NCBI GenBank assembly: GCA_964644965.1
Contig: CAZXYN010000001.1
Coordinates: forward strand, 64,282 to 128,281
DNA from: an uncultured Candidatus Saccharibacteria bacterium
GTDB taxonomy: Bacteria > Patescibacteriota > Saccharimonadia > Saccharimonadales > JACDBH01
Length of the DNA stretch: 64,000 nucleotides
Direction: 5' to 3'
In this document: piece by piece, positions 1 through 64,000 of the stretch
Position numbering within the stretch: position 1 is the stretch's first letter
Layout: each line of letters opens with the position of its first letter
Position numbers and translations under genes: made by a program
Notes under the pieces: model-generated
Database searches by the model: none
The model's input: the letters and a program-made list of their open reading frames with translations, nothing else
What the model was told of the DNA's origin: nothing

Positions 1-950
1 CCGACACAAAAACACTAGCTTATCTATTAAAAAACGATAGCAACTACGGTACATACGACAAAAAAGTATCTCATGATGAAGACCATATCATTGTCGATGG
101 TCACAAGATCAAAGTCACTGCCGAGCGCGACCCAGCAACCCTGCCTTGGGGTGACATGCATGTCGATGTTGTCGTCGAATCTACTGGACGATTTACCGCC
201 AAAGAAGATGCTGAGCTTCACATCAAAGCTGGTGCTAAGAGAGTCGTTATATCTGGCCCTACCAAGAGCGACGGCGTCGACACTATCGTGCTTGGTGCCA
301 ATGACGAAAAGCTAGAAGGTGCCACAGAAGTTATCAGCAACGCCTCATGTACCACCAACAGCCTAGGTGCTGTCATGGGTGTGCTAGATTCAGAGTTTGG
401 CATCGAAAAATCCATGCTCACCACCGTACATAGCTACACAGCTAGCCAAGTTGTACAGGATGCACCAGCCAAGGATCTCCGCGAAGGTCGTAGCGCTGCC
501 GAAAACATCGTGCCAACTACCACCGGGGCGGCAATCGCCGTCACGTTGACCATGCCACAACTCAAGGGCAAGTTTGATGGACTCAGTGTACGCGTACCGA
601 CCCCTGTTGTTTCAATCAGTGATATCACAGTGTTATTCAAGCGCGATGTCACAGTTGATGAAATCAACGACGCATTCCGCAAAGCCGCCAAAGAACCATA
701 TTATCAGGGAATCTTGGGTGTATCAGAGGAGCCGCTAGTCAGCAGCGACTACATCGGCAACAGCCATTCTGGCGTAGTTGACCTACTGCTCACAAAAGTC
801 GTCGACGGCAACCTCGGTAAGGTCATGGTCTGGTACGACAACGAATGGGGCTACAGCAACCGACTTGTAGAAGTGGTCGCCGACACCGGCAAGAGCCTGC
901 ATAGCAAGGGGCACCACTCGGCACATCACGGACACGAACACCACAGCTAG
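1..950 (+). CDS. gap: glyceraldehyde-3-phosphate dehydrogenase type I (5' end cut by window edge)
   Basis: The frame of listed ORF 156..950 stays open back to base 3 (DTKTLAYLLKNDSNYGTYD...KIKVTAERDP). Active-site ASCTTNSL and C-terminal WYDNEWGYSNR signatures are present. Ends in a His-rich tail. Confidence 0.93.
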   Translation, partial: DTKTLAYLLKNDSNYGTYDKKVSHDEDHIIVDGHKIKVTAERDPATLPWGDMHVDVVVESTGRFTAKEDAELHIKAGAKRVVISGPTKSDGVDTIVLGANDEKLEGATEVISNASCTTNSLGAVMGVLDSEFGIEKSMLTTVHSYTASQVVQDAPAKDLREGRSAAENIVPTTTGAAIAVTLTMPQLKGKFDGLSVRVPTPVVSISDITVLFKRDVTVDEINDAFRKAAKEPYYQGILGVSEEPLVSSDYIGNSHSGVVDLLLTKVVDGNLGKVMVWYDNEWGYSNRLVEVVADTGKSLHSKGHHSAHHGHEHHS

Positions 951-959
951 GAGTTGTAG

Positions 960-1412
960 ATGAAAATATACCTAGGCGCCGATCACGGCGGCTACCATCT
1001 AAAAGAACAGCTAGAAGTCTACTTAAATAAGGCTGGCTATGAGGTAGAGGACAAAGGCAACGATGTACTCGATCCGGACGACGATTATCCGCAGTTTGCA
1101 GCCAAGGTAGCAACTGCAGTTTTAGCGAGCGATGATAGCGAGGCTCGCGGTATTGTTGTCTGTACGGGTGCCCAAGGCGTTGCCATTGCTGCTAATCGTC
1201 ACAAAGGCATTCGTGCCTCGGTTGTATGGGATGCGCATGAAGCTCGCATGACAAGAAACGATAATGATAGCAATGTCCTATGTCTACCAGGAAGGTTAAT
1301 GTCTGACAATCCGGCACTTTGGCAGGGAGTAGTCGAAACTTGGCTGGCAACACCATTCAGCCGAGCAGCACGACATCACCGCCGTGTTCAGGATCTCGAC
1401 AAACTGGGATAA
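960..1412 (+). CDS. rpiB: ribose-5-phosphate isomerase B (RpiB/LacAB family)
   Basis: MKIYLGADHGGYHLKEQL N-terminus, CTGAQGVAIAANR and typical 150-aa size. Lies 10 nt after gap. Confidence 0.85.
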   Translation: MKIYLGADHGGYHLKEQLEVYLNKAGYEVEDKGNDVLDPDDDYPQFAAKVATAVLASDDSEARGIVVCTGAQGVAIAANRHKGIRASVVWDAHEARMTRNDNDSNVLCLPGRLMSDNPALWQGVVETWLATPFSRAARHHRRVQDLDKLG

Positions 1413-1551
1413 GCTAGGAGAGAGCTGTTAAAAGACAGCTTATATATACCATCATATCACACATTTGAGCATTTGTCAATAGATAAGGCTTTTTTACAGA
1501 TTAATTATCATTATTTACTACTGTTGCTAAATTAGTTATGCTTGATTACAT

Positions 1552-2199
1552 ATGGCAGTGATTTGTCCTACTGTGATGGGTACCAGCTCGAGGGAATACC
1601 GAGAGGCTATTGAGCGTGTCAGTGATTTTGCCGAGCGAATTCATATTGATTTTGCCGACGGGGTATTCGCTCCTACTAAACTAGAGCCGATAGAGGACGC
1701 CTGGTGGCCAGTTGGGCTAATGGTAGATTTTCATATTATGTATCAGAAACCACTAGAGCATCTAGAGACTACTATTATGCACCAGCCGCACCTAGCGATT
1801 GTACATGCAGAGGCAGATGGCGCTTGGGAATTTTTGGATGAACTCGAGGGCTTAGGTATCAAACGCGGCGTTGCTTTACTAAAGAACACACCAGCCGAGG
1901 CTATAAAGCCACATCTCGACAAAATTGACCATGTCTTGGTATTCAGTGGAGATCTTGGTTATTACGGCGGTAAAGCCGATATGGATCTGCTGAAAAAGGT
2001 CGAAGAATTGATGATTATGAAGCCAACACTTGAGATTGGCTGGGATGGTGGCATCAATGACAAAACAGCCGCACAGCTAGCTAGGGGCGGTGTCGATGTG
2101 CTGAATGTTGGCGGTGCCATACAGAAAGCTAGTGACCCCGAGGCAGCCTATGATACACTAGTCTCAAGCGTAAGCATAAACAAAGAGCAAACAACATGA
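1552..2199 (+). CDS. divergent ribulose-phosphate 3-epimerase-like TIM-barrel protein
   Basis: HIDFADGVFAP resembles the RPE H-x-D-x-x-DG-x-F-x-P metal site. 215 aa, located between rpiB and transketolase, with a 4-nt ATGA overlap onto the next gene. Confidence 0.55.
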   Translation: MAVICPTVMGTSSREYREAIERVSDFAERIHIDFADGVFAPTKLEPIEDAWWPVGLMVDFHIMYQKPLEHLETTIMHQPHLAIVHAEADGAWEFLDELEGLGIKRGVALLKNTPAEAIKPHLDKIDHVLVFSGDLGYYGGKADMDLLKKVEELMIMKPTLEIGWDGGINDKTAAQLARGGVDVLNVGGAIQKASDPEAAYDTLVSSVSINKEQTT

Positions 2200-3092
2200 C
2201 ACTTCACGAGCTTGAACTCAAAGCCAACGACATCCGCCAGGACATTATCAAGATGTTGTCAGCAATTGGAACCAGCGGTCATTCAGCCGGTCCGCTGGGG
2301 CTTGCCGATATTTTTGCCGCGCTTTATTTTGACATTATGAAATATGATCCCAAGAATCCTACTTGGGAAGAGCGGGACATTTTTCTTTTGAGCAACGGCC
2401 ACACTGTTCCTGTACAGTACGCCACCATGGCCAATGCTGGCTTCTTTGATCGCAAAGAACTGCTGACGCTGCGCAAATTTGGCAGCAGATTGCAAGGACA
2501 TCCCGAAAGAGTGATGTTGCCAGGGCTCGAAAACACCAGTGGCCCGCTTGGCTGTGGTCTTAGCCAGGCTTGTGGCATGGCACTGGCTATGCGCATGAAC
2601 CAAGACAAACAGCGCTGGATATACGTGGTTACTGGTGACGGCGAGCTAAACGAGGGCAATGTTTGGGAAGCCGCTATGCTGGCTGCCAAATACGGATTGA
2701 GCAATATTATCGCGATTGTAGACCGCAACTATATTCAGATTGATGGTCCAACTGAAGAAATAATGCCGCTGGATCCGCCAGGAGGTGGCCTAAAGGAAAA
2801 GTGGGAAAGTTTTGGCTGGCATGTGATTGATGTTGATGGTAACAATATCGAGGCAGTTATCGATGCTTGCGCCATGGCCAGGGCTGTAGCCGACAAGCCG
2901 TCGGTTATCATAGCTCACACCATACCGGGCAAAGATGTTGACTACATGGAAGGCGATTATCGCTGGCATGGTATGCCACCGGGACTTAACGATGTACCTG
3001 GAGATCCGCCTAAGGATCAGCAGGTCGAAGTAGCTCTCGAAGAACTCCGTGAACACCGTGAGGAGATAGAAAATGAGGGCAAGTATGAGTAG
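2196..3092 (+). CDS. transketolase, N-terminal (TPP-binding) subunit
   Basis: SGHSAGPLGLADIFAALYF, GDGELNEGNVWEA and LSNIIAIVDRN motifs. Split-gene architecture. Confidence 0.9.
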   Translation: MTLHELELKANDIRQDIIKMLSAIGTSGHSAGPLGLADIFAALYFDIMKYDPKNPTWEERDIFLLSNGHTVPVQYATMANAGFFDRKELLTLRKFGSRLQGHPERVMLPGLENTSGPLGCGLSQACGMALAMRMNQDKQRWIYVVTGDGELNEGNVWEAAMLAAKYGLSNIIAIVDRNYIQIDGPTEEIMPLDPPGGGLKEKWESFGWHVIDVDGNNIEAVIDACAMARAVADKPSVIIAHTIPGKDVDYMEGDYRWHGMPPGLNDVPGDPPKDQQVEVALEELREHREEIENEGKYE

Positions 3093-3158
3093 CCGCTCGT
3101 TCTTGTATCAAAAGGGGCGTACTATGGGTGCACTTCGCTCAGTTGTAGAGGAAAGTTT

Positions 3159-4130
3159 ATGAATATGCATTTGGTTGATTTGGGCGGGACTCTCGAAAAG
3201 GAGCCGAACCGCAAGGGTTTTGGCCGTGGTCTCAAAAAAGCCGGTGAGCTGGATGTAAATGTAGTCGCGGCTTGCGCTGACCTGACTGAATCTACTCAAA
3301 TAAGTCTGTTTCGCGAAGCCTTTCCGGACAGATTTATTGAAGTTGGCGTGGCTGAGCAAAACCTTGTAACAGTGGGTTCGGGACTGGCTGCTATGGGCAA
3401 GATTCCTTTTGTCAGCAGCTACGCAGCCTTCAGTCCTGGGCGCAACTGGGAGCAGATCCGTACGACGATTTGTCTCAATAACCAACCAGTAAAAATTGTT
3501 GGCGCGCATGCTGGCTTGAGTGTTGGCGCTGACGGCGCAACCCATCAGATGCTCGAAGACATCGCGATTATGCGAGCGCTGCCAAACATGGTGGTCTTGG
3601 CACCTGGCGACGCTCTTGAAGCCGAAAAGATGACGATAGCCATGGCTCGTGACAAGCGTCCCAATTATATTCGCCTAGCTCGTGAGGCCTCCCCGGTTAT
3701 TACGACCGAAGACACGCCGTTTGAGATAGGCAAGGCTTATGTCTACCGAGAAGGCAAAGATGTAAGCCTAATATCAACCGGACTTATGACATACAACGCA
3801 CTTGTGGCTGCCGAAAAACTACAAAAAGATGGAATTGACGCTGAAGTTGTACATGTGCCAACCATTAAGCCACTAGATAAAGAAACCATTCTTGCAAGTG
3901 TCAAAAAAACCGGCGCAGTAGTTACCTGTGAAGAACATCAGATTACGGGCGGTCTTGGCGGGGCAATTGCTGAATTATTGGTAGAGGAATTGCCAGTTCC
4001 GATGCATCGAGTAGGTGTTAAAGATAAGTTTGGTGAGTCCGGTACACCCGATGAGTTATATGAACATTTTGGTCTGACCGCTAAACACATCGCTCTGGCA
4101 GCCCACCATATTATCGACAAGAAAGCTTAG
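3159..4130 (+). CDS. transketolase, C-terminal (pyrimidine-binding) subunit
   Basis: FIEVGVAEQNLVTVGSGLA, GADGATHQMLEDIAIMRALPNM and a C-terminal transketolase fold pattern. Confidence 0.9.
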   Translation: MNMHLVDLGGTLEKEPNRKGFGRGLKKAGELDVNVVAACADLTESTQISLFREAFPDRFIEVGVAEQNLVTVGSGLAAMGKIPFVSSYAAFSPGRNWEQIRTTICLNNQPVKIVGAHAGLSVGADGATHQMLEDIAIMRALPNMVVLAPGDALEAEKMTIAMARDKRPNYIRLAREASPVITTEDTPFEIGKAYVYREGKDVSLISTGLMTYNALVAAEKLQKDGIDAEVVHVPTIKPLDKETILASVKKTGAVVTCEEHQITGGLGGAIAELLVEELPVPMHRVGVKDKFGESGTPDELYEHFGLTAKHIALAAHHIIDKKA

Positions 4131-4138
4131 GCGCTTCA

Positions 4139-5032
4139 TTGAATTGGCAAGGCTACATATTGCTGCATGCGCTATTTTCTGCTTTTCAAGCCCTACAGTT
4201 CAGGGCAATAGCGCGCGACAAGAAAGCTCGGCATGCGGCTCTCGCCGTAAATGCGATTGCTTTCAGCACATTGTATGTTTGTGGTTTACTAATCTTGCCG
4301 ATTATCGGTGATGTGAATCTTAGTGAATTCGCTGCAGATTTTGTTCCATATCTGGCGGCTTCATCATTGTTCGTTATGGCTCTGTACTTTATGTATAAAG
4401 CTCTGACTCATCTGGAAAGTGCAACTGCCAGCGTGCTTGGTACTTCTAGTGCGTTGTTTGCAATATTGTTTGGTTCCGTGATCTATGGTGAACAGCTAAG
4501 TTTGAACCAGATTATTGGTATGTCGATATTGGTTCCGTGTGTGTGGTATGTGCTATTGCTGGCGCGCAAACATCATAGTTTGTTTAACTTCAAAGATGTC
4601 AGTTGGCTGCATGGCTTTTACTTTATGATTGCTTCGAGCTTTTGTCTGGCGTTGGCGCATGTTATCGAAAAGGGAATTTTGCAGAACTCGAGTGTTGGTA
4701 CCTATATTGCCTTTGGTTGGCTGTTGCAGGCTAGTTTTGCTTGGTTGTTTTACTTCTTATTTGGCACTCATGCCAAAAAAATATTCAGAAACAATGCTAC
4801 TATTCGTAGCTCAATTCAGCTTGGTGTTGTTCGAGCCGCTGCCGGGCTGTTCTTTGTGCTTGCGCTGGTTAGCAGCGACAACGTATCACTTGTGACAGTG
4901 GTCGCGAACTTTAGAATCATTATAGTGGCGATCCTAGCTGGTTGGCTGCTGGGCGAGAGAAAGTTTTATTACAAGAAACTTGCCGCCGCAGCCGTATCTG
5001 TGTTGGCGCTGTCCATAATCTTCTGGAATTAG
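4139..5032 (+). CDS. polytopic membrane protein, EamA/DMT-like permease
   Basis: 297 aa, hydrophobic helices throughout, TTG start. Family assignment rests on overall resemblance only. Confidence 0.5.
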   Translation: MNWQGYILLHALFSAFQALQFRAIARDKKARHAALAVNAIAFSTLYVCGLLILPIIGDVNLSEFAADFVPYLAASSLFVMALYFMYKALTHLESATASVLGTSSALFAILFGSVIYGEQLSLNQIIGMSILVPCVWYVLLLARKHHSLFNFKDVSWLHGFYFMIASSFCLALAHVIEKGILQNSSVGTYIAFGWLLQASFAWLFYFLFGTHAKKIFRNNATIRSSIQLGVVRAAAGLFFVLALVSSDNVSLVTVVANFRIIIVAILAGWLLGERKFYYKKLAAAAVSVLALSIIFWN

Positions 5033-5186
5033 GACCTGTTCAAAAGCAAAATCTCTTTCAAATATACGACGGCCGTCGCTAAATTGAAAGAGCGCAGATT
5101 AGTTTGCACAAGTCCGTTACAAGTCTGTTTGCATAAATTACCATAAGCACATACAATACGGGTAACTAACAACGGTGGTAACCAAC

Positions 5187-6095
5187 ATGTCGCAAACACT
5201 AGCAAGAATCAGGCAAAATACTGCCCGTGCCCGTGAGCTTATGCAGCGATCACGAGCTGAGCACTTCGCAGTTGGCGCATTCAACATCGACAACCAAGAG
5301 ACATTGATAGCTATAGCTCAAGCTGCCCAAAAAGCAAAAAGCCCAGTGCTTGTAGAAGTAAGCGACGGTGAGGTCAAGACAATTGGCCTGCAAAACCTCC
5401 GCTGCATGGTAGACAATTATCGTGCTGAACTGGGAATAGAAATGTACATTAACCTCGATCACAGTCCGACCGTAGAGGCTTGCAAGGCGGCAATCGACGC
5501 TGGCTATGAGTTTATTCATATTGATATAAGTCAGGCTAACCACGATGCTACCGAGGAGGAAATTATCGCTAAGACTAAAGAAGTTGTAGACTATGCGAAA
5601 TTTACAGGTGCGCTTGTGGAGAGCGAGCCACATTATTTTGGCGGTAGCTCAAATGTGCACAAGGAAGCTTTTGACTACGATGAGATTAAGAAGACCTTTA
5701 GTACGCCAGATGTCGCCCGCGAATTCGTCGAAGCAACTGGCATTGACACCTTTGCAGCAGCTGTTGGTAACTTGCACGGAAGCTACCCAGTGCCAAAGCA
5801 GCTTGACCTAGACTTGCTCAAGACCATTCGCGAGGCAATTCCATGCCAGATATCACTACATGGTGGTAGCGGTACGCCAGGTCATTTTTTTGAAGAGGCA
5901 GCTAAGATTGGTGTTAGTAAGGTTAATATCAACTCCGATATGCGTAAAGCCTTCCGCGATACACTAGTGAAGGTATTGCAAGAAAATCCAGACGAATATG
6001 CAGTAATGAAACTTATGCCAGAAGTTGTTGCTGCCGTACAGGCGGTTGTGGAAGAGCGAATCGCTATATTTGGTTCAACTGGTAAAAGTGTGTAA
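5187..6095 (+). CDS. fba: class II fructose-bisphosphate aldolase family protein
   Basis: FNIDNQETL, PVLVEVS, INLDHS and ISLHGGSGTP motifs. ATG at 5187 preferred over the upstream GTG at 5175. Confidence 0.85.
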   Translation: MSQTLARIRQNTARARELMQRSRAEHFAVGAFNIDNQETLIAIAQAAQKAKSPVLVEVSDGEVKTIGLQNLRCMVDNYRAELGIEMYINLDHSPTVEACKAAIDAGYEFIHIDISQANHDATEEEIIAKTKEVVDYAKFTGALVESEPHYFGGSSNVHKEAFDYDEIKKTFSTPDVAREFVEATGIDTFAAAVGNLHGSYPVPKQLDLDLLKTIREAIPCQISLHGGSGTPGHFFEEAAKIGVSKVNINSDMRKAFRDTLVKVLQENPDEYAVMKLMPEVVAAVQAVVEERIAIFGSTGKSV

Positions 6096-6139
6096 TAATC
6101 TAGACAAACATAAGCATAAAACGAACTAAAAGGGGTGGA

Positions 6140-7153
6140 ATGAGTCAACAACTAGACGTACTAAGTGTCGGTGATGTAGTTACTGATGCTTTTATAAAGC
6201 TGTTCGATGATAGAGCGACAACTTATGTAGATGAAAACGGCATGAAGACTTTGGCAATGGAATACGGTACAAAGATTCCATTTGATAAAGCAATTGTTGT
6301 CGAAGGTGTCGGCAACGCCGCCAACGCAGCTGTTAGTCTTACTCGTCTCGGTCTTAACTGCGGTTTTGTAACCAATGTTGGCGAGGACAAATATGGTCGA
6401 GGTATCATAGCATCTCTTAATGATAAGAAAATCGACACACGCTATGTACGTGTAAACCCTGGCAAGAAAACCAATTATCATTATGTTCTTTGGTATAGAG
6501 AAGAGCGTACAATTCTGATTAATCATGAGGATTACGAATACACCTGGCCTAACTTACGTGGTAAAGAGGCTCCAAAATGGTTATATTTTAGTTCTATAGC
6601 AGAGAGTGCATTAGACTTCCATGATGAGCTTGCTGACTGGTTGGATGAAAATCCGGAAGTGAAACTGGCCTTCCAGCCGGGAACTTTCCAGATGAAGGCT
6701 GGGGCGGAACGGCTCTCACGGATCTACAGACATAGTAATATTCTAGTGCTTAACAAGGAAGAGTCCGCATTGGTTGGCGGTGGTGACATCAATAATATGC
6801 ATGACTTGTTTGATAAGCTGCATGCGCTTGGTCCGGACAACATGGTTGTATGTATCACTGATGGGCCAAATGGTGCTTACGCATCCAGTTCCGAGGGTCG
6901 ATTCTTTATGCCAATCTACCCAGATCCAGGACCTCCAGTAGAACGTACTGGCGCTGGTGATGCCTTTGCCAGTACCTTTACGGCTGCAATTATGCGCGGC
7001 AAATCTGTAACTGATGCGTTACGCTGGGGTCCGGTTAATTCTATGAATGTAGTTCAGCACCCGGGTGCACAAGAAGGCCTGCTATCAGAAGCCGAGATAG
7101 AGAGGTTACTCTCAGAAGCTCCTGATTGGTATATTCCGACCCCAATGGAGTAG
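6140..7153 (+). CDS. PfkB-family carbohydrate kinase
   Basis: C-terminal TGAGDAFASTF anion-hole/ATP motif, N-terminal VVEGVGNAANAA and an AGGGGTGG Shine-Dalgarno. Substrate not inferable. Confidence 0.8.
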   Translation: MSQQLDVLSVGDVVTDAFIKLFDDRATTYVDENGMKTLAMEYGTKIPFDKAIVVEGVGNAANAAVSLTRLGLNCGFVTNVGEDKYGRGIIASLNDKKIDTRYVRVNPGKKTNYHYVLWYREERTILINHEDYEYTWPNLRGKEAPKWLYFSSIAESALDFHDELADWLDENPEVKLAFQPGTFQMKAGAERLSRIYRHSNILVLNKEESALVGGGDINNMHDLFDKLHALGPDNMVVCITDGPNGAYASSSEGRFFMPIYPDPGPPVERTGAGDAFASTFTAAIMRGKSVTDALRWGPVNSMNVVQHPGAQEGLLSEAEIERLLSEAPDWYIPTPME

Positions 7154-7493
7154 GGATCTTCTTTACCAAAGAAGCAAATGTCTTACCACTTTTGGTGTCA
7201 AAAGTGGCGCAAAACCACCGGGCCGCAGCACTTCTTGACTATACTTCTGTCAAGAAAGACAACAGCCTGCGGAACTAGGAGTTGCCTGCTATTTGGGAAG
7301 CAACTCCGTCAAACAGTCCTCGGCCACTAGTTGTCTTTTTGACGAAGTCCAATCAGGAAGCACTGCGATGCCCGGACCCAGGCCTCCATGGCTACGGCCT
7401 TAAACAGGCCGATGTTTTTTGTATGTGGGCTGAGCCCGCACCTCAAATATCAAGTATTTCCTATCAAATATTCAATTCTCACCGGAGGTAGAT

Positions 7494-7522
7494 ATTGACA
7501 TACTTGACATCGTGTGATATAA
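7494..7522 (+). promoter_or_regulatory. near-consensus sigma70-type promoter (TTGACA-17 nt-TGnTATAAT) pointing into the 3' end of the minus-strand LOG gene
   Basis: ttgacatacttgacatcgtgtgatataat has perfect -35 and -10 hexamers, a 17-nt spacer and an extended -10 TG. A second TTGACA lies 8 nt from the -10. Confidence 0.45.
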
Positions 7523-7528
7523 TGTATA

Positions 7529-8263
7529 CTAAGAAGAATGTGGTTTTTCTAGTTTCTCTGGTGGTAGTGCGAAGACAGATGTTATCTCACGGTGTTCGCT
7601 GACGATTTGTTTGATTTCCTCTATATCATCGGTGATGGTGTAGAGGTCTTCGTCGCCATGACTAATTGCACCTAGGCTTTCAAGCATCTGGGTACGTATA
7701 AAGGCGTCTAAGGGCGACCAAAACTCTTTTCCGACTAAGATAATCGGTACCGGTGGCATTTTGCCGGTCTGGACCAGCGTCATAACCTCAAACATTTCAT
7801 CCATAGTACCAAAACCTCCAGGGAAGCAGATTAGAGCACTAGCGGCGTAGGCCAGCATTACTTTGCGCGCAAAGAAATATCTGAACGGTTTTGATTCAGT
7901 TGTGTAGGAGTTAAGTTGTTGTTCGTGAGGCAGCTCTATATTAAATCCAACAGATTTTCCACCGGCTTCGTATGCACCTCTGTTGGCAGCTTCCATGATT
8001 CCTCCGCCACCGCCGGTAAAGACGGCAAAACCTTCTTGAGCGAGCATTTGACCTGTCTCGCGGGCTTTGATGTAGTGAGGGTTGTCTTCTAAAAATCGGG
8101 CAGATCCGAATACTGTGACGGTATAGTTGTAGTTGTTTACAACTTCGAAGCCTGACTTGAACTCCTTTTCTATTCTATCAACACGTTCTTCTGTCTCGTG
8201 ATTGACTAGCTGTACCACCGCGTCGCGGTGAGGGGTGATCGCACTATAATTTTTGTCTGCCAT
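7529..8263 (-). CDS. LOG family / TIGR00730 protein (nucleotide 5'-monophosphate nucleosidase-like)
   Basis: GGGGGIMEAANRGA and PGGFGTMDEMFE signature motifs. Confidence 0.85.
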   Translation of the reverse strand: MADKNYSAITPHRDAVVQLVNHETEERVDRIEKEFKSGFEVVNNYNYTVTVFGSARFLEDNPHYIKARETGQMLAQEGFAVFTGGGGGIMEAANRGAYEAGGKSVGFNIELPHEQQLNSYTTESKPFRYFFARKVMLAYAASALICFPGGFGTMDEMFEVMTLVQTGKMPPVPIILVGKEFWSPLDAFIRTQMLESLGAISHGDEDLYTITDDIEEIKQIVSEHREITSVFALPPEKLEKPHSS

Positions 8264-8417
8264 ATTGCTTATGAGTATAACATTCTAAGCTTTAACTCGA
8301 TATATCAATAACGATGACTAAAAAACAACAAAATGTGCCAGAATTATTGAGGTAGCTACCAATGCGCATGGTAAACTGGACTTAACAAAGCAATAAAAAG
8401 AGATGAGGTGAATTTAG

Positions 8418-9659
8418 GTGGGGAATTTACTATCAAAGCTACTTTTGGCAGATGAGCCGCTATTTAGCCTAGCCATTAAACAGCTTGAGGAAACGGCCGG
8501 CCGGCCGGCTCAGGATGTGCGTCTAGTTAGCGACATTATTCGAAAAACTCATGAGAAATCTAGTCAGCTAGGACTTGATGCACGTGATACGACTGGCAAA
8601 GAGTTATACCAGGCATTGCTAGCAAAAATTAAAATTCATGACGAACATCTAGCTAAACACATCGGTGGTGATAGGCCTGATGATGTACAAACATTGATAC
8701 CGCTGATGAAAAGAGCCGTAGACAAAGCTAATCTGCCGCGTTCCGCCTGGGTGCTCAAGAAGAGTGTTGCCAAGCGTATGCTGCAAGAGACGCCGCCAGA
8801 AAAAATTATGAAACATCTTGGCTACACTTCTGTAGAATCGATGACCAAGCGCGAAAATTTGGCAGAGATCTTTGGGGCGCTGCGGTTTGCAGAATCCGAT
8901 GCCTGGTTAAGACGTTTTAATACTAAATACAAGAAGTTACAACCGTCAGATTTTGAATCTAGAGATGTTGAGATTGTCATCATGGACCGTGAGCGCTGGG
9001 GTGACATTGCCGAAGGTTTTGTAAAGAAAAAACGGCATAACATCACGCACCTCAAGGAATTAGGTGTCATACTAATGCTGCCTACAAGATTAAAGAAGCT
9101 GCCTGGCATCACGATCACTGCTTTGCCGCTACTACTACATTATTTGAATGAAATAAGACTCTACAGTGCGTTCTTTAAGTTGCAACAGGTCAAATCTAAC
9201 TTTGGTAAAATTATTGCCGAGACTTTGAACGCAGACATCAGGTCTACGGCAATTATGGCAGGAAATCATGTGCACTGGAGAGTGATCCAGCGTTACTACG
9301 GCAAACTTGAACATGAGCATCACCCAGAGATTTTTGAGCCCCATGTACAACCAGAGGATTTGCATTGGCGAAAAGCTGAACAACAACTGTACTTAATCGA
9401 CCCAGAACTTGGTTTTTGGCGTGATCTAGATTACGTAGGTGTACTGGCAGAGAATGACATGCCAGTGAGTTTTAACCTAATGGACGTCAGTATGGCTTAC
9501 TGTACGGGTGCGCCATATGAGCACAGGGTGATATTCCATATGCGCGAGAGTCTATGGAATGAATTGTTTATGCGCTATATGGGTCACAAAGTACTAGAGC
9601 AACAGATTCTGAGTCAGCTTGATAATAATATGATTAAGCCCGAAAAACTTAAGCTCTAA
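8418..9659 (+). CDS. hypothetical protein (413 aa, no recognisable motif)
   Basis: Long ORF with a GTG start 6 nt after GAGGTGA and ordinary amino-acid composition. Confidence 0.6.
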   Translation: MGNLLSKLLLADEPLFSLAIKQLEETAGRPAQDVRLVSDIIRKTHEKSSQLGLDARDTTGKELYQALLAKIKIHDEHLAKHIGGDRPDDVQTLIPLMKRAVDKANLPRSAWVLKKSVAKRMLQETPPEKIMKHLGYTSVESMTKRENLAEIFGALRFAESDAWLRRFNTKYKKLQPSDFESRDVEIVIMDRERWGDIAEGFVKKKRHNITHLKELGVILMLPTRLKKLPGITITALPLLLHYLNEIRLYSAFFKLQQVKSNFGKIIAETLNADIRSTAIMAGNHVHWRVIQRYYGKLEHEHHPEIFEPHVQPEDLHWRKAEQQLYLIDPELGFWRDLDYVGVLAENDMPVSFNLMDVSMAYCTGAPYEHRVIFHMRESLWNELFMRYMGHKVLEQQILSQLDNNMIKPEKLKL

Positions 9660-9705
9660 ATGTATGGGCTAACTGGTAAACTAAATATTAGATTGGAGTA
9701 GTCCC

Positions 9706-9957
9706 GTGGATCAAGACAAAAGCCAATTCGAATTAGGAAAAATTGAGAAAGCTTTGCTAGCGGTAGTAGTAATTGCGCTGCTAGCAGCTGGTTTTTATGC
9801 CTGGTGGTCTGGTGAGAACAAAGAGAGGTCAATCAACTCTTTTCAGGAATGTGTTGCTGCTGGCAACCCAATCATGGAAAGCTACCCAGAACAATGCTCG
9901 GCTAATGGCCAGACTTTTACTAATCCCGATCAAGCATTATCATCTGAAAATTCCTAG
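9706..9957 (+). CDS. small membrane-anchored/secreted protein
   Basis: 83 aa with one N-terminal hydrophobic helix (ALLAVVVIALLAAGFYAWW). GTG start. Confidence 0.45.
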   Translation: MDQDKSQFELGKIEKALLAVVVIALLAAGFYAWWSGENKERSINSFQECVAAGNPIMESYPEQCSANGQTFTNPDQALSSENS

Positions 9958-9991
9958 ACAACTAGTTATCAAAACTTGTTACAATGTATAG

Positions 9992-11956
9992 ATGACAAAG
10001 TTTCAACTGCAGAGCAAATACAAGCCAGAGGGCGATCAGCCGGCGGCAATCGAGCGTATTACGCAGCTTGTTCGTGATGGCCAGAGAGAGCAGACGCTAC
10101 TTGGTGTTACTGGTTCTGGTAAGACATTTACGATGGCTAATGTCATCCAGAATATTCAGAAACCTACTCTGATACTGAGCCACAACAAGACACTAGCTGC
10201 ACAGTTGTATTCTGAATTTAAAACTTTTTTTCCGAATAACGCAGTTCATTATTTCGTGAGTTACTTCGATTACTACCAGCCAGAAGCCTATATCGCTCGC
10301 AGTGATACTTTTATTGAAAAAGATTCGCAGATAAATGAGGAGATTGATCGGCTTCGACATGCCGCAACCGATGCGTTGCTGACCCGCAAAGATGTAATCA
10401 TTGTTGCCAGCGTTAGCTGTATTTACGGTATCGGTTCGGTAGAAGACTACGAGGGCTTATCCGAAACTGTCAAGAAGGGCGAACGCAAGCAGCGCGACAA
10501 ATTCATTAGACACCTGACGGATATTCAATATCAGCGTAACGATATTGATTTTCATCGCAGTACTTTTCGGGTTCGTGGCGATGTAGTTGATGTATTTCCA
10601 GCTGGTGAAGAAGTCGCTTACAGAATTGAATTCTTTGGTGACGAGGTTGATAGAATCACAAAAGTCGATCCGCTGACCGGTGAAATTATTGCCGAGCTTG
10701 ATGAGATACAAATATTTCCGGGTTCACATTACGTAACGCCTTATGACAAGCTCAAAGTCGCACTTGGGCAGATTCAACAGGAGCTTGATGAGCGTTCTAA
10801 GGTCTTCGAAAAACAAAACAAGCTTATCGAAGCCCAACGCATCAAACAACGTACCAAGTTTGATCTAGAGATGTTAGAAGAGACAGGTTTTGTAAAGGGT
10901 ATTGAAAACTACAGTCGGTACCTGACTAACCGCGAACCGGGCGAGCAGCCTGCAACCCTCCTAGATTACTACCCGGATGACTTTTTGATGTTCATCGACG
11001 AATCCCATATGACTGTGCCGCAGGTGCGTGGTATGTACAACGGTGATCGAGCTCGCAAGGAAGTGCTAGTAGAGCACGGCTTTCGTTTGCCGAGTGCGCT
11101 CGATAACCGACCGCTTAATTTTGCCGAGTTTGAGAAACACATCAACCAAGTAGTTTATGTTAGTGCCACACCTGCTCAGTACGAGCTAGAAAGAAGTCCA
11201 GAGCCAGCCCAGCAGGTTATTCGTCCTACAGGACTAATCGATCCGCCAATTGAGGTTCGTAAGATTGAGGGTCAGATAGATGATTTGATTAACGAGATTA
11301 GAGACACAATTGCCAAGCGCCAGCGAGTGCTGGTAACAACACTTACGAAACGCATGTCAGAGGATCTGACAGATTACCTAAAAGAAATTAACATCAAGGT
11401 TACTTATCTTCATAGCGATGTCGATACGCTTGATAGGACTGATATTCTGCGTGATCTTAGGCTTGGCATATACGATGTAGTTGTCGGCATCAACTTACTG
11501 CGAGAAGGATTAGACTTACCAGAAGTATCGCTAGTTGCGATTCTGGATGCAGATAAGGAAGGATTCTTACGAAGTGAACAAGCGCTGATTCAGACGGTTG
11601 GGCGGGCGGCACGTCACGTAGAAGGTCGTGTAATCATGTACGCTGACAATATTACCGGTAGTATGCAACGTACAATCGATGAAACAAATCGTCGCCGCAA
11701 AATTCAAGAAGCCTACAACAAGAAGCATGGAATCACGCCCGAGGGTATCAGTAAATCAGTAGAAAAAGGTATGCGTCCGGACTTGCCAGAAGAGGCCAAA
11801 AAAGCCAAGCTTGATCTCAAGAAAATTCCAAAAGAAGAATACAAACATCTCATCAAAGATTTATCGGCACAAATGGACCTGGCAGCTGCAAATCTACAGT
11901 TTGAAAAAGCTGCCGAACTCCGCGATATAATTAATGACGTAAAATCGAAACTCTAG
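9992..11956 (+). CDS. uvrB: excinuclease ABC subunit B
   Basis: [12 protein letters not shown] Walker [15 protein letters not shown], helicase C motifs and a C-terminal UVR domain ([11 protein letters not shown]). Confidence 0.96.
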
Positions 11957-12024
11957 ATCTTTCAATAGTAACCAGAAAAGTCAATCTTCTGTGAGCTTTT
12001 GTAAGGTGTTATAATAGAGACTCA

Positions 12025-12318
12025 ATGACGAAGCTGAGTAGTGATGACATTTTAAAGTTGGCAAAATTAGCCCGACTACGTTTGAGTGAAGCCGAAGTTC
12101 ACGAGTTTCAAGATGAGATTAGTCAAATATTGGGCTATGTAGAAATGCTCGGTGATGTTGATACTGACGGACTCAAGCCCACCTATCAAGTAACCGGACT
12201 GATTAACGTTGTTCGTGCTGACAAAGAAAAAGATTACGGAGTCGATCAAAAGGCATTACTGAAAAATGCTCCAGACAAAAAGGACCACTATATTAAAGTT
12301 CGTAGGATGGTTGGCTAA
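12025..12318 (+). CDS. gatC: Asp/Glu-tRNA amidotransferase subunit C
   Basis: 97 aa with LAKLARLRLSEAEV...DTDGLKP pattern. TAATG overlap with gatA. Confidence 0.85.
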   Translation: MTKLSSDDILKLAKLARLRLSEAEVHEFQDEISQILGYVEMLGDVDTDGLKPTYQVTGLINVVRADKEKDYGVDQKALLKNAPDKKDHYIKVRRMVG

Positions 12319-13751
12319 TGAAGTGGGAAAAGATTTCCGAACTTGCCGCCCAAGTGCGTGCTGGTCAGCTGTCAGCTGCTGATTTAGTAGCAAAATCTCT
12401 TGGCAAGATTAAAGACGCCCAAGAGTATAAGGCGATTATCTCTACAACCGAAAGGCGAGCTCGCGAGCGAGCTGAATTTATCGATGAGTTAGTCCGCACC
12501 GGCAAAAATCCTGGACGTCTGGCTGGGGTGCCGTTTATAGCCAAAGATAATTTCTTGACATTTGGGGCGGACACTACTGCTGCTAGTAATATTCTAAAAG
12601 GCTTTGATGCACCGTATCAATCAACAGTGGTAGAAAGACTCGAGGCAGAGGGAGCGATTTGTGTTGCCAAGGCCAATCTAGATGCGTTTGCACACGGTTC
12701 TAGTACTGAAAACAGTGACTTTTTTACAACATTAAACCCACACGACAAACAGAGAGTACCAGGTGGAAGTTCTGGCGGTTCGGGTGCAGCTGTTGTGCTT
12801 GGCCTGGCACCGTTTGCACTTGGTTCGGACACAGGCGGTTCGATTCGCTTGCCAGCAAGCTTTTGTGGTGCTGTTGGACTCAAGCCTACCTATGGATTGA
12901 CATCTCGCAGTGGGGTTGTAGCCATGGCCAGCAGCCTTGACTGTATGGGTCTGCTGGCAACAAGAGTGGAAGATGCAGCACTCGTACTGGATGTCATAGC
13001 CGGCCGTGATGAGCTAGACAGTACAACTATCGAGCGTGACGAAACCAAATATACTGATCTTGATACAAACCTTCAGGGCAAGATCATAGGTGTCGTAAAA
13101 GAATATATGGGTGAAGGTTTGAATGACAGTGTCCGGGCAAATATTCAACTGGCAATCAACAACCTAGAAGCTGCTGGTGCCGTTATCAAAGAAGTTAGTG
13201 TACCATCGCTACCGCTTGCACTAGCTGTTTATTACGTTATCTGCCCGGCAGAAGTTAGCAGTAACCTTAGTCGCTATGATGGGCAACGATATGGCTTTAG
13301 CGACAAGACTGCAAAAGAACTTGACGACAGTTATGAGTTATCACGCGAAAAAGGCTTTGGTGCCGAGGCAAAACGAAGAATCATGATTGGTACTTATGTA
13401 CTAAGCTCTGGCTACTATGATGCTTATTACAAAAAAGCTCAGATCGTTAGAACCAAATTGATTAATGAGTTTGAAAATGCCTTTGAATCAGTAGATTTCC
13501 TGCTTGGGCCAACATCGCCAACTGTAGCTTTCAAAATTGGTGAAAATATAGATGATCCACTGAGCATGTACCTGACGGACATTATGACCGTCGCGGCAAA
13601 TCTCGTAGGTATTCCTGCAATTAGTGTGCCAGCCGGCGATCCGCTGGCCAGCGGAGATGGCCTGCCGATTGGTTTGCAGTTGATGGCTCCACAAAAAGCT
13701 GACAGAGCGCTACTAGGGATTGCTAAAGCCTATGAGGAGATTAACTCGTGA
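12318..13751 (+). CDS. gatA: Asp/Glu-tRNA amidotransferase subunit A
   Basis: Amidase signature GGSSGGSGAAV and GSDTGGSIRLPASFCG. Confidence 0.95.
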   Translation: MKWEKISELAAQVRAGQLSAADLVAKSLGKIKDAQEYKAIISTTERRARERAEFIDELVRTGKNPGRLAGVPFIAKDNFLTFGADTTAASNILKGFDAPYQSTVVERLEAEGAICVAKANLDAFAHGSSTENSDFFTTLNPHDKQRVPGGSSGGSGAAVVLGLAPFALGSDTGGSIRLPASFCGAVGLKPTYGLTSRSGVVAMASSLDCMGLLATRVEDAALVLDVIAGRDELDSTTIERDETKYTDLDTNLQGKIIGVVKEYMGEGLNDSVRANIQLAINNLEAAGAVIKEVSVPSLPLALAVYYVICPAEVSSNLSRYDGQRYGFSDKTAKELDDSYELSREKGFGAEAKRRIMIGTYVLSSGYYDAYYKKAQIVRTKLINEFENAFESVDFLLGPTSPTVAFKIGENIDDPLSMYLTDIMTVAANLVGIPAISVPAGDPLASGDGLPIGLQLMAPQKADRALLGIAKAYEEINS

Positions 13752-14158
13752 GCACTGAAGCAATAGTTGCTATTATCGGAGCTGCACTGGCGGTACTTGG
13801 GCTGATTACGTTTTTTGCTCGACGTCCGCGTAAAGAGCTGAATCGTGATTACTTCCAAGCCAAATGGAAAGAACTCCAAAAAGGTCTAAGCAAACAAGAG
13901 ATGTGGCCAATGGCAGTAATTCAGGCAGATAACCTGCTAGACGAAGCTCTTAAGAAAAGACGCTTTAAGGGTAAGACCATGGGCGAGCGTATGGTGTCTG
14001 CTCAGCGATCATTCTCCGATAACGATGCTGTTTGGTTTGCGCACAAGCTCCGCAACAAGCTGGTTCATGAAGTTGATACTAAGTTGACACAAAAAGACGT
14101 CCAAAAGGCGCTGTTTGGTCTGCGCCAAGCACTGCGAGATTTGGGGGCTATGAAATGA
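13748..14158 (+). CDS. membrane-anchored hypothetical protein inserted in the gatCAB operon
   Basis: GTGA overlap with the gatA stop, an N-terminal TM (AIVAIIGAALAVLGLITFF) and a C-terminal helical part containing LRNKLVHE (R-x4-H). Confidence 0.6.
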   Translation: MSTEAIVAIIGAALAVLGLITFFARRPRKELNRDYFQAKWKELQKGLSKQEMWPMAVIQADNLLDEALKKRRFKGKTMGERMVSAQRSFSDNDAVWFAHKLRNKLVHEVDTKLTQKDVQKALFGLRQALRDLGAMK

Positions 14159-14271
14159 AATTTTCAATTCTTAATTTTCAATTCTCATTCAATATCCAAT
14201 ATCCCAATGATTCAAACAGCGCAGCTTTGCTGCTGCCTTCATTGAAAATTGTAAATTGTAAATTGAAAATT
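14159..14271. repeat. AT-rich imperfect palindromic element with a GC hairpin core
   Basis: AATTTTCAATT twice (14159, 14173) and its complement (A)ATTGAAAATT twice (14241, 14261). Tandem 7-mers CAATATC x2 and GTAAATT x2. Central GCAGCtttGCTGC at 14221-14233. Confidence 0.8.
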
Positions 14272-14281
14272 GGAGCGGTGT

Positions 14282-15718
14282 ATGGCTAATAAATATACCG
14301 CTACCATTGGTATCGAGTGTCATGTGCAGCTCAAAACCCGCACCAAACTATTTGCTGCTGTTAGTAATGATGCCCGTAACGCCGAACCAAATAGGCTCAT
14401 CAGCCATATATGTTTGGGTATGCCTGGTGCGCTACCGGTGCTCAACGAAGCGGCTGTCGAGCTAGCATCTAAAGCTGCCTTTGCACTGAATACTAGACCG
14501 CAAAAGTTCAGTAAATTTGATCGCAAGCATTATTTCTATCCAGATTTGCCAATGGGTTATCAAATCAGTCAGTTCGATGAACCAATTGTGCTCGGCGGAC
14601 ACGTCGACATAGAAGTTAATGGACAGAAGAAGCGCATTGGTATCACCAGAGCTCATTTAGAGGCTGACGCTGGCAAATCTACTCATCCAAATGGCAAAGA
14701 TTATAGTCTTGTAGATTTGAATCGTGCTGGTACGCCACTACTCGAGATCGTATCAGAGCCAGAAATTCATACTTCGGCCGAGGCTCGCGAGTATGCCCAC
14801 GAGCTGTATCTACTAATGAAATACGCTGGTGTAAGTGATGTCGATCTTTATCATGGAAACATGCGGTTTGATGTCAATGTTTCACTCAGTACGTCAGAAG
14901 AACTCGGCACTAGGACCGAAACCAAGAATTTGAACTCATTTAAATCTGTCGAAAAGGCAGTGGAATATGAAATCGCTCGGCAAGCAAAGTTGCTTGATAA
15001 CGGGGAGAAGATTGTTCAAGAAACCCGAGGTTGGGATGATGCAAAGCAACAAACCGTCAGTCAGCGTAGTAAAGAAGACGCTCATGACTATCGCTACTTC
15101 CCAGATCCTGATCTGCCACCAATTGTACTCGACGATAAGTTCATTACTCGCGTGGAAGCAGATATGCCGGAGATGCCGAATGTGCTCCGCGGTGCATTCA
15201 TTGACTTAAAGCTAGACAGCTCTCAGGTAAATACACTGCTCGAAGAACCAGATATAGCCCACTTCATTCAGTCGACGATTGATAGCCATGGCGTCAGCAG
15301 TGCTAAATTAATCGCAAACTGGCTGACAGGTGACGTCACACGACTAGTATCGGAACAAGCTGTTGAATGGAGTACGGTGATTGAACGATCTCAGCAGCTG
15401 TTTACACTTGTAAGTATGGTAGATAGCAACCTACTGAGCTCTACCGCCGCTAAAGAGGTTCTTGAAGAAGTACTAAGGTCTGGTGAAGATCCAAAAAAGA
15501 TCGCCGAGGACAAGAACCTAATTCAAGAATCTGATGAAGATGCTCTAATCATGATCGTTCAGCAGGTGTTGAGTGATAACCAAAAGGCTGCTGAGGATGT
15601 GAAGAACGGCGAGATGAAAGCGATTGGATTCCTGGTCGGCCAAGCTATGAAAGCATCCCAGGGCAAGGCCAACCCGAGCGTAGTACAATCAATCATAAAA
15701 AAGTTGTTAGGAGCTTAG
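14282..15718 (+). CDS. gatB: Asp/Glu-tRNA amidotransferase subunit B
   Basis: IGIECHVQL, RAHLEADAGK, YRYFPDPDLPP and a C-terminal GatB/YqeY domain. ATG at 14282 preferred over TTG at 14270. Confidence 0.95.
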   Translation: MANKYTATIGIECHVQLKTRTKLFAAVSNDARNAEPNRLISHICLGMPGALPVLNEAAVELASKAAFALNTRPQKFSKFDRKHYFYPDLPMGYQISQFDEPIVLGGHVDIEVNGQKKRIGITRAHLEADAGKSTHPNGKDYSLVDLNRAGTPLLEIVSEPEIHTSAEAREYAHELYLLMKYAGVSDVDLYHGNMRFDVNVSLSTSEELGTRTETKNLNSFKSVEKAVEYEIARQAKLLDNGEKIVQETRGWDDAKQQTVSQRSKEDAHDYRYFPDPDLPPIVLDDKFITRVEADMPEMPNVLRGAFIDLKLDSSQVNTLLEEPDIAHFIQSTIDSHGVSSAKLIANWLTGDVTRLVSEQAVEWSTVIERSQQLFTLVSMVDSNLLSSTAAKEVLEEVLRSGEDPKKIAEDKNLIQESDEDALIMIVQQVLSDNQKAAEDVKNGEMKAIGFLVGQAMKASQGKANPSVVQSIIKKLLGA

Positions 15719-16618
15719 ATGTCACAGCCTGTTAGGAAAGCAGTCATAGCCGCTGCCGGTTTTGGTATTCGCTTTTTGCCGCAAACCAAAGCTATGCCAA
15801 AGGAAATGCTGCCACTTATTGATAAACCTATCATCCAGTACATTGTTGAAGAGCTCGTCGAAGCGGGCATACAGGACATCATTATTGTCACTGGCTATCA
15901 CAAACGTTCTATTGAAGACCATTTTGATCACCTTAGCGCTGATTTGCGTGCAAATCTAAAACAAGGTAATAAATTGGAACTTCTAGAACAAACAAAGCGA
16001 ATCTCCGACCTTGCGAACTTTGTTTATATCAGGCAAAAAGGTCCGTATGGGAACGCAACACCAATCATGAACGCTGAACATCTAATCAGCGGTGAGCCAT
16101 TTATTTATGCGTTTGCCGATGACTTTGTTAAGGCCGAACCAGTTAGATTCAAGCAAATGGTAGAACTCTATAATGAACTACAAGGCTCGGTACTTACTTG
16201 TGTTCGAGCCCAATCAGATGCCGACTACAAGCGCTATGGATTTATAGGTGGCCAACAAATTAGAGATGGTGTAACTTTGATGAACAAAATTATCGAGAAG
16301 CCGGGCTCAAGAGACCAGGCACCTTCAGATATTGCCTCTGTGGGTGGTTATATTTTTGAACCAACATTATTTGATTATTTGCACAAGCAGAGCGAACAGC
16401 TAGAGCAAGGTGTGGAGTTCAATATGCAGGAAAGTATGCAGAAAATGATGGAAGACGGACATTCCATGTACGGTTATGAAGTGCCCGGCGGAGTCTACTA
16501 TGATACTGGTAATAAACTCGAGTATCTCAAGACGGTTGCGGATTTTGCACTCGACCATGAAGAGCTTGGTCCAGACTTTGAGGCTTTCTTAAGAAAAAGG
16601 CTAGAAAAGAAAAATTAA
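15719..16618 (+). CDS. galU: UTP--glucose-1-phosphate uridylyltransferase
   Basis: AAGFGIRFLPQTKAMPKEMLPLIDKPIIQYIVEE. Starts immediately after the gatB stop. Confidence 0.9.
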   Translation: MSQPVRKAVIAAAGFGIRFLPQTKAMPKEMLPLIDKPIIQYIVEELVEAGIQDIIIVTGYHKRSIEDHFDHLSADLRANLKQGNKLELLEQTKRISDLANFVYIRQKGPYGNATPIMNAEHLISGEPFIYAFADDFVKAEPVRFKQMVELYNELQGSVLTCVRAQSDADYKRYGFIGGQQIRDGVTLMNKIIEKPGSRDQAPSDIASVGGYIFEPTLFDYLHKQSEQLEQGVEFNMQESMQKMMEDGHSMYGYEVPGGVYYDTGNKLEYLKTVADFALDHEELGPDFEAFLRKRLEKKN

Positions 16619-16652
16619 CATCCTTTGAAAGCTACTGTATAATAGCTTCCAT

Positions 16653-16916
16653 ATGGAGACATCAGTTTTAGTACTAATCATGTTATTGTCAGTAACGCTG
16701 ATAATTTTTCTGATATGCGCAATCATTTTATTTTCTGGACTAATTAAGCTTACAAACTCACTTAGGCAAATTGCAGAAAAGGCAGACGGAATAGTCGATA
16801 ATGTCGAGGCAGCAGCAGCAACTTTCCGAAGTGTTGCGGGTCCACTCACCGCTGGCAAATTCATTATGAACGTTGTCGATATGGTAAGTAATAAGTCAAA
16901 GAAAGGAAAACATTAA
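16653..16916 (+). CDS. small membrane protein, DUF948-like
   Basis: 87 aa with an N-terminal TM and a helical tail. Sits directly before a YtxH-type gene, as in many Gram-positive genomes. Confidence 0.5.
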   Translation: METSVLVLIMLLSVTLIIFLICAIILFSGLIKLTNSLRQIAEKADGIVDNVEAAAATFRSVAGPLTAGKFIMNVVDMVSNKSKKGKH

Positions 16917-16917
16917 A

Positions 16918-17322
16918 ATGAGCAAAGGTACAGGTAGTAAAGTAGCTATGGGCGCAGCAATCGCTGGTCTTATCGGTTATGTAGCCGGAGTACTTACTGC
17001 TCCAAAGAGTGGTAAAGAAACACGTACAGATATAAAGAACGCAACTGCTAAGGCTAAGACTGAGGCAGAAAAGAAGCTCAAAGAGCTTCATAGTGAACTC
17101 AATGTTCGACTTGAAGAGGCAAAAAAAAAGGCCAGCGAACTAAGCGGCAAAGCAAAAGTTGAGTTAGAAAAAGTTATTGCATCAGCTGACGCGGTTAAGG
17201 AAAAAATCCGTGAGCTACTAAGTGCGTTACACGATGGTGATGCTGACGATCCCGATCTCAAAAAAGCACTAAAGGACGCCAATGATGCCCTTAAAAATCT
17301 TGAAAAATTCGTCAAAAAATAA
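16918..17322 (+). CDS. YtxH-domain protein
   Basis: GAAIAGLIGYVAGVLTAPKSGKETR motif followed by a Lys/Glu-rich coiled coil. Confidence 0.65.
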   Translation: MSKGTGSKVAMGAAIAGLIGYVAGVLTAPKSGKETRTDIKNATAKAKTEAEKKLKELHSELNVRLEEAKKKASELSGKAKVELEKVIASADAVKEKIRELLSALHDGDADDPDLKKALKDANDALKNLEKFVKK

Positions 17323-17587
17323 AGAAAAAAAGTACATAAAAAAGACTGACTACGAGAAGTTTGGTCGCTATATGTCAGAAGTTTATGAAACAGGCTATTT
17401 TGACAGAGGCCGCATGTTTAGATACGCTTTTATTAAAGGCATATTCAGTGGACTTGGCGGTATAATTGGCGCGACTATTGTCTTTGCTCTACTGCTTTGG
17501 GTCTTGTCGTTCTTTGATTCTATACCTCTGGTCGGAAACTTCGTTCAACAGGTAGAGAGTAGTGTCGAGACTACCCAAGGGTTGTAA
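17282..17587 (+). CDS. small membrane protein (DUF5665-like)
   Basis: YETGYFDRGRMFRYAFIKGIFSGLGGIIGATIV pattern. The start is uncertain and could instead be the internal ATG near 17371. Confidence 0.5.
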   Translation: MMPLKILKNSSKNKEKKYIKKTDYEKFGRYMSEVYETGYFDRGRMFRYAFIKGIFSGLGGIIGATIVFALLLWVLSFFDSIPLVGNFVQQVESSVETTQGL

Positions 17588-17635
17588 TATAGACCACTGA
17601 AAAAATACTAACTTTCCTCTATAATGTAGACACCG

Positions 17636-20600
17636 ATGAGCTCTAAGAGGGAAACGCTAAAGCCGAGTGACTATGTGCATTTGCACAACCACACTCATTA
17701 CAGTTTGCTGGATGGACTAACCAAACTACCGGCGTTGTTTGATTATGTCAAAAAAACAGGTATGAAAGCGGTTGCTATGACCGACCATGGCACGTTGTCA
17801 GGGTTAATTGAATTCTATAAGGAAGCAAGAGTAAACGACATAAAGCCAATTATGGGCATGGAAACCTATATTGCACCCCGTAAACACACTGACAAAGAAG
17901 CTGGCAAAGACAAACAGTATTTCCATGCAATTCTGATTGCCATGAATATGACTGGCTATCAAAATCTTATGCGACTAAGCACCATCGCTAACCTGGATGG
18001 ATTTTATTACAAGCCCCGGATCGACCACGACTTGCTAGAGAAGTACAACGAAGGCATTATCGTGCTTAGCGGTTGTATAGGTGGTGAGGTAGGCGATGCC
18101 ATTCGTCAAGGGCAGTACGATCAAGCCAAGCAAGCTGCAAGCTGGTACAAAAAAGTTTTCGGTGATCGCTATTATTTAGAAGTACAAGACAATGGTCACC
18201 CCAAACATCCGAAGGCGTGGGATGAGCAAGTTAGCGTGAATGAGCAAGTGTTTAAACTAGCAGAGGAACTTGATATCCCTTGTGTACTTACTTGCGATGC
18301 CCACTATCTGACGCATGAAGATCAAGAAGCTCATGAGATTCTGCTTTGTGTACAGACGGGTGCATATCTGTCAGACGCAAACCGAATGAGCCTCGCTAAT
18401 ATGGAGCTTCATGTTACCGATCCGGTTGAGTTGATTGAGCGTTGGGGTGCAGAGCGTCCGGATGTTATCACCAACAGTAAGGCAATTGCCGATAGGTGTG
18501 ACATAACAATTGAGCTTGGTAAGATTTTGATCCCCAACTTCCCAGTCCCGAAAAAAGAGACCGAAAAAAGTTATCTGCACAAGCTTGTCTACAGAGGTCT
18601 GGTTTGGCGTTACACTAACACCCCAGAGGAAGAAACGCATGAAATGTCAGTTGCTGCTGCTAAAAAGCTTCTACCTAAAGATGTTCTTGCACGATCTGAA
18701 TATGAATTAGGTGTTATTGAGAATATGGGCTTCAACGGTTATTTTTTAATTATCTGGGACTTTATAAAGTGGGGCAAAGACCAAGGTATCGTATTTGGCC
18801 CAGGTCGCGGCTCGGCAGCGGGTTCTATTGTTGCCTATAGCCTTCGGATTACCGAACTCGACCCTATTGGTTATGATTTGCTGTTTGAGCGATTCCTGAA
18901 CCCAGACCGTATTAGCATGCCCGATATCGACATCGATATTCAGGACACTAGACGCGCCGAAGTGATTCAATACTGTGTCGAAAAATATGGTTCTGAGCGC
19001 GTAGCCAACATCGTAACTTTTGGAAAAATGGCCGCTCGTAATGCTGTGAGAGACGTTGCTCGAGTGCTGCAGGTTCCATATGCAGAAGCCGATAGATTAG
19101 CCAAAATGATCCCGCCTCCAATCCAAGGCCGACATATACCACTAGCTACTTCAATCGTCGAGAATGCCGATTTGCGTAAAGAAAACGAAACCAATGAACA
19201 ATCAGCCCGAGTCTTCTCACTGGCGACAAAGCTGGAGGGTACAATCAGAAGCCACGGTGTTCATGCAGCCGGTGTGGTGATTGCCCCAGACGACATTGTC
19301 AAGTTCGTGCCGCTCGAAATGGCTCAAAAAGGTGTGGTGGCAACCCAGTATTCAATGAATCCTATTGAGGAGCTTGGGCTACTTAAGATGGACTTTTTAG
19401 GACTATCTAACTTAACAGTTATAAAAAACGCTCTGCGCATTATCAAGAAGGTATACAAGAAAGATATTGATATAAATGCCGTGTCACTAGACGACAAAGA
19501 AACTTACGAGCTACTACAAAGAGGTGATACAACCGGGGTATTTCAGCTTGAATCTTCTGGTATGAAACGCTATCTCAAGGACCTAAAACCGACTGAATTT
19601 AGCGATATTGTTGCAATGTGTGCCTTGTATCGACCTGGTCCGTTAACGGCTGGACTGACCGATTCATTTGTGAAGCGCAAAAATGGTCAAGAAGAAGTGA
19701 CTTATGATCACGAACTAGCCAAAAATGCTCTGCAAACAACCTACGGGGTTATTGTCTATCAGGAACAAGTTATGCAGATGAGTAAGGAAATGTGTGGTTT
19801 TACTGGTGGAGAAGCTGACACACTTCGTAAGGCAATCGGCAAGAAAAATCGCGATGTCATGAACAAAATGGGGCAGCAGTTTATTGATGGAGCAGTTGCT
19901 AACGGTGTACCCCAGAAAACTGTTGAAAAAATCTGGAAAGACATTCTTGGTTTTGCCGACTATGCGTTCAATAAATCTCATTCGGCTTGCTATGCGTTAA
20001 TCGCCTACCAGACGGCATATCTAAAGGCTCATTACCCATCGGCATTTATGGCGGCACTGATGACCAGCGACTATGATGATACAGATAGGCTTAGTGTCGA
20101 GATTGCCGAATGTAAGCATGTTGGCATTGATGTATTACCGCCAGATGTAAATGAATCATTTGTCGAGTTTGCGGTCGTACCAACAGGTGATCCTCTTCAT
20201 GATCCAATTCGGTTTGGTATGAATGCCGTAAAGAACGTTGGTACTGGAGCGGTTGAAGAAATCTTGCATGCTCGAGAAGAGGGCAGGTTCGAGAAGCTTG
20301 AAGATGTTTTCTCACGCGTAAGTCCGCGTCTATTCAATCGAAAGGCTTTAGAGAGTCTAATCAAAGCTGGTGCGTTTGATAGGTTTGGTGACCGAGTACA
20401 GCTACTTCATAATGCTGATGCTTTGCTGGCTTTTGCAAACCGCATTCAAAAGGAGCGTACGGCAGGACAGGTTGGCTTATTTGCCGATGAAGCTACTAGT
20501 GGTATGGAGCCACGAATCATACTAGATTCAGCTACTGTTAGTGTTAACAAACAAGAGCAGCTCAAGTGGGAACGTGAGCTACTGGGTCTATACCTATCAG

Positions 20601-21274
20601 AGCATCCGCTCAAAGCATTCGAAACATACCTAGATGAGCTTTGTATGCCTATCGATGAACTAGACTCAGACATGGACAACAAGACTGTTGTTATCGGAGG
20701 CGCGATTCAGGAAATGCGGGAGATCACCACTAAGAATGGGCAAAAAATGGCCTTTGTAAAACTAGCAGATTTAAATACTGAGATAGAAGTAATTTTATTC
20801 CCAAACGCCTACCAGCAGACTAATGGTATATGGGAAAGAGACCGTGTGGTATTAATTCGCGGTAAGCTCAACGCAAGAGATCGTCAGACAGGCGAATTGC
20901 AATCCGAAATGAAAGTATTGGTCGATGAGGCAAGGGAAATTACAATTGCTCAGGCAGAAGGTTACCAGGCAACTGGCAAGAAGATTAAATTACCCGGCAA
21001 GAAAAAACAGACCTCAAAGCCAGTTAAAGCTGCTAGTAAGAATAGCGCCCCAAAACGAGTTTACATTCGTTTGATAGATAGTAATGATAAAAAACAGCTG
21101 ATGTCACTCAAGAGCGTTATAGATGCTAACAAAGGCGATACTGACGTCGTACTAGTACTTGGTTCTGCAGCTAAGAAGCAGATTATAAAACTTCCAAGCG
21201 GAGTCAAATCAGAAGATTCGGTATTGATTGAACTACGTCAGCTTGTTGGCGAAAAGCAAGTCGTAGTACAGTAG
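17636..21274 (+). CDS. dnaE: DNA polymerase III alpha subunit
   Basis: PHP domain HLHNHTHYSLLDG, GLLKMDFLGL, FNKSHSACYA, an OB fold and a Lys-rich C-terminal extension. 1212 aa. Confidence 0.96.
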   Translation: MSSKRETLKPSDYVHLHNHTHYSLLDGLTKLPALFDYVKKTGMKAVAMTDHGTLSGLIEFYKEARVNDIKPIMGMETYIAPRKHTDKEAGKDKQYFHAILIAMNMTGYQNLMRLSTIANLDGFYYKPRIDHDLLEKYNEGIIVLSGCIGGEVGDAIRQGQYDQAKQAASWYKKVFGDRYYLEVQDNGHPKHPKAWDEQVSVNEQVFKLAEELDIPCVLTCDAHYLTHEDQEAHEILLCVQTGAYLSDANRMSLANMELHVTDPVELIERWGAERPDVITNSKAIADRCDITIELGKILIPNFPVPKKETEKSYLHKLVYRGLVWRYTNTPEEETHEMSVAAAKKLLPKDVLARSEYELGVIENMGFNGYFLIIWDFIKWGKDQGIVFGPGRGSAAGSIVAYSLRITELDPIGYDLLFERFLNPDRISMPDIDIDIQDTRRAEVIQYCVEKYGSERVANIVTFGKMAARNAVRDVARVLQVPYAEADRLAKMIPPPIQGRHIPLATSIVENADLRKENETNEQSARVFSLATKLEGTIRSHGVHAAGVVIAPDDIVKFVPLEMAQKGVVATQYSMNPIEELGLLKMDFLGLSNLTVIKNALRIIKKVYKKDIDINAVSLDDKETYELLQRGDTTGVFQLESSGMKRYLKDLKPTEFSDIVAMCALYRPGPLTAGLTDSFVKRKNGQEEVTYDHELAKNALQTTYGVIVYQEQVMQMSKEMCGFTGGEADTLRKAIGKKNRDVMNKMGQQFIDGAVANGVPQKTVEKIWKDILGFADYAFNKSHSACYALIAYQTAYLKAHYPSAFMAALMTSDYDDTDRLSVEIAECKHVGIDVLPPDVNESFVEFAVVPTGDPLHDPIRFGMNAVKNVGTGAVEEILHAREEGRFEKLEDVFSRVSPRLFNRKALESLIKAGAFDRFGDRVQLLHNADALLAFANRIQKERTAGQVGLFADEATSGMEPRIILDSATVSVNKQEQLKWERELLGLYLSEHPLKAFETYLDELCMPIDELDSDMDNKTVVIGGAIQEMREITTKNGQKMAFVKLADLNTEIEVILFPNAYQQTNGIWERDRVVLIRGKLNARDRQTGELQSEMKVLVDEAREITIAQAEGYQATGKKIKLPGKKKQTSKPVKAASKNSAPKRVYIRLIDSNDKKQLMSLKSVIDANKGDTDVVLVLGSAAKKQIIKLPSGVKSEDSVLIELRQLVGEKQVVVQ

Positions 21275-22333
21275 CTACTTGATGGTTCCGCTAGTCGATA
21301 GCAGTACGAAACCCAAATAAATAACCGCCAGTACGGCCAAATCTAGATACAAGTGTGAACCGATAAACTTCTCACTGGCTCTGAACCACTGTTTGAATCT
21401 GAAGCCTCTATGGATTAGCCACAAGACTCCGATAGCACAAACGCCTAGGACGACAAAGGTTGTGCTCCAAATGGCGTTTCCACCAGTCAAGAGTTGGATT
21501 CTTTGGACATTAGTCCCGGTAGCAGTTGGTGTTTCTTCATTCGTACCTACAGCAATAATTTCTTCGTCTTTTGGCTTTTCCTCTTCTTCTGCCTTTTCAA
21601 GTGCAGGTGCTTCTTCGACCGGTGCTGGAGTCTCTTGAGCCGTTTGTTTAACAGGTGCTGGTGCGGCGGTTTGCTGAGGGGCGGGTGGTGTTGCTGCCAG
21701 AACTTGCGGTTTGCCGTACATGGCAACTACTACGGTCTGGGGTCCGTTACCGACATAGCTCGGGCTGTTAGCAATGCCGAATCCAACTTCAGTAAATGTT
21801 CCAGAAAGTAGGTTTGCTTTGTGTGGCGGGCTGTTCATCCAGCCAGTTACAGTGCCGCTACTTGTCATGAATCCGTAAGCCAGATTTTCTCCAGCCGATA
21901 GATATTGGTAGCCAGCATTAGTAATAAACACCCAAGGTTGTTGTCCGTCTGGGGTCTCGTGAGACCAGTAATTGCGAGTGACCATGTCGTTGGCTTTGGC
22001 TTGGGCGGCACTAGCTAGCTGTGAGTTTATGCTGAGCCCGCCAACACCGTTACCTGAGCGTTCAGCATTAGTCGAAGCGAGTAGTCCTGATGGACTAACA
22101 TCTGTTGCGTAAGCAAGAACGTCTTTATGATCCCCCGATAGAACAAATCCAGGCTGAGCCCACAGAAAGCTTGCGAATACCGCTATAAGAATAGCTGGAA
22201 GAAACTTCAAACGATTCCAGTGCGAAGTCTGTTTTTGGAGTTGCTTTTTTCGCTTTGAAGTTGTCTTTTTGGTGGTAGATTTTTTCATAATACAAACTGA
22301 ATTTGAATGTCTATCTACAGTATAGTGCGACAA
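21275..22333 (-). CDS. membrane-anchored CAP/SCP (YkwD-like) domain protein
   Basis: NYWSHETPDG, GENLAYGF and GWMNSPPHKANLL motifs. N-terminal TM, Pro/Ala/Glu-rich linker and C-terminal TM helices. Confidence 0.75.
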   Translation of the reverse strand: MSHYTVDRHSNSVCIMKKSTTKKTTSKRKKQLQKQTSHWNRLKFLPAILIAVFASFLWAQPGFVLSGDHKDVLAYATDVSPSGLLASTNAERSGNGVGGLSINSQLASAAQAKANDMVTRNYWSHETPDGQQPWVFITNAGYQYLSAGENLAYGFMTSSGTVTGWMNSPPHKANLLSGTFTEVGFGIANSPSYVGNGPQTVVVAMYGKPQVLAATPPAPQQTAAPAPVKQTAQETPAPVEEAPALEKAEEEEKPKDEEIIAVGTNEETPTATGTNVQRIQLLTGGNAIWSTTFVVLGVCAIGVLWLIHRGFRFKQWFRASEKFIGSHLYLDLAVLAVIYLGFVLLSTSGTIK

Positions 22334-22344
22334 ACGCTTAAACG

Positions 22345-22845
22345 CTAGCGGAATCGCAGATGATAAAGCGCCATGGCGGCAGCTTGGATGACATTAAAAG
22401 ATTCTTTACTACCGAACATCGGTATTTCTATATGGTTTTGTACCAAGCTTAAAATGTCATCGGGCAGACCAGTGACCTCTGTACCGAGTAATAATGCAAC
22501 GTCCCTGTCTGGTTTAAACTCCGGCAGCGGCACAGAGCTATCGGTTTGTTCTAGGGCAACTACTTGGATATTTTGCTCTGCAAGTTCGGCCAAAACCTCA
22601 TGTATATCTTCTCGATATTCCCAGACTAGAGTTTGCTCGGCACCAAGCGCAGTTTTGGTTATTTGTTTATCAAGCTTTTGACTAATGTGCGGTAGTCTTT
22701 TGTCACTTTCAAGCGCAGGGTATGGAGTATAGCCAGTCAAGAACAGTTTTGCTACGCCAAGTCCTTCGGCGGTACGAAACAGCGAACCAACATTAAAGGT
22801 GCTTCGCATATCGTGAGCTATGACATAAATCTCGGGCATATTCAT
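22345..22845 (-). CDS. SpoU/TrmH-family RNA 2'-O-methyltransferase
   Basis: NVGSLFRTAEGLG, LLLGTEVTGLP and IPMFGSKESFNV motifs. Internal Met (MNMPEIYV) preferred as the start. Confidence 0.8.
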   Translation of the reverse strand: MNMPEIYVIAHDMRSTFNVGSLFRTAEGLGVAKLFLTGYTPYPALESDKRLPHISQKLDKQITKTALGAEQTLVWEYREDIHEVLAELAEQNIQVVALEQTDSSVPLPEFKPDRDVALLLGTEVTGLPDDILSLVQNHIEIPMFGSKESFNVIQAAAMALYHLRFR

Positions 22846-22909
22846 ATATCTTAGCAAACTTAGTTGTTTTATCTTTGGTTGACTTAACACTTATGGTTAT
22901 AATGGTTCT

Positions 22910-24514
22910 ATGGTTCAAGACGCCCGACTTATAGAGGAGCAAAGCACTGCAAGACGTGCCCAGATTTTGGGCTTGCCATATATCAACACTACGCAGTTGC
23001 CGAATCGGCAGCTCTATCTGCAGTTTTTGAGCATACCCGAACTTCGGCAGCATCGAATGATTCCGTTGATTGTTGATCAGCGCAAAGTGACATTTGGCAT
23101 CACTAACAACACTTCTCAGCAGACCATGAAGCAAGTCGAGCAGCGATTTAGTGACTATCAGGTGACATTCGCGCTTGTTTCGGACACTAGCTACAACGAC
23201 TATATGAAGCTGTACGATCCACCCAAGCAAGTCGTCTACGAGGACATACAGCTGAGTGATACCGGTACGGAAGATTTAGTAAGCCGGGTTACTAAGATGC
23301 TGCAAGAAATTAGACCAGACGATACATTAGCTTATCTTGTCGAGCAAGCTCATAACCTAAACGCCAGTGATATTCATATCGAAACCCAAGCCGAAAATGT
23401 GCGTTTCCGCTTCCGTATAGACGGTGTGCTACATCCGATTGCAACAATTGACCACGATCGTTACCGTACGCTGCTTGGCGTAATTGCCAGTGCAGGAAAC
23501 GTTTCTAGCGCCGATCCAGAGGCTCAACAGGGTCACATATCTCAGAATCTCAAGATGGCAGACGATCGTACTGTACGAGTAAATGTACGCCTAGAAACCG
23601 TTCCGACCGTCAATGGTACAGATGTAGTCATGCGGCTATTCAATATGCAACAAGAAAATTACACGCTCGATAGACTTGGACTCAACCCCAAGGAGCGCGC
23701 AGTAGTAGATGATATTATCGCCAAACCTAGTGGACTAGTGCTGGTGGTTGGCCCGACTGGTTCTGGCAAGACAACTACCATGTACTCAATCCTAAATTCG
23801 CTCAATTCAGAAGAACGCAAGATTATAACTATCGAAGACCCTGTAGAGTATCAGTTTGGTGGTATTACTCAAATTCCAGTGGATACCAATGCTGGTGGCA
23901 ACGACGGCAGCTTTGCGGCCAAGTTGCGGGCTGTACTGCGACTTGATCCAGATATAGTGATGGTTGGAGAGATCCGCGACAACGAAACCGCCAAGACGGC
24001 TCTCCAGGCATCGCTGACAGGACACTTGGTTCTCAGTACCTTTCACGCATCATCTGCAGCTGCAGCTTTAGTTCGTATGGAAGAGATTATTGGCCAGAAC
24101 CCGCTGTTCGTATCAGCGATTAGACTTGTCATGGGTCAGAGGCTTGTGCGTAGGTTAGATGACAATCTCAAACAACAGCGTGATCCAACCGAAGCCGAAT
24201 GGCACAAAATCAAATCTGTTGTTGATTCGTTGCCGTCGAATGTCGAAAAACCACATATTGATGGACTAAAGCTCCACGAACCAGGCTCATCACCAGAAAA
24301 CCCATATGGATTTAGCGGTCAAATTGTTCTAAGAGAACAGTTTACTATGACCCCAAGTGTCAGAGAGTTGTTTGAAAAAAATTCCCATATGACAGCGCAG
24401 GCAATAGAAGCCGCTGCTGTCCAGGACGGCATGCTAACGATGGAACAAAACGGCATTATCAAAGTGATTGCCGGCGAAACAACCCTAGACGAAGTTTACC
24501 GTGTAGTAGGTTAA
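22910..24514 (+). CDS. pilB: type IV pilus / type II secretion assembly ATPase (PilB/GspE family)
   Basis: N-terminal T2SSE_N-like region, Walker A GPTGSGKTTT, Asp box and His box (LVLSTFHA). Confidence 0.85.
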   Translation: MVQDARLIEEQSTARRAQILGLPYINTTQLPNRQLYLQFLSIPELRQHRMIPLIVDQRKVTFGITNNTSQQTMKQVEQRFSDYQVTFALVSDTSYNDYMKLYDPPKQVVYEDIQLSDTGTEDLVSRVTKMLQEIRPDDTLAYLVEQAHNLNASDIHIETQAENVRFRFRIDGVLHPIATIDHDRYRTLLGVIASAGNVSSADPEAQQGHISQNLKMADDRTVRVNVRLETVPTVNGTDVVMRLFNMQQENYTLDRLGLNPKERAVVDDIIAKPSGLVLVVGPTGSGKTTTMYSILNSLNSEERKIITIEDPVEYQFGGITQIPVDTNAGGNDGSFAAKLRAVLRLDPDIVMVGEIRDNETAKTALQASLTGHLVLSTFHASSAAAALVRMEEIIGQNPLFVSAIRLVMGQRLVRRLDDNLKQQRDPTEAEWHKIKSVVDSLPSNVEKPHIDGLKLHEPGSSPENPYGFSGQIVLREQFTMTPSVRELFEKNSHMTAQAIEAAAVQDGMLTMEQNGIIKVIAGETTLDEVYRVVG

Positions 24515-24587
24515 AGACCTTACTACTGCGGTTTACCGTGTAGTAGGTTAAAGACCTTACTACTGCGGTTTACCGTGTAGTAGGTTA
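24494..24587 (+). repeat. 37-bp tandem repeat, 2.5 copies, duplicating the last 7 codons and stop of pilB plus a hairpin
   Basis: GTTTACCGTGTAGTAGGTTAAAGACCTTACTACTGCG starts at 24494, 24531 and 24568 (third copy truncated). Each full unit carries the hairpin GTAGTAGG-ttaaaga-CCTTACTAC. Confidence 0.92.
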
Positions 24588-24630
24588 GTACAGCCAAAAG
24601 CCTCAAAAATATTTAAGAATTTTGGTTGTA

Positions 24631-24644
24631 TGACAGAGTAGTAG
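24631..24644. repeat. left arm of a 14-bp perfect inverted repeat flanking the small-ORF cassette
   Basis: TGACAGAGTAGTAG is the exact reverse complement of 25505-25518. Confidence 0.9.
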
Positions 24645-24655
24645 GAGTTGAGCGG

Positions 24656-24707
24656 TGGCGGGGTGAGCGTGCCTTTGCACAAATTTAGCAAAAGCCTCAC
24701 CCCGCCA
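24656..24707. terminator. GC-rich long hairpin between pilB and the convergent small-ORF operon
   Basis: tGGCGGGGTGAG...CTCACCCCGCCa forms a 12-bp outer stem, with an inner GCCTTTGC/GCAAAAGC stem. There is no clear U-tract on either strand. Confidence 0.45.
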
Positions 24708-24712
24708 ATCGC

Positions 24713-24880
24713 TTAAGCGACCCTACTGATCCACCAGCTGTTGCACACTTCGTGCGGGCAACGGAAGAGATCCTTGCTCTTCTCGTTCTTCTTCTGCCAG
24801 AGCTCGGTGATCTTGCCACAGTCGTTGCACTGGTAGGTACCGATGAGCTTCTGGTTGAACTTTATGAACTTTCTGAACAA
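24713..24880 (-). CDS. 55-aa zinc-ribbon protein (C-x2-C ... C-x4-C)
   Basis: TTG start 6 nt after GGAGGA. Sequence is (M)FRKFIKFNQKLIGTYQCNDCGKITELWQKKNEKSKDLFRCPHEVCNSWWISRVA. It is the only plausible part of listed ORF 24713..25174. Confidence 0.5.
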   Translation of the reverse strand: MFRKFIKFNQKLIGTYQCNDCGKITELWQKKNEKSKDLFRCPHEVCNSWWISRVA

Positions 24881-25050
24881 CGAACTTCCTCCGTAGTCGG
24901 TATGATGCTTTTCAGGTATTCGTGAACCCCCATCGCCCCAAGGGCGATGAAAGATACGAACAGAATTACATGACCAGGCTGCCACATGATTGCACGAATG
25001 CTGATCACGATGAGCATCAGTCCAGTTACAGCTTGTGCAGCTCTCTTCAT
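24862..25050 (-). CDS. 62-aa two-helix membrane mini-protein
   Basis: Two hydrophobic segments (GLMLIVISIRAI, VILFVSFIALGAMGV). ATGA overlap with the upstream ORF. Confidence 0.5.
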   Translation of the reverse strand: MKRAAQAVTGLMLIVISIRAIMWQPGHVILFVSFIALGAMGVHEYLKSIIPTTEEVRCSESS

Positions 25051-25256
25051 CGATTTCTCCAGGTGAACGCCAAGTATGCTGCATAGGCAGATCCACCGGT
25101 GCTGAGAAGAAATCCGAGAATGGCTGCGTAGCGGTGGGTACTACTTGGGTACGAGCTGATGATTGCACCTGCACATCGAAATGCTACGGCTATGCCGATA
25201 ATTGCAACCAACATGAACAACGGTTCGATCTGTTTGATCTTCGAGAAGATTTTCAA
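25047..25256 (-). CDS. 69-aa two-helix membrane mini-protein
   Basis: Two hydrophobic segments. TTG start with a TTGA overlap on the upstream stop. Confidence 0.5.
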   Translation of the reverse strand: MKIFSKIKQIEPLFMLVAIIGIAVAFRCAGAIISSYPSSTHRYAAILGFLLSTGGSAYAAYLAFTWRNR

Positions 25257-25435
25257 ACTTTCTTTCCTTCTTGTTGCTTGTTGTACACGTGCACTGCGTT
25301 AAGCAAGATTGATGTAGCCATGCAAAACGCTGCGATGAACAGATAGGCAACTACACGCTGGCCTTTGAGAGCAAGGTAAATGTACTCAAATGCAGCCAAG
25401 GCGTAGCCAATACTAAGTGCAAGCACTTTATTCAT
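25253..25435 (-). CDS. 60-aa two-helix membrane mini-protein (first gene of the cassette operon)
   Basis: ATG preceded by GGGAGAAACC. Two hydrophobic segments. Confidence 0.55.
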   Translation of the reverse strand: MNKVLALSIGYALAAFEYIYLALKGQRVVAYLFIAAFCMATSILLNAVHVYNKQQEGKKV

Positions 25436-25454
25436 GGTTTCTCCCGGGCTGATT

Positions 25455-25504
25455 TTAGCTAGGTAGCAAAAACAAAAATGCTTTCATTTTTGCTACCTAG
25501 CTAA
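25455..25504. promoter_or_regulatory. perfect 18-bp inverted repeat (hairpin with 14-nt loop) just inside the right cassette boundary
   Basis: TTAGCTAGGTAGCAAAAA-14 nt-TTTTTGCTACCTAGCTAA. Lies upstream of the mini-protein operon and downstream of the malic enzyme gene. Confidence 0.6.
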
Positions 25505-25518
25505 CTACTACTCTGTCA
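25505..25518. repeat. right arm of the 14-bp perfect inverted repeat
   Basis: CTACTACTCTGTCA is the exact reverse complement of 24631-24644. Confidence 0.9.
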
Positions 25519-25688
25519 ATGTACAGGGCTTGGAGCAAAGCTCGTACAGAGACCCTATACTTTCATTATATCATACTTGTCAAGTAAAGTCAACCACACA
25601 GTGAGCTTTCGATGCTCCGCCGTAGGCGGACTAGCCTACCCTCACAAGGGGTAGACTGCTCGAAAGTCTACTACGGGGTCAATATCTA

Positions 25689-26936
25689 CTACGCTTCTGC
25701 TTGCTGGTCTGGTTGTGCTGGTAGTATCACGCTAGAAACTGCTTCTACAACCCCAGGGTCAAATGGACCAGGGATTATTTTGTCGGCAGTTGGTTCTGGT
25801 ACCAGAGCAGCCAAAGCTTTGGCGGCAGCTAATTTGTGTTCATCTGTAATCTTGGTGACGCCGTGATCAAGCGCTCCACGGAAAATTCCTGGGAAACCGA
25901 GCGAATTGTTTACTTGGTTAGGGAAATCACTGCGGCCAGTGGCCACTACTGCAGCACCAGCTTGCTTGGCAAGATCAGGTAGAATCTCTGGCTCTGGATT
26001 TGCCATCGCAAATATAATTGGATTATCGGCCATCTTAGTAATCAAATCCTGGGTCAGAAGACCTGCCTTAGATACACCTATGAATACATCGGCGCTAGTT
26101 ATGGCATGCTCTAGTGAACCATTGACGTGGTTTGGGTTGGTGAACACAAGCAATGAACGCTTTTCGTGGTTCAGGTCATCACGGTCTTTGCTCAAGATGC
26201 CCTTGCTGTCCACTACCAATATCTCGGCGTCTGTATAGAGGTCTAGTAGCTTAACGATAGCAGTACCAGCCGCACCAGCACCGACAATTACAATTCTAGA
26301 CTTATCTAGGTCGCGTCCGGTAACTTTGGCGGCGTTAATCAGACCAGCTAGCGTAACGATGGCCGTACCGTGTTGATCGTCGTGCATTACTGGTATGTTG
26401 AGCTCGGCCTTGAGTCTTTCCTCTATCTCAAAACACTTCGGTGCAGCAATGTCTTCTAAGTTTATGCCGCCGAATGACGGTGCAATTGCCTTAATTGTGG
26501 CAATTATTTCCTCTGGTTCGTGTACATCTAATACGATTGGGACGGCGTCAATGCCAGCAAAGTGCTTGAACAGCATGGCTTTGCCTTCCATGACAGGCAT
26601 AGCACCGTATGGTCCGATATCACCGAGTCCTAACACGGCCGAGCCGTCAGAAATGACGGCTACGAGGTTGTTTGTCCATGAGTAGTCTCTGAGCTGCTCG
26701 GGGTGTTCGGCGGTATATTTGGCAACACCACCGACGCCAGGGCTGTAATAGGCAGCCAGCTTCTCCTTAGAATCCACTGTGTCGCGCAGACTCGTGGTGA
26801 TTTTGCCTCTTTTCTCTTTGTGCAATTGCAGCGCGGTCTCGTATATATCCATGCTGTCTATTGTAGCCCTTTTTTTAGGTACGCGATAGGTATCATGGTC
26901 ATTGTTGTAATTTTGAAGAGTTAGTTTGTAGGTCAA
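25689..26936 (-). CDS. NAD(P)-dependent malic enzyme (short, no PTA domain)
   Basis: YSPGVGGV, VISDGSAVLGLGDIGP, NLEDIAAPKCFEIE and VVGAGAAGTA motifs. Confidence 0.9.
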   Translation of the reverse strand: MTYKLTLQNYNNDHDTYRVPKKRATIDSMDIYETALQLHKEKRGKITTSLRDTVDSKEKLAAYYSPGVGGVAKYTAEHPEQLRDYSWTNNLVAVISDGSAVLGLGDIGPYGAMPVMEGKAMLFKHFAGIDAVPIVLDVHEPEEIIATIKAIAPSFGGINLEDIAAPKCFEIEERLKAELNIPVMHDDQHGTAIVTLAGLINAAKVTGRDLDKSRIVIVGAGAAGTAIVKLLDLYTDAEILVVDSKGILSKDRDDLNHEKRSLLVFTNPNHVNGSLEHAITSADVFIGVSKAGLLTQDLITKMADNPIIFAMANPEPEILPDLAKQAGAAVVATGRSDFPNQVNNSLGFPGIFRGALDHGVTKITDEHKLAAAKALAALVPEPTADKIIPGPFDPGVVEAVSSVILPAQPDQQAEA

Positions 26937-26992
26937 AAAAATTCAATTATAATCCTCGTAAGACAACAGAGTAAAAGCAGGGGAAAACAAAT

Positions 26993-27208
26993 ATGAGTGC
27001 ACAAAGGTTGTTTGAGGTGGGTCCAGCCCGACATGAGGAGGCTTCGTCTTTAGGTGAGATGCTCATCAAGTTGAGCCAAATGACTGATGATGAGGTTATT
27101 TCTGTCGGTGACCAGATGTTTGACGATGAGTTTAGGGGTCTTGAAGTTCCTGAAGAAACGCTACGGGTTATAGATGAAGAGCTTACAAAAAGAAAATATA
27201 TAAGTTAA
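26993..27208 (+). CDS. small acidic hypothetical protein
   Basis: 71 aa, Asp/Glu-rich, upstream of rplS. Confidence 0.4.
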   Translation: MSAQRLFEVGPARHEEASSLGEMLIKLSQMTDDEVISVGDQMFDDEFRGLEVPEETLRVIDEELTKRKYIS

Positions 27209-27265
27209 TTTAATTCTTTAATACCCTTGCTTTAAGGGGTGAAATAGCGTATACTTACCCGAGTT

Positions 27266-27787
27266 ATGGAATCAGCAATCAAATCTCTTAAGGCAGCACA
27301 GGCCAAACACCAGGTCGTCGACATACGTTCAGGCGACACTGTTCGTGTGCACCAAAAAATCAAAGAAGGCAGCAAAGAACGTATCCAGGTGTTTGAAGGT
27401 CTGGTTATCCGAACTGACCGCAAAGGCTCTCATACCAGTAGTATCACTGTCCGTCGTATCTCTAGCGGTATTGGTGTAGAGAAGACCTATCTTATGCATT
27501 CCCCACTAGTCGTTAAAGTAGAAGTTACCAAGCGTTCAAAAGTACGCCGCAACTACCTCAGTTACATGCGCGATCGTCGCGGTAAGTCAGCTAGACTTAC
27601 TGGTATGGCATTTGATAAAGATGCTGTAAATACTATTGGTGAAGATCCAGCTATAGCTGAGGCAGAAGCTGCTCTGAAAGCTCAAGCAGAAGCAGAGCAC
27701 AAAGCCGCCGAAGCAGAAAAGGCCAAGCAAGAAGCAGAGACAGAGGCTAAAGTAGCTGAAGCTGTCGCTTCCCACGAAGACAAATAG
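27266..27787 (+). CDS. rplS: 50S ribosomal protein L19 with an Ala/Glu/Lys-rich C-terminal extension of about 58 aa
   Basis: SGDTVRVHQKIKEGSKERIQVFEGLVI...RRISSGIGVEKTY...RRNYLSYMRDRRGKSARL core, then AEAEAALKAQAEAEHKAAEAEKAKQEAETEAK. Confidence 0.92.
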   Translation: MESAIKSLKAAQAKHQVVDIRSGDTVRVHQKIKEGSKERIQVFEGLVIRTDRKGSHTSSITVRRISSGIGVEKTYLMHSPLVVKVEVTKRSKVRRNYLSYMRDRRGKSARLTGMAFDKDAVNTIGEDPAIAEAEAALKAQAEAEHKAAEAEKAKQEAETEAKVAEAVASHEDK

Positions 27788-27806
27788 TACTCGATATAAT
27801 CAAATT

Positions 27807-27832
27807 AAACGACCTTTCAAGGGTCGTTTTTT
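27807..27832 (+). terminator. rho-independent terminator after rplS
   Basis: AAACGACC-tttcaag-GGTCGTTT followed by a T-run. Confidence 0.8.
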
Positions 27833-27866
27833 CTATATGTCTCCTATAATCTATAATCAATAGGTA

Positions 27867-28442
27867 ATGAAAACAGTTATTGGAATTGATGAAGTTGGTC
27901 GTGGTTGCTGGGCTGGTCCGTTGTTGGTTGTGGCCGCTAGGCAGAGAGCCGAGCTGCCAGAGGGTGTCAAGGATTCTAAGCTTACTAGCAAGCGAGTTCG
28001 CAGTCAGCTGTATGATCAGATTGCAAATGCCTGTGATATCGGCGAGGGTTGGGTAATGCCGGCGGAGATAGATCATCTTGGCCTGTCAGAGGCAATGAGG
28101 CTAGGTACTGAGCGGGCACTGCAAAATTTAAACGCAGATTACAGTGAAACAATTATTTTTGATGGACACATAAACTTTTGTGACCCTGCCTTCGTGTGCT
28201 CAAGCGCCGTAATTGGTGCTGATAATTTATTCCCAATTGTTAGTGCCGCTAGTATTCATGCTAAGGTAACGCGCGATCGTTTTATGGCAGAACTACCAGA
28301 GCGCTATAACGTCTACGAGTTTGATAGACATGTTGGCTACGGCACAAAACTACACAGTGATATGCTAAAAAAGTACGGTGTTAGCGATATCCACCGCCAA
28401 TCCTATGCGCCCATAAAAAAACTTGTCGAAAAGTACTCATAA
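27867..28442 (+). CDS. rnhB: ribonuclease HII
   Basis: IGIDEVGRGCWAGPLLV and DSKLTS motifs. Confidence 0.9.
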   Translation: MKTVIGIDEVGRGCWAGPLLVVAARQRAELPEGVKDSKLTSKRVRSQLYDQIANACDIGEGWVMPAEIDHLGLSEAMRLGTERALQNLNADYSETIIFDGHINFCDPAFVCSSAVIGADNLFPIVSAASIHAKVTRDRFMAELPERYNVYEFDRHVGYGTKLHSDMLKKYGVSDIHRQSYAPIKKLVEKYS

Positions 28443-28457
28443 GATAAAATCATCTTA

Positions 28458-29024
28458 ATGGAATATATTATTGCCTTAACTCTGTTGCCTCCTGTTGGGG
28501 TAACTGCTTGGCACTTTGTGCTTATATTTAGTCGGGATAACAAAGGCAGGCCGTCTACGATTAGCGAGCATGCTGTAGAGCAAGACCACCTATTGCTTAT
28601 ACACCGAATTGTTCACACCTTGCCAATATTAGCTTTTCTGCCCTTTATCTTGTTTTATCTTTGGCCGAATGGTTATGTTTTGGCCGGAGCTCTGCTAATT
28701 CTAGCTACAACTTTTGATTCTATAGAAACGTTGACCCTAAATAAAAAAACAGCTTCGCTTGATTCTCCAAAAAACCTTCACTACGTTACAGCCTGGGTAA
28801 TGGCAATCTGTTATTTGGGCTATTTGGTTGCGATTAGTATTATTGCCGGCATCAACCCGCTATTTTATGGATCAATACTGGCAATTTGTGCTGTGCTGCT
28901 TTATTTTGCGATAAATAACAAATACAAATCAAAATTTGTTGTCATGCAAGTGTCGTTTTTTGCTCTACTTGCTATTTTGGGTATCATTGCTCATGCGAGT
29001 CTATTGTTTCAGGAAATAGCATGA
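28458..29024 (+). CDS. polytopic membrane protein, unknown function
   Basis: 188 aa with about 5 hydrophobic helices. Confidence 0.5.
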   Translation: MEYIIALTLLPPVGVTAWHFVLIFSRDNKGRPSTISEHAVEQDHLLLIHRIVHTLPILAFLPFILFYLWPNGYVLAGALLILATTFDSIETLTLNKKTASLDSPKNLHYVTAWVMAICYLGYLVAISIIAGINPLFYGSILAICAVLLYFAINNKYKSKFVVMQVSFFALLAILGIIAHASLLFQEIA

Positions 29025-29356
29025 CAAATAAGCAAACTGGCTATGAAGCAGAGGGGCGGGCTGCAGTATACCTTAGACAGCAAGGCTACGAGATTATCGA
29101 CACCAACTGGCACAACCGCTGGGCCGAGATAGACATAATTGCGCGCAAAGACAACCGTGTTTATTTTGTCGAGGTCAAATATCGTCACACCGGTGCGCAG
29201 GGCAGCGGGCTAGACTACATTACCCCGAAAAAGCTCAAGCAAATGTCTTTCGCAGCCAATATGTGGGTGGCTGATAACAGCTGGAACGGTGAATATCAGC
29301 TATCAGCCCTTGGTATCGATGGCAAAAACATCGAATTTATAGAACAGATAGTCTAA
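29021..29356 (+). CDS. YraN-family (UPF0102) endonuclease-like protein
   Basis: GYEAEGRAAVYLRQQGYEIIDTNW...EIDIIARKDNRVYFVEVKYR. Confidence 0.8.
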   Translation: MTNKQTGYEAEGRAAVYLRQQGYEIIDTNWHNRWAEIDIIARKDNRVYFVEVKYRHTGAQGSGLDYITPKKLKQMSFAANMWVADNSWNGEYQLSALGIDGKNIEFIEQIV

Positions 29357-31890
29357 GCGTTTAGAAACTGTCTAATAGACTCAAGATCGCGGTCTTTCCA
29401 AGCGATCTGCCAATGCAGCATCTCGATAGCTTGTTTGATGCTTCTATCAAGTGCTGGACTTGATTTGTCGGCAAAAAACTTCTCAAACTCCTTCAAAAAT
29501 TCGGAATCACTAAAACTTCGTCCGGCATAGATAGGCGTGCGGTAAAAGCTCAGGTCGCTACCAAGCTCGCGCTCTAGCCAGTCCCAATTATCTTTCATCC
29601 ATTGCCAAGTAGCTCGTTTGGCATGCCGGTTCATAAAACTGTACGCCACCCAATACATTGCATCCTGGCGCCGTACAGTTTTGGTTGTGATGAGACTAAG
29701 CGATTTTTGAATCAAATCCGGTTGCTCAAACGATGTCAATGCGGCTGCTAGCGTAGTACGTTCCTCGCTAGAGTCGGTCTTTTTGTAGAAACCTAGCAAT
29801 TTTTCGTAAGTCTTAGTATCACCAAGTCGGGCAGCTGTGCTGAATATAACCCCTCTAACATCAGCATGAATGTCTTCTGAAGTTTTGGCTTTAGAAAAGC
29901 TGTCCAGACACCATTTTGTTGTTGCTGGCTCGTCGGCGCTTGCAGCCATTGCTAGTACGGTTGGGCGAAGTAGTTTGTCGAAATGGCTGTCGTTTGCCTT
30001 CTCTTCAAATCCGAGTCGTTTCCTCTGATCTTGGGTTAGGTGAATTATGTGAGGCTTTATGGAGTCACGGATTGCTTCGTCGTCCATAACTCTGCGAAGC
30101 TCACCAATACCCATGGCGATAATATCCCAGACTGCGGCATTGTCTTCTTGCTCGTAGCTTAGTAGAAGCTTTAGTGCTTCGACACCAGGTCCGTAGCCGG
30201 CTTTGGCCGTCTCTAGGGTGTCGGACAAAAGCCCAAGCCTGTCTAGCGGATCAAGCTTATCAATGCTTTTGACTAGAGTTTCCATGGTCTTTTTGTCATA
30301 GACAGTCCGATAGAATCCACTTTGCCTTGTATTTATTTTGGAAGTAATTTTGGCATCGGTGCTAATAGTATGAGCATGAAAGGCTTCTGGTAAATCCTTG
30401 CCACCTAGTACCGGGATTGGCCATGTTTCCTTGCTAATCTGCCTTGGTTTCTGCATGTAGAAACGCTCTTGTTCTAGATTAAGCTTTGATTTGCCCTGGC
30501 TAACTTTAACTAGCGGGAAACCAGGTAATGATGTCCAGGCGTGCATGAACTGCCTGACTGGCTTTTTAGAGACTTTTTCTAGGGCGCTCCACAGATCTGT
30601 TGTGACAGTGTTCTTGTAGGCGTGTTGCTTCAGATAGTATTGAAGCCCCTTCTGAAAATCGTTTGGTCCAAGGTAGCCATGCAGCATATGAATAACACTG
30701 GCACCCTTGTTGTAGCTGATGGCATCAAATATGCTGCGGATTTCGTCAGGATGGTTAATTGGCGCCTCAATCGGGTGGGTATTGTCGAGGGCATCGAGCT
30801 TGAGTGCTGACTGTTGTTCGTTGGCAACAAACTGTGTCCACATGTCCCAATCAGGGAAGAGATTGTCAACTGCGAGGTATTCAATCCAAGAAGCAAAACC
30901 TTCGTTGAGCCACAGATCGGTCCACCACTGCATAGTGACTAGATTGCCGAACCATTGGTGAGCTAGCTCATGGGCAACAACCATGGCGACGTATTGCTTG
31001 GTACTGAGGCTGGTGTTTTTCTCATCAACCAGCATCGTTTGCTCACGGTAGGTGATAAGCCCCCAGTTTTCCATGGCGCCACTGGCAAAATCTGGTAGAG
31101 CTATCATGTCGCATTTTTCGAGCGGGTAGGCAATTCCGAAATAATCTTCGTAAAACTCTAGGCATTTTACGGCCGTGTCCAATGCAAATTCTGTGTGGGC
31201 AACATTGTTTGGTGTTGCGTAGGTTCGGACTGTCGTACCTCGAGCAGTTTTGGCTTGTTTGTAGGCAAGCTCGCCGTATGCAAAGGCTAGTAGGTAGGTG
31301 CTCATAATGGGTGAGGTCTCAAAAACAGCTGTCCGCTTGCCGTCCAACTTCTCCTCTGAAGCTACGGGCGTGTTTGCCAGGACAGTTAATCCGTCATCAG
31401 GTGTAATAAGTGAAAAATCAAAAGTTGCTTTAGCTTCTGGCTCGTCAATACATGGGAATACTTCGCGGGCATGATGACTTTCGAACTGAGTTGCAAACAA
31501 CATTTTTTCCTTGCCGCTGTGAGTAAAGTAACAAGGGTACAAACCGTTCATTTGATCGGTAATCTTGCCGCTAAATTCAATCTCTACTTCGTACAAACCT
31601 GGGAAAAGCTGCTTTTTAGTATGCAAGCGCACTTGGTCGTAAGTTTTGTGTAAGTTGATGCGCGGAATCTCGACCTCATTGCTTGAGCGTTTGTCATGGT
31701 GGATTATACGGGCGCTAGTGATCCGCAAATCTTTCTGGTGGAAGGTTAGTCTTTTACTGGGACGGCCGCGTTTCTTGCCACTAATTACCACTGTTCCAGA
31801 AAATGTTTTCTTGTCTGGGTTTAGTTCGATTGTCAATTTGTAATTTTCGGGAGCAAAGCTCTCGTAGAGTCTATTCACACTTTTCTTCAT
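29353..31890 (-). CDS. pepN: M1-family aminopeptidase N
   Basis: GAMENWGLITYRE exopeptidase motif and the zinc site HELAHQWFGNLVT...WLNEGFA. Start taken at MKKSVNRLY. Confidence 0.9.
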   Translation of the reverse strand: MKKSVNRLYESFAPENYKLTIELNPDKKTFSGTVVISGKKRGRPSKRLTFHQKDLRITSARIIHHDKRSSNEVEIPRINLHKTYDQVRLHTKKQLFPGLYEVEIEFSGKITDQMNGLYPCYFTHSGKEKMLFATQFESHHAREVFPCIDEPEAKATFDFSLITPDDGLTVLANTPVASEEKLDGKRTAVFETSPIMSTYLLAFAYGELAYKQAKTARGTTVRTYATPNNVAHTEFALDTAVKCLEFYEDYFGIAYPLEKCDMIALPDFASGAMENWGLITYREQTMLVDEKNTSLSTKQYVAMVVAHELAHQWFGNLVTMQWWTDLWLNEGFASWIEYLAVDNLFPDWDMWTQFVANEQQSALKLDALDNTHPIEAPINHPDEIRSIFDAISYNKGASVIHMLHGYLGPNDFQKGLQYYLKQHAYKNTVTTDLWSALEKVSKKPVRQFMHAWTSLPGFPLVKVSQGKSKLNLEQERFYMQKPRQISKETWPIPVLGGKDLPEAFHAHTISTDAKITSKINTRQSGFYRTVYDKKTMETLVKSIDKLDPLDRLGLLSDTLETAKAGYGPGVEALKLLLSYEQEDNAAVWDIIAMGIGELRRVMDDEAIRDSIKPHIIHLTQDQRKRLGFEEKANDSHFDKLLRPTVLAMAASADEPATTKWCLDSFSKAKTSEDIHADVRGVIFSTAARLGDTKTYEKLLGFYKKTDSSEERTTLAAALTSFEQPDLIQKSLSLITTKTVRRQDAMYWVAYSFMNRHAKRATWQWMKDNWDWLERELGSDLSFYRTPIYAGRSFSDSEFLKEFEKFFADKSSPALDRSIKQAIEMLHWQIAWKDRDLESIRQFLNA

Positions 31891-32021
31891 AAAAATATTG
31901 TAACAGCCCACACCAGATGTGCTAAGCTATAAGCACGAACCAAAAACAAAAAAAGGAAAAAATATGTTCGGATGGCAACAAGACCGCGAATCGCGGCAGC
32001 TAGCTCGCTACTAGAGCAAAA

Positions 32022-32053
32022 AACCGGTGCACCAAAATCGAGCGCCGGTTTTT
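32022..32053 (+). terminator. rho-independent terminator downstream of a 16-codon mini-ORF
   Basis: AACCGGTGC-11 nt-GCGCCGGTT (9 bp including one G-U) followed by a T-run. Confidence 0.7.
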
Positions 32054-32096
32054 GTTTACTTTAGAGCCTATATAGCGTATGATAGGAGTGTTACAT

Positions 32097-32120
32097 CCCG
32101 GCCAGCTGGTCGGGTTTTTT
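32097..32120 (+). terminator. terminator/attenuator hairpin 30 nt upstream of the nusA start
   Basis: CCCGGCC-agct-GGTCGGG followed by TTTTTT. Confidence 0.65.
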
Positions 32121-32150
32121 GATGAAATAAGATAAAGAGAAGGAATAATA

Positions 32151-33314
32151 ATGGATTTTGATTTCAAACAATTAGCAGTAGCAATACAAGCAATATCAGA
32201 GGAGAAGAACCTCGACGAGGCGGTCGTAAAAGACGTAGTGGAGCAAGCTCTAGCAGCAGCCTATCGCCGCGACTACGGCGACCGTGATCAAGAAGTTCGG
32301 GTGACTATGGACATGGATAGCGGTGAAGTCGATGCCTACATATCTAAGACAGTTGTCGAGAAAGTCGAGGACGAGTTCCTAGAAATTTCTGTAGAAGACG
32401 CCGAGAAAATCAAAAAGGGATCCAAAGTAGATGATGTGGTCGAGATTCACCAAAAAGTAGAGACATTTGGTCGTGTTGCGGCTCAGACCGCCAAACAAGT
32501 TATCTTGCAACGTCTGCGTGAAGCAGAACGTGAAATTGTGATGGCAGAATTTGAAGACAAAATCGGTACCGTGATTAATGGTATTGTTGGTCGTGTCGAA
32601 GGCAATATTGTGCGTATGGAACTAGGCAAAGCTCAAGCCATCATGCCTAGAAGTGAGCAGATTCAGGGCGAGCGCTACTACCCAGGTCAGCGACTCAAGG
32701 TTTACCTGAAAGACATCGAACGTGGCTACCGTGGCCCGCAGCTAGTGGTTTCTCGTGGTGCATCGGAGTTTATCGAATGGCTGTTTAGGTCAGAGGTTCC
32801 GGAAATGGACAGTGGCGCAGTTAGTATCAAGGGTATTGCCCGCGAACCTGGTGTCCGTAGCAAGATCGCTGTCGCTAGCAGCGTACAAGGTGTTGACCCA
32901 GTCGGTACATTTGTTGGTGGTCACGGTACACGTGTGAACGCTGTAATGAGTGAAGTTGGTGAACAGGAGAAGATTGATATTGTCGTGTGGGACGATGATC
33001 TAAAGACCTTCATTAGCAACGCGCTTAGTCCCACAAAGGTTAATTCTGTAACAATTGACGAAGCAACCAAGAAAGCTCGTGTATCTGTAGATGAAGATCA
33101 GCTAAGTATTGCAATCGGCAAGAGCGGACAAAATGTTCGCTTGGCAAGCAAGCTTGCAGGTTACGACATTGACATCATGGCTGCAAAAACTACCGAAGAA
33201 GCAGAAGCGCCTAGCGAAGGTACTGCTGAGTCATCTCGACCAGTCCAGAAATTGAAGCGCAAGGATCAGCTCGAGAGCAGTCTGCTCGAAGCTATCGAAG
33301 AGCATGGCGAATAA
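32151..33314 (+). CDS. nusA: transcription termination/antitermination factor NusA
   Basis: N-terminal domain, S1 (GERYYPGQRLKVYL) and two KH domains (IAIGKSGQNVRLASKLAGYDIDI). Confidence 0.95.
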   Translation: MDFDFKQLAVAIQAISEEKNLDEAVVKDVVEQALAAAYRRDYGDRDQEVRVTMDMDSGEVDAYISKTVVEKVEDEFLEISVEDAEKIKKGSKVDDVVEIHQKVETFGRVAAQTAKQVILQRLREAEREIVMAEFEDKIGTVINGIVGRVEGNIVRMELGKAQAIMPRSEQIQGERYYPGQRLKVYLKDIERGYRGPQLVVSRGASEFIEWLFRSEVPEMDSGAVSIKGIAREPGVRSKIAVASSVQGVDPVGTFVGGHGTRVNAVMSEVGEQEKIDIVVWDDDLKTFISNALSPTKVNSVTIDEATKKARVSVDEDQLSIAIGKSGQNVRLASKLAGYDIDIMAAKTTEEAEAPSEGTAESSRPVQKLKRKDQLESSLLEAIEEHGE

Positions 33315-33485
33315 TGAGAGGAGGTGATTCCTCCTCTCATCGCGCCGGGCACCGGCAAAGCCGGATGCTCGGGCTGCTCTCCTCCCAAGCGGACAATCCC
33401 TCGGTGAAGTAAATTCACACGAGGGATTTACTTTTATATAATATTTCAGTACAATGTAAATCGATAATCACGGAGACATAATCTC

Positions 33486-33722
33486 ATGGGTGATAAAAAA
33501 CTCTCACTTGCTGTGACCGAAGAGCTTGGCACTGCTCTTGATAGCCGTGCAGATACGCTGTGTATAACTACATCTGAGTATCTACGACGTCTCGCAGGTC
33601 TTGGTCTCGCAATAAGTAAAAATATGCCTGAGAGTAAAGAAGACGGCTTTTTAAAAATCGTTCAGCAGCGACCCGATGGATCTCAGGAAAATGTCCTAAT
33701 TATTAGCGACGTTCTCTACTAA
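33486..33722 (+). CDS. ribbon-helix-helix (CopG/Arc-like) small DNA-binding protein
   Basis: KLSLAVTEELGTALDSRADTLCITTSEYLRRLAGLGL fits a strand-helix-helix pattern. 78 aa. Confidence 0.5.
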   Translation: MGDKKLSLAVTEELGTALDSRADTLCITTSEYLRRLAGLGLAISKNMPESKEDGFLKIVQQRPDGSQENVLIISDVLY

Positions 33723-33752
33723 ACAGTCAAAGAAAATCTAAATTGGCAGTCT

Positions 33753-33780
33753 TGACCGTCGAGTGCTAAGTGCTATACTG
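33753..33780 (+). promoter_or_regulatory. candidate clpC promoter with a tandem heptad AGTGCTA-AGTGCTA across the spacer and -10
   Basis: TTGACC-16 nt-TATACT. The heptad direct repeat lies at 33763-33776. Confidence 0.4.
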
Positions 33781-33907
33781 GATTTAGCGACTATGTAAAA
33801 TCGCTATAAGCACGAAAGGGAAAAGAGCAGCCCAAGCAAAAATCACATTTTTTGCCTGGCGCGATGAGAAAAACCGCAAGGTTTGTCTCATGAGCGAAGC
33901 GTAGACT

Positions 33908-36418
33908 ATGATGCCACAATCTCCAGACTTCCAAGAATTTTTGAATCATCTGACTGACAATGCGCTGCAGAGTTTAAAGCACGCAGACGCAATTGCCCGT
34001 AGTTTTAACAGCCCGTACATCGGTACGGAGCACTTGCTATTGGGCGTACTGGCGCAAGATAGCTCAATGGGTGCCAAAGTACTCGAAGGCTCAGGTGTGT
34101 CACTAGAGCGTGCTCGCATGGCGCTAAACCTGACGCCAAATTCAGTTGTTATAAATATGGGTGCTAAGGGCTTAAGCGAAACGGCCAAGCTAACACTTCG
34201 AATGGCCTATGAACTTGCTCAAGAATTCCATCAAGAATTCTGTGGTACAGAACACATCCTCTACAGCATACTCAGTCAAAAGAATGCAAGGGCAACGACG
34301 CTACTTAGGGATATGAACATTAATACTGATCAGTTGACTGGTGAGCTAGAAAACTTCCTGAATCGACAGCAGTTCGAAGACTCCAATTATATTGGCGGCT
34401 CTTCGCGTACTAGACGCAGCAAGCGACCTCGCGGCAAGTCTACGCTAGATTCGTATGGCTCAGATATTACAGCTCAGGCTCGTAGTGGCAAACTTGATCC
34501 AGTTGTTGGCCGTGAGCCACAGATTAGACGTGTTATCACAATTCTCAACCGTCGCACCAAAAATAATCCAGTGCTCATCGGTGAACCGGGTGTTGGTAAA
34601 ACCGCCATTGTTGAGGGAATAGCCCAGCGGATTGTCAACGAAGATGTGCCAGACAGCTTGCTTGACAAACGGATTGTCATGCTCGATCTCGCTGGTATGA
34701 TTGCCGGTACCAAGTACCGCGGTGAGTTTGAGGAACGGCTCAAGAAAGTCATGGCAGAGCTAGAGGATGACAAAAAGACGATTATATTTATTGATGAGCT
34801 TCATCTGATAGTTGGTGCTGGCGCCGCCGAAGGTTCTATGGATGCTGGTAATATACTCAAACCAGCACTTGCTCGCGGCAAGATCCAGATGATTGGCGCA
34901 ACTACTACCAACGAATACACCAAATATGTAGAAAAAGACGCAGCATTAGAGCGACGCTTCCAGCCGGTGCAAGTTCCAGAGACAACCGTTGCCGAAACGC
35001 TTATGATACTTAAGGCGTTACGCAAACATTACGAGAGCTTCCATGGCGTTGCTATTGGTGATGATGTCCTAGAAGACACTGTAGCCTTGGCTAAACGCTA
35101 TGTAAACGACAGGTTTATGCCGGACAAGGCAATTGATCTACTAGACGAAGCTGCTGCCCATCTACGGGTAGACAAGGGCAAAACACCGCCAGAACTTAGG
35201 AAGCTACAAAAGGAGCTAAAGCTACTGAATGTACGCATTGATGATGCGGTTGATGCTGAGGAATACCAAAAAGCGGCTGAGTATAAGCAAAAGGCTTCCC
35301 AAATCCGTGCCGACATAGACAAACTGCTTGAAAAATCAAAGGGCGGCAAACGACTGAAGCTCACCAGTGAAGATGTCGCGGATGTAGTGGCACGCATGAC
35401 TGGTGTACCGGTTAGCAAAGTGATCCGGTCAGAGGCTAAATATCTGCGCAATCTTGAATCTAATCTGTCAAAGCATGTTGTTGGACAAAATGAGGCCGTA
35501 GAAGCGCTTGCACGCGCCGTACGCCGTAATCGGATTGGCATTGGTCAGACATCGCGGCCAATTGGTTCGTTTATATTTCTTGGTCCTACAGGTGTTGGTA
35601 AGACAGAACTTGCTAGAGTTCTTGCAAAAGAGTTCTTTGGTTCTGAATCTGCGCTTGTAAAGATTGACATGAGTGAGTTCGGTGAACACCACAATGTATC
35701 TCGACTTGTTGGCGCACCGGCTGGTTACGTTGGTTATGATGATGGTGGACAGCTGACAGACAAAATCCGTAGACAACCATACAGCGTTGTACTATTTGAC
35801 GAAATCGAGAAAGCTCACCCTGATGTTTTCAACATGTTGCTACAACTTCTAGAGGACGGCAGAATTACCGATGCTAAGGGAAGGTCTATAGATTTCACTA
35901 ATACAATTGTCATCATGACTAGCAATATCGGCGCTGACAAACTTCAAAAAGAAGCTAGTTTTGGCTTCTCTGCATTAGGCAAAAAAGACATTCAAGATTT
36001 AGACGAACTTCATACCGAAAATCGTCATCAAGTTTTAGAGGAGCTCAAGAAGCTCATGCGACCAGAGTTTCTTAATCGAATAGACAAGACAATTGTGTTT
36101 CGCGCGCTCACTCGCAAAGATGCGCTTAGAATCATGGATCTGCAGCTAGATGAGTTACGCAAACGACTTGTCAAGAAAGGTCTAGGCCTAACAATAACGT
36201 CGTCAGCAAAGCAAATCATGTTAGAAAAGGGTTACGATGCTAAGAACGGTGTTCGGCCGATGAGACGACTAATACAGGATGATATAGAGGATGAAATCGC
36301 CGAAGGACTACTAGACGAAAAGTATCAGACGGGTGACGTTATTGCGGTTGGTTCACAGAAGGAAAAGCTAACATTTAGTATCAAGTCAGAAAAAGCTCAC
36401 AAACTTAATAAGTCCTAG
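33908..36418 (+). CDS. clpC: ATP-dependent Clp protease ATP-binding subunit ClpC-like (class I AAA+)
   Basis: Clp_N repeats, Walker A sites GEPGVGKT and GPTGVGKT, and a UVR-like middle region. Confidence 0.92.
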
Positions 36419-36482
36419 CCAAGCGCTAGCGAAATAGTGGTCTTTGGCGTACTATTTATAGTACGGTTAAGGTGTTTTAGTT

Positions 36483-37451
36483 ATGGAATTTGGCAAGAAA
36501 AGTATAGCTCTTTTGGCAATTATTTTGACTGCTATTTTTGGTGCTTACTTTTTTCGTTATGATATTCATGATTTTGTGAAGCTTTATGGCTATACGCCTA
36601 GCAACGAGGTTAGCGCACTAGCTGACAGTACTACTATGGATGCCAATGCCAGACGACTTTTTTATGTTAATGATCCTAAGATCGCGGACAAGCAGACCTT
36701 TAATGAACATTGTCGGGAGAATGAGTACTCTATTGTATTGGGCTGTTATCTTCCAGGCCAGAGAGGTATATATTTACTTGATGTCGATGACGAACGACTT
36801 GATGGCATCAAAGAGGTTACCGCCGCACACGAACTGCTTCATGCTGCCTACGAACGGCTCAGCACAAGTGAAAAAAAACGTGTCAACAAACTTCTGCAGA
36901 TAGCTTACGATGACCTAGACAATACGCGCGTTATAGAGACTATTGAACAGTATCGCAAACAGGATCCATCTGTCGTGCCTAACGAAATGCACTCAATCCT
37001 AGGTAGCGAAGTACGTGATTTGCCTGTGGAGCTTGAGATTTATTACCGAAGATATTTTACTGATAGGTCAAAAATTGTCGACTTCTCTGAACAGTACGAA
37101 CAAGCTTTTATAGATCGTAAGAACCAAATAAGGGATTACGATGCGCAGCTAGCAAGTCTGAAAGTCCAGATAGAGCGCGACAGCCAACGCCTAAGCAGTA
37201 CGCAGCAAGAACTGTCGTCGCTCAAAAGCACTATGAATCAGTATAGCTCTAGTGGTCAGACGCAGAAATATAACGAGCTTGTGCCTGTCTATAATCAAAA
37301 AGTGAATGCTTATAATAGTTTGATTGATGCAACGACTGCTGACATTGCTAAATATAACGATATTGTCCAGCAGCGAAACGCTGTAGTATCCGAAGAAGTC
37401 GAGCTTGTCGAGGCGATTGATAGTAGAAAAATCATACCTAGCCGTCAGTAG
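36483..37451 (+). CDS. membrane-anchored protein with an HExxH motif and C-terminal coiled coil
   Basis: N-terminal TM (IALLAIILTAIFGAYFF), TAAHELLHAAYE and a Gln/Ser-rich coiled coil. Confidence 0.5.
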   Translation: MEFGKKSIALLAIILTAIFGAYFFRYDIHDFVKLYGYTPSNEVSALADSTTMDANARRLFYVNDPKIADKQTFNEHCRENEYSIVLGCYLPGQRGIYLLDVDDERLDGIKEVTAAHELLHAAYERLSTSEKKRVNKLLQIAYDDLDNTRVIETIEQYRKQDPSVVPNEMHSILGSEVRDLPVELEIYYRRYFTDRSKIVDFSEQYEQAFIDRKNQIRDYDAQLASLKVQIERDSQRLSSTQQELSSLKSTMNQYSSSGQTQKYNELVPVYNQKVNAYNSLIDATTADIAKYNDIVQQRNAVVSEEVELVEAIDSRKIIPSRQ

Positions 37452-37494
37452 AGTTTGGGTTAAAGCCTAGACAGCAGGTATACTGAACTCAATT

Positions 37495-38841
37495 ATGGCG
37501 AAAAAGGGAAGTGTAAAATACGTCTGTCAGAATTGTGGACAAGCACATGGCTCATGGATGGGTCGATGTAGCAGCTGCGGTGAGTGGAATACTATTGTTG
37601 AGGAGCTGGATAGTGCTTCTCTGGCGGCTCCAAACGGTCGAAAACTGCAAACTCTTGATGTTACATCTATCACCAAGCAAAAGAACGCTCCGCGCTTGTC
37701 AGCTGGCATGGAGCCAGTTAATAGTGTGCTTGGTGGTGGCTTCGTGCCAGGCAGCGTTACGCTGCTGGCAGGACAGCCTGGAATTGGTAAGAGCACTTTG
37801 CTACTACAAATTGCTTACGAAGCAGCCAAGAACTCAAGCGTACTTTATATAAGCGGCGAGGAGTCAGTAAATCAGGTTGGTCTGCGCGCCAAAAGGCTCG
37901 GCACTAGCCACAAAAACTTACTATTATCATCATCTACCTCTACTGACGACATAGCAGCCACTATTGCCAGCGGAATTTATGATGTGGTTGTCGTCGATTC
38001 TGTCCAGACGATTACTGTTGCTGCAGTGAGCTCATCAGCTGGATCTGTATCACAGATTACAAACAGCACTCATATGCTGATGCAGGCCGCCAAGTCAACG
38101 CAGACGGCTCTGTTGCTGGTAGGACATGTCACTAAAGAAGGCTCAATTGCCGGTCCTAAAGTTCTAGAGCACGTCGTTGATGTGGTCTTGCAATTAGAGG
38201 GTGATAGATACGGCGGCTTCAAAATACTCAGAAGTGTAAAAAATCGCTTTGGTAGTACGCACGAATCAGCAATTTTTGAGATGAAAGAACTAGGAATGAT
38301 ACCTGTCGAAAACCCTTCGGCAGCGCTGCTAGAAGAGCGTCAGGTAAGTGATGGTTCAGTTGTGCTGGCTACCATTGAGGGCGCAAGGCCACTACTGGTG
38401 GAAGTACAAGCTCTGGTACAGACGACATCCTATGGTTACCCAAAACGCACGGCTAGCGGTATTGATCTAAATCGCATGAACCTGTTGGTGGCAATGCTAG
38501 AAAAACGAACCAAACTACAGCTATCAGACAAAGATATTTATCTAAACATCGTAGGTGGACTCAAGATTACCGAACCGGCGGCCGATCTGGCGGTTTGCAT
38601 GGCAATAGCCTCAGCTGCAAAGGGTATGAAACTCAAAAACGACTTTGTAGTGTTTGGTGAACTCGGACTTAGTGGCGAGGTAAGACGGGTGCCCTTTGCC
38701 GAGAAGCGTATCAACGAAGCTCAAAAGCTCGGTTTCTCTGGTGCAATTACACCAACTAAGACAGCAGGCGCTGCTGACAAAAAATTTGTTAGCGAAGTCA
38801 GAGATATTAAATCAGCACTCAATAGTTTTTTGAGCAAGTAA
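37495..38841 (+). CDS. radA: DNA repair protein RadA/Sms
   Basis: Zn ribbon CQNCG...CSSCGEWNT, Walker A GQPGIGKST, KNRFG and a Lon-like C-terminus. Confidence 0.95.
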   Translation: MAKKGSVKYVCQNCGQAHGSWMGRCSSCGEWNTIVEELDSASLAAPNGRKLQTLDVTSITKQKNAPRLSAGMEPVNSVLGGGFVPGSVTLLAGQPGIGKSTLLLQIAYEAAKNSSVLYISGEESVNQVGLRAKRLGTSHKNLLLSSSTSTDDIAATIASGIYDVVVVDSVQTITVAAVSSSAGSVSQITNSTHMLMQAAKSTQTALLLVGHVTKEGSIAGPKVLEHVVDVVLQLEGDRYGGFKILRSVKNRFGSTHESAIFEMKELGMIPVENPSAALLEERQVSDGSVVLATIEGARPLLVEVQALVQTTSYGYPKRTASGIDLNRMNLLVAMLEKRTKLQLSDKDIYLNIVGGLKITEPAADLAVCMAIASAAKGMKLKNDFVVFGELGLSGEVRRVPFAEKRINEAQKLGFSGAITPTKTAGAADKKFVSEVRDIKSALNSFLSK

Positions 38842-38842
38842 A

Positions 38843-41833
38843 CTAGTTGGCCGAAATTGCTGGTGAAGCTCGCTCATCGTCATCTGAGCGGGCGTAAACA
38901 CTTGTGCCAGGAAGGACGGCTCCGTTACAGCTGCCATTGCCACTACAGACCTCAGATCCTGAGCCTGAGGTACGATAGACAGTTACCATACCACCGCCAT
39001 TCGTCCATTCAAAGTTTCCACCACCTTTATAGGAGAGTCCGATAACAGTGATGTTAACAGCACCAGAGGTTGCGTCATAGAGCACGCTGTCGATTACCCG
39101 CGCAGTCACGGCTTGGGTACCACTACCACTGGCTTTATAAGTTGTGCCGTACGAGCCAGGTTCAGAAAGGTCTTGGGAAGCTATAACAGTGCCACCGACA
39201 GAGAATTCAATCTTTCCACCACCCTTATCTGTACCGCCTCCAAGCGGATGCGTACCACTGGCAACAGTTGCTGTGATGTTGTAGGTATTTCCGGTAGAGC
39301 CAAGCGAGACCGTAGTGGAAACTAATGGTCTGACATCTCCACAATTGTGGACGTCGTCCCTTTCGCTGGTAGTTGTGCCAGCGTCTACGAATGTGTCACC
39401 GCTGTGTTGAGAAGCTGAGCCACCGGTAGAGTCTTTCTTGGCTAGTTCCGGAGTACATTCGGTGGCTAGTTTGCCGCTGACAATATCAATTGTGCGTTTT
39501 TGGTTAGCACCGGTTTTCTTTTGATACCAGGAAGGGAACAAGTCAGTGCTTGGGCTTGGTTCTTGCGACCCTGTGCCAACATGGGATGTAATTACGTAGG
39601 CAGGAAGTGTTTGAACTCCGCCAGGTTTTGGCCATTCTTTTGGCTTAAGGTTGGCGTGCGCGCGCTCCATCCAATTGTAGAACATTGGTCGGGTCATGTT
39701 TTCCATAAACCCGCTCATCTCTCTTGTTCGATTATGGTAGCCTACCCAGACTGCAGCAGCATATTTAGGGCTGTAGCCAGTCATCCAACCGTCCTTAGCA
39801 TCGTTAGTAGTACCGGTTTTGACGGCTAGTTTCCAACTACCACCATCACCTGATACGGTGTGTATTTTGCGAGTCATATAGCTAGCGCGTGGGTCAGATA
39901 GCATGTCACTAATTATGAAAGCAGTGTCAGGTCGTATCGTCTGTGTACCGCCTTCTAGTTCCCATTTGTAAGTTGTCTTATTTGCAGCGTCCTTAATCTC
40001 CAGGATGTAGGTACGAGGAATGCTTAGCCCATTTCTAGACAGGGTTGCAAGTCCGTGCACGTGTTCATCCATCTTTAGATAGGCACCGTCACCAATGGCT
40101 GAGGATGCATAACACTGTTCTTCATTATCAGCTGTAAAATCAACCGTTTCTGGGCCATAACAGTTGTAGCCGTAGCTATTTGGGTTACTGGCATTCATGA
40201 GGCTCTCGGCTGTTTCTATTGTCTTGTCAACGCCTGCTATAAGCATGGCTTTTACGGCTGGGATGTTTCTTGACCCGCCTAATGCATAGCGCAAGGTCAC
40301 TGGGCCTGGGTAACGGAGGTCATAGTCATGCAGACAGTTTCCGCCGTTCTTAGGACTAGCTTTGTTGGTGCATGGGTAGCCTGGTAGTTCTGATTGGGTG
40401 TCATAGAGTACTGTGCCGGCACCAACGTTGTTGGTGGCTTCCATTAGGGCAGCGTAATCATAAGGTTTAAAGCTTGATCCTGGCGGCAAAGGAGTCCGGG
40501 CGTAGTTGTTCTGACCGTATTCGGCATTATTAAAGTCAGGCCCACCAACCATTGCTACAATCTGGCCTGTCTCTACGTCTTCGGCTACAAATGCCGCTGC
40601 GTCACCACCTTGACGAACTACTTGTCCAATACCACTAGCGACCTCTTCCTCAGCGATTTGCTGCAAGTTTAGATCAAGCGTGGTTGTGACTTGCCAACCA
40701 CTTCTATTGACAGTCTCGGCGCTATATTTCTGTTCCAGCTCTTCCTTTGCGGCGAGAGCAAAGTACGGAGCTTTGATATTATGGTACTTACTTTCGGTCT
40801 TCTGGACAGTGGCAAGTACGTCAATCTTCTTGGTCTCGTCACGTTCTTCCTTGGTGATGAAGCCCATTTCTTCCATGATATCGAGCGTATAGAACATACG
40901 ACCCATCACAGCTTCTCTACCGGTCTCGCCACTAAATTCTTCGTTAAAGAAAGCCCCATATGGCGAGTAGTAGCTTGGTGACTGCGGAATTGCTGCTAAG
41001 AATGCTGATTCAGCCAGAGTTAGGTCTTTGGCGGATTTGTGGAAGTAATCTTGGGCTGCAACCTCTGCACCGTATTGAATGTTGCCGTAAGGTGCTGTGT
41101 TTAGGTAGCCAGCTAGGATTTCTTCTTTGTTATAACTGCGCTCGAGCTCAATAGATAAGATTAGTTCTTTGACCTTACGCGTGTAAGACCTGTCGGCGTT
41201 CCAGTCTTGGCTTAGCTTGACTAGCTGCTGCGTGATTGTTGAACCACCTTGGCTGGTTGTGCCGCCAGTAACATTAGCCCAGGCAGCACGAGTGATACCT
41301 TTGAGGTCAAAACCTCCATGTTTATAAAAATCACGATCTTCTAGGGCGATAGTAGCTTGCTTTAGATAATCAGAAATCTGATCGCCTTCTACAGGGATGC
41401 GCTTAACAGCGTCATAATCTTCCCACAGTAGAGTCTGACCTGTTTTGTCATAATAGCGAATCGAACCACCGATGTTATTACCAGAGATATCACGTAGGTT
41501 TGGTAGATCCTTACGGAAATAAGCAAACACACCTACAAGCAGGACGAACACAACAACAATACCGATGCCGGTAATCTTGAGTGCCATAATACCGCCCTCG
41601 CGGCTCCACCAGTACTGTTTGAGTCGTTTTGGGTGCAGTCTATAGAGTGTGCGCTTAATACGGCTCTTAGGCATGCCGCGCATGCGTTCGGCCTTACGCA
41701 AGGCTTTTTGGTCACGGCTGGCTTTTACCTTGTCGGCGAGAGACGTATGAAGCTTGATGGTTTTGCCGCTCTTCGTAACATGGATGTTATTTTTGCGCGG
41801 TCTTTTAGACGTTGTTTTCTTCTTTGCTACCAT
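38843..41833 (-). CDS. bifunctional penicillin-binding protein 1A (glycosyltransferase/transpeptidase) with a long Gly/Thr/Ser-rich C-terminal extension
   Basis: EDRDFYKHGG, GGSTITQQLVK (GT51), SSFKP (transpeptidase) and an N-terminal TM. Confidence 0.9.
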   Translation of the reverse strand: MVAKKKTTSKRPRKNNIHVTKSGKTIKLHTSLADKVKASRDQKALRKAERMRGMPKSRIKRTLYRLHPKRLKQYWWSREGGIMALKITGIGIVVVFVLLVGVFAYFRKDLPNLRDISGNNIGGSIRYYDKTGQTLLWEDYDAVKRIPVEGDQISDYLKQATIALEDRDFYKHGGFDLKGITRAAWANVTGGTTSQGGSTITQQLVKLSQDWNADRSYTRKVKELILSIELERSYNKEEILAGYLNTAPYGNIQYGAEVAAQDYFHKSAKDLTLAESAFLAAIPQSPSYYSPYGAFFNEEFSGETGREAVMGRMFYTLDIMEEMGFITKEERDETKKIDVLATVQKTESKYHNIKAPYFALAAKEELEQKYSAETVNRSGWQVTTTLDLNLQQIAEEEVASGIGQVVRQGGDAAAFVAEDVETGQIVAMVGGPDFNNAEYGQNNYARTPLPPGSSFKPYDYAALMEATNNVGAGTVLYDTQSELPGYPCTNKASPKNGGNCLHDYDLRYPGPVTLRYALGGSRNIPAVKAMLIAGVDKTIETAESLMNASNPNSYGYNCYGPETVDFTADNEEQCYASSAIGDGAYLKMDEHVHGLATLSRNGLSIPRTYILEIKDAANKTTYKWELEGGTQTIRPDTAFIISDMLSDPRASYMTRKIHTVSGDGGSWKLAVKTGTTNDAKDGWMTGYSPKYAAAVWVGYHNRTREMSGFMENMTRPMFYNWMERAHANLKPKEWPKPGGVQTLPAYVITSHVGTGSQEPSPSTDLFPSWYQKKTGANQKRTIDIVSGKLATECTPELAKKDSTGGSASQHSGDTFVDAGTTTSERDDVHNCGDVRPLVSTTVSLGSTGNTYNITATVASGTHPLGGGTDKGGGKIEFSVGGTVIASQDLSEPGSYGTTYKASGSGTQAVTARVIDSVLYDATSGAVNITVIGLSYKGGGNFEWTNGGGMVTVYRTSGSGSEVCSGNGSCNGAVLPGTSVYARSDDDERASPAISAN

Positions 41834-41955
41834 TCCAGGAAACCTTCTCCCTAACTTGTCTTCCAGTATAACAAAATGCTTATAGATATATAACTACATT
41901 TTTTTGCGAAAACAGGGGTTATCAGGTACGCTTAATTTATATATAGTATGATTTT

Positions 41956-43242
41956 ATGAACGAACCGCTGAGAGGAAGCTTAAAAACAGACATGACTCTA
42001 TCAGAAGAATTGACCTGGCGCGGCTTTACAAACCAGACAACCTACAAGGACATCACTGCACTGGACGGCGAGCCAATTACCTTTTATTGGGGAGTAGATC
42101 CGTCAGCTGATTCGATGCAAATCGGTAATTTTGCAATCGCTATGATGGTGCGACACTTTATTAATCATGGCCATAAAGCAGTTTTGCTCGTAGGTGGCGC
42201 AACCGGTCTTATCGGTGATCCTGATGGCAAAAAGCAAGAGCGAGATCTCCAGGATGAAGAAACTATACAGGCCAATAAGGTTGCAATCGCCGGCCAGTAC
42301 GAGACAATTTTCGCCGGCCAGCAGTTTGACGTAGTTGATAATTACGATTGGTTTAGAAACATTAACTACCTAAGCTTCCTGCGTGATGTCGGCAAGCATA
42401 TGCCGATGCGAATGATGCTTGGCCGCGAATTTGTCCAAAGTCGTTTGAGTGACGACGGTGCTGGTATTAGCTATGCAGAGTTTAGCTATTCACTCATCCA
42501 GGGCTATGATTTTCTACATTTGCACAGAGAAAAAGGTGTTACGCTGCAGCTTAGTGGGGCAGACCAGTGGGGAAATAGCATTGCCGGTGTTGAGTTAATC
42601 AGGCGTATCACTGGCGACGAAACCCATGTCTGGACGGCACCGCTTGTAGTAAATAAGTCAACAGGCGTTAAATTTGGCAAGTCTGAAGATGGTGCGATCT
42701 GGTTAGATCCAAGCAAAACCTCTGTCTACAAGTTTTACCAATTTTGGCTCAACAGTGACGACGAGGGCGCGATTGATTACCTAAAGATCTATACACTTCT
42801 TGGCAAAGAACAAATTGACCAGATCACAATTGAGTTCGAGGCCGACAAATCATCTCGTGCTGCCCAGAAAATCCTAGCTTATGAAGTCACTAAGCTTATT
42901 CACGGTCAAGAAAGGGCTGATTCGGTCAAGCGTATCAGCGAAGTACTTTTCGGTGGTGCCGACTATTCTGCACTTAACGGTGGGGATTTCGACAGTCTGA
43001 CTAGGGAACTTCCGGTCGTAGAAGCTAAGCCAAACGAAACCACTATTATAGAGTCAATCGTGTCTGCCGGCTTAGCGTCATCAAACGGTGAAAGCCGTCG
43101 TTTTATAGATAGCGGCGCCATATATTTGAACGGTAATCCTGTCCAGACAGACAAAACAATCTTTGCCGACGCTGACATCATTGCCGGTCATGCTATTATT
43201 AGACGCGGCAAGAACACCTCTGCAGTTGTTCGATTTGTATAA
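41956..43242 (+). CDS. tyrS: tyrosine--tRNA ligase
   Basis: Class I fold with KFGKSE (KMSKS-type) and a C-terminal S4 domain. The true start may be the Met at 41992 (MTLSEEL). Confidence 0.9.
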   Translation: MNEPLRGSLKTDMTLSEELTWRGFTNQTTYKDITALDGEPITFYWGVDPSADSMQIGNFAIAMMVRHFINHGHKAVLLVGGATGLIGDPDGKKQERDLQDEETIQANKVAIAGQYETIFAGQQFDVVDNYDWFRNINYLSFLRDVGKHMPMRMMLGREFVQSRLSDDGAGISYAEFSYSLIQGYDFLHLHREKGVTLQLSGADQWGNSIAGVELIRRITGDETHVWTAPLVVNKSTGVKFGKSEDGAIWLDPSKTSVYKFYQFWLNSDDEGAIDYLKIYTLLGKEQIDQITIEFEADKSSRAAQKILAYEVTKLIHGQERADSVKRISEVLFGGADYSALNGGDFDSLTRELPVVEAKPNETTIIESIVSAGLASSNGESRRFIDSGAIYLNGNPVQTDKTIFADADIIAGHAIIRRGKNTSAVVRFV

Positions 43243-43262
43243 ACCTTAAATAGAGAACCTCC

Positions 43263-44066
43263 ATGTCAACCAAAAAACCAGCAAATAAGAATAATTCCCT
43301 CTCAAAAACGCAGCGAAAAAAAGCAGATCAGTACAACGACCCAAATCACAACTACCTTCACTATTGGGACGGTCGTGATTATGAGCATGACGCCGAAGTC
43401 ATAGCCCTAGACAAGATGCTTCGCGGCAAACACTTCAAGCATGCCGTAGATGTTGGTGGTGGTTATGGACGCCTTAGTGCAGTACTTACACAGTACGCTG
43501 ACAAGGTCACCCTGGCCGAGCCTTCTCAGCAGCAGTTAGATATTGGCGAGGAGTTTCTGAAAGATTTTCCGACTGTAGAGCGAAAGCTTCTCCAGGCAGA
43601 CGACCTCAAGTTCAAGGACGGCAGCGTCGACCTAGTAACTGTCGTACGAGTGCTTCATCACTTACCAGATCCATCACCAGAATTCGCCGAAATTGCTCGA
43701 ATTTTGGAACCAGGCGGCTATTTCTTCTTTGAATTTGCTAATTACTCAAACTTCAAAAACCGCGTCAAGCACACTCTAAAGGGCAAAAAAATGCCAGTCG
43801 AGCCAGTAAATATTCGTTCAGAGGAGCATGATACTGACGACGAAATTCCATTTGTGAATCACAATCCGAACACTGTCAAAAAACAGCTGGCACACGCTGG
43901 TCTGAAGGTAGAAAAAGTTCTGTCAGTATCAAACCTACGAAGTCCTAAGCTAAAGAAAATCATACCTCACGGTGGACTACTAGCCATCGAAAATCTTATG
44001 CAGAAGCCACTGGCTAAGTCATATTTTGGTCCAAGCACCGTATTCTTAGTCCGCAAGCCCAAATAG
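43263..44066 (+). CDS. class I SAM-dependent methyltransferase
   Basis: VDVGGGYGRLS motif I and VVRVLHHLPDP motif. Confidence 0.75.
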   Translation: MSTKKPANKNNSLSKTQRKKADQYNDPNHNYLHYWDGRDYEHDAEVIALDKMLRGKHFKHAVDVGGGYGRLSAVLTQYADKVTLAEPSQQQLDIGEEFLKDFPTVERKLLQADDLKFKDGSVDLVTVVRVLHHLPDPSPEFAEIARILEPGGYFFFEFANYSNFKNRVKHTLKGKKMPVEPVNIRSEEHDTDDEIPFVNHNPNTVKKQLAHAGLKVEKVLSVSNLRSPKLKKIIPHGGLLAIENLMQKPLAKSYFGPSTVFLVRKPK

Positions 44067-44094
44067 TTGCTAAATACGCAAAACGGTCGTATCA

Positions 44095-44619
44095 TTGAAA
44101 ACAATGTTTGACCCCGAGTTTAACTTCGATGTGTATGATGATTTCGAAGCGCCTGATGTTTCTGAAGTAATTCATCAACTAGACTGTCTAGCGACAGAAC
44201 TTTTAGGTTGCCCTAGCGAATCGCGACCGAATATCAGACATGAGGAACTACTGTCTGATGGCAGATTTTTTCAAGTATTGAGAAAACTGGACGTTAGTGG
44301 AAATGGTATAAGCAGCTATACTGTTACATTCTCTACATTATTTGACGTTGAAATAGATTTTGTTCATCTTATGGACGACAATGCGGACGAAGACGAGCAA
44401 GCCATACGTGAAATTACTGGGAAGGGCTTGTTCCTTTCGGCACATATACCTAGTAAGAGTATTGCAAGGTTCTTTGCACCTGCGACAGTTGAAGTAGATT
44501 CGGACGGTGATATTTCTTTCAATACCCTTATTGACTCAAGTGGCATATCTCCTGTATCAACACTACTCCCTACTGATTTACTAGTTATAGGTGAAGCACG
44601 ACGTACAGCATCGTACTAA
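44095..44619 (+). CDS. acidic hypothetical protein
   Basis: 174-aa ORF with no motif recognised. Confidence 0.45.
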   Translation: MKTMFDPEFNFDVYDDFEAPDVSEVIHQLDCLATELLGCPSESRPNIRHEELLSDGRFFQVLRKLDVSGNGISSYTVTFSTLFDVEIDFVHLMDDNADEDEQAIREITGKGLFLSAHIPSKSIARFFAPATVEVDSDGDISFNTLIDSSGISPVSTLLPTDLLVIGEARRTASY

Positions 44620-44639
44620 TTGCTATACTATAGCCACAG

Positions 44640-46664
44640 ATGGAGATTATGGAGCTAACAAGTGTTAAGGGCGTTGGTGAGCGCACTGCTAAGCAATTCG
44701 AAGGGCTTGGCATTCGCTCAGTTTGGGATTTATTACAATATACACCAAGGGACTATCAGGACTTCAGTACAATTACTCCTGTCAGTCAGACCAAACCAGG
44801 TCTAGTGACCATCCAGGCTGTCATAAAACAAGCCAGGGGCAGGTATGTTCGACGTGGCATGCACATTACAGAAGCCGTAGCCTCAGACAAATCTGGCAGT
44901 ATTAGGCTGGTTTGGTTCAATCAACCTTATCGAGCTGACGCTTTAAAGCCAAACCAAGAGTATTTTATTACTGGTAAGCTTGAGCTAAGGGCTGGCCGTT
45001 TTGCCATATCAAGCCCAAGTGTAGAGCTTGTGAGTGAGGTTCCGGTTCATACAGCACGCATCATACCGATTTACAGACAGAATAAAAATATCAACACGCG
45101 TCTGATTCGTAAGACAATGCGTCAGGCACTCGATAGCAGTGGTGATCTGCCGCAAGTATTACCGGAGCATATTCGTACTCAGTACAAATTGCTGTCGTAC
45201 CACGAAGCGTTAGAGCAGCTGCATTTTCCAAGCTCAGTTGACCAGCTAGACGATGCCAAACGCACGATGTCATTTATAGAAGTATTTGAGCTGATGTTGG
45301 CGTCAAAGATGCTCAAAAACGAGATTGCCAGCGAATTAGCGCCAGCGATTAACTTTGATCAGACTTTGGCAAAAAAGTTCGTAGCCTCGCTGCCATTCAA
45401 ACTAACAGATGCGCAGCGCCAAGCAATGTGGCAAATTCTGCAAGATCTAGAGAAGCCAATACCCGCCAATCGCTTGTTAGAGGGTGATGTAGGCTCTGGT
45501 AAGACGGTTGTGGCGACAATGGCGGCGATCATGGCTATCAGCAACGGCTACCAAGCGATATTCCTAGCACCCACCGAACTACTGGCGCGTCAGCATGCAG
45601 ACAGCCTGCTAGAGTTGCTAGAACCGCTAAAATACGACAAACACCTCAGCTTGCTTGTCGGTAGTCTAAAAACCGCTCAAAAGAAGCTAGCACACAAACA
45701 TCTGGCTGACGGTTCGATTAAGCTGGCCGTTGGTACTCATGCGCTTTTGCAAGATTTAGAGGTGAAGAACCTCGGACTAATTATAATCGACGAACAACAT
45801 CGTTTTGGCGTAGATCAGCGCAAAAAACTGCTGAAACAATCTGGCAAAGTTCCACATGTGCTTAGCATGACAGCAACACCAATACCGCGCTCACTAGCAC
45901 TAACACTTTACGGTGAGCTTGATATTTCACTACTTGATGCTTTGCCGCCTGGTCGCAAGCCAATTGATACTAGTATTATCTCGCCCAACAGTCGTAAGAA
46001 AATGGAACAGCACATTGCTGGTGAAGCAAAGGCTGGGCATCAGGTTTACGTAGTCTGTCCGGTAATCACAGAGGACAACAAGCTCCAAACCGTTAGTGTA
46101 GAGGAGACTTACAGACGTCTAAAGACTACATTCAAAGGATTAAATGTAGGCTTATTGCACGGCAAGCTCAAACAAGACGAAAAAACCGAAATCATGGAAA
46201 AATTTGTCGCCGGTCAGATAGATGTACTGGTAGCTACCACCGTAATTGAAGTCGGCGTCAACGTGCCGAACGCCACAATTATGGTTATAGAAGGCGCTGA
46301 TCGGTTTGGCTTGGCACAATTGCATCAGCTGCGTGGTCGAGTTGGTCGTAGTAGCGATCAAGCCTATTGCTACGTAGTGCCATCTGATAGCAAAGCACCA
46401 AGCAAGCGGCTACAATCTTTTGCGCGAATTACAGATGGATTTAAACTTGCCGAGATTGATCTAGAAATCAGAGGTCCAGGCGCAATTTACGGAACGCTCC
46501 AGCATGGTGATCTAGATCTGAAGTTTGCTGATCTAACAGACCACAAGCTAATTGCAAATGCCAGAAAAGCCGTAGATGAATTTGTAGGTACCGATTCACT
46601 AGATTCTTACCCAGAGCTTGGGCGTAGAGTGCGGGTCGCCCAGGCAGTGATTACTCTTAATTAA
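44640..46664 (+). CDS. recG: ATP-dependent DNA helicase RecG
   Basis: Wedge domain, GDVGSGKTVVA, DEQHRFG and QLRGRVGR. Confidence 0.95.
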   Translation: MEIMELTSVKGVGERTAKQFEGLGIRSVWDLLQYTPRDYQDFSTITPVSQTKPGLVTIQAVIKQARGRYVRRGMHITEAVASDKSGSIRLVWFNQPYRADALKPNQEYFITGKLELRAGRFAISSPSVELVSEVPVHTARIIPIYRQNKNINTRLIRKTMRQALDSSGDLPQVLPEHIRTQYKLLSYHEALEQLHFPSSVDQLDDAKRTMSFIEVFELMLASKMLKNEIASELAPAINFDQTLAKKFVASLPFKLTDAQRQAMWQILQDLEKPIPANRLLEGDVGSGKTVVATMAAIMAISNGYQAIFLAPTELLARQHADSLLELLEPLKYDKHLSLLVGSLKTAQKKLAHKHLADGSIKLAVGTHALLQDLEVKNLGLIIIDEQHRFGVDQRKKLLKQSGKVPHVLSMTATPIPRSLALTLYGELDISLLDALPPGRKPIDTSIISPNSRKKMEQHIAGEAKAGHQVYVVCPVITEDNKLQTVSVEETYRRLKTTFKGLNVGLLHGKLKQDEKTEIMEKFVAGQIDVLVATTVIEVGVNVPNATIMVIEGADRFGLAQLHQLRGRVGRSSDQAYCYVVPSDSKAPSKRLQSFARITDGFKLAEIDLEIRGPGAIYGTLQHGDLDLKFADLTDHKLIANARKAVDEFVGTDSLDSYPELGRRVRVAQAVITLN

Positions 46665-46711
46665 GTTACCAAAGGCGATTTTTGGACAGAACTAGACTAT
46701 AATAGAGTCAA

Positions 46712-47530
46712 ATGTACTCTGGACTCGTCCTAACAAAATATTCCGGACAATTAATGGGCGCGCATCAAAAGATTGACCGCGTCGCTCGTCGTCACCTGTC
46801 AGAACTTATAAAAACCGACGGTGGGTTTCCTAGTACCAAAGAAATCTTGCAGTTCGAGGGCAAAAACGGTCCGGACGGCATGAAGCGAAAGAGCCCTGGT
46901 TATGACGAGCCATGGCATTTTCTTGATCCTCTCAGTGGTGAAACAAGTGAGTTTCTCGAGATAATCGATGACCATTACAATGCTCTAGTCAAATATCTGA
47001 AGTCCGGCAATCAAGAACGAGCAGCTTTTGAGGCGGCTTGGTTAGCTCACGCTATAGTCGACGGATTAACGCCAGCCCACCATTACCCATATGAGCAACA
47101 TATTGAGAAACTTCGTGATGGCCAGGGTAAGGACAGTCGCAACAGCGTGTTTGACAAGCTTATTTTCAAGGGTGACAAGCCGTCGAGTACTTTAGTGAAC
47201 ACCGCCAAAGCCTACAGTCCCAAGGGCCCGCTAACAGCACATGTGGCCTTCGAAATGGGCTTCACGCTTTTGATTCGGCCTTTGCGTCTGCCTGATGCAC
47301 GACCAGCCGAGCGTGACATGGTAGAGATTGAAGAGCGTGGTTACAGAGGTTATTTTATGAATCGTGCTAGGGAAATTGCAGTACTGGGGTTATTCGAGCG
47401 CTATCTCAAGAATGGTTGGACGCCAAAACTTAGTAACGAAATGCGACATAAGCTGGCACCAACTATGGTAAAGACTGTAACTGTGCTGTGGTATGCAGCA
47501 GCTCTAGAGGCAGGCACATGCGAGTTATAG
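46712..47530 (+). CDS. hypothetical protein (His-rich putative metal site)
   Basis: 272 aa with HQKIDRVARRHL, WHFLD and WLAHAIVDGLTPAHH. The family is not confidently recognised. Confidence 0.5.
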   Translation: MYSGLVLTKYSGQLMGAHQKIDRVARRHLSELIKTDGGFPSTKEILQFEGKNGPDGMKRKSPGYDEPWHFLDPLSGETSEFLEIIDDHYNALVKYLKSGNQERAAFEAAWLAHAIVDGLTPAHHYPYEQHIEKLRDGQGKDSRNSVFDKLIFKGDKPSSTLVNTAKAYSPKGPLTAHVAFEMGFTLLIRPLRLPDARPAERDMVEIEERGYRGYFMNRAREIAVLGLFERYLKNGWTPKLSNEMRHKLAPTMVKTVTVLWYAAALEAGTCEL

Positions 47531-48054
47531 CCGGCAAACTTGGTGGCCGCAACTTTGAATCTGTTCATGGCCATCGCACACACCCGATGAGTGAGAAAAT
47601 CCGCGGTGCGCTATTTAATGCGCTGGGTGATATCAATGGACTCGATGTATTAGATCTGTACGGTGGCACCGGTGCGCTGAGTTTCGAGGCAATCAGCCGC
47701 GGAGCAGCTAGCGCAACTGTAATTGACGCAGACGCCAAGGCTCGCACTCAAATCATCCGAAACCGAGAATTACTGCAGATACCAGAAGACCAAGTCACTG
47801 CCGTGCGCGCCCATGCACATGCCTGGAGTCGACGACATCAGAACCAGCAGTTTGATATTGTCTTGCTTGATCCACCATATGACGCAGTCGAGCCCAAGGA
47901 ACTAATCCTGCTGACCAAACATGCCAAACCAGGTGGGTTGATTGTGCTGTCGCTGCCGCCAAACACCGGTTTCAAATACGCCGAAAGTCGCCAAGAATTA
48001 CTATCTCAAAAGACTTATGGTGACGCCGAGCTGCATTTTTATCGCCAGCTTTAG
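47518..48054 (+). CDS. rsmD: 16S rRNA (guanine966-N2)-methyltransferase RsmD
   Basis: MRVIAGKLGGR, VLDLYGGTGALSFEAISRGA and DPPY. 13-nt overlap with the upstream ORF. Confidence 0.85.
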   Translation: MRVIAGKLGGRNFESVHGHRTHPMSEKIRGALFNALGDINGLDVLDLYGGTGALSFEAISRGAASATVIDADAKARTQIIRNRELLQIPEDQVTAVRAHAHAWSRRHQNQQFDIVLLDPPYDAVEPKELILLTKHAKPGGLIVLSLPPNTGFKYAESRQELLSQKTYGDAELHFYRQL

Positions 48055-48058
48055 TGGC

Positions 48059-48676
48059 TTAATGGCTAGCTTTTTTTATCTCTTGGTAGCGAATCGGAAT
48101 CGCCAGCGAATAGATCATACCTAGGACTGCACTAATGGCTGCCCCGACTGGTCCAACAATGCCAAACACAACAATCAGAAATGTTACGGCGATAATGTCA
48201 TAAATCCGCCAGCTATGAGGCTTTGTCTGAGCGGCAGATAGTTCCATAGCTGCCCAAATTTTCATGTCCTTTTCTACTAGATAAAACGGCGCCAGAATGT
48301 AGCGCCTCATGAATATAAATCCAGGGATAATAAACAGTAGCAAGCCGCCGATAATGATTAGACCAGTCAGCAGTACTAGCCCGAGTAGTCGCCAAAAATA
48401 GCGGTATGAGCCGTCAAAGGCTTGTTGCAAAGTCATAATCTGACCCTTGCTGGTGTGAATATAAAGCTTTGTTAGCGGTGGCAATAGAGCAATGGTCAGC
48501 AGCCCGCCCAAGAGCCTAACTATATTCGGTCCAGATTCGTATATAGACACCTGGCCGATAGTTACTAAAATTCCAGGCAAAACCAACAACACGAAATAAG
48601 GCACCAAGTTGTCGCGAATTATCCTGATACTTGGTTCAAATAGATCAAACGCACTCTTGAACTGTGGCTTTGTCAT
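48059..48676 (-). CDS. polytopic membrane protein, unknown function
   Basis: 205 aa with about 5 hydrophobic helices. Confidence 0.5.
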   Translation of the reverse strand: MTKPQFKSAFDLFEPSIRIIRDNLVPYFVLLVLPGILVTIGQVSIYESGPNIVRLLGGLLTIALLPPLTKLYIHTSKGQIMTLQQAFDGSYRYFWRLLGLVLLTGLIIIGGLLLFIIPGFIFMRRYILAPFYLVEKDMKIWAAMELSAAQTKPHSWRIYDIIAVTFLIVVFGIVGPVGAAISAVLGMIYSLAIPIRYQEIKKASH

Positions 48677-48784
48677 ATCTCCTCCGTTTGTACATACTAT
48701 AGCCTTTTTGGGCGCTTGCCAGCAAAGATATGTACAAAAACCGCCAAAACTGCTAAAATCAATCTGTTAAATCAAATTCAATCT

Positions 48785-48868
48785 GCGGACGAGTGGTGGT
48801 TCGCTGTACAGCGGATGGTAGAGTTCCCCCGTAGTATCCTGTAAGGATTACTATCGGGGCACGCTAGT
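48785..48868 (+). pseudogene. relic 5' half of a tRNA-Leu gene (positions 1-31) carrying three insertions
   Basis: GCG[ga]CGAGTGGTGG[ttcgctgtacagcgga]TGGTAGA[37-nt hairpin]CACGCTAGT is collinear with the intact tRNA at 48962. Confidence 0.7.
48793..48822 (+). repeat. 30-nt perfect direct repeat, copy 1 (tRNA-Leu D-arm with a 16-nt palindrome in the D-loop)
   Basis: GTGGTGGTTCGCTGTACAGCGGATGGTAGA is identical to 48904-48933. Confidence 0.95.
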
Positions 48869-48903
48869 TCCCGTAGTAAAATGAATTTGTGGCTGATGGG
48901 GAT

Positions 48904-48933
48904 GTGGTGGTTCGCTGTACAGCGGATGGTAGA
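48904..48933 (+). repeat. 30-nt perfect direct repeat, copy 2
   Basis: Identical to 48793-48822. Flanks extend the tRNA D-arm homology (GAtGTGGTGG...TGGTAGACA). Confidence 0.95.
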
Positions 48934-48961
48934 CATTTAACAAGTAGTAAAGTTTTTGGAT

Positions 48962-49046
48962 GCGCGAGTGGTGGAATTGGTAGACACGCTAGTCTTAGGA
49001 ACTAGTGCCTCACGGCGTGAAGGTTCAAGTCCTTTCTCGCGCACCA
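48962..49046 (+). tRNA. tRNA-Leu, anticodon UAG, class II with long variable arm, CCA encoded
   Basis: Manual cloverleaf: acceptor GCGCGAG/CTCGCGC, D-arm GTG-GAATTGGTAGA-CAC, anticodon arm CTAGT-CTTAGGA-ACTAG, variable arm tGCCtcacGGCgt, T-arm GAAGG-TTCAAGT-CCTTT, then A-CCA. Confidence 0.92.
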
Positions 49047-49106
49047 AAACTTTTACTTCTTGTCGCTAGTCCCAGCAGTAAGCACTATGTGCTACTACTG
49101 GGCATA

Positions 49107-49233
49107 CTTAGGAACTAGTGCAGCAATGCGTGAATGGTCGTAATCTGCCTGTGGCAGATTACGTTTTCCTTGCTTGGCCGTCACAGAAATTTTAATTTCT
49201 GCTGACGCAAGTATAAAACAAGTCCTTTCTCGC
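49107..49233 (+). pseudogene. relic 3' part of a tRNA-Leu gene, split by about 97 nt of foreign hairpin-rich sequence
   Basis: CTTAGGAACTAGTGC (49107-49121, tRNA positions 32-46) and CAAGTCCTTTCTCGC (49219-49233, T-loop to acceptor 3' strand) are exact matches to the intact gene. Confidence 0.7.
49139..49167 (+). terminator. rho-independent terminator-like hairpin downstream of tRNA-Leu
   Basis: CGTAATCTGCC-tgt-GGCAGATTACG (11 bp, perfect) followed by TTTT. Confidence 0.6.
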
Positions 49234-49304
49234 ATTTGGTGCTAAAATGAGTTCTAGCGTGGGCAAAACTTCACCAAGCAAGACATATGGGAGGCACTTT
49301 TTAG

Positions 49305-49862
49305 ATGAAAGTTTCAGAGCAAAAGCAGCTTTTATCAGCAGTAGAAGTGGGTGGGTGGAAGCTAGAACATGACAAAGAAAAGGCTATTGTAGTGGCTGGT
49401 TCACTGTTGGCAGAACAAGTAGCCAGGCTGGTTGAGGTGGTGCCAATACGCGGCGAAAGAAAAGGTGTGATTTGGGACCTGATAGATCAGGATAAAACTA
49501 CTGGCAAATCATTGCTGTTCAGTTTGCGTACAGACTCGTATAATAAAAAGGGTCTGGCTGATTATAAAGAAATTGATCTAAGGATAGGCCAAGGTGTACA
49601 AATTGACGGTGAACCTTATAAATTGGATACTATTGTTCTTTGCGAAGATTTTAGGCGCAATCTGACTTTTGTCGGAGGTCGCAAGATACAGCACTGGGGT
49701 AACCAAGGTATCCGTGGTTTGTTTGCTGCACCAGCGGTTCCAGAGGAGCTGCCAGTATACGATACGGTTGATGATTTCCTACCTGATTTGGAAACACTCT
49801 GCCCAATTACCGGAGAAGGAATCGCAGATAAGCTAGCCAGGTCGTTCCACAGCGTTGAATAA
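49305..49862 (+). CDS. hypothetical protein
   Basis: 185 aa with a GGGAGG Shine-Dalgarno upstream. No motif recognised. Confidence 0.5.
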   Translation: MKVSEQKQLLSAVEVGGWKLEHDKEKAIVVAGSLLAEQVARLVEVVPIRGERKGVIWDLIDQDKTTGKSLLFSLRTDSYNKKGLADYKEIDLRIGQGVQIDGEPYKLDTIVLCEDFRRNLTFVGGRKIQHWGNQGIRGLFAAPAVPEELPVYDTVDDFLPDLETLCPITGEGIADKLARSFHSVE

Positions 49863-49910
49863 TTGCTATGGCACTTATGCTATACTGACTCCAACAAGAG
49901 GGAGCAATTT

Positions 49911-50489
49911 ATGGCCAAAGACATACAATTTGTTGAGCAGCCCGGCGAACGCACAGGTAGCAAGATACATGTTAACGAACGAGAAGAATTTTTTGCAGCG
50001 CTTGAACGCGCCGAGAGCTTGGTCAAGGGCGAATCACCCAGGGCAAAGGTGTTAATCTACGTGGCAGCAATCGAACGCAGCCTACAGGAAGTGCTGCGTA
50101 ATGTCATGGTGCCGAGCAACCAAAAAGAAGACACTCTGCTCGGTAGCGCCATCAGCACGTTCGAATCACAGATTGATCTGGCTTTTCGCATCGGTGTGAT
50201 TAGTCATAATCTATGGCGTGATCTGCACATCTTGCGCGAGTTGCGTGATGATTGCTTTGGCCGTATAGAAAACTTCAGCTTTGAGCACTCGGCTATCAAG
50301 TCCAGTGTAGCTATGCTAGAGCGCAACGTTGGCAAACAAGCATTTACCGGATTACCAGTGCTACGCATGGACACAGAGGACAAGTTTGCATTCCTGGCGC
50401 GTACATTCCTGGTCACTATAGACAATGTACAGGAAAAGGTCGGTAGACTAAGCGAAGCCAAGGTAGAAAAGCTCTATCGTGACGACTAG
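49911..50489 (+). CDS. hypothetical helical protein with a degenerate MtlR/HEPN-like C-terminal pattern
   Basis: ATG at 49911 after GGGAG. FESQIDLAFRIGVISHNLWRDLHILRELRDDCFG resembles the F..I.L....G.I......L..LR..RN..aH pattern, but RN/H is replaced by RD/F. Confidence 0.45.
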   Translation: MAKDIQFVEQPGERTGSKIHVNEREEFFAALERAESLVKGESPRAKVLIYVAAIERSLQEVLRNVMVPSNQKEDTLLGSAISTFESQIDLAFRIGVISHNLWRDLHILRELRDDCFGRIENFSFEHSAIKSSVAMLERNVGKQAFTGLPVLRMDTEDKFAFLARTFLVTIDNVQEKVGRLSEAKVEKLYRDD

Positions 50490-50503
50490 TGTGATAAATA
50501 TCA

Positions 50504-50532
50504 TTGATTTGTATTGACAAGTGTGGTATAAT
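50504..50532 (+). promoter_or_regulatory. strong sigma70-type promoter (TTGATT-17 nt-TGgTATAAT), near-duplicate of the module at 7494
   Basis: ttgatttgtattgacaagtgtggtataat shares TTGACA-n-GTGTG-n-TATAAT-n-TATAC with 7503-7528. Confidence 0.5.
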
Positions 50533-50562
50533 ATACAAAAGTAGGGTCAGATAGACCAGTAA

Positions 50563-50591
50563 ACGTCAGATGTAGTAATCTGGCGTTTTTT
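50563..50591 (+). terminator. rho-independent terminator about 30 nt downstream of the 50504 promoter and upstream of hisS
   Basis: ACGTCAGAT-gtagta-ATCTGGCGT (9 bp including one G-U) followed by TTTTTT. Confidence 0.7.
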
Positions 50592-50624
50592 ATACCCTTA
50601 AAATCCCGTATAATAAACTTAACT

Positions 50625-51941
50625 ATGAAGCTATCAACCCAGAGCTATAAAGGCGCGCGTGATTTCTACCCAGAGGACATGCGCGTGCGCAATAGTGTGT
50701 TTGCGTCCTGGCGCCAGGTTTGCCAGAGCTTTGGTTATGAAGAATATGATGCACCAATAATTGAGCCTGTAGAGTTATTTGCAGCCAAATCTGGTGATGA
50801 ACTAGTCAACGAACAGTCTTATAACTTCACCGATCGCGGTGGCCGCGAAATTATGCTGCGACCAGAGATGACACCGAGCGTATCTAGGCTAGTGGCTGGT
50901 AGGCGACAGGAATTGCCGTTGCCGATTCGCTGGTTTTCTATTCCGTCGTGCTGGCGTTATGAGCGACCACAAAAGGGTCGTGGACGTGAATTCTACCAGC
51001 TAAATGTAGATTTGTTTGGTGTAGACAGCGTTGAAGCAGAAATTGAGATGATACAGATAGTTGACGCTGTCATGAAGTCGTTCCAGGCTAGGCCTGAAAT
51101 GTACGAAATACGCGTCAACAGCCGCAACTTTATGAATTACCTGCTAGGCGACTGGCTAGGACTTAATGAGGTTGAGCAAAAGACGATATCACGGCTAATC
51201 GACCGCATGCACAAGCTTCCTGGGCCAGAGTTTGTTGGTCTGATTGAGGCGTCGATTCCGCCAACTCTGCGTGAGCAAGGCGCTGCTCAGAAACTACTAG
51301 ATGTTTTACAGGTAAAGAAACTAGACGAACTGCCAGAAGATTTGCGTGTATCTGAACCTGTCAAAAACATGGTATCTATCATTGAAAAGATTGAAACAGC
51401 TGGCATTAGCAATCTGGCCTTTGACATCACCCTAATGCGCGGGCTTGATTACTACACTGACTTTGTGTTTGAGGTGTTTGATACCAATCAGGACAATAAC
51501 CGCTCGATGTTTGGCGGCGGCCGCTACGATGGGCTGGTTGGGCTGTTTGGTGTCGAGCCGATCCCGACTGTTGGCTTTGCCATGAGTGATGTAATGCTGA
51601 TGGAATTTCTAAAGGGCTGGAATCTTGTGCCAGACGCAAGAACAGATACAGAAGTAGTGGTAATACCAATTGGCGATGTTATGGATCAGGCGCAAAAGAT
51701 TGCAGCCGAACTGCGTGAAATGAGTGTGAATGTAGCATTAGATATTACTAATCGCAAAACTGACAAACAGCTCAAAAATGCTATAAAATCAGGTGTTGCC
51801 TACGTGCTGTTTGTAGGCGAGCAAGAGATTGAATCTGGCCAGTACAAACTCAAGGATATCAGGACCAGTACCGAACAAACTCACTCCATCCAGCGGATTG
51901 TTAGCATTATAAAGGACCGTAGGAAGCAAGGCGGTGTTTAG
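50625..51941 (+). CDS. hisS: histidine--tRNA ligase
   Basis: MLRPEMTPS (motif 1 region), RWFSIPSCWRYERPQKGRGREFYQLNVD (motif 2), GGGRYDGL (motif 3) and an anticodon-binding C-terminus. Confidence 0.95.
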   Translation: MKLSTQSYKGARDFYPEDMRVRNSVFASWRQVCQSFGYEEYDAPIIEPVELFAAKSGDELVNEQSYNFTDRGGREIMLRPEMTPSVSRLVAGRRQELPLPIRWFSIPSCWRYERPQKGRGREFYQLNVDLFGVDSVEAEIEMIQIVDAVMKSFQARPEMYEIRVNSRNFMNYLLGDWLGLNEVEQKTISRLIDRMHKLPGPEFVGLIEASIPPTLREQGAAQKLLDVLQVKKLDELPEDLRVSEPVKNMVSIIEKIETAGISNLAFDITLMRGLDYYTDFVFEVFDTNQDNNRSMFGGGRYDGLVGLFGVEPIPTVGFAMSDVMLMEFLKGWNLVPDARTDTEVVVIPIGDVMDQAQKIAAELREMSVNVALDITNRKTDKQLKNAIKSGVAYVLFVGEQEIESGQYKLKDIRTSTEQTHSIQRIVSIIKDRRKQGGV

Positions 51942-52185
51942 CTATGCGCCAATCGAGTTATCACTTCTAGAATTATTTTTCTTCTTTCTGGCTGTGTCTC
52001 TGCCATTCTTTTTTATAGCTGGGGTAATCTTATTCGTTATTATTAAGCTGCGTGAGCCTAAAGCTGTTCAAGAGTCCCAACCCGTTGCAAGTATTAAAAA
52101 GCCTCGTGCATTTATCGCACTGTGCACTGCGCTGCTGTTTTTGTTAGGGCTAGGCGTGCTTATGGTTTTTATCGGAAATCTTTGA
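51934..52185 (+). CDS. small two-helix membrane protein
   Basis: 83 aa with a GTG start overlapping the hisS end. Two hydrophobic segments. Confidence 0.4.
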   Translation: MFSYAPIELSLLELFFFFLAVSLPFFFIAGVILFVIIKLREPKAVQESQPVASIKKPRAFIALCTALLFLLGLGVLMVFIGNL

Positions 52186-52226
52186 GCTGTGGAAAAACAA
52201 CAGACAATCTGTTAGAGTAGGTACCT

Positions 52227-53510
52227 ATGCATATAACTCGAACCAATTCAGAACCAACCAAGACAAAACTAATCATCAGGGCTGATGAAAAGGAGTTAGC
52301 AAGCGCCAAGAAGCTGGCACTCAATCATCTGTCATCTCAGGTCAAAGTTCCTGGCTTCCGCGAAGGCAAAGTGCCCATCAGTGTGGTAGAAAAAAATGTA
52401 GATCAAAATGCCTTACAATCAGAGGTAATCGAGCACACTATTAACAATCTGTATGCTACCGCGGTACGTGAAGAAAATTTGCGACCAGTGGCCAATCCGC
52501 AAATCGCAATCAAGAAGTTCGTACCATTTACAGAGCTAGAATTTGAAGCAGACATAGATGTAATTGGCGAGATTAAGCTTGCTGACTACAAGAAGATCAA
52601 GCTAGCCAAGGAACCAGTCAAGGTAGAGGCCAAAGACATTGATAATGTCATTAAGTCGCTACAAGCTCGGGCTGCACAGCGCAAAGACGTTACTCGAGCA
52701 GCCAAGAACGGCGATGAAGTTACAATTGATTTCAAGGGTACAGACGCCAAGGGCGAATCGGTTCAGGGTGCTGATGCTGCAGACTACCCGTTGATACTTG
52801 GCAGCAATGCTTTTATTCCTGGATTTGAGGAAGAAATTGTAGGACTTAAGGCTGGCGACAGCAAAGAGTTCAAGGTGACTTTTCCGAAAGATTATGTTGC
52901 CAAGGCTCTTCAGAACAAGAAAGTCACCTTCGCTGTCACCGTACATAAGATCGCAGAACTGGTAGAACCAAAGGTAGATGATGAATTTGCAGCCGCCGTC
53001 GGACCATTCAAATCTGTCAAAGAGCTAAAAGAAGACATCAAAAAGCAACTAGTCTTTGAGCGCGAACGTGACGAGACCAACAAATACGACAATGAACTGC
53101 TAGAAAAGATTGCCAGCAAATCTAATATTGAGATTCCGAAAATGCTGGTCGATGAGCAGATCGACAGAATCGAACAAGAAGAAAAACAAAACCTAATGTA
53201 CCGAGGCCAAACCTGGGAAGAACACCTGAACGAAGAAGGCATCACGGCTGATGAGCACCGCGAGCAAAAGCGCCCAGCAGCCGAGCTACGGGTAAAGATC
53301 GGTGTTCTATTATCTGAGGTAGCAGAAGCCGAAGGCGTACAAGTCACTCCAGAAGAAGTAGAAGTTCGCTTGCAGCTAATGAAGGGCCAATATCAAGACC
53401 CTACCGCTCAAGAAGAGCTAAGCAAGCCAGAGGCAATCCGTGATATTGAGACCCGTATTCGTACCGAAAAAACCCTAGAAAAACTACGCAATTATGCCGG
53501 GGCTAAATAA
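52227..53510 (+). CDS. tig: trigger factor
   Basis: VPGFREGKVP ribosome-binding motif, a central FKBP-like domain (DFKGTDAKGE...) and a C-terminal helical arm. Confidence 0.9.
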   Translation: MHITRTNSEPTKTKLIIRADEKELASAKKLALNHLSSQVKVPGFREGKVPISVVEKNVDQNALQSEVIEHTINNLYATAVREENLRPVANPQIAIKKFVPFTELEFEADIDVIGEIKLADYKKIKLAKEPVKVEAKDIDNVIKSLQARAAQRKDVTRAAKNGDEVTIDFKGTDAKGESVQGADAADYPLILGSNAFIPGFEEEIVGLKAGDSKEFKVTFPKDYVAKALQNKKVTFAVTVHKIAELVEPKVDDEFAAAVGPFKSVKELKEDIKKQLVFERERDETNKYDNELLEKIASKSNIEIPKMLVDEQIDRIEQEEKQNLMYRGQTWEEHLNEEGITADEHREQKRPAAELRVKIGVLLSEVAEAEGVQVTPEEVEVRLQLMKGQYQDPTAQEELSKPEAIRDIETRIRTEKTLEKLRNYAGAK

Positions 53511-53958
53511 TCCTGAAAATTTGGGTGGTGAACTATCTGACAGAAAAGAAGAGCTGTATGAAATCTTCGCAAATAGACTGGCAGCAGATTTTCCTGCCTG
53601 TACAGAGGATATAATTGAGCTAGATGAATCCGGGCTAGATGTAGATGAACGTCTTGATAGGTTAGACGATCTGACTAATCTGATGTACAAGATGAAAAGC
53701 AACGCTAGCCAGACAATAAATCCTGAAATAACGAGTCATTGGTCTAATCCAGAACTCATTCTAGAAGAATCGTATATTACAGATGAAGATATGAGGCGTA
53801 GAGCTTCTATTGTAGGAAGAATTTCGCTGCTTGCGAGTGTTGGTTTTATGGCTTCGGCCGCTGTTCAGTCTATGAATGGTGACTATCAACAAGCTCTAGC
53901 TGCGACAGGCATGAGCGCGGTAGCTCTAGTCACTGGGATATCATTTGCGAAGGATTAG
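53494..53958 (+). CDS. hypothetical protein with acidic N-terminus and C-terminal membrane segments
   Basis: 154-aa ORF overlapping the tig end by 17 nt. Confidence 0.4.
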   Translation: MPGLNNPENLGGELSDRKEELYEIFANRLAADFPACTEDIIELDESGLDVDERLDRLDDLTNLMYKMKSNASQTINPEITSHWSNPELILEESYITDEDMRRRASIVGRISLLASVGFMASAAVQSMNGDYQQALAATGMSAVALVTGISFAKD

Positions 53959-54031
53959 CACTCAGGCTTGACGAGTGCCAAACTACAGTCGTATACTAGA
54001 GACACTTGATTCCAATAAGGAGACATATTCT

Positions 54032-54628
54032 ATGACATCACCAACAAACGTACTCGTACCAACCGTTATCGAACAAGAGGGTCGCATTGAGCGAGCCTAT
54101 GATATTTATTCTAGGTTGCTCAAGGACCGAATCATCTTCTTGGGTGAAGATGTTAATCCGCATACTGCCAACCTAATCGTGGCTCAGATGTTATTCCTAG
54201 ACAATCAGTCTTCTGGCAAGCCGATTAACTTCTATATCAATAGTCCTGGCGGTAGTGTCTATGATGCGTTTGCTATCTATGACACCATGCAGTTCGTCAA
54301 ATCGCCAGTTCATACCTATGGAATTGGTGTTCAGGCCTCTGCAGCAGCTTTTTTGTTAAGCTCTGGCGCTAAGGGCAAACGATTCTTACTGCCACACGCA
54401 ACTGTCATGATTCACCAGCCTAGTTCAGGTACACGCGGTAAGGTGACAGATCAGGAAATTGATCTGCGCGAAGCTCTACGACTCAAAAAACTACTTGAAG
54501 GCATTGTAGCCAAAAACACTGGTAAGCCAGCTAAGAAAATCCATGAAGACATGGAGCGTGACTATTGGATGGATGCCGCAGAAGCCAAAAAGTACGGCTT
54601 AGTCGACAAAGTTATTGAATCGCTCTAG
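54032..54628 (+). CDS. clpP: ATP-dependent Clp protease proteolytic subunit
   Basis: RIIFLGEDVN, GIGVQASAAAFLLSSG (catalytic Ser) and MIHQPS (catalytic His). ATG at 54032 after AAGGAG. Confidence 0.92.
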   Translation: MTSPTNVLVPTVIEQEGRIERAYDIYSRLLKDRIIFLGEDVNPHTANLIVAQMLFLDNQSSGKPINFYINSPGGSVYDAFAIYDTMQFVKSPVHTYGIGVQASAAAFLLSSGAKGKRFLLPHATVMIHQPSSGTRGKVTDQEIDLREALRLKKLLEGIVAKNTGKPAKKIHEDMERDYWMDAAEAKKYGLVDKVIESL

Positions 54629-54802
54629 ATATTAGCACTAGCAAAAAGCCAGCATTTCTGATAAAGTAGCCTTAGAAATAGGTAGTTTACTACCTTATAG
54701 GTATCTAGCGGTATTTATAACTAGACTTCTTATCTGAAGTCTTTCCGTTTGCAGATATAGGAGCACGTATTTTATTAAGTTTGCTGCTAAAAAGGACGCA
54801 CT

Positions 54803-55576
54803 ATGGCTATATACGAGCTTCAGCCCGAACCAAACCAATATGAATTTCTGCAATCAGAGCAAGAACTTGAAGTACAAGGCTTGCTAGCAATCGCGGCAGA
54901 TAGCCTGTACAGAGTAGTCTCATCAAATCGCAACCTATTAGAAGCACGACAGCTAGATGGTGAGCTGCGCATATTCGGCGAATCATCGGTTGGTGCAATT
55001 GAAAATGCTCGAGAACAGCGGTTTCGACATGCTGTGAAGCCTACGGCCGAACGCTTTTATATTAGAAGCCAAGAAGGAAGATTTGTTGGCAGTGCAGTTG
55101 TAGGTAATCAGCGCCTTACGCGCACCCGAACACGATTTCCTCTAGTCCAGCGTTCAGAAAGCGAAGTGTTTCCTTATGCAAGCCCTAATATATTTGCCTG
55201 GACGGCAGAAAAGGAAATGGAAGACGGTACGCTTAATCTAATCTATCAATCACTTGTCAAAAGGTTTGCAGGTAGCGTATCAACCGATAACAGCCCAAAG
55301 GCTTGGGCAATCGAACCAGAAAGTTCACCGACAGCAATTCACGAAGCGATTGCTCAAAATACTGAGCTTACATTTATAAATAGTAATTCTTACAGAAACC
55401 CAAATCAGTTTAATCAGACCCCAGATAGAACCAAACTTTACGCTCGCCTACACAGTCAATGGTTAACCAAGCACGGTCGTTTGAAGGAACTCAAGGCTAA
55501 CGAGGTCAGCACCTTCACGGCTGAAGGCAAAAATTCAGCTCAAACTATCATTGACACAGCGCCAGAAACTAGGTAA
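54803..55576 (+). CDS. hypothetical protein
   Basis: 257-aa ORF with no motif recognised. Confidence 0.45.
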   Translation: MAIYELQPEPNQYEFLQSEQELEVQGLLAIAADSLYRVVSSNRNLLEARQLDGELRIFGESSVGAIENAREQRFRHAVKPTAERFYIRSQEGRFVGSAVVGNQRLTRTRTRFPLVQRSESEVFPYASPNIFAWTAEKEMEDGTLNLIYQSLVKRFAGSVSTDNSPKAWAIEPESSPTAIHEAIAQNTELTFINSNSYRNPNQFNQTPDRTKLYARLHSQWLTKHGRLKELKANEVSTFTAEGKNSAQTIIDTAPETR

Positions 55577-55676
55577 GCTAGGTATTAAGAAGTAGTGTAG
55601 GTTGCTGCTGTGGAATTATGTCGTCTCTACGATACCACAAAAATGTACGCTCCTAGGGTAGCTTCGGCCGAAATAA

Positions 55677-55692
55677 TCCGCTGTACAGCGGA
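55677..55692. repeat. 16-nt perfect palindrome TCCGCTGTACAGCGGA, 121 nt upstream of rpoB
   Basis: The same 18-mer AATCCGCTGTACAGCGGA recurs at 63267-63284. A variant, TTCGCTGTACAGCGGA, occurs at 48800 and 48911. Confidence 0.95.
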
Positions 55693-55812
55693 GTACGAAA
55701 AAACAGATACAAAACAACCTTTATCATCAATACATCCTCTATAGGTAGTCGAACTTTTTGGTTTTCTAAAAAGTTTATTTATGAGGATTAAATAAGTGGG
55801 AGTAGTGCTTTC

Positions 55813-58800
55813 ATGGCTAAAGCAAGCGTAAAGACCTCTAACACGCAGGGTAAGCGTGTCTATTTTACAAAGACTGATAGTATTCTAGATCTACCGAATT
55901 TGGTAGATCACCAGAATCGATCTTTCCAGTGGTTTGTCGACGAAGGGCTGGGTGAGCTTTTGTCAGAAGTTGGCACCATTGATGATTACACCGGTACAAA
56001 ACTGTCGATTCGTTTCAAGCAGTATCACTTCGAAGACCCAAAAACTACCGAAGTTGAAGCTCGTGAGAATAATATTAGCTACGAAGCGCCGCTAAAGGCA
56101 GTTGTCGAGCTAACCAACAAGGTCACCGGTGAGGTTAAAGACCAAGAGATTTATCTTGGTGATTACCCATGGATGACAGAGCGCGGTACATTTGTTATTA
56201 ACGGTGCCGAGCGTGTGGTTGTATCTCAGCTGATTCGTTCTGCTGGTGTATTCTTCACCCGTGAAGCTCACGGTGGTAACTTTACTTATGGTGCCAAGGT
56301 CATTCCAGGCCGCGGTGCATGGCTAGAGTTCGAAACCGCTGTAAATGGTGCTCTATACGTAAAGATTGACCGCAAGCGCAAGATTGCCGTCACAACCCTA
56401 CTAAAAGCACTTGGTATGACCGAAAACCAGATCAAAGAAGCTTTCAAGCACGTTGATCAGGGCAAGAACAGCCATATTGACATCACTCTAGAAAAAGACC
56501 CAAGCAAGGGTTCTAACGAAGCTCTTATTGAAGTTTATAGGCGACTTCGCCCAGGTGACCTAGCTACGGTAGACAATGCTAGAAGTCTGATAGAAAACAT
56601 GTTCTACAACTACAAACGATTTGATTTCAGCCGAGTTGGTCGCTACAAGATCAACAAGCGGCTTGACCTAGATGTACCTAATACTGCCGAGAACCGCGTT
56701 ATGCGACTAGAGGATCTACTGGCTATCATCTCTGAGGTTATTCGCCTTAACGTTACTCAAGATCCAGCAGACGACATCGACAGTCTGGCTAACCGCCGCG
56801 TTAAGTTGGTTGGCGAGCTAGTACAGCGTCAGTTCCGAATCGGCTTGCTTCGTATGGAGCGAAACGCCAAGGACCGTATGTCTATGAGTGAAATCGAAAC
56901 AGTTACACCTGGTCAGCTGATTAACGCGCGTCCGATTGTGGCTGCTGTTCGTGAGTTCTTTGCCAGCTCACAGCTTTCACAGTTTATGGATCAGATTAAC
57001 CCGCTATCAGAACTAGCTCACAAGCGACGTCTAAGCTCTATGGGTCCTGGTGGTTTGTCACGAGAACGCGCTGGATTTGAAGTTCGTGATGCCCACGCAA
57101 CTCACTACAGCCGCATTTGTCCGGTAGAAACACCAGAAGGTGCGAACATTGGTCTAGTACTTAACCTCGCCAGCTACGCTCGTATTAACGACTATGGCTT
57201 TATCGAGGCGCCATACCGCAAGGTTATAAACGCCGCTACACCAAAACAAGCAGTTGGTCACATTGCAAGTGTTGACCTAGAGGATGCTAAGGGCAAAGTA
57301 CTCGTCAAAGCTGGCAAGACTATTACCGAAGCTGATGCTAAAAAGCTAGCAGCTGTAAAGGACCAAGCTACTTGGCCTGTAAAAGCCAAGGTTAGCGACG
57401 AAATTGTCTATCTAGATGCTTACGAAGAAGAACGCACGATTGTTGCTGGTTCTGATAACGAAATTGATGACAACGGCTATTTTGTAGAAGAACGTGTATC
57501 TGCACGACGCTATCTACAGTCTTCAGAAGTTGACGCCAATGAAGTTGCATATATAGATGCCGAGCGTCGTCAGGTTATTGGTTCTAGCGCCGGACTTATT
57601 CCATTTGTTGAAAAGAACTTCGTGTATCGATCGCTCATGGGTAGTAACCAGCAGCGTCAAGCTGTACCACTAATCGTTCCCGAGAGTCCGATTGTTGGTA
57701 CCGGTATGGAAGGCATTGCTGCTCGTAACACCGGTCAGCTAGTGCTTGCAGAAGCCGACGGTGAAGTCGTTTCTAGTACTGGTGTTGCTGTTAAGGTCAA
57801 ATACAAGGAAGGCACAGTTACCTACACTCCAAGCCACTTTATTCGCTCAAACGAAGGTACAAGCATCAACCAAAAGGTTGTTGTCTCTGCTGGCGACAAG
57901 GTCAAAAAGGGTGATGTTCTAATCGAAGGTATGTCAGTCCAAGGCGGTGAGCTGGCTTTAGGAAAGGACCTACTAGTAGCATTCATGCCGTGGGGTGGTT
58001 ACAACTTCGAGGATGCCATTGTCATTTCTCGCAGACTTGTTCAGGATGACACACTTACAAGTGTAAACATCATTGATTATATGACGGAAGTTCGTGAGAC
58101 CAAGTTAGGTCCAGAAATCGTCACGCGAGATATTCCAAACGTTTCAGAAGACGCACTTCGCCACCTAGATGAAGAGGGTATTGTTCGTATCGGTGCAGAA
58201 GTCCACCCAGGAGATATTCTTGTGGGAAAGATTACACCAAAGGGCGAACAAGAACTGAGTTCAGAAGAGCGCCTACTGCGTGCTATCTTCGGTGAGAAGG
58301 CCAAAGAAGTTCGTGATACATCACAACGAATGAGCAACGGTAAGCACGGTAAAGTTGTTGGCGTAAAGGTATTTAGCCGCGCTAACGGACACGAGCTCAA
58401 GGCTGGTGTCATCATGCAGATCCAGGTTTTTGTAGCTCAAATGCGTAAGATTCAGGTTGGAGACAAGCTTGGTGGTCGCCACGGTAACAAAGGTGTCATC
58501 GCTCGAATTCTACCAGAAGAAGACATGCCGTTTACTGCAGACGGTACTCCAATTGACATCGTATTGAACCCACTTGGTGTTCCATCACGTATGAATATCG
58601 GTCAGCTGTTCGAAACTCACCTCGGTATGGCTGCTGCAGCACTAGGTATGAAAGTAGCTAGTCCATCATTTGACGGTGTACCAATTACTAAGATTCAAGA
58701 TCTATTAGAAGAAGCTGGTTTGCCGCGTAATGGTAAACAACAACTCTATGATGGTCGCACAGGTGAAGCCTTCAAGGAAAGCACTACTGTTGGCTACATG

Positions 58801-59346
58801 TACATGATTAAGCTCAATCACATGGTTACCGACAAGATTCACGCTCGCTCGACTGGTCCATACACTATGGTCACTCAGCAGCCGCTTGGTGGTAAGGCTC
58901 AAAACGGTGGTCAGCGATTCGGAGAAATGGAAGTATGGGCACTAGAAGCTTACGGCGCAAGTAACACGCTTCAGGAAATGCTCACTATCAAGTCCGATGA
59001 TGTTTATGGTCGCTCAAAGGCTTACGAATCAATCATCAAGGGTACTCAGATTGTTGGTCCGAAGATTCCAGAGAGCTTCAATGTGCTCGTCAAGGAACTT
59101 CAGGGACTAGGTCTTAAGGTTGACTTGCTTGATACAAAGGCAAACCAGACAATTGACGCCGAGGAAATCCTAGCGAGCAACATTAAAGAAGAGGCAGAGC
59201 ACACATCAGATGTAGAAATACCAGCAGATGAACTGTCGAACATTGATGTTACCGAGGAATCTATTGAAAACGAATTCATGACAGTTGGTGTCAGCAGTGA
59301 TATCGAGATTGATGAAGCAGACACTAATGATGGGGAGGAGCTCTAA
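55813..59346 (+). CDS. rpoB: DNA-directed RNA polymerase subunit beta
   Basis: 1177 aa with the conserved blocks GTFVINGAERVVVSQL, SQLSQFMDQ.NPL and GRHGNKGV. Confidence 0.98.
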   Translation: MAKASVKTSNTQGKRVYFTKTDSILDLPNLVDHQNRSFQWFVDEGLGELLSEVGTIDDYTGTKLSIRFKQYHFEDPKTTEVEARENNISYEAPLKAVVELTNKVTGEVKDQEIYLGDYPWMTERGTFVINGAERVVVSQLIRSAGVFFTREAHGGNFTYGAKVIPGRGAWLEFETAVNGALYVKIDRKRKIAVTTLLKALGMTENQIKEAFKHVDQGKNSHIDITLEKDPSKGSNEALIEVYRRLRPGDLATVDNARSLIENMFYNYKRFDFSRVGRYKINKRLDLDVPNTAENRVMRLEDLLAIISEVIRLNVTQDPADDIDSLANRRVKLVGELVQRQFRIGLLRMERNAKDRMSMSEIETVTPGQLINARPIVAAVREFFASSQLSQFMDQINPLSELAHKRRLSSMGPGGLSRERAGFEVRDAHATHYSRICPVETPEGANIGLVLNLASYARINDYGFIEAPYRKVINAATPKQAVGHIASVDLEDAKGKVLVKAGKTITEADAKKLAAVKDQATWPVKAKVSDEIVYLDAYEEERTIVAGSDNEIDDNGYFVEERVSARRYLQSSEVDANEVAYIDAERRQVIGSSAGLIPFVEKNFVYRSLMGSNQQRQAVPLIVPESPIVGTGMEGIAARNTGQLVLAEADGEVVSSTGVAVKVKYKEGTVTYTPSHFIRSNEGTSINQKVVVSAGDKVKKGDVLIEGMSVQGGELALGKDLLVAFMPWGGYNFEDAIVISRRLVQDDTLTSVNIIDYMTEVRETKLGPEIVTRDIPNVSEDALRHLDEEGIVRIGAEVHPGDILVGKITPKGEQELSSEERLLRAIFGEKAKEVRDTSQRMSNGKHGKVVGVKVFSRANGHELKAGVIMQIQVFVAQMRKIQVGDKLGGRHGNKGVIARILPEEDMPFTADGTPIDIVLNPLGVPSRMNIGQLFETHLGMAAAALGMKVASPSFDGVPITKIQDLLEEAGLPRNGKQQLYDGRTGEAFKESTTVGYMYMIKLNHMVTDKIHARSTGPYTMVTQQPLGGKAQNGGQRFGEMEVWALEAYGASNTLQEMLTIKSDDVYGRSKAYESIIKGTQIVGPKIPESFNVLVKELQGLGLKVDLLDTKANQTIDAEEILASNIKEEAEHTSDVEIPADELSNIDVTEESIENEFMTVGVSSDIEIDEADTNDGEEL

Positions 59347-59348
59347 AT

Positions 59349-62300
59349 ATGCGTAAGTTCAACTATGGCGCAGATATTGCTGATTTTGACGCAGTACGAC
59401 TTGCAATCGCAAGTGCCCAAGATATTATGGATTGGAGCTACGGCGAAGTAACAAAGCCAGAGACAATCAACTACCGAACACAAAAGCCAGAACGCGATGG
59501 TTTGTTCTGCGAGAGAATTTTTGGTCCTGTTAAGGACATCAACCCGCACGACGCCAAGTACAAAGGTCTTCGCTCACGCGAGGCTGCTGTTGATAAGAAG
59601 GGCGAGCTCGTAACACGTAGCATCGTTCGTCGTGAACGCATGGGTCACATCCAGCTAGCGGCACCAGTTGCTCACATCTGGTTCCTGCGCGGTACGCCAT
59701 CAGCAGTCGGTCTACTCTTAGGCATGACTGTTAAGAACCTTGAGCGCGTTGCTTACTTTGCCAGCTACATCATCAAATCTGTCGATGCTGACAAGCGTGA
59801 TGAGATGCTTACTAACAAAGAAGCTGAATTTGCGGCAGCACAGGAAGCTATCAAGGCTCGCTACGAAGCAGAAGCTGCCAAGGAAGACGCTAACGTTAAG
59901 ACGCTTGCAGAAATGCAGACCAAAGAGCTAGAAGAAGTCACTCGTGATTTCGAAACTCTAAAAGAACAGCTGGTAGCACTTGTAAAGCTAAATCTTATCT
60001 CAGAAGCCGAATACCGCGACCTGCCAGATGATGTCAAAGACCTCATCACAGTTGGTATGGGTGGCGCTGCATTGCAGGAGCTACTAGAAGAAATTGACCT
60101 AACTTCACTGATTGAGCAGCTGTCAGCAGAGAGCGACGCTGCCAAGGGGCAACGCCGCAAGAAATTGCAAAAGCGTCTACGCTTGCTAGAAAACATGCTC
60201 AACGCTGGCATCAAGCCATCTAGCATGTGTGTTTCTGTTTTGCCAGTGATTCCTCCAGATCTTCGTCCAATGGTGCAGTTGACGGGTGGACGTTTCGCAA
60301 CCAGTGACATGAACGACCTATATCGTCGTGTTATTAACCGAAACAACCGTCTTAAGAAGCTTATGGACTTGAATGCTCCAGAAGTAATTCGCCGTAATGA
60401 ACAGCGAATGCTCCAGGAAGCCGTTGATGCTCTAATTGATAACAACAATGCCCGTTCTGGCCGCGCAGTAGCTGCGACTGGCCAGCGCCGTCGCCTCAAG
60501 TCGTTAAGTGATCTGCTAAAAGGCAAGCAAGGTCGTTTCCGCCAGAACCTACTTGGTAAGCGTGTTGATTACTCTGGCCGTTCGGTAATTGTTGCTGGTC
60601 CGGAGCTCAAGATTAGCCAGTGTGGACTACCAAAAATGATGGCACTCGAGCTATTCAAGCCATTTGTGATTGGCCGCCTGATTGCCGAAGATCTAGCTCA
60701 CAACATTCGTTCTGCAACTCGCATGATCGAAACTGGTGAGACAGAGGTGTGGGACGCGTTAGACGAAGTCATCAAGGGCAAATATGTACTACTAAACCGT
60801 GCACCAAGTCTTCACCGACTTTCGATCCAAGCTTTCCAGCCTGTGCTTGTAGAGGGTAAGGCAATTCAATTGCACCCACTAGTATGTAAAGGTTTCAACG
60901 CCGACTTTGACGGTGACCAGATGGCTGTGCACCTCCCACTTTCTGACGCTGCCCAAGCCGAAGCTCGTGAGATTATGGCAGCAAACAAGAACCTGCTAAA
61001 ACCTGCTGATGGTTCACCGATTCTACATATCGAACAAGATATCGTACTTGGTTGTTACTACTTAACATATGTCCAGCCTCTATCAGAGAAGAAAACTCGT
61101 CCGTTTACAGACATCAACGAAGCTCTAATGGCCTTTGATAATGGTTTACTACAGCTTCAGGACTTCATCAAGATTGATTTCCGCGGCGAAAACCGTGAAA
61201 CAACTCTTGGCCGTGTGCTATTCAACGAAATCTTCCCTAGTGATTTTCCGTTCCAGGATGAGCCGATGACTAAGAAAAAGCTTTCTAATGTCATGGCGCT
61301 CGTATACCAGATGTATGGACAAGACAGGACTGCCGAAATCGCTGACTTACTCAAAGACCTAGGTTTCGAATACGCAACTATGTCTGGTCTATCAATGGGT
61401 ATGGATGACTTCTCCGAAATCAAGGGAATGAAAGACGTCATGGACAAGGCCGGTGACCGTGTTGCTGAAATCAGCGAACAATACGAACAAGGCTTCATTA
61501 CCGACGAAGAGCGCTACCGTTTGACCGTAGACACTTGGTTCGATGCTGAGGCAAATGTCATGGACAAACTCAATGCCCAATTTACCGAAGAAAACAGCTC
61601 TATGTCTATCGCAGCTACCTCTGGTGCCCGTGGTAACGTTGGTCAGGTGATGAAATCTGTCGGTATGCTTGGTGTTACAACCGACGCAACCGGTAAAGCC
61701 ATTGAGCTGCCTATCAAGTCTGGCTATAAGCAAGGTTTGACAGCACTCGAATATTTCACCGCGACTCGTGGTGCACGTAAGGGTATGATTGATACCGCGC
61801 TTAAGACAGCCGACTCAGGTTACCTGACTCGTCGTTTAGTCGACGTCGCACAAGATGTCTTCACTATTCCAGAAGACGTAGAAGACCCAGGTTTTGCAAT
61901 TTTCCGTGCTGATGCAGATGAAATCGGTGTAAGCCTAGCGAGCCGTTTGGTTGGTCGCTTTGCCGCCGAAAACGTTGCCAAGTACATTAAGAAGGGTGAA
62001 CTCTTCACCAAAGCAATCGCTGAATCTATCGAAGCCGACGACACAATCGACAGTGTTCGAATCAAGAGCGTTCTATCTGTAGCTACCGCTCGCGGTATTC
62101 CGGCTAAGTGTTATGGACTTGACCCAGCAACTGGTCAGCTAGTTGCTGATGCACACCCAATCGGTGTAATCGCCGCTCAGAGTATCGGTGAGCCTGGTAC
62201 CCAGCTGACACTCCGAACCTTCCACAGTGGTGGTTCTGCTGCAGCTGATGACATTACCCAAGGTTTGCCTCGTGTTGAGGAAATCTTCGAAGTACGCACA

Positions 62301-63179
62301 CCAAAGGGTCAAGCCTACCTCAGTGATGTTCCTGGTCTTGCAAGTGTCTGGGAAGAAGGCGACAAGTACATCATCCAGATCACATCTGATCAGGCTGAAT
62401 CAGTCAAAATCAATCTAGATGGCCGCAAGCAAAAGGTTGCCAACGGTTCCGACATTGCTATTGGAGATGTTATTGCCGAAGGTGAAGAAGCTTCTAACCC
62501 ACTAATCGCTCCAGTCGCTGGTAAGGTAGAGTTTAGCAACAAGGTTGCAACTATTAGCCCAGCCAAGCAGGCAGTGGTTCGTTACGAAATTCCAAACTTT
62601 AAGCAAGTTGTCATCAAAGACGGCGATCACATCGTTGCAGGCCAGCGTCTGACGAACGGTTCAATCAACCTACACGAGCTAATGAGCCTGCAAGGTGTTG
62701 AAGCAACTCAGCGTTACATCATGAACGAAATCCTTAAGATCTTTGCGTCTCAGGGACAGAACATTGCCGACAAGCACCTAGAAATCATCGTGCGCCAGAT
62801 GTTTGGCCGCGTACAGATTGAAGAATCAGGCGACAGTGAATTTGTTACCGGTGATGTTGTCAGTAAGCAAGCTGTCATCGAAAAGAACGAACAGCTTTCT
62901 AAAGCTAAGAAAGAGCTGATCAACTACAACCAGCTACTTCTTGGTATCACTAAGGCTAGTCTCAGCACTGATTCATTCCTATCAGCTGCAAGCTTCCAGG
63001 ATACAACTCGCGTACTGATTGCTGCTGCCACCAGTGGTAAGGTAGATCACTTGTACGGACTCAAAGAAAACGTAATCCTTGGTCGCCGTATTCCAGTCGG
63101 TACTGGTTCGCGTGAGATTATGGCCGCCGAAGCAGAAGCCCTGCTCGATGAGTCAGAGATGATCGCCGAAGTTGCCTAA
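59349..63179 (+). CDS. rpoC: DNA-directed RNA polymerase subunit beta'
   Basis: 1276 aa with the catalytic NADFDGDQMAVH, a Zn-binding N-terminus and the trigger-loop region. Confidence 0.98.
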   Translation: MRKFNYGADIADFDAVRLAIASAQDIMDWSYGEVTKPETINYRTQKPERDGLFCERIFGPVKDINPHDAKYKGLRSREAAVDKKGELVTRSIVRRERMGHIQLAAPVAHIWFLRGTPSAVGLLLGMTVKNLERVAYFASYIIKSVDADKRDEMLTNKEAEFAAAQEAIKARYEAEAAKEDANVKTLAEMQTKELEEVTRDFETLKEQLVALVKLNLISEAEYRDLPDDVKDLITVGMGGAALQELLEEIDLTSLIEQLSAESDAAKGQRRKKLQKRLRLLENMLNAGIKPSSMCVSVLPVIPPDLRPMVQLTGGRFATSDMNDLYRRVINRNNRLKKLMDLNAPEVIRRNEQRMLQEAVDALIDNNNARSGRAVAATGQRRRLKSLSDLLKGKQGRFRQNLLGKRVDYSGRSVIVAGPELKISQCGLPKMMALELFKPFVIGRLIAEDLAHNIRSATRMIETGETEVWDALDEVIKGKYVLLNRAPSLHRLSIQAFQPVLVEGKAIQLHPLVCKGFNADFDGDQMAVHLPLSDAAQAEAREIMAANKNLLKPADGSPILHIEQDIVLGCYYLTYVQPLSEKKTRPFTDINEALMAFDNGLLQLQDFIKIDFRGENRETTLGRVLFNEIFPSDFPFQDEPMTKKKLSNVMALVYQMYGQDRTAEIADLLKDLGFEYATMSGLSMGMDDFSEIKGMKDVMDKAGDRVAEISEQYEQGFITDEERYRLTVDTWFDAEANVMDKLNAQFTEENSSMSIAATSGARGNVGQVMKSVGMLGVTTDATGKAIELPIKSGYKQGLTALEYFTATRGARKGMIDTALKTADSGYLTRRLVDVAQDVFTIPEDVEDPGFAIFRADADEIGVSLASRLVGRFAAENVAKYIKKGELFTKAIAESIEADDTIDSVRIKSVLSVATARGIPAKCYGLDPATGQLVADAHPIGVIAAQSIGEPGTQLTLRTFHSGGSAAADDITQGLPRVEEIFEVRTPKGQAYLSDVPGLASVWEEGDKYIIQITSDQAESVKINLDGRKQKVANGSDIAIGDVIAEGEEASNPLIAPVAGKVEFSNKVATISPAKQAVVRYEIPNFKQVVIKDGDHIVAGQRLTNGSINLHELMSLQGVEATQRYIMNEILKIFASQGQNIADKHLEIIVRQMFGRVQIEESGDSEFVTGDVVSKQAVIEKNEQLSKAKKELINYNQLLLGITKASLSTDSFLSAASFQDTTRVLIAAATSGKVDHLYGLKENVILGRRIPVGTGSREIMAAEAEALLDESEMIAEVA

Positions 63180-63201
63180 ATAAAACAAACATATAAACCA
63201 C

Positions 63202-63230
63202 AAAAGAGCCCGGTGCTATCGGGCTCTTTT
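63202..63230 (+). terminator. rho-independent terminator after rpoC
   Basis: AAAAGAGCCCG-gtgctat-CGGGCTCTTTT. Confidence 0.85.
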
Positions 63231-63268
63231 AAGTTATTAGCCAAAACTAAGCCATGTTCTTTTGACAA

Positions 63269-63284
63269 TCCGCTGTACAGCGGA
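63269..63284. repeat. 16-nt perfect palindrome TCCGCTGTACAGCGGA, 90 nt downstream of rpoC
   Basis: Identical to 55677-55692. Confidence 0.95.
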
Positions 63285-63332
63285 ACCAACCTCATACTTT
63301 CTTGTGTCGACAAGAAAGTACGCAAAGAAGCT

Positions 63333-63499
63333 CGGCGCAGCTCCTGAACTAACTCGGCTTGTTGTCAAAGGACACAATGCCTCGGGTGACTCCCTACGGT
63401 CGGTCCCAATAGTTCTCCATAGGAGTATTGGGACTAAACCCTCGGACAGATATTGTGTCTTTGACCAACACCCGAATCATGTCAGTAGCTGCAATGCCG
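63333..63499 (+). ncRNA. candidate structured ncRNA: 167-nt irregular hairpin with a large asymmetric central loop (6S-RNA-like architecture)
   Basis: Hand-folded helices, outermost first: 63333-36/63496-99, 63337-42/63487-92, 63344-47/63482-85 and 63354-57/63472-75. An 18-bp helix follows (63360-78/63452-70), then a 24-nt/17-nt internal loop. The apical stem is GTCCCAATA/TATTGGGAC with inner CTCC/GGAG. Confidence 0.3.
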
Positions 63500-63517
63500 T
63501 AATGACTGCACGAGGTA

Positions 63518-63581
63518 GACTTATATAATTAATTATATAAGTCACTGTCTTATTTGATTTATATAAACATTTATATAAATC
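63518..63581. repeat. two AT-rich 26-bp palindromes holding four TTATATAA boxes
   Basis: GACTTATATAATTAATTATATAAGTC (63518-63543) and GATTTATATAAAcaTTTATATAAATC (63556-63581). A TATAAT lies at 63524-63529. Confidence 0.9.
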
Positions 63582-63610
63582 GCCTCCCGGCTATGAAAGA
63601 ACAGATTAGT

Positions 63611-63705
63611 CTGGGAGGACTGGTCTAGTTTAGTTATTGTCCCGAGGACTGTTTGAGAACGTTTAGTTTGAGTTCCGCAGGGACAAATTAGACCAGTCCT
63701 CCCAG
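63611..63705 (+). other. 95-nt hairpin with a 21-bp stem (MITE-like or RNA element) in the presumed rpsL leader
   Basis: CTGGGAGGACTGGTCTAGTTT pairs with AAATTAGACCAGTCCTCCCAG. The single G-T pair is tolerated only as plus-strand RNA. Inner stem GTCCC/GGGAC. Confidence 0.6.
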
Positions 63706-63962
63706 GGTAGTATTGTTGTTTCATCTGCCGGTCGCGTCTTTTGCATACTTTTCTGCCGAATCAGAAAAGTATGGATTTGCTTCTTCATCAGAAGAAGGTG
63801 TCTTTTGTCGGCACAAAAGAAGGAATTTGGTTCTTTATTGGAAGAACTTGGCTTGCAACAGATGGCCGTATCTGTTAAAATACCAACTGGCATAAACGAG
63901 TTTAATAAATAGCAATCTCCGGGACTCTCTGTTTCCGGCGACAATATCCAAAGGAGGATGCA

Positions 63963-64000
63963 TTGCCTACAATTAATCAACTCGTCCGTAAGCCACGCAA
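63963..64000 (+). CDS. rpsL: 30S ribosomal protein S12 (first 12 codons; runs off the window)
   Basis: TTG start 5 nt after AAGGAGG. Translation (M)PTINQLVRKPR is the conserved S12 N-terminus. Confidence 0.85.
   Translation, partial: MPTINQLVRKPR

What the first reader, a model, noticed from the sequence alone, without database searches (positions are those of the whole stretch)
24631..25518. 888-bp cassette flanked by 14-bp perfect inverted repeats encodes three coupled 2-TM mini-proteins plus a zinc-ribbon protein
TGACAGAGTAGTAG (24631-24644) and its exact reverse complement (25505-25518) bracket a minus-strand four-gene operon. The ORFs are 60, 69 and 62 aa, each with two hydrophobic helices, joined by TTGA and ATGA start/stop overlaps. 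A 55-aa C-x2-C...C-x4-C zinc-ribbon ORF follows; it is missing from the ORF track as such and uses a TTG start after GGAGGA. The first ORF has a GGGAG Shine-Dalgarno. An 18-bp perfect hairpin lies just inside the right boundary and a GC-rich long hairpin just inside the left boundary. The cassette sits between the housekeeping genes pilB and malic enzyme, next to a tandemly repeated pilB 3' end. The gene set is reminiscent of holin/antiholin or small membrane toxin modules. I recognise no family, so function is open.
Basis: partly seen in the sequence, partly recalled or inferred. Interest (0 to 1): 0.62.

Follow-up and report, generated by a model that had tools for sequence, protein, structure and literature searches.

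The report
Orphan small-membrane-protein operon beside pilB
A Saccharibacteria strain carries a 1.2-kb insert between pilB and the malic enzyme gene, holding a self-contained operon for three tiny membrane proteins and probably a zinc-ribbon peptide that match nothing known; it is a real but fairly ordinary strain-specific accessory insert, not a demonstrable mobile element.

Summary

The organism is a Saccharimonadales (Saccharibacteria) bacterium. Its closest relatives (PilB 76-84% identical) have only about 20-65 bp between pilB and the malic enzyme gene. The window's 1,174-bp interval is therefore a lineage-specific insert. It sits in a slot that holds unrelated accessory genes in many other relatives.

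The unit has its own near-consensus promoter, which lies outside the right IR arm, plus a structured leader and a strong terminator hairpin.

- **No homologues.** None of the four peptides has a relative in any protein, phage, plasmid, defence-system or PDB resource searched. Only the zinc-ribbon peptide (ZnR) gives a sub-threshold match, to the FmdB zinc-ribbon family.
- **The IR.** It is not significant on its own. It looks like a split copy of the hairpin that pilB's 3' end forms in relatives, not like transposon ends.
- **Caveat.** The ZnR ORF has aberrant codon composition (GC3 0.82), and its antisense frame looks more host-like.

Function is unknown. My best guess is a hetero-oligomeric small membrane complex, toxin-like, holin-like or protective. 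Interest is modest.

The parts
22910..24514 (+). pilB (type IV pilus assembly ATPase). It is the left housekeeping neighbour, and its last codons, GTA GTA GGT TAA, form the 5' arm of a hairpin.
   Evidence: ORF. Pfam T2SSE on the identical product. 60-84% identical orthologues in 160 Saccharibacteria loci. Hairpin fold.
24494..24587 (+). Perfect 37-bp tandem repeat, 2.5 copies. Each unit is pilB's last 20 nt plus the 3' arm of its terminator hairpin.
   Evidence: 100% matches, score 188. All short-read (Logan) contigs break here.
24590..24629 (.). AT-rich hairpin between the tandem repeat and the left IR arm.
   Evidence: Fold.
24631..24644 (+). Left arm of the 14-bp perfect IR. With its flanks it reads TAT GAC AGA GTA GTA GGA and resembles a pilB 3' end (Y-D-R-V-V-G). 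It also forms the outer 3' stem of the operon's terminator structure.
   Evidence: Comparison with the L004 and L006 pilB ends. Fold.
24656..24707 (-). Strong GC-rich hairpin 5 nt after the ZnR stop codon, presumed to be the terminator of the operon. It has no T-run.
   Evidence: 12-bp perfect stem. (-60.7 kcal/mol for the 141-nt region, z -7.7).
24713..24880 (-). ZnR: a probable 55-aa zinc-ribbon peptide (YQCNDCG...FRCPHEVC). TTG start 6 nt after GGAGGA, overlapping tm3 by 19 nt.
   Evidence: Zn_ribbon_8 E=2.7e-5 and TIGR02605 (FmdB) E=6.6e-5, both below curated cut-offs. AlphaFold2 beta-hairpins, pLDDT 70. Caveat: GC3 is 0.82 and the antisense frame scores better.
24752..24925 (+). Antisense 57-aa ORF (GTG start) whose codon-position composition is host-like. 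It is either a shadow ORF or an alternative to ZnR.
   Evidence: It has no SD, no promoter, no Pfam hit and no database record.
24862..25050 (-). tm3: a 62-aa peptide with two hydrophobic helices and an acidic C-terminal tail. ATG start in an ATGA overlap, with GGAG 6 nt upstream.
   Evidence: Annotated as a protein in NCBI and Logan, singleton cluster. Codon score 0.148, best of six frames.
25047..25256 (-). tm2: a 69-aa helical-hairpin peptide. TTG start in a TTGA overlap, with AAGGAAAG upstream. It is not called by gene finders.
   Evidence: AlphaFold2 pLDDT 80.7, helices 3-35 and 39-67. Exhaustive phmmer against 1.84 billion representatives gave only a spurious repeat-protein hit. Codon score 0.041, best of six frames.
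25253..25435 (-). tm1: a 60-aa peptide with two hydrophobic helices and a basic C-terminal tail. ATG start with GGGAG upstream.
   Evidence: Found only as itself among 5.8 billion clusters. Codon score 0.198.
25455..25504 (-). Hairpin in the 5' UTR with an 18-bp perfect stem (23 bp at 91%), ending 19 nt upstream of the tm1 start codon.
   Evidence: leader z -5.5. No credible Rfam family.
25505..25518 (-). Right arm of the 14-bp IR. It lies inside the 5' UTR of the operon.
25565..25593 (-). Near-consensus sigma-70 promoter: TTGACT, 17-nt spacer, TG-n-TATAAT (11 of 12 matches, extended -10). It lies outside the IR-bounded segment.
   Evidence: The same 40 nt resemble intergenic promoter regions of Listeria A511-like phages, which I read as resemblance between strong consensus promoters.
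25595..25685 (-). Branched stem-loop structure immediately downstream of the malic enzyme stop codon. It is a presumed terminator or insulator between malic enzyme and the operon promoter and contains one CTACTAC motif.
   Evidence: -44.6 kcal/mol, z -3.7. No Rfam match.
25689..26936 (-). NAD(P)-dependent malic enzyme, the right housekeeping neighbour. It is co-directional with the operon. Its double stop (G TAG TAG) is a CTACTAC motif complementary to pilB's GTAGTAG.
   Evidence: Pfam malic and Malic_M on the product..

Best explanation
**What it is.** This is a lineage-specific accessory transcription unit of about 1.0 kb inside a 1,174-bp insert (24515-25688). The insert lies where pilB and the malic enzyme gene converge in a Saccharimonadales genome. 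In this order that slot is a general hotspot for unrelated accessory genes.

**Layout (shown).**
- A near-consensus promoter at 25593-25565.
- A leader of about 120 nt with two stable hairpins.
- Four translationally coupled small ORFs.
- A strong terminator hairpin at 24656-24707.
- The products are three orphan helical-hairpin membrane peptides (60, 69 and 62 aa) and, probably, a 55-aa FmdB-like zinc-ribbon peptide.

**The inverted repeat (IR).** It is real, but it is best read as a split or duplicated copy of the hairpin that pilB's 3' end forms with the sequence just after its stop codon in close relatives. The whole insert lies between pilB's GTAGTAG and the malic enzyme's CTACTAC stop region. 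The IR arms are not transposon ends.

**How it works (inferred, not shown).**
- The strong promoter and the start/stop overlaps would deliver the three peptides in similar amounts.
- They would insert into the membrane as a hetero-oligomer. Consistent with this, there are charged residues inside hydrophobic helices (tm1 E17, tm2 R27, tm3 R19) and small-residue packing motifs.
- They would act on membrane integrity or transport, as a small toxin, holin-like or protective module, with the cytosolic zinc-ribbon peptide as partner or regulator.
- The DNA was most likely acquired by recombination. Saccharibacteria are naturally competent.
For: **Insert and hotspot**
- The trmH-pilB-(malic)-rplS gene order is conserved in 80 genome loci. 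The closest relatives, L004, L006 and L005, have about 20-65 bp between pilB and malic.
- 59 relatives carry other, unrelated genes at the same junction.
- The four peptides are absent from 165 related loci totalling 1.5 Mb.
- An identical copy occurs only in three Logan contigs, from runs SRR16797979, SRR16797988 and SRR16798008.

**Transcription unit**
- Promoter matching 11 of 12 consensus positions with an extended -10.
- Structured leader, z -5.5, and terminator region, z -7.7.

**Coding**
- 4 of 4 ORFs have an SD motif against a 7.9% background.
- TTGA, ATGA and 19-nt overlaps tile 99.6% of the 723 bp. Only 1.2% of shuffles reach 95%.
- tm1-3 are the best of six frames. Their codon scores (0.04-0.20) lie well above the 95th percentile of off-frame scores, -0.18.
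- tm1 and tm3 are already annotated proteins in NCBI.
- The tm2 model is a helical hairpin, pLDDT 80.7.
- ZnR matches Zn_ribbon_8 and TIGR02605 at about 1e-5, and its model shows beta-hairpins.

**IR as a split hairpin**
- In L006 the pilB 3' end forms a 14-bp stem across its stop codon, followed by a T-run. The window's own pilB end forms a comparable stem and L004 a weaker one (z -0.29).
- The left IR arm, TAT-GAC-AGAGTAGTAGGA, shares AGAGTAGT and GGA with L004's pilB end and covers the same codons as the L006 stem.
- GTAGTAG occurs 19 times in the window against 5.5 expected. Seven copies lie in 24503-25692, four on the + strand at the left and three on the - strand at the right.
- In L004 the malic stop codon lies inside the AACTACT arm, 17 nt from the pilB stop.

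**Competence**
- Review PMC12857230 reports natural competence through type IV pili and ComEC.
Against: - No sequence variation is available. All copies are identical, so there is no evolutionary test (dN/dS) of coding.
- tm2 and ZnR are not called by gene finders.
- ZnR has GC1/2/3 of 0.34/0.34/0.82. Host 55-codon chunks average 0.58/0.38/0.44 with a maximum GC3 of 0.655. Its antisense frame scores 0.411, a value never reached by the antisense of 517 host gene chunks.
- The split-hairpin reading rests on short similarities of 8-14 nt to two relatives. It is not seen at the other insertions in this slot.
- It does not explain why 116 bp (the tandem repeat plus the AT-rich hairpin) separate the true pilB end from the left IR arm. 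It also does not explain why the two arms are still perfectly complementary.
- The functional part has no direct evidence: no homologue, no partner enzyme and no expression data.
Confidence: 0.55

Rival explanations
1. The 888-bp segment is a non-autonomous mobile cassette, like a MITE (miniature inverted-repeat transposable element). Its ends are the 14-bp terminal inverted repeats, and a transposase encoded elsewhere moves it.
For: - Perfect 14-bp IR with TG...CA termini.
- A hairpin just inside each end.
- The 5-bp flanks TTGTA and ATGTA match at 4 of 5 positions.
- Present only in this lineage.
Against: - There is a single copy in the 64-kb window. No copy was found in 165 related loci or in viral contigs.
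- No transposase lies nearby.
- The promoter lies outside the right IR arm.
- The insert relative to relatives is 1,174 bp, not 888 bp.
- An IR of this length is expected by chance in about 22% of windows.
- The left arm resembles the adjacent gene's 3' end.
- The flank match is imperfect.
Confidence: 0.13
2. It is a remnant of a prophage lysis or superinfection-exclusion module, with a holin, an antiholin or small exclusion proteins.
For: - Small two-TM peptides, two of them with charged tails.
- A weak PHROG holin match for tm2, E=0.15.
- A moron-like layout: its own promoter and its own terminator.
Against: - No significant PHROG hit.
- No tblastn or blastn match in 50,697 phage records apart from a 40-nt promoter-like stretch.
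- No match in IMG/VR.
- No endolysin, integrase or other phage gene in the neighbourhood.
- No PADLOC match.
Confidence: 0.1
3. The fourth gene is not the zinc ribbon. Either the + strand ORF 24752-24925 is the real gene, or this stretch is a non-coding 3' UTR. The operon then encodes only the three membrane peptides.
For: - ZnR GC3 is 0.82, while no host 55-codon chunk exceeds 0.655. Its GC1 is 0.34.
- Its codon score is -0.044, while the antisense frame scores 0.411. That pattern occurs in 0 of 517 host gene chunks.
- ZnR is not annotated in any source.
- Cys codons are the antisense of Ala and Thr codons, so Cys-x2-Cys spacings can arise as a shadow of a helical Ala-rich frame (inference).
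Against: - The match to two zinc-ribbon profiles at about 1e-5 includes non-Cys signature positions: Y-x-C-x-x-C-G ... C-P.
- GGAGGA lies 6 nt before the TTG start.
- The terminator follows 5 nt after the ZnR stop.
- The single-sequence AlphaFold2 model gives zinc-ribbon-like hairpins at pLDDT 70.
- The + ORF has no SD, no promoter, no Pfam hit and no record in the collection. It would overlap tm3 antisense by 64 nt.
Confidence: 0.2
4. The peptides are secreted or host-directed membrane-active peptides, like a leaderless multi-peptide bacteriocin. An episymbiotic Saccharibacterium would use them against competitors or its host.
For: - Three co-expressed small cationic or hydrophobic peptides with net charge +4, +6 and +1.
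- A strong promoter.
- The episymbiotic lifestyle of the group.
Against: - Each peptide has roughly 20-residue hydrophobic segments typical of integral membrane proteins, not amphipathic bacteriocins.
- There is no exporter or immunity gene nearby.
- No family match. The only bacteriocin-family hit, NCBIfam geobacillin-26, has E=0.49.
Confidence: 0.05

Closest known systems
Phage 'morons' and strain-specific accessory units at intergenic hotspots (self-contained promoter-gene-terminator inserts)
   Same: - It has its own strong promoter and its own terminator.
- It lies between two conserved genes in a slot that holds different cargo in different lineages.
   Different: - It sits in a bacterial chromosome with no prophage context.
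- The cargo is four coupled mini-ORFs with no homologues.
Class II holins / pinholins (for example phage 21 S68), named from memory as a lead and not tested as a family
   Same: - Size of 60-70 aa.
- Two transmembrane helices.
- Charged termini.
- Tight coupling with neighbouring small genes.
   Different: - No significant holin profile match; the best has E=0.15.
- No endolysin.
- No close dual-start motif.
- No phage genes nearby.
FmdB-family zinc ribbon (Pfam PF09723 Zn_ribbon_8; NCBIfam TIGR02605 CxxC_CxxC_SSSS)
   Same: - The Y-x-C-x-x-C-G ... C-P ... C signature.
- Size of about 55 aa.
- E-values of 2.7e-5 and 6.6e-5.
   Different: - Scores of 24.5 and 22.9 bits fall below the curated cut-offs of 34.4 and 31.3.
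- The second knuckle is C-x4-C, not C-x2-C.
- The best fold matches are generic zinc subdomains at E>1.
MITEs and IS-derived elements bounded by terminal inverted repeats
   Same: - Perfect 14-bp IR with TG...CA ends.
- About 0.9 kb long.
- No transposase inside.
   Different: - A single copy.
- No clean target-site duplication.
- It carries coding cargo whose promoter lies outside the repeat.
- One arm resembles the flanking gene's own 3' end.
Shared hairpin terminators between convergent genes
   Same: - In L006, L004 and the window itself, pilB's last codons form the 5' arm of a hairpin across the stop codon.
- In L004 the 3' arm overlaps the malic stop codon.
   Different: - The complementary motifs occur in seven copies here.
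- The innermost pair is 860 nt apart, with genes in between.

Membership tests
TIR-bounded transposable element (IS/MITE) | Terminal inverted repeats at both ends | tested here: met
   14 of 14 nt are complementary. Such a repeat is, however, expected by chance in about 22% of windows.
TIR-bounded transposable element (IS/MITE) | Direct target-site duplication flanking the repeats | tested here: inconclusive
   The flanks are TTGTA and ATGTA, matching at 4 of 5 positions. There is no perfect duplication of 2-9 bp.
TIR-bounded transposable element (IS/MITE) | Multiple copies, or a cognate transposase, in the genome | tested here: not met
   No other copy in the 64-kb window, in 165 related loci or in viral contigs. 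No transposase ORF nearby. Only 64 kb of this genome could be examined.
Holin (phage lysis protein) | Small protein with at least one transmembrane helix and a charged C-terminus | tested here: met
   tm1 has a basic tail, tm3 an acidic tail and tm2 a short RNR tail.
Holin (phage lysis protein) | Significant match to a holin family profile | tested here: not met
   The best PHROG holin match is E=0.15 for tm2. There are no Pfam or NCBIfam matches.
Holin (phage lysis protein) | Adjacent endolysin or lysis cassette in a phage or prophage context | tested here: not met
   The neighbours are pilB, malic enzyme, L19 and RNase HII. No phage similarity.
FmdB-family zinc ribbon (PF09723 / TIGR02605) | Profile score at or above the curated cut-off | tested here: not met
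   24.5 bits against 34.4, and 22.9 bits against 31.3. The E-values of 2.7e-5 and 6.6e-5 are still significant for a single query.
FmdB-family zinc ribbon (PF09723 / TIGR02605) | Four Cys in two knuckles on beta-hairpins | tested here: met
   C18-x2-C21 ... C41-x4-C46. The AlphaFold2 model has strands at 10-18, 24-30 and 51-54.
Anti-phage defence systems (PADLOC models) | Match to any defence-system protein model | tested here: not met
   No match for tm1-3. ZnR gives only E=0.02-0.04 to a Cas3 zinc region.
Integron gene cassette | attC recombination site and an integron integrase nearby | tested here: not met
   No R''/R' core motifs were seen by eye in either hairpin. No integrase among the neighbouring genes. 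No dedicated attC model was run.
Type IV secretion pilin / VirB3-like small two-TM proteins | Profile match, or location next to virB4 | tested here: not met
   No Pfam hit at E<=10. No T4SS gene is adjacent. The resemblance is only in size and topology.

The most novel reading that the evidence does not exclude
The unit could be a transposase-less cassette that enters the loop of a convergent-gene terminator hairpin. It would use the GTAGTAG/CTACTAC stem as its recombination site, or arrive by natural transformation. Its cargo would be a three-subunit membrane pore or toxin with a zinc-ribbon partner, which an episymbiotic Saccharibacterium uses against phages, competitors or its actinobacterial host. 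The perfectly complementary 5' and 3' ends of the mRNA might also close the transcript into a protective panhandle.
Probability: 0.07. Interest if true: 0.65.

Novelty: new member of a known kind. Interest (0 to 1): 0.3.

Why it matters
**If the peptides are made**
- They add three new families of very small membrane proteins, and perhaps a zinc-ribbon partner, to the unexplored small-protein content of CPR (candidate phyla radiation) bacteria. These genomes are tiny, and their accessory genes are likely to bear on host or phage interactions.

**The locus as an example**
- It shows how accessory DNA lodges between convergent housekeeping genes at a shared terminator hairpin.
- It shows that a striking perfect inverted repeat around a gene set need not mark a mobile element.

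**Annotation lessons**
- Two of the four ORFs are missed by standard gene callers.
- One of them, ZnR, has a codon pattern that warns against accepting motif-bearing mini-ORFs without expression evidence.

Tried and rejected
**Homology searches that found nothing**
- A concatenated four-peptide query against the 5.8-billion-cluster protein index returned nothing, not even itself, so I treat it as uninformative.
- Single queries: tm1 found only itself. ZnR had no word-sharing candidates.
- An exhaustive phmmer search of tm2 against 1.84 billion representatives gave one hit. It is a 2,070-aa serine- and proline-rich repeat protein matched through a short repeated motif, which I rejected as spurious.
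- Pfam, PHROGs, NCBIfam and PADLOC gave nothing significant for tm1-3.
- PDB sequence searches gave nothing below E=0.09.
- A Foldseek search of the ZnR model returned only generic zinc subdomains at E>1.
- Nothing was found in phage records by DNA or protein search, in plasmid records by DNA search, or in IMG/VR or JGI metagenomes.
- A second metagenome scan with PilB found no relative closer than 68%, so no intermediate state of the locus is available.

**Other tests**
- The three TM peptides are not detectably paralogous.
- They are unlikely to be pieces of one frameshifted larger membrane protein gene, because tm1 and tm2 searched alone found no longer homologue. tm3 was not searched alone.
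- Rfam gave only sub-threshold chance matches on the hairpins.
- I tested whether split pilB hairpins flank the other insertions in this slot. They do not.
- My scan for arrays of small two-TM ORFs in relatives used thresholds too strict to recover even the window's own cassette, so I abandoned it.
- Looking up the environment of the source runs in the literature failed.
Full report
**1. The observation**

- TGACAGAGTAGTAG lies at 24631-24644 and its exact reverse complement at 25505-25518. They are the only two copies in the window.
- Four minus-strand ORFs tile 24713-25435: tm1 25253-25435 (60 aa), tm2 25047-25256 (69 aa, TTG), tm3 24862-25050 (62 aa) and a 55-aa Cys-x2-Cys...Cys-x4-Cys zinc-ribbon ORF (ZnR) at 24713-24880. 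ZnR starts at a TTG 6 nt after GGAGGA and is hidden inside a 153-aa ORF in the mechanical list.
- I verified the TTGA and ATGA overlaps base by base.
- The right hairpin has an 18-bp perfect stem, extendable to 23 bp at 91%. The left hairpin has a 12-bp GC-rich outer stem plus an inner stem.
- pilB's last 20 nt plus a hairpin arm are repeated 2.5 times as a perfect 37-bp unit.
- A perfect inverted repeat (IR) of at least 14 nt spaced 60-1500 nt is expected 0.43 times per 64-kb window. 22% of random windows have one, and this window has a second near 63611. The IR is therefore not significant on its own.

**2. Organism and context**

PilB orthologues place the window in Saccharimonadales (Saccharibacteria, CPR). 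The best matches are 84% identical.
- The order trmH-pilB-(malic enzyme)-rplS is conserved across 80 genome loci.
- In the three closest relatives (L004, L006, L005) pilB and the malic enzyme gene converge with only about 20-65 bp between them. In L004 the two stop codons are 17 nt apart.
- The window has 1,174 bp there (24515-25688), so the interval is a lineage-specific insert.
- The slot is a general hotspot. Fifty-nine relatives carry other, unrelated genes after pilB: WhiB-like proteins, a recurrent roughly 150-aa protein and others.
- None of the 165 related loci (1.5 Mb) encodes anything like the four peptides.
- The only other copies are three short-read contigs from runs SRR16797979, SRR16797988 and SRR16798008. 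They are 100% identical over 1,132 bp and, like the pilB contigs, break inside the 37-bp repeat.

**3. The unit is larger than the IR-bounded piece**

A near-consensus sigma-70 promoter sits on the minus strand at 25593-25565: TTGACT, a 17-nt spacer, then TG-n-TATAAT (11 of 12 matches).
- This is outside the right IR arm. That arm, the 18/23-bp hairpin and a further stem near the 5' end all belong to a leader of about 120 nt (z -5.5).
- The only phage similarity to the region is this 40-nt promoter, which matches Listeria A511-like phage intergenic regions. I read that as resemblance between strong consensus promoters.
- Five nt after the ZnR stop codon comes the GC-rich hairpin. An outer stem pairs the end of the ZnR ORF with the left IR arm (z -7.7).
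- A branched structure (25595-25685, z -3.7) separates the malic enzyme stop from the promoter.
- Rfam recognises none of these structures.
- The functional unit is therefore promoter-leader-four ORFs-terminator, co-directional with the malic enzyme gene and convergent with pilB.

**4. Are the ORFs genes?**

For:
- All four starts have GGAG or AAGG 5-9 nt upstream, against 7.9% of all start codons in the window. That gives about 4e-5 for four of four.
- The ORFs tile 99.6% of 723 bp. Only 1.2% of shuffles reach 95%.
- For tm1-3 the proposed frame is the best of six. Codon scores are 0.198, 0.041 and 0.148. Host gene chunks score 0.355 ± 0.14, and the 95th percentile of off-frame scores is -0.18.
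- tm1 and tm3 are already predicted proteins in NCBI and Logan.
- AlphaFold2 models tm2 from its sequence alone as a helical hairpin (pLDDT 80.7).
- ZnR matches Zn_ribbon_8 (E=2.7e-5) and the FmdB model TIGR02605 (E=6.6e-5), including the Y-x-C-x-x-C-G and C-P positions. Both scores are below the curated cut-offs. Its model shows beta-hairpins at pLDDT 70.

Against:
- No sequence variation exists to test selection.
- ZnR has GC1/2/3 of 0.34/0.34/0.82. None of 273 host 55-codon chunks exceeds a GC3 of 0.655.
- The codon-aligned antisense frame, which contains the + ORF 24752-24925, scores 0.411. The antisense of 517 host gene chunks never reaches that value; the maximum is 0.227.
- That + ORF has no SD, no promoter, no family match and no database record.

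I put ZnR at roughly 0.7 real and tm1-3 at roughly 0.85.

**5. Identity of the proteins**

All four are orphans.
- tm1 finds only itself among 5.8 billion clusters.
- An exhaustive search of 1.84 billion representatives with tm2 gives only a spurious repeat-protein hit.
- ZnR shares no words with any candidate.
- Nothing significant came from PHROGs, NCBIfam, PADLOC, PDB sequences, phage or plasmid records, IMG/VR or JGI metagenomes.
- The three TM peptides are not detectably paralogous.
- The best fold matches of ZnR are generic zinc subdomains (MCM N-terminal domain, rubrerythrin) at E>1.

**6. What the inverted repeat is**

In close relatives pilB's last codons form the 5' arm of a hairpin that spans its stop codon.
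- In L006 this is a 14-bp stem followed by CTTTTTG.
- The window's own pilB end (GTAGTAGG...CCTTACTAC) forms a comparable stem.
- L004 forms a weaker one, whose fold is no better than shuffles (z -0.29).
- In L004 the 3' arm overlaps the malic stop codon. In the window the malic double stop (G TAG TAG) is a CTACTAC complementary to pilB's GTAGTAG.
- The left IR arm with its flanks (TAT GAC AGA GTA GTA GGA) reads like a pilB 3' end. It shares AGAGTAGT and GGA with L004 and covers the same Tyr-Arg-Val-Val codons as the L006 stem.
- GTAGTAG occurs 19 times in the window against 5.5 expected. Seven copies lie in 24503-25692, four on the + strand at the left and three on the - strand at the right.

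The simplest reading is that the insert lies in what used to be the loop of the shared pilB/malic terminator hairpin. On this reading the 14-bp IR is the innermost, duplicated pair of hairpin arms.

This is an inference from short similarities, and it has gaps:
- It does not recur at the other insertions in this slot.
- It does not explain the 116 bp between the true pilB end and the left arm.
- It does not explain why the arms remain perfectly complementary.

The transposon reading keeps some support: TG...CA ends and flanks TTGTA/ATGTA matching at 4 of 5 positions. It fails on copy number, on a transposase and on the position of the promoter. Natural competence of Saccharibacteria through type IV pili and ComEC (review PMC12857230) makes acquisition by recombination plausible.

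**7. Mechanism**

Shown:
- A self-contained, strongly promoted, tightly coupled four-ORF unit that encodes three hydrophobic helical-hairpin peptides and a probable zinc-ribbon peptide.

Inferred:
- Coupling gives similar amounts of the three peptides.
- Charged residues inside hydrophobic helices (tm1 E17, tm2 R27, tm3 R19) and Gly/Ala/Ser-rich helix faces suggest a hetero-oligomeric membrane complex.
- The most likely role is a membrane-acting accessory function: a small toxin, a holin-like protein, or exclusion or immunity. The zinc ribbon would be a cytosolic partner or regulator.
- Nothing tested here distinguishes these roles. A classical phage lysis cassette is disfavoured by the lack of an endolysin and of any phage signal.

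**8. Comparison and verdict**

The unit works like a moron-type accessory insert at a hotspot. Its proteins resemble class II holins and FmdB zinc ribbons only in size, topology and motif, and formal membership tests fail or fall below threshold.

The finding is real, but it is a fairly ordinary strain-specific orphan operon. The attractive "IR-flanked cassette" framing is not supported as a mobile element. Interest is 0.3. I classify it as a new member of a known kind: an orphan accessory small-membrane-protein operon.

Noticed in passing
window 24494-24587: There is a perfect 37-bp tandem repeat of 2.5 copies. Each unit is pilB's last 20 nt plus the 3' arm of its terminator hairpin. Every short-read contig carrying pilB or the cassette ends inside it, so it breaks k-mer assemblies. 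Its copy number may vary within the population.
   Followed up: partly
window 24503-25692: The 7-mer GTAGTAG is enriched, with 19 copies in the window against 5.5 expected. Seven copies lie in this 1.2 kb with strict polarity: four on the + strand at the left and three on the - strand at the right. They include pilB's Val-Val-Gly codons and the malic enzyme's double stop, TAG TAG.
   Followed up: partly
window 24713-24880 (minus) and 24752-24925 (plus): The zinc-ribbon ORF uses almost only C- or G-ending codons (GC3 0.82; AAG 8 to AAA 0; NNC 19 to NNT 3) in a genome with GC3 of 0.44. Its first and second codon positions are AT-rich. The antisense frame looks host-like. No explanation fits well: neither foreign origin, nor a shadow ORF, nor overprinting.
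   Followed up: partly
window 26993-27208 (+): A second orphan small ORF (71 aa, acidic, no SD) lies between the malic enzyme gene and rplS. It is annotated in NCBI and Logan as a singleton. It was not detected in any of the 162 loci fetched from other genomes, and in L004 the malic and rplS matches lie about 77 bp apart.
   Followed up: partly
window 25555-25594 (minus): The operon promoter region is 87.5% identical over 40 nt to unannotated intergenic stretches of 37 Listeria A511-like phage genomes. This is probably convergence on a strong sigma-70 consensus.
   Followed up: no
L019, L036, L043, L054, L055, L058, L065, L067, L071 (downstream of pilB): Many Saccharimonadales carry a WhiB-like four-Cys gene with the G-[VI]-W-G-G motif in the same pilB-downstream slot. 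Others (L010, L018, L020, L040) carry a recurrent roughly 150-aa minus-strand protein. The slot is a recurrent accessory-gene site.
   Followed up: partly
window 25595-25685 (minus): A branched stem-loop structure of about 90 nt lies directly after the malic enzyme stop codon (-44.6 kcal/mol, z -3.7). It has no Rfam match and is absent from the short intergenic regions of the closest relatives.
   Followed up: partly
window 63611-63708: This is the only other perfect IR of at least 14 nt with 60-1500 nt spacing in the window. Its arms are about 17 nt, in an AT-rich stretch next to a 12-bp tandem repeat.
   Followed up: no
window 27266-27787 (+): Ribosomal protein L19 (rplS) is 173 aa long, with an Ala/Glu/Lys-rich C-terminal extension. 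Some relatives share the extension (matches run to residue about 171) and others lack it (matches stop near residue 124).
   Followed up: no

Follow-up and report, generated by a model that had tools for sequence, protein, structure and literature searches.

Introduction

Site-specific integration reportedly leaves partial duplicates of the tRNA gene it enters, in the form of attL/attR scars, and integrases are said to use two classic sublocations within such genes, the anticodon loop and the T loop. In Archaea and red algae (Nanoarchaeum, Caldivirga and Cyanidioschyzon), some tRNA genes are split, permuted or interrupted by several introns, and we know of no bulge-helix-bulge motif or splicing system in bacteria. 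In naturally competent bacteria, imported DNA can reportedly be taken in by homology-facilitated illegitimate recombination, and competence has reportedly been described in Saccharibacteria, whose genomes are tiny and streamlined. "Very small mobile repeated elements" are said to occur in cyanobacteria.

Here we describe a tRNA-Leu(UAG) locus in a 64-kb stretch of Saccharibacteria DNA (64,000 nt, hereafter the window). Similar to integration scars, fragments of one tRNA lie beside an intact gene of the same tRNA, the sequence is broken at the anticodon loop and the T loop, a single tRNA locus is reused across the clade and a variable gene slot lies just downstream. Unlike such scars, the locus carries 5' fragments upstream, a nesting at tRNA positions 25|26, no integrase and "elements" of only 16-150 nt; in one relative (L013) the duplication extends over the terminator. 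Similar to split or permuted tRNA genes, the breaks occur at loop and stem junctions and are filled by hairpin-forming sequence. However, the relic has no rebuildable acceptor stem or CCA, some of its pieces are duplicated and an intact gene stands alongside. Our search of the literature found nothing on nested or interrupted tRNA genes in Saccharibacteria. We propose, with a rough probability of 0.6, that the spacer contains a single working tRNA-Leu(UAG) gene, lodged within what is left of the tRNA-Leu(UAG) gene that formerly stood at the locus.

The working tRNA-Leu(UAG) gene

The working gene and its inverted-repeat arms are as follows.

48962-49046, + strand: live tRNA-Leu(UAG) gene (ARAGORN Leu(tag), sole call; Rfam RF00005)
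48940-48959, + strand: left inverted-repeat arm of the live gene, ACAAGTAGTAAAGTTTTTGG
49044-49063, + strand: right inverted-repeat arm of the live gene, CCAAAACTTTTACTTCTTGT, overlapping the CCA end of the tRNA

A first reading of the letters alone (the sequence-only reading) had placed an intact tRNA-Leu(UAG) here, and both programs agree. The gene scores 58.1 bits against RF00005 (threshold 29), and it is the single tRNA hit of the Rfam check which that reading had suggested: between 48600 and 49400 no other tRNA match was found at E ≤ 10. Its acceptor strands GCGCGAG and CTCGCGC pair at 7/7 positions, its variable arm is GCCTCACGGC, and a cloverleaf above the gathering threshold is combined with an anticodon and an encoded CCA. 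CTA is the commonest leucine codon in the window (258/893), so the gene could not be lost without replacement.

The left arm matches the reverse complement of 49044-49063 at 17/20 nt, a score reached by 0/2000 shuffles. The segment 48936-49063 folds at -49.9 kcal/mol (z -5.45), with a leader-trailer helix that prolongs the acceptor stem. The two ends of the 128-nt unit with the live gene abut relic positions 25 and 26, and no target-site duplication was found around it.

Relic pieces of an older gene

The following pieces of a second tRNA-Leu(UAG) surround the live gene; tRNA positions are in linear numbering.

48787-48868, + strand: relic copy O, tRNA positions 1-32 (exact matches; 5' end aligned with the tRNA starts of relatives)
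48904-48935, + strand: second relic D-arm piece, positions 7-25, carrying a palindrome at 48911-48926
49064-49070, + strand: relic anticodon-stem 5' strand CGCTAGT, positions 26-32 (8-nt exact match, positions 26-33)
49107-49139, + strand: relic positions 33-65 (33-nt repeat, 82%, first 15 nt exact)
49219-49233, + strand: relic positions 65-79 (15-nt exact repeat)

Together with the hairpin-forming DNA between them, these pieces, covering positions 1-32, 7-25, 26-32, 33-65 and 65-79, make up a wreck of about 450 bp. The same-strand exact matches to the live gene (tRNA positions in brackets) are 48790-48799 (4-13), 48816-48822 (17-23) and 48860-48868 (24-32) on the 5' side, 48904-48910 (7-13), 48927-48935 (17-25) and 49064-49071 (26-33) in the middle, and 49107-49121 (33-47), 49128-49134 (54-60) and 49219-49233 (65-79) on the 3' side. 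Five of the exact matches between the live gene and its flanks are at least 9 nt long, 58 nt in all. In 1000 dinucleotide shuffles the number of such matches never exceeded 2, their total 20 nt and the longest match 12 nt, and the largest match total among 206 other stretches of the window was 11 nt. The fragments around the live tRNA are confirmed as real and far beyond chance, as the sequence-only reading had held for the collinear matches.

Copy O consists of the acceptor strand GGACGAG (48787-48793), the D arm and the anticodon-stem 5' strand, with two interruptions. A supposed 2-nt GA insertion after GCG is better read as a different acceptor allele, GGACGAG, when the piece is aligned to the leaders of relatives. 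The stretch 48793-48822 is repeated directly in the second D-arm piece (30 nt exact, spacing 111), whereas the spacers adjoining the two D-arm pieces are only about 60% alike. The CGCTAGT piece, which had been overlooked, continues in tRNA coordinates the D-arm piece that ends at 48935, around the live gene. The nesting of the live gene in the relic stands, between positions 25 and 26. An 18-nt repeat that starts with this piece (CGCTAGT followed by CCC.G.AGTAA) agrees with 48862-48879 at 83% (15/18 nt), and the score of this junction repeat, shared stem strand included, was reached by 0/500 shuffles.

On the 3' side, 49107-49139 comprises the anticodon loop with TAG, the stem 3' strand, the variable arm and the T-stem 5' strand. 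The relic variable arm (GCAGCAATGC) is a compensatory variant, with GCA/TGC in place of GCC/GGC. The piece 49219-49233 runs from the T loop through the T-stem 3' strand into the acceptor 3' strand, of which it retains the first 5 nt. Homology stops short of the discriminator and CCA, and ATTTGG replaces ACCA. Both downstream pieces had been seen from the letters, but homology in the first extends to position 65 (82%), and the gap left unexplained between them shrinks from 97 nt to 79 nt.

Such a locus could in principle result from reads that are chimeric or collapsed over a conserved tRNA, an outcome that the sequence-only reading had named as one that would overturn it. Short-read contigs of two runs do break within the tRNA, at 48993/48997 and 48980. 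However, Logan assemblies of these two sequencing runs match the window at 100% over 43059-48997 and 48980-54862, and independent assemblies thereby give both sides with each relic piece reproduced. The breaks appear to fall where 31-mers are shared with the tRNA of a co-occurring relative, as judged from L019/L020 of the same run series, and the gene order across the join agrees with that in five relatives. An assembly artefact is therefore very improbable.

A functional tRNA, multiply interrupted or split, whose inserts are removed and whose pieces are joined or assembled after transcription, had been offered as a long shot. The pieces are collinear with almost no point mutations, an anticodon stem can form between 48864-48868 and 49114-49118, and the inserts lie in loops or at stem-loop junctions and fold as hairpins. 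With the inserts removed, however, the relic pairs at only 5/7 acceptor and 4/5 T-stem positions and has no discriminator or CCA, whereas each clade tRNA-Leu(UAG) gene that was read to its 3' end encodes CCA. In addition, there are two D arms, the same transcript contains an intact isoacceptor, and the relic pieces gave no Rfam tRNA match at E ≤ 10. No intron family was found by Rfam at E ≤ 10 in 48600-49400 or in L013, and the inserts are simple hairpins of 16-79 nt that do not qualify as group I, group II or archaeal-type introns. We know of no bacterial enzyme system for such tRNA splicing. A split tRNA is scarcely conceivable here; the relic is a pseudogene scar field, incapable of folding into a tRNA.

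Hairpins, module Z and transcription signals

The DNA between and around the relic pieces contains the following features.

48731-48759, + strand: promoter-like site TGTACA-17-TAAAAT with a TG extension (promoter scan)
48823-48859, + strand: hairpin H1, 37 nt, between relic positions 23 and 24 (-17.1 kcal/mol, z -3.5)
48869-48903, + strand: spacer X1, after relic position 32 (weak fold, z -1.2)
49071-49106, + strand: hairpin H2, 36 nt, at the 32|33 junction of anticodon stem and loop (-16.2 kcal/mol, z -3.0)
49139-49218, + strand: module Z, in the relic T loop, consisting of hpA, linker, hpB and spacer
49139-49163, + strand: hpA, terminator-like hairpin (z -7.4); C49139 doubles as the last base of the preceding relic piece
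49164-49179, + strand: conserved linker of module Z, TTTTCCTTGCTTGGCC
49180-49206, + strand: hairpin hpB (z -5.2)

By scan, the whole complex has just one promoter-like site upstream and just one terminator-like site downstream, and hpA is the only terminator-like site within 48600-49400. The block TGTACAAAAAC...ATGCTAAAAT is also found upstream of the tRNA in L014, L121, L125, L122 and L012. Judged by this sequence conservation, 48731-48759 is the putative ancestral tRNA-Leu promoter, now upstream of the relic, and the live tRNA is probably transcribed from it through the relic.

H1, H2 and module Z have no further copy in the 64-kb window. X1 is faintly similar to both hairpins, H2 and H1, and to the left live-gene arm, with GTAGTAA in common (p 0.02-0.06 per pair). 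As these pairwise scores are marginal, a single family of H1, H2, X1 and the live-gene arms was rejected, and a regular expression for such a family had no match outside the tRNA-Leu locus. Elsewhere in the window, at 24494, a perfect 37-nt tandem duplication (2.5 copies) ends at a hairpin, indicating that local duplication at hairpins occurs in this genome. The GTAGTA of this repeat is not a family member, as it merely codes for Val-Val at a gene end. The 16-mer of module Z had 20 matches in viral contigs, in unrelated contexts and at chance level.

The locus might have arisen differently, by one 238-bp segment (48869-49106) of an integrative element with its own tRNA-Leu, which entered the anticodon stem/loop junction and was mostly deleted later. 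The junction given as 31|32 by the sequence-only reading is the same in standard tRNA numbering as 32|33 in linear numbering, and homology from both sides does meet there. Similar sequence follows both CGCTAGT copies, like two att-type junctions, and the breaks lie at the two integrase sublocations named above. However, one clean insertion is not supported. The segment holds relic pieces that bracket the live gene at 25|26, which a simple insert does not predict: a second D arm, which shares the palindrome and 30 identical nt with the first, and a second anticodon-stem strand with its hairpin; part of the relic is, moreover, common to relatives.

Integrase scars are 3' fragments downstream of the gene, whereas this locus has 5' fragments on the upstream side. 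Nor has a supplied 3' half been fused to the 5' half of the resident gene: non-tRNA sequence comes after relic positions 1-32, and the live gene is complete and separate. The pieces that start at positions 33 and 65 are both truncated before the 3' end. No recombinase family is present among the genes at 43-55 kb, and the bounded DNA is at most 238 bp.

A dispersed 16-nt palindrome

The palindrome in the second D-arm piece (48911-48926) has three further copies.

48800-48815, no strand: palindrome copy 1, TTCGCTGTACAGCGGA, replacing the D-loop AAT of copy O (fold -4.9 kcal/mol)
55677-55692, no strand: palindrome copy, TCCGCTGTACAGCGGA, in the spacer upstream of rpoB
63269-63284, no strand: palindrome copy, downstream of rpoC

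These 4 sites in 64 kb compare with 0.01 expected. Within the window the half-site never occurs by itself, always the whole palindrome, and a DNA-uptake-type signal was rejected on this ground. The spacer upstream of rpoB reads AATAA-TCCGCTGTACAGCGGA-GTACG in the window and AATAA-ATC-GTACG in L013, an empty site; the palindrome is missing from the orthologous spacer in L013 and L019/L020. In the D loop, the relic has GTGG-palindrome-TGGTAGA and the live gene GTGG-AAT-TGGTAGA. No clear target-site duplication is visible at the pre-rpoB or the D-loop site, and no RAYT or other transposase was identified among the genes around the locus.

Small palindromic dispersed repeats include REP/REPIN sequences and MITEs, and REPINs are the subject of PMC3116915. 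Similar to REP/REPIN sequences and MITEs, the palindrome of the window is intergenic and over-represented, occurs as dispersed near-identical copies and has filled and empty orthologous sites. Unlike them, it is just 16 nt long, two of its four copies lie in the D loop of a tRNA pseudogene, and its host is a reduced CPR genome.

The locus in related genomes

In relatives, a single tRNA-Leu(UAG) stands about 25-30 nt past the conserved promoter. In the window the shattered copy occupies that spot. As the tRNA of the relatives stands there behind the same promoter, the shattered copy represents the ancestral gene, which bears out the proposal that the flanking pieces are relics of an older tRNA-Leu(UAG). 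L011, L012, L019, L122 and L125 have the tRNA at the ancestral position with the same promoter, and the simple state of promoter, tRNA and terminator is seen in L019, L122 and L125. The nearest available relatives are distant, with HisS at most 82% identical, and no intermediate state was found.

The body of the live gene is the same as that of the L013 tRNA, except for compensatory acceptor changes, and positions 8-47 are identical in the window, L013 and L019. CCA is encoded by every clade tRNA-Leu(UAG) whose 3' end was read (window, L013, L019, L121, L122, L125, L022 and L025). In the window, L121 and L022, the relic has another acceptor allele than the live copy.

Partial self-copies occur at tRNA-Leu(UAG) in the window, L013/14, L022 and L025, and in L121 under looser criteria. 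They flank this tRNA in 4-5 of 8 lineages but none of 13 further tRNAs; Fisher p is 0.012, and 0.003 if L121 is counted. The hairpin-linker-hairpin layout of module Z is repeated in L013/L014 and L121, where the stems differ in sequence. Module Z was seen only beside tRNA-Leu(UAG), in the window, L013/14 and L121, and tRNA-Leu 3' fragments come after it in L013 and L121. A candidate minus-strand tRNA downstream of the tRNA in L013/L121 had no Rfam match and is instead an inverted, diverged tRNA-Leu 3' copy around the terminator. Overall, at least five lineages of the class carry partial copies or the common hairpin module at tRNA-Leu(UAG). Since related genomes bear scars at the same tRNA, the locus is a recurrent rearrangement hot spot, not a new kind of split tRNA.

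These genomes also bear on the integrative element. A direct repeat of 19 nt in L013 spans the T loop to the 3' end/CCA; it resembles attL/attR and is full, unlike the truncated pieces of the window. The ORF directly downstream of the tRNA is different in every relative. Integrated prophages with att sites are present in Patescibacteria (PMC13059738). However, the L013 duplication takes in the terminator as well, past the usual att core, and no integrase or transposase was called within about 6 kb on either side of the window locus (genes from 43 kb to 55 kb). We therefore consider a single integrative insertion rather unlikely. The broader idea that small elements had targeted this tRNA repeatedly fares better in part: the palindrome is dispersed with an empty site and the locus was remodelled repeatedly in the clade, but the missing integrase speaks against an integrative agent.

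Alternatively, there may be no nesting, only repeated tandem duplication by slippage at hairpins, with the outer copies trimmed by deletion until just 5' pieces remained ahead of the surviving copy and 3' pieces behind it. In L025 an interrupted copy precedes the live one, and in L022 a 5'-truncated copy follows it; these tandem arrangements fit this account, as do a weak likeness among three leaders (copy O, second D-arm piece, live gene) and the perfect duplication at 24494. However, it needs two independent deletions ending at the adjacent tRNA positions 25 and 26 and, in two copies, a similar hairpin at the identical junction 32|33. In addition, the palindrome and hairpins common to the other copies are missing from the live one, and the acceptor alleles differ. 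Tandem duplication is thus decidedly unlikely.

Several searches define the scope of this comparison. The 185-aa ORF downstream has no homologue that we could find and is therefore useless as an anchor. Among species-representative genomes, a search with the adjacent UPF0259-family protein gave only distant matches (27-40% identity), and the lineage is not represented there. In a metagenome HisS scan, identity was at most 56% among the matches listed, which do not include the 79% relatives; two distant loci were informative. L015 (HisS 81%) was rejected for comparison as its upstream region is not syntenic, and L124 and L127 were left out because their sequences begin too near hisS.

Proposed history of the locus

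For the preferred reading, a working gene within the wreck of its predecessor, we infer the mechanism and the sequence of events as follows. A DNA segment with a complete tRNA-Leu of the GCGCGAG allele, in contrast to the GGACGAG allele of the relic, would have landed inside the resident gene, destroying and replacing it in one step. The segment might have been a local copy, or imported DNA of a relative that recombined through the invariant tRNA body. The latter would resemble homology-facilitated illegitimate recombination: the invariant positions 8-47 could anchor foreign DNA with another allele, and partial duplications with different acceptor stems would result. This route is wholly conjectural, and no donor sequence was identified.

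The redundant halves would then have decayed through insertion and not point mutation. In this way they would have acquired the palindrome and the H hairpins, together with a roughly 75-nt local duplication (D arm, anticodon-stem strand and hairpin). A single recent duplication would account for identical D-arm pieces beside spacers about 60% alike only with the help of gene conversion. As relatives have module Z too, its presence in the T loop and the 3' fragment may be an older or recurrent scar; its occurrence in L013 and L121 implies that part of the relic predates the lineage or was separately acquired. The sharing of module Z fits poorly with the near-absence of point mutations in the other relic pieces. 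Ordinary tRNA processing would release the live tRNA from the transcript, whose end would lie at hpA.

A bolder version, which we regard as improbable, makes the live tRNA and its 20-nt arms a self-contained, movable cassette that replaces the cognate gene by inserting into it, at once disabling and complementing it, and tRNA-Leu(UAG) a dedicated target of miniature hairpin elements (module Z and the H hairpins) that drive its repeated turnover.

Biological implications

In spite of genome streamlining, about 450 bp of tRNA wreckage persists here around the gene whose tRNA reads CUA, the leucine codon used most. The partial copies or common hairpin module at this tRNA in at least five lineages point to a specific recurrent process at this gene, whether targeted insertion, recombination of imported DNA or hairpin-driven duplication. 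For annotation, tRNA fragments at this locus should be taken as scars, not as split genes. Identifying the process, if possible, would reveal how a cell can exchange an essential single-copy tRNA gene at its own site and avoid a lethal intermediate. It would also place a very small palindromic repeat among the few kinds of CPR DNA that look mobile.

The live gene and its setting

The intact tRNA-Leu(UAG) gene (48962-49046) is the sole tRNA of the window (ARAGORN; Rfam 58.1 bits). HisS homologues of 65-70% identity are assigned to Candidatus Saccharibacteria or Saccharimonadales, which places the window in a Saccharibacteria (TM7, Patescibacteria) genome of 45.8% GC. The closest relatives available are distant: their HisS and UPF0259-family proteins reach no more than 82% and 49% identity, respectively. 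CTA is the top leucine codon in the long ORFs of the window (258/893), and therefore a functional tRNA-Leu(UAG) is needed without any gap in time; CTA and CTG together make up 46% of leucine codons. The gene is located in a 628-bp spacer with the following borders.

48059-48676, minus strand: UPF0259-family membrane protein gene, left border
49305-49862: orphan ORF of 185 aa, right border

A search of 5.8 billion proteins gave no homologue of this orphan ORF. The ORF just 3' of the tRNA differs in each related locus (L numbers), while the next ORF (~190 aa) and hisS are conserved; a variable slot thus adjoins the tRNA. The slot ORFs are 49305-49862 in the window, 3010-3237 in L013, 5369-6145 in L019, 2449-3118 in L121, 3035-3286 in L122 and 2663-3079 in L125.

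The tRNA fragments and the assembly

Partial, same-strand, exact copies of the tRNA lie on both sides of the live gene.

Exact tRNA matches around the live gene (linear tRNA positions)
48790-48799: upstream, positions 4-13
48816-48822: upstream, positions 17-23
48860-48868: upstream, positions 24-32
48904-48910: upstream, positions 7-13
48927-48935: upstream, positions 17-25
49064-49071: downstream, positions 26-33
49107-49121: downstream, positions 33-47
49128-49134: downstream, positions 54-60
49219-49233: downstream, positions 65-79

Five matches of at least 9 nt sum to 58 nt. When the flanks were shuffled 1000 times with dinucleotides preserved, neither the observed number nor the total nor the longest length was ever equalled, and other stretches of the window hold at most 11 nt of such matches. 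The pieces recognized around the intact copy by the sequence-only reading are therefore real and statistically significant. An assembly artefact was ruled out, as Logan contigs from two sequencing runs match 43059-48997 and 48980-54862 at 100% identity with all fragments included, and five relatives share the gene order that spans the break (RecG, PLC-like, RsmD, UPF0259, tRNA-Leu, small ORFs, HisS, trigger factor, ClpP). Both Logan contigs end within the tRNA; we infer that 31-mers become common there with the near-identical tRNA of L019/L020, a relative from the same run series.

Anatomy of the relic

The live gene and the broken older copy surrounding it (the relic) together resolve into nine parts.

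Parts of the relic locus
48787-48868: copy O, positions 1-32, broken by a 16-nt palindrome and hairpin H1
48869-48903: spacer X1, 35 nt, after copy O
48904-48935: second D-arm piece, positions 7-25, with the same palindrome
48936-49063: 128-nt unit, live tRNA between 20-nt inverted repeats
49064-49070: CGCTAGT, positions 26-32, directly 3' of the unit
49071-49106: H2, 36-nt hairpin, at the 32|33 junction
49107-49139: positions 33-65, 82% identity
T loop of the relic: module Z, 79-nt insert of terminator-like hairpin hpA, linker TTTTCCTTGCTTGGCC and hairpin hpB
49219-49233: positions 65-79, after which homology ends, with ATTTGG in place of ACCA

The palindrome in copy O takes the place of D-loop AAT, and H1 is a 37-nt hairpin between positions 23 and 24. 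The second D-arm piece repeats 30 nt of the first without a mismatch, 111 nt further on. The arms of the 128-nt unit, ACAAGTAGTAAAGTTTTTGG and CCAAAACTTTTACTTCTTGT, match at 17 of 20 nt, a score reached in 0/2000 shuffles, and the unit has a predicted fold of -49.9 kcal/mol (z -5.45) in which a leader-trailer helix prolongs the acceptor stem. Since CGCTAGT, which had escaped notice before, directly follows this unit, the unit's ends adjoin relic positions 25 and 26. Where CGCTAGT meets its hairpin, 15 of 18 nt agree with the junction that follows copy O; with the shared stem strand counted, the similarity score was reached in 0/500 shuffles. The variable arm of 49107-49139 still pairs, through compensatory GCA/TGC versus GCC/GGC. 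The live gene is indeed nested in the relic, as first proposed, but a single 238-bp insertion (48869-49106) at 32|33 is too simple for the nine-part anatomy, with its second D-arm piece, CGCTAGT and nesting at 25|26.

The left flank of module Z (49124-49136, AATGCGTGAATGG) is almost the reverse complement of its right flank (49224-49236, CCTTTCTCGCATT), and in the predicted fold (-46.3 kcal/mol, z -4.8) these flanks pair into a long stem that encloses the module. This stem takes in additional AATGCG/CGCATT pairing past the T stem.

Ancestral position and loss of function

A promoter-like block, TGTACAAAAAC ... ATGCTAAAAT, is common to all relatives; the window copy is 48731-48759 (TGTACA-17-TAAAAT plus a TG extension). 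In L011, L012, L019 and L122 the tRNA 5' end lies ~25-30 nt past this block, and the L121 layout is similar; L125 and L014 have an additional hairpin-rich leader in between. The relic start, GGACGAG-TGGTGG..., occupies this tRNA position in the window. By position, the shattered copy is evidently the ancestral gene of the locus. Its acceptor strand GGACGAG resembles GGGCGAG of L011 and L125, the live gene having GCGCGAG; once the relic is aligned to the relatives' tRNA starts, the 2-nt GA insertion described earlier vanishes and a different acceptor strand is seen instead. The ~125-nt hairpin-rich insert between promoter and intact tRNA in L013 (2563-2687) and L014 (795-919) holds AGTGTGGAAACC, with a faint likeness to a tRNA D arm.

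The plain state in L019, L122 and L125 is promoter, one 85-nt tRNA, terminator and next gene. At this locus a single promoter-like site precedes the relic and hpA is the one terminator-like site within 48600-49400, so the live tRNA is probably cut from a ~400-nt precursor transcribed through the relic.

With all inserts removed, the acceptor stem of the relic pairs at 5/7 and the T stem at 4/5, its D arm occurs twice, and it lacks the discriminator and CCA; CCA is encoded by each clade tRNA-Leu(UAG) whose 3' end was read. Rfam gave no match to tRNA or intron in the relic at E<=10. Judged from these features, the relic is a dead tRNA gene, and the suggestion of a split or multi-intron tRNA is effectively excluded; archaeal split and multi-intron tRNAs are alike in appearance only and differ in structure.

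Interrupting elements

The palindrome TCCGCTGTACAGCGGA is found four times in 64 kb, where 0.01 sites would be expected, always in full and never as a lone half-site. Two lie outside the relic.

55677-55692: spacer before rpoB; the L013 and L019 orthologues of this spacer lack it
63269-63284: spacer after rpoC

The window reads AATAA[TCCGCTGTACAGCGGA]GTACG before rpoB where L013 reads AATAA[ATC]GTACG, and L019/L020 are also without the palindrome. With one site filled here and empty there, it acts as a dispersed insertion of very small size would; a regulatory palindrome acquired multiple times is the weaker alternative. Beyond the window, it was not found in 100 other loci searched. As a dispersed insertion it resembles small palindromic repeats (REP/REPIN, MITEs, very small cyanobacterial repeats) in copy number and empty site; no transposase is known for it.

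H1, H2 and module Z have no further copy within the window. Near their 5' ends, H1, H2, X1 and the live gene's left arm have GTAGTA(A) in common, but pairwise similarity among these four is marginal (p 0.02-0.06). H1, H2 and module Z are candidate mobile elements at most.

Recurrent rearrangement across the clade

The module Z arrangement also occurs 3' of the intact tRNA in L013/L014 (HisS 79% identical) and L121 (75%), in the order GGTC, terminator-like hairpin, GTTTTC(C/T)TTGCTTGGCC, second hairpin, 12-15-nt spacer and tRNA-Leu 3' fragment. Each of the three lineages has its own first hairpin stem, and the second is identical between L013 and L121 but not shared by the window, yet both remain hairpins throughout. 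The L013 fragment repeats 19 nt perfectly, from the T loop through CCA, with another terminator copy (54 nt, 89% identical) behind it; the L121 fragment has acceptor allele CTCGCGGC versus CCCCGGC in its own tRNA. In L013 (2736-2843) and L121 (2228-2315), the tRNA 3' part and terminator left arm recur in inverted and diverged form, ~73% complementary with ~50-nt arms centred on the terminator loop.

ARAGORN found 22 tRNAs, nine of them tRNA-Leu(UAG), in 105 sequences (727 kb). Exact partial self-copies of at least 11 nt within 500 nt occur at tRNA-Leu(UAG) genes only, in the window, L013, L014, L022 and L025. In L022, the live gene is followed by a copy that lacks its 5' end (positions 17-85 remain) and bears a different acceptor allele. 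In L025, an upstream copy has positions 8-62 identical, an 89-nt two-hairpin T-loop insert and positions 64-75; the insert's first hairpin resembles hpA of L121 with the same GGT| junction, and its remainder is unalignable. Counting L013 and L014 once, because they share the same HisS protein, 4/8 tRNA-Leu(UAG) lineages versus 0/13 for other tRNAs carry a self-copy (Fisher p = 0.012), or 5/8 with L121 added (p = 0.003). Small as the sample is, these comparisons clearly mark the locus as a recurrent rearrangement site.

In the L022 region 1573-1770, the copy begins 47 nt after the live gene with 37 nt exact; its T arm differs, as does the 3' strand of its acceptor (CGTCCCC versus CTCGCCC). In the L025 region 1-275 (a distant Saccharibacteria contig with HisS 50% identical), the copy is 45 nt before the live gene and truncated after position 75; its repeat length (55) is a common assembler k-mer size, and lying at a contig end it may extend further.

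Proposed course of events

We propose that, most likely, the resident gene was invaded by a segment with a whole tRNA-Leu gene of a neighbouring allele, which would have disabled it and supplied its replacement at once. Where a single-copy gene reads the chief leucine codon, this is the sole event type that involves no lethal intermediate. The segment may have been a local copy or imported DNA of a relative; Saccharibacteria are reportedly naturally competent. tRNA positions 8-47, identical in the window, L013 and L019, could have served as the recombination anchor. The redundant halves would later have gained the palindrome and hairpins and undergone a local duplication of ~75 nt. That this genome has recently undergone tandem duplication at a hairpin is shown by a perfect 37-nt x 2.5 repeat (24494-24587, 100% matches); it copies the last codons (…EVYRVVG*) and stop-codon hairpin of a 534-aa ORF (22910-24514).

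Some observations fit poorly. The D-arm pieces are 100% identical while neighbouring spacers are ~60% alike, so gene conversion or a separate small duplication is needed. Module Z is common to lineages of 75-79% HisS identity, whereas other relic pieces are nearly without point mutations; either module Z inserted recurrently in T loops, or conversion keeps the relic like the live gene. No recombinase or transposase was called within ~6 kb, no target-site duplication surrounds the 128-nt unit, and no intermediate state was found among the compared relatives. Site-specific integration scars at tRNA genes are among the nearest known parallels; the locus departs from them in lacking a recombinase, in having 5' fragments upstream of the gene and in the nesting of the live copy. 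Its main interest is that one essential tRNA gene has been reshaped in multiple lineages of a genome-reduced phylum.

Follow-up and report, generated by a model that had tools for sequence, protein, structure and literature searches.

Short inverted repeats with a GTAGTA core recur around a tRNA-Leu gene in the 64,000 nt of DNA analyzed here (the window), which raises the question whether they mark a dispersed family of mobile elements or a history confined to this locus. The original prediction, made from the sequence alone, was a family of miniature inverted-repeat elements, or a shared recombination site, marked by this core. If true, this would have suggested that mobile DNA is active in a CPR genome of very small, reduced size.

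Genomic Setting and Assembly Support

The window is Saccharibacteria (CPR) DNA: the best matches of its HisRS (50625–51941) were in Candidatus Saccharibacteria genomes, with 75% identity to that of the closest relative (locus L001) and at most 56% to all other relatives in scans of genomes and metagenomes. The same scans, with nothing above these 75% and 56% values, yielded no strain variants or close relatives by which the events described below could be ordered. The proteins flanking the locus had matches only in contigs 100% identical to the window, and their next homologues were at most 49% identical. The ORFs of the window are housekeeping genes, and Pfam scans of the ORFs in the 64 kb found no transposase, integrase, RAYT, Y1_Tnp-type or Y1/HUH domain. 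ARAGORN and Rfam detected a single tRNA in the 64 kb, a tRNA-Leu with the anticodon TAG, placed in the order UPF0259 membrane protein (minus strand), tRNA-Leu(TAG), hisS that is common to many relatives.

In Logan assemblies of three sequencing runs, contigs were 100% identical to the window across 45059–48997 and 48980–52862. These contigs stop within the tRNA, and each half of the mosaic was confirmed independently; the contig ends probably result from k-mers in common with other Saccharibacteria of the samples. Since both halves of the locus were 100% identical in the assemblies of all three runs, an assembly artifact could be ruled out. Short-read assemblies break within the tRNA-Leu locus.

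Anatomy of the tRNA-Leu(TAG) Locus

The features of the locus are listed in Table 1. The leader ATCTGTTAAA is common to the window and to the clean locus of the closest relative. Fragment A comes after the promoter-like site. Its acceptor strand has a 2-nt GA insertion compared to the working gene (TGCG[GA]CGAGTGGTGG), and the fragment is interrupted both by the palindrome TTCGCTGTACAGCGGA in its D loop and by the hairpin H1. Downstream of the orphan hairpin arm TCCCGTAGTAA there is a diverged copy of the leader and then fragment B, which shares 30 nt at 100% identity with fragment A (48793–48822 in the latter), palindrome included. The acceptor sequence of fragment B, GGGGATG, resembles the GCGGATG type found in the closest relative. 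Other repeats within the locus are the duplicated leader (AAATTCAATCTG / AAAATGAATTTG) and a stretch of 15 nt, reaching from T loop to acceptor, at 100% identity. On the 3′ side of the working gene, fragment D is 82% identical to it over 33 nt, and the pairing of its variable arm has been kept through a compensatory change. The terminator-like hairpin at 49139–49163, with a perfect 11-bp stem, a ΔG of −11.7 kcal/mol and a z-score of −8.7, is the only terminator-like site of the region.

Table 1. Features of the tRNA-Leu(TAG) locus and the distant copy of the motif, with positions counted from the first nucleotide of the window.
Feature	Position	Strand	Description
Promoter-like site	48731–48759	+	TGTACA-17-TAAAAT with TG extension, from a consensus scan; upstream of the entire tRNA locus; putative function
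Decayed tRNA-Leu 5′ fragment A	48785–48868	+	Acceptor strand, D arm and 5′ strand of anticodon stem; two inserts
16-nt palindrome TTCGCTGTACAGCGGA	48800–48815	.	In place of AAT in D loop of fragment A; second copy at 48911–48926
37-nt insert holding hairpin H1	48823–48859	+	CCCCGTAGTA / TACTATCGGGG; stem-loop 48827–48859
Direct-repeat copy 1	48862–48879	+	CGCTAGT (anticodon-stem strand) and orphan left hairpin arm TCCCGTAGTAA
Decayed tRNA-Leu 5′ fragment B	48898–48935	+	Includes palindrome 48911–48926; truncated in D arm
Left arm of inverted repeat around working tRNA	48941–48959	+	CAAGTAGTAAAGTTTTTGG; 19-nt repeat
Working tRNA-Leu, anticodon TAG	48962–49046	+	ARAGORN; Rfam RF00005, 58.1 bits
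Right arm of inverted repeat around working tRNA	49044–49062	+	CCAAAACTTTTACTTCTTG; 19-nt repeat
Direct-repeat copy 2	49064–49081	+	CGCTAGT and left arm of H2 (CCCAGCAGTAA)
Hairpin H2	49071–49102	+	Inserted between anticodon stem and loop of fragment D; followed by CATA
Decayed tRNA-Leu fragment D	49107–49138	+	Anticodon loop, 3′ anticodon stem, variable arm, 5′ T stem
T-loop insert, 80 nt	49139–49218	+	Terminator-like hairpin 49139–49163 and TTTT, then conserved TTGCTTGGCCG block
3′ end of decayed copy	49219–49234	+	CAAGTCCTTTCTCGCA; equals working gene minus 2 nt; without CCA
Isolated CCCCGTAGTA	25669–25678	−	3′ non-coding region of malic-enzyme gene; chance-level match to H1

When the four inserts were removed, ARAGORN folded the outer sequence into the cloverleaf of a tRNA-Leu(TAG), in which the D, anticodon and variable stems were intact. 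Only five of the seven pairs formed in the acceptor stem of this reconstructed copy; compared to the working gene, its 5′ strand is 2 nt longer and its 3′ strand 2 nt shorter, and there is no native CCA. The outer copy is thus a pseudogene. For annotation, the consequence is that tRNA finders report one gene here and overlook approximately 370 nt of tRNA-derived debris.

Hairpins H1 and H2

The segment at 48823–48859 had been described as a 37-nt insertion forming a hairpin, and relative to the working tRNA it is exactly that, a bulged hairpin with the arms CCCCGTAGTA.../...TACTATCGGGG. Folded as DNA, the H1 stem-loop had a ΔG of −9.6 kcal/mol (z = −4.5), and H2 had a ΔG of −9.1 kcal/mol (z = −2.7). 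The lower stems of the two match (CCCCG.TAGTA in H1 and CCCAG.CAGTA in H2), whereas the upper stems are unlike yet paired (TCCT/AGGA and GCAC/GTGC, respectively), and both have loops of 3 nt. Each breaks into a loop of tRNA-Leu-like sequence, and a third, orphan left arm lies at 48869–48879. H1 and H2 are two related hairpins; they are hairpins throughout, not elements with distinct termini, and the GTAG inside the stem of H1 is replaced by GCAG at the equivalent position of H2.

The region from the orphan arm to the end of H2 had also been proposed to be a 238-bp insert with terminal inverted repeats. The two sequences in question are present, TCCCGTAGTA at 48869–48878 and TACTACTGGG at 49093–49102, but TACTACTGGG matches its own local left arm CCCAGCAGTA (49071–49080) at nine of ten positions, compared to eight of ten for the distant TCCCGTAGTA, and the local pairing produces H2. 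A better parse of the region is an imperfect direct repeat of 18 nt, CGCTAGTTCCCGTAGTAA (48862–48879) and CGCTAGTCCCAGCAGTAA (49064–49081), 83% identical, followed by the local hairpin H2. This direct repeat brackets a 202-nt block that includes the working tRNA, and could represent a recombination junction.

In all, there are two right arms of the motif and three left arms, and bases of a tRNA stem (GAGTT, TAGTT and TAGT) stand before each of the latter. It seems that the hairpin arm was copied along with its flank: the left arm (A)GT(T)CCC(C)G.AGTA would be found three times because it was copied with the preceding bases of the tRNA stem (TAGT or TAGAGT).

The flanks of the inserts, read directly, showed no target-site duplication at H1 (GGTAGA on the left and CACGCT on the right), at H2 (CGCTAGT and CATACTTAGG) or at the D-loop palindrome (GTGGTGG and TGGTAGA). 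Short-word BLAST and fuzzy and regular-expression patterns were used to look for further copies of H1, H2, their flanks and spacers and the inverted repeat in the 64-kb window and in 167 related loci from genomes and metagenomes (1.9 Mb), and none were found.

Distribution of the Motif in the Window

The exact sequence CCCGTAGTA occurs three times in the window (48828+, 48870+ and 25669−), compared to 0.10 occurrences expected from shuffles, and two of these three copies are only 42 nt apart, within one duplicated stretch. When one mismatch was allowed, the count was no more than chance: a search over the whole window gave 11 occurrences with 6.5 expected, and five of 100 shuffles reached 11. 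The copy near 25.67 kb had been taken as a link to a second locus. The sequence CCCCGTAGTA is indeed found there on the minus strand, at 25669–25678 rather than 25671–25680 (2 nt off), but it is a chance-level match. The window holds 3387 different 9-mers that are present at least three times, and 101 of 619 10-mers taken from the tRNA locus are found again in other parts of the window, compared to 104 ± 14 for random 628-nt regions. Since this recurrence equals that of random regions, the distant copy is uninformative.

GTAGTAG itself is enriched in the window (19 occurrences versus 5.5). The suggested bias towards non-coding DNA is present in the counts, with 15 of 52 copies of GTAGTA in the 8% of the sequence that is non-coding (3.5-fold), but 12 of these 15 fall into just two loci, 24515–25688 and 48677–49304, each with its own local duplications. 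A paired inverted arrangement, which a family of inverted-repeat elements would display, was not borne out: within 40 nt, exact GTAGTA...TACTAC pairs are confined to the tandem repeat of pilB, and GTAGTA ranks 39th of 4011 hexamers in this test, which is not significant.

The first of the two loci lies between pilB and the malic-enzyme gene. Both repeats predicted there were confirmed, namely the 14-nt inverted repeat TGACAGAGTAGTAG at 24631–24644 and 25505–25518, and, at the 3′ end of pilB, a 37-nt tandem repeat (2.5 copies, 100% identical) with a GTAGTAGGT/ACCTTACTAC hairpin. The pattern T[GT]AC-N3-GTAGTAG is found six times between the two genes: three copies are in the pilB tandem repeat, one is the left 14-nt repeat and two are inverted. 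The isolated CCCCGTAGTA belongs locally to this group. The tandem repeat duplicates the last codons of pilB (...YRVVG stop); GTAGTAG encodes Val-Val-Gly in pilB and overlaps a double TAG stop at the malic-enzyme gene. No known RNA family matched the region from 24.5 to 25.7 kb. This locus has its own duplication history, and its link to the tRNA locus is one shared 10-mer, the number expected by chance. Phage and defense libraries, searched with the small ORFs adjoining both loci, gave one weak PHROG match of unknown function and nothing else.

The 16-nt palindrome is the sole element of the tRNA locus that recurs elsewhere beyond chance. Perfect copies (TCCGCTGTACAGCGGA) are found at 55677–55692, upstream of rpoB, and at 63269–63284, downstream of rpoC, making four copies in 64 kb compared to 0.12 expected, all of them non-coding. 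This palindrome bears on the possibility that H1, H2 and perhaps the palindrome itself are tiny palindromic mobile elements of the REP/REPIN/MITE type, with single-stranded or hairpin-loop DNA as their targets and with a mobilizing enzyme whose gene lies elsewhere in the genome. Such an origin would agree with its frequency, with the 3.5-fold enrichment of GTAGTA in non-coding DNA, with the position of every insert in tRNA loops, and with the form of H1 and H2, which are imperfect palindromes of 32–37 nt with related lower stems, unlike but pairing upper stems and GTAG within the arm. It appears quite improbable, however, given that there are two full copies only, within 280 nt, that target duplications are lacking, that neither the window nor the relatives yielded another copy, that the window encodes no Y1/HUH transposase, and that the non-coding enrichment comes from two loci with internal duplications of their own while the inverted-pair test was not significant.

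In REP families, the copies are dispersed and number tens to hundreds, they frequently form inverted doublets, and the RAYT gene is flanked by REPs. The inserts described here are similar to REP and REPIN elements, which are associated with RAYT transposases (Bertels and Rainey 2011; PMC3116915), in being non-coding, imperfect palindromes of 30–40 nt with GTAG, but they number two, both in one locus, the window holds no RAYT gene, and GTAG lies within the stem rather than 5′ of it. With MITEs they share a short length, a non-coding location and, as originally proposed, terminal inverted repeats. A MITE-type family with a GTAGTA core is nevertheless not supported by the data: there are no target-site duplications, no dispersed multi-copy family in the window or the 1.9 Mb of related loci, and no parent insertion sequence or transposase in the window; inverted pairs are confined to the pilB repeat, and the supposed 238-bp element is better read as a direct repeat with a local hairpin. 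Thus, the original prediction survives in a local sense only, as related hairpins and a possible recombination junction, and not as a dispersed family. In 2008, Elhai et al. reportedly described small dispersed repeats of heterocystous cyanobacteria that reach hundreds of copies per genome. Like the inserts seen here, these are approximately 20–30 nt long, partly palindromic, and nested in each other and in conserved RNA genes; unlike them, they are from another phylum, and only the 16-nt palindrome is dispersed in our case (four copies in 64 kb). The cyanobacterial repeats are also mentioned in PMC5861425.

tRNA-Leu Loci in Other Saccharibacteria

The closest relative has the same gene order as the window, with a clean, plain tRNA followed by a terminator. 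Partial copies of tRNA-Leu adjoin the gene in eight of approximately 22 Saccharibacteria loci (the window, L006, L013, L014, L018, L019, L089 and L092). The partial copy is in tandem in L089, while L006, L013, L014 and L018 have a 3′ fragment (CAAGTCC...CCA) with an insert before it. The copy in L092 is near-complete, with 55 nt identical to the working gene of the same locus and an interruption in the T loop, and that in L019 is interrupted in the anticodon loop. Our search of the literature turned up no account of rearranged tRNA-Leu genes, or of inserts in tRNA genes, for Saccharibacteria or CPR.

The T-loop insert of the window is homologous to the inserts of L006 and L013 (nhmmer E-value of about 1e-24) and absent from the closest relative. 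A second type of insert (X) is found in L014, L018, L019 and L092, where it begins with GAGAACTGCC-AGT-GGCAG directly after GGT. In an alignment of these four sequences, from which the structure itself was derived, the X inserts have a common secondary structure of 35 pairs with 93% of the cells paired. Tested on the same four-sequence alignment, this structure has 13 compensatory pairs, compared to 6.4 ± 1.5 in shuffles and 1–4 when the partners were slid. A covariance model of the X inserts detected no new convincing copies, and the insert of the window was not detected by it either. Ends of the IS200/IS605 type were considered for the X inserts and rejected, as the left and right hairpins are unrelated, with no clean insertion junction and no transposase.

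We considered the possibility that the hairpins act at the RNA level, either as elements for processing or stability of the tRNA precursor or as intervening sequences of a tRNA-Leu-like RNA that still functions despite several interruptions. The promoter-like site and one terminator enclose the whole locus, and the predicted 405-nt transcript folds with a z-score of −5.6. The leader-trailer duplex of the working tRNA (−17.5 kcal/mol) is the strongest among 20 loci, and analogous stems with different sequences surround tRNA-Leu in L010 and L089. The inserts leave the stems of the cloverleaf untouched, and those in the tRNA-Leu copies of relatives keep their common structure through compensatory changes. 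Against this, a functional tRNA with introns should yield an intact cloverleaf upon removal of the inserts, and the outer copy, with its broken acceptor stem (5/7) and lack of a native CCA, did not. H1 and H2 are conserved in no relative, and their 3-nt loops and long perfect stems are atypical of RNA hairpins. Rfam gave only tRNA, both at the gathering threshold in the window and at E-values up to 10 in the locus and L018, with no group I or group II intron, known ribozyme core or other family in the inserts of either. In addition, a tRNA-splicing endonuclease is not known from bacteria, which counts against an RNA-level role as well. Taken together, we find such a role hardly probable at all. 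A cyanobacterial origin of the sequence, with a group I intron in tRNA-Leu, was rejected, as the proteins and related loci belong to Saccharibacteria and Rfam found no intron.

The relatives also bear on the nature of the 18-nt repeat. The locus may be a recombination scar, in which a segment with its own tRNA-Leu (48880–49063, comprising fragment B and the working gene) was inserted near the anticodon loop of a resident gene, with the direct repeat (CGCTAGT + CCC.G.AGTAA) as the core common to both junctions. The insertion would have disrupted the resident gene (A and D), the incoming copy would have taken over its function, and the rest of the element would have been lost. Consistent with this, the block is bracketed by the repeat, fragments A and D minus their inserts make up one tRNA-Leu-like gene, and both carry a 2-nt indel and have the same acceptor type as the inner gene. 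Furthermore, the gene content between tRNA-Leu and hisS differs among relatives, and the 3′ 21 nt of tRNA-Leu (CAAGTCC to CCA) are repeated exactly beside the gene in relatives, like an attachment site. We nevertheless regard a scar as unlikely. There is no integrase, phage or plasmid gene in the window, and the “element” would be a mere 202 bp. The repeat takes in the arm of H2, which implies that the target gene was already broken, and fragment B, which carries a copy of the resident leader and 30 nt identical to A, fits internal duplication better than foreign DNA. The block had no match elsewhere in the window or the 1.9 Mb of related loci, and viral contigs searched with patterns from the neighboring insert gave no matches.

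Two known systems resemble such a scar. In 2002, Williams reportedly distinguished sublocation classes of the attachment sites that integrative elements use in tRNA genes. The present locus shares with such sites the partial copies adjoining an intact gene and the breaks in the anticodon-loop and T-loop regions, in addition to the 3′ repeats of the relatives. However, no integrase or island is present, the gene is flanked on either side by fragments that hairpins interrupt, and the bracketing repeat of the window is made up of the 5′ anticodon-stem strand and a hairpin arm rather than the 3′ end of the tRNA. Where an attachment site would have repeats bracketing an integrase-bearing element, the imperfect 18-nt repeat brackets only a tRNA and a tRNA fragment. 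The second system is the tRNA-dependent lysogeny of actinobacteriophages, in which a disrupted resident tRNA is found beside an inserted intact one (Guerrero-Bustamante and Hatfull 2024; PMC10865867). The topology fits, with a broken outer copy and an intact inner tRNA-Leu(TAG) of the same isotype and anticodon and a short shared junction core. The differences are that the insert here is 202 bp long and has no phage genes, that the target already held a hairpin insert, and that there is no sign of a role for an integrase, nor is there a prophage in the window.

A further observation concerns the 5′ ends of the copies. An identical 11-mer, GCGGACGAGTG, opens the decayed copy in the window and that in L019, although the working tRNA of L019 is of the other acceptor type. 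We could not account for this shared 5′ end by independent decay; it speaks for a common paralogue or the transfer of a segment rather than for decay in place. This leads to a reading that we offer as a long shot: a second tRNA-Leu-like paralogue, marked by GCGGACGAGTG in the window and L019, may stand beside tRNA-Leu(TAG), with loops, not stems, being the preferred targets of small inserts. Those inserts would comprise X after GGT in the T or anticodon loop (L014, L018, L019 and L092), the T-loop inserts (window, L006 and L013), and H1, H2 and the palindrome, a grouping that seems no less doubtful. If the paralogue reading were true, it would imply a new class of loop-targeting mobile hairpin DNA, or bacterial tRNA intervening sequences. 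For the GCGGACGAG-type copies, an old paralogue and horizontal transfer are alternative origins.

Discussion

We give about an even chance to the explanation that the motif is a by-product of serial local duplication of tRNA-Leu, followed by decay, at a hot spot, rather than the mark of a dispersed element. The working gene (48962–49046) is ringed by pieces of further tRNA-Leu copies: A and B are 5′ parts, B being the shorter, and D begins with the anticodon stem and continues up to the 3′ end. Short hairpin or palindrome inserts sit in the loops of these dead copies, namely the D-loop palindrome, H1, H2, and, in the T loop, an insert with what appears to be the terminator hairpin of the operon at its start. 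The copies may have arisen through replication slippage, template switching or unequal recombination between the tRNA repeats, and the reverse-complement copies of the motif are simply the opposite arms of the same hairpins. The whole stretch is probably transcribed, from the promoter-like site at 48731–48759 to the terminator at 49139–49163, and the inner tRNA alone is likely to be matured, a process that the 19-nt leader-trailer stem may aid. H1 and H2 themselves are most likely without function.

Several results speak for duplication: a single tRNA was detected, repeats abound within the locus, H1 and H2 have no copies elsewhere, the distant k-mer is at the chance level, and there is no transposase or integrase. 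Dispersed copies are lacking, and partial tRNA-Leu copies recur in relatives. The support from the Logan assemblies, the clean locus of the closest relative and the partial copies in eight of approximately 22 loci are also in favor. Other results speak against it. All four inserts are at loops or at the borders between stem and loop, and none are in stems; by our estimate, this would happen by chance in approximately 3% of cases if 41% of the positions were unpaired. In the dead copy, pairing persists in the stems and in the variable arm, unlike what purely neutral decay would predict. Finally, GCGGACGAGTG is shared with the distant L019, and L006 and L013 carry homologues of the T-loop insert, which is missing from the closest relative.

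For specialists, the points of interest are the conserved structured inserts in the relatives and the odd 5′ end that two distant genomes have in identical form. Apart from these two points, which could make it more than that, the locus is of a familiar kind: debris derived from tRNA genes, with palindromic inserts, where a tRNA locus is prone to rearrangement. The evidence is insufficient for a MITE family or a shared recombination site, and with it for active mobile DNA in this genome. What stays is a well-documented tRNA locus that has repeatedly gathered partial copies of itself, and this is a recurrent property of the tRNA-Leu(TAG)-hisS neighborhood across Saccharibacteria.

Acceptor-stem types and shared ends of tRNA-Leu copies

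Among the tRNA-Leu(TAG) genes of 20 Saccharibacteria loci, two acceptor-stem types, GCGGATG/CATCCGC and GCGCGAG/CTCGCGC, both occur. The working gene of the window is of the GCGCGAG/CTCGCGC type, while the GCGGATG/CATCCGC type is carried by the closest relative (L001) and by fragment B, a decayed tRNA-Leu copy beside the working gene, in the form GGGGATG. This mismatch may mean that the resident gene was replaced. An identical 11-mer, GCGGACGAGTG, which corresponds to the GCGCGAG acceptor type with a GA insertion, opens decayed tRNA-Leu copies in both the window and L019, the locus of a distant Saccharibacteria relative (HisRS 49% identical). The working tRNA of L019 has the GCGGATG acceptor type, unlike the GCGCGAG type of its decayed copy.

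Inserts and palindromes in decayed copies

Partial tRNA-Leu copies in the loci of four relatives are broken by a structured insert of 85-190 nt that immediately follows GGT. The interrupted loop is the T loop in three of these loci and the anticodon loop in the fourth. The ends of the insert are conserved (GAGAACTGCC-AGT-GGCAG ... GGGGTCGCGGRAYGTGAC) and its internal helices are maintained through compensatory changes; a search of Rfam gave no matching family.

A 16-nt palindrome, TCCGCTGTACAGCGGA, occurs four times in the window, compared to 0.12 expected, and all four copies are non-coding. Two, both of the TTCG variant, lie within the D loops of dead tRNA copies, and the others flank genes outside the tRNA locus. 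No copy was found in 1.9 Mb of related loci. The palindrome may serve as an operator site; alternatively, it may be a very small palindromic insert.

Coordinates of the features described (window positions unless a related locus is named)
Feature	Position	Remark
Palindrome copy	48800-48815	tRNA fragment
Palindrome copy	48911-48926	tRNA fragment
Palindrome copy	55677-55692	upstream of rpoB
Palindrome copy	63269-63284	downstream of rpoC
Structured insert	L014 7114-7230	
Structured insert	L018 8839-9065	
Structured insert	L019 925-1030	
Structured insert	L092 45-165	
Shared 11-mer	48785-48795; L019 894-904	
Fragment B acceptor sequence	48898-48904	
pilB-like gene	22910-24514	
37-nt tandem repeat	24494-24587	
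14-nt inverted repeat	24631-24644 / 25505-25518	
Diverged third copy	25668-25681	165 nt farther along
Malic-enzyme 3' region	25590-25700	minus strand
Contig ends	48980-48997	
Variable slot	49305-50489	

Repeats elsewhere in the window

The 9-mer CTTGCTTGG has eight sites in the window, compared to 0.8 expected, mostly within genes (one is at 49169-49177). A strong 9-mer excess over shuffles can occur here without any repeat element, which calls for caution in judging the recurrent 10-mer inverted-repeat motif with a GTAGTA core proposed in the original prediction.

A perfect 14-nt inverted repeat, TGACAGAGTAGTAG, encloses ≈860 bp with four small minus-strand ORFs (153, 61, 68 and 59 aa), which matched no Pfam, PHROG or PADLOC family except a weak zinc ribbon. 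There is a diverged third copy, TGACCCCGTAGTAG, and T[GT]AC-N3-GTAGTAG occurs in six copies in total within 1.2 kb.

For the non-coding region 3' of the malic-enzyme gene, the predicted fold is branched (RNA dG -44.6 kcal/mol, z -3.7): besides a basal stem, it has two GC-rich hairpins, CCGCC-GUA-GGCGG and CUACCC-...-GGGUAG. Rfam gave no matching family.

At the end of the pilB-like gene, a 37-nt unit is repeated 2.5 times with 100% identity, and every unit forms the hairpin GTAGTAGGT/ACCTTACTAC. The gene's stop codon and final 19 nt lie inside the first unit. The sequence of the third, partial unit suggests that the original stop was GGT TAG.

Variable slot and assembly breaks

The slot between the tRNA locus and hisS holds two ORFs, of 185 aa and, depending on the start codon, 192-208 aa. 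Neither had a family in Pfam or PADLOC, and the longer gave one weak PHROG match of unknown function. The slot adjoining the tRNA is variable: it holds a different gene in the closest relative and none in L006, another related locus.

For this genome and those of related Saccharibacteria, contigs assembled from short reads (Logan contigs L081-L086) commonly end inside tRNA-Leu. We presume that the cause is a 40-nt D-arm and anticodon-arm sequence common to co-occurring species. In metagenome bins, loci like the tRNA-Leu locus of the window will often be absent or broken.
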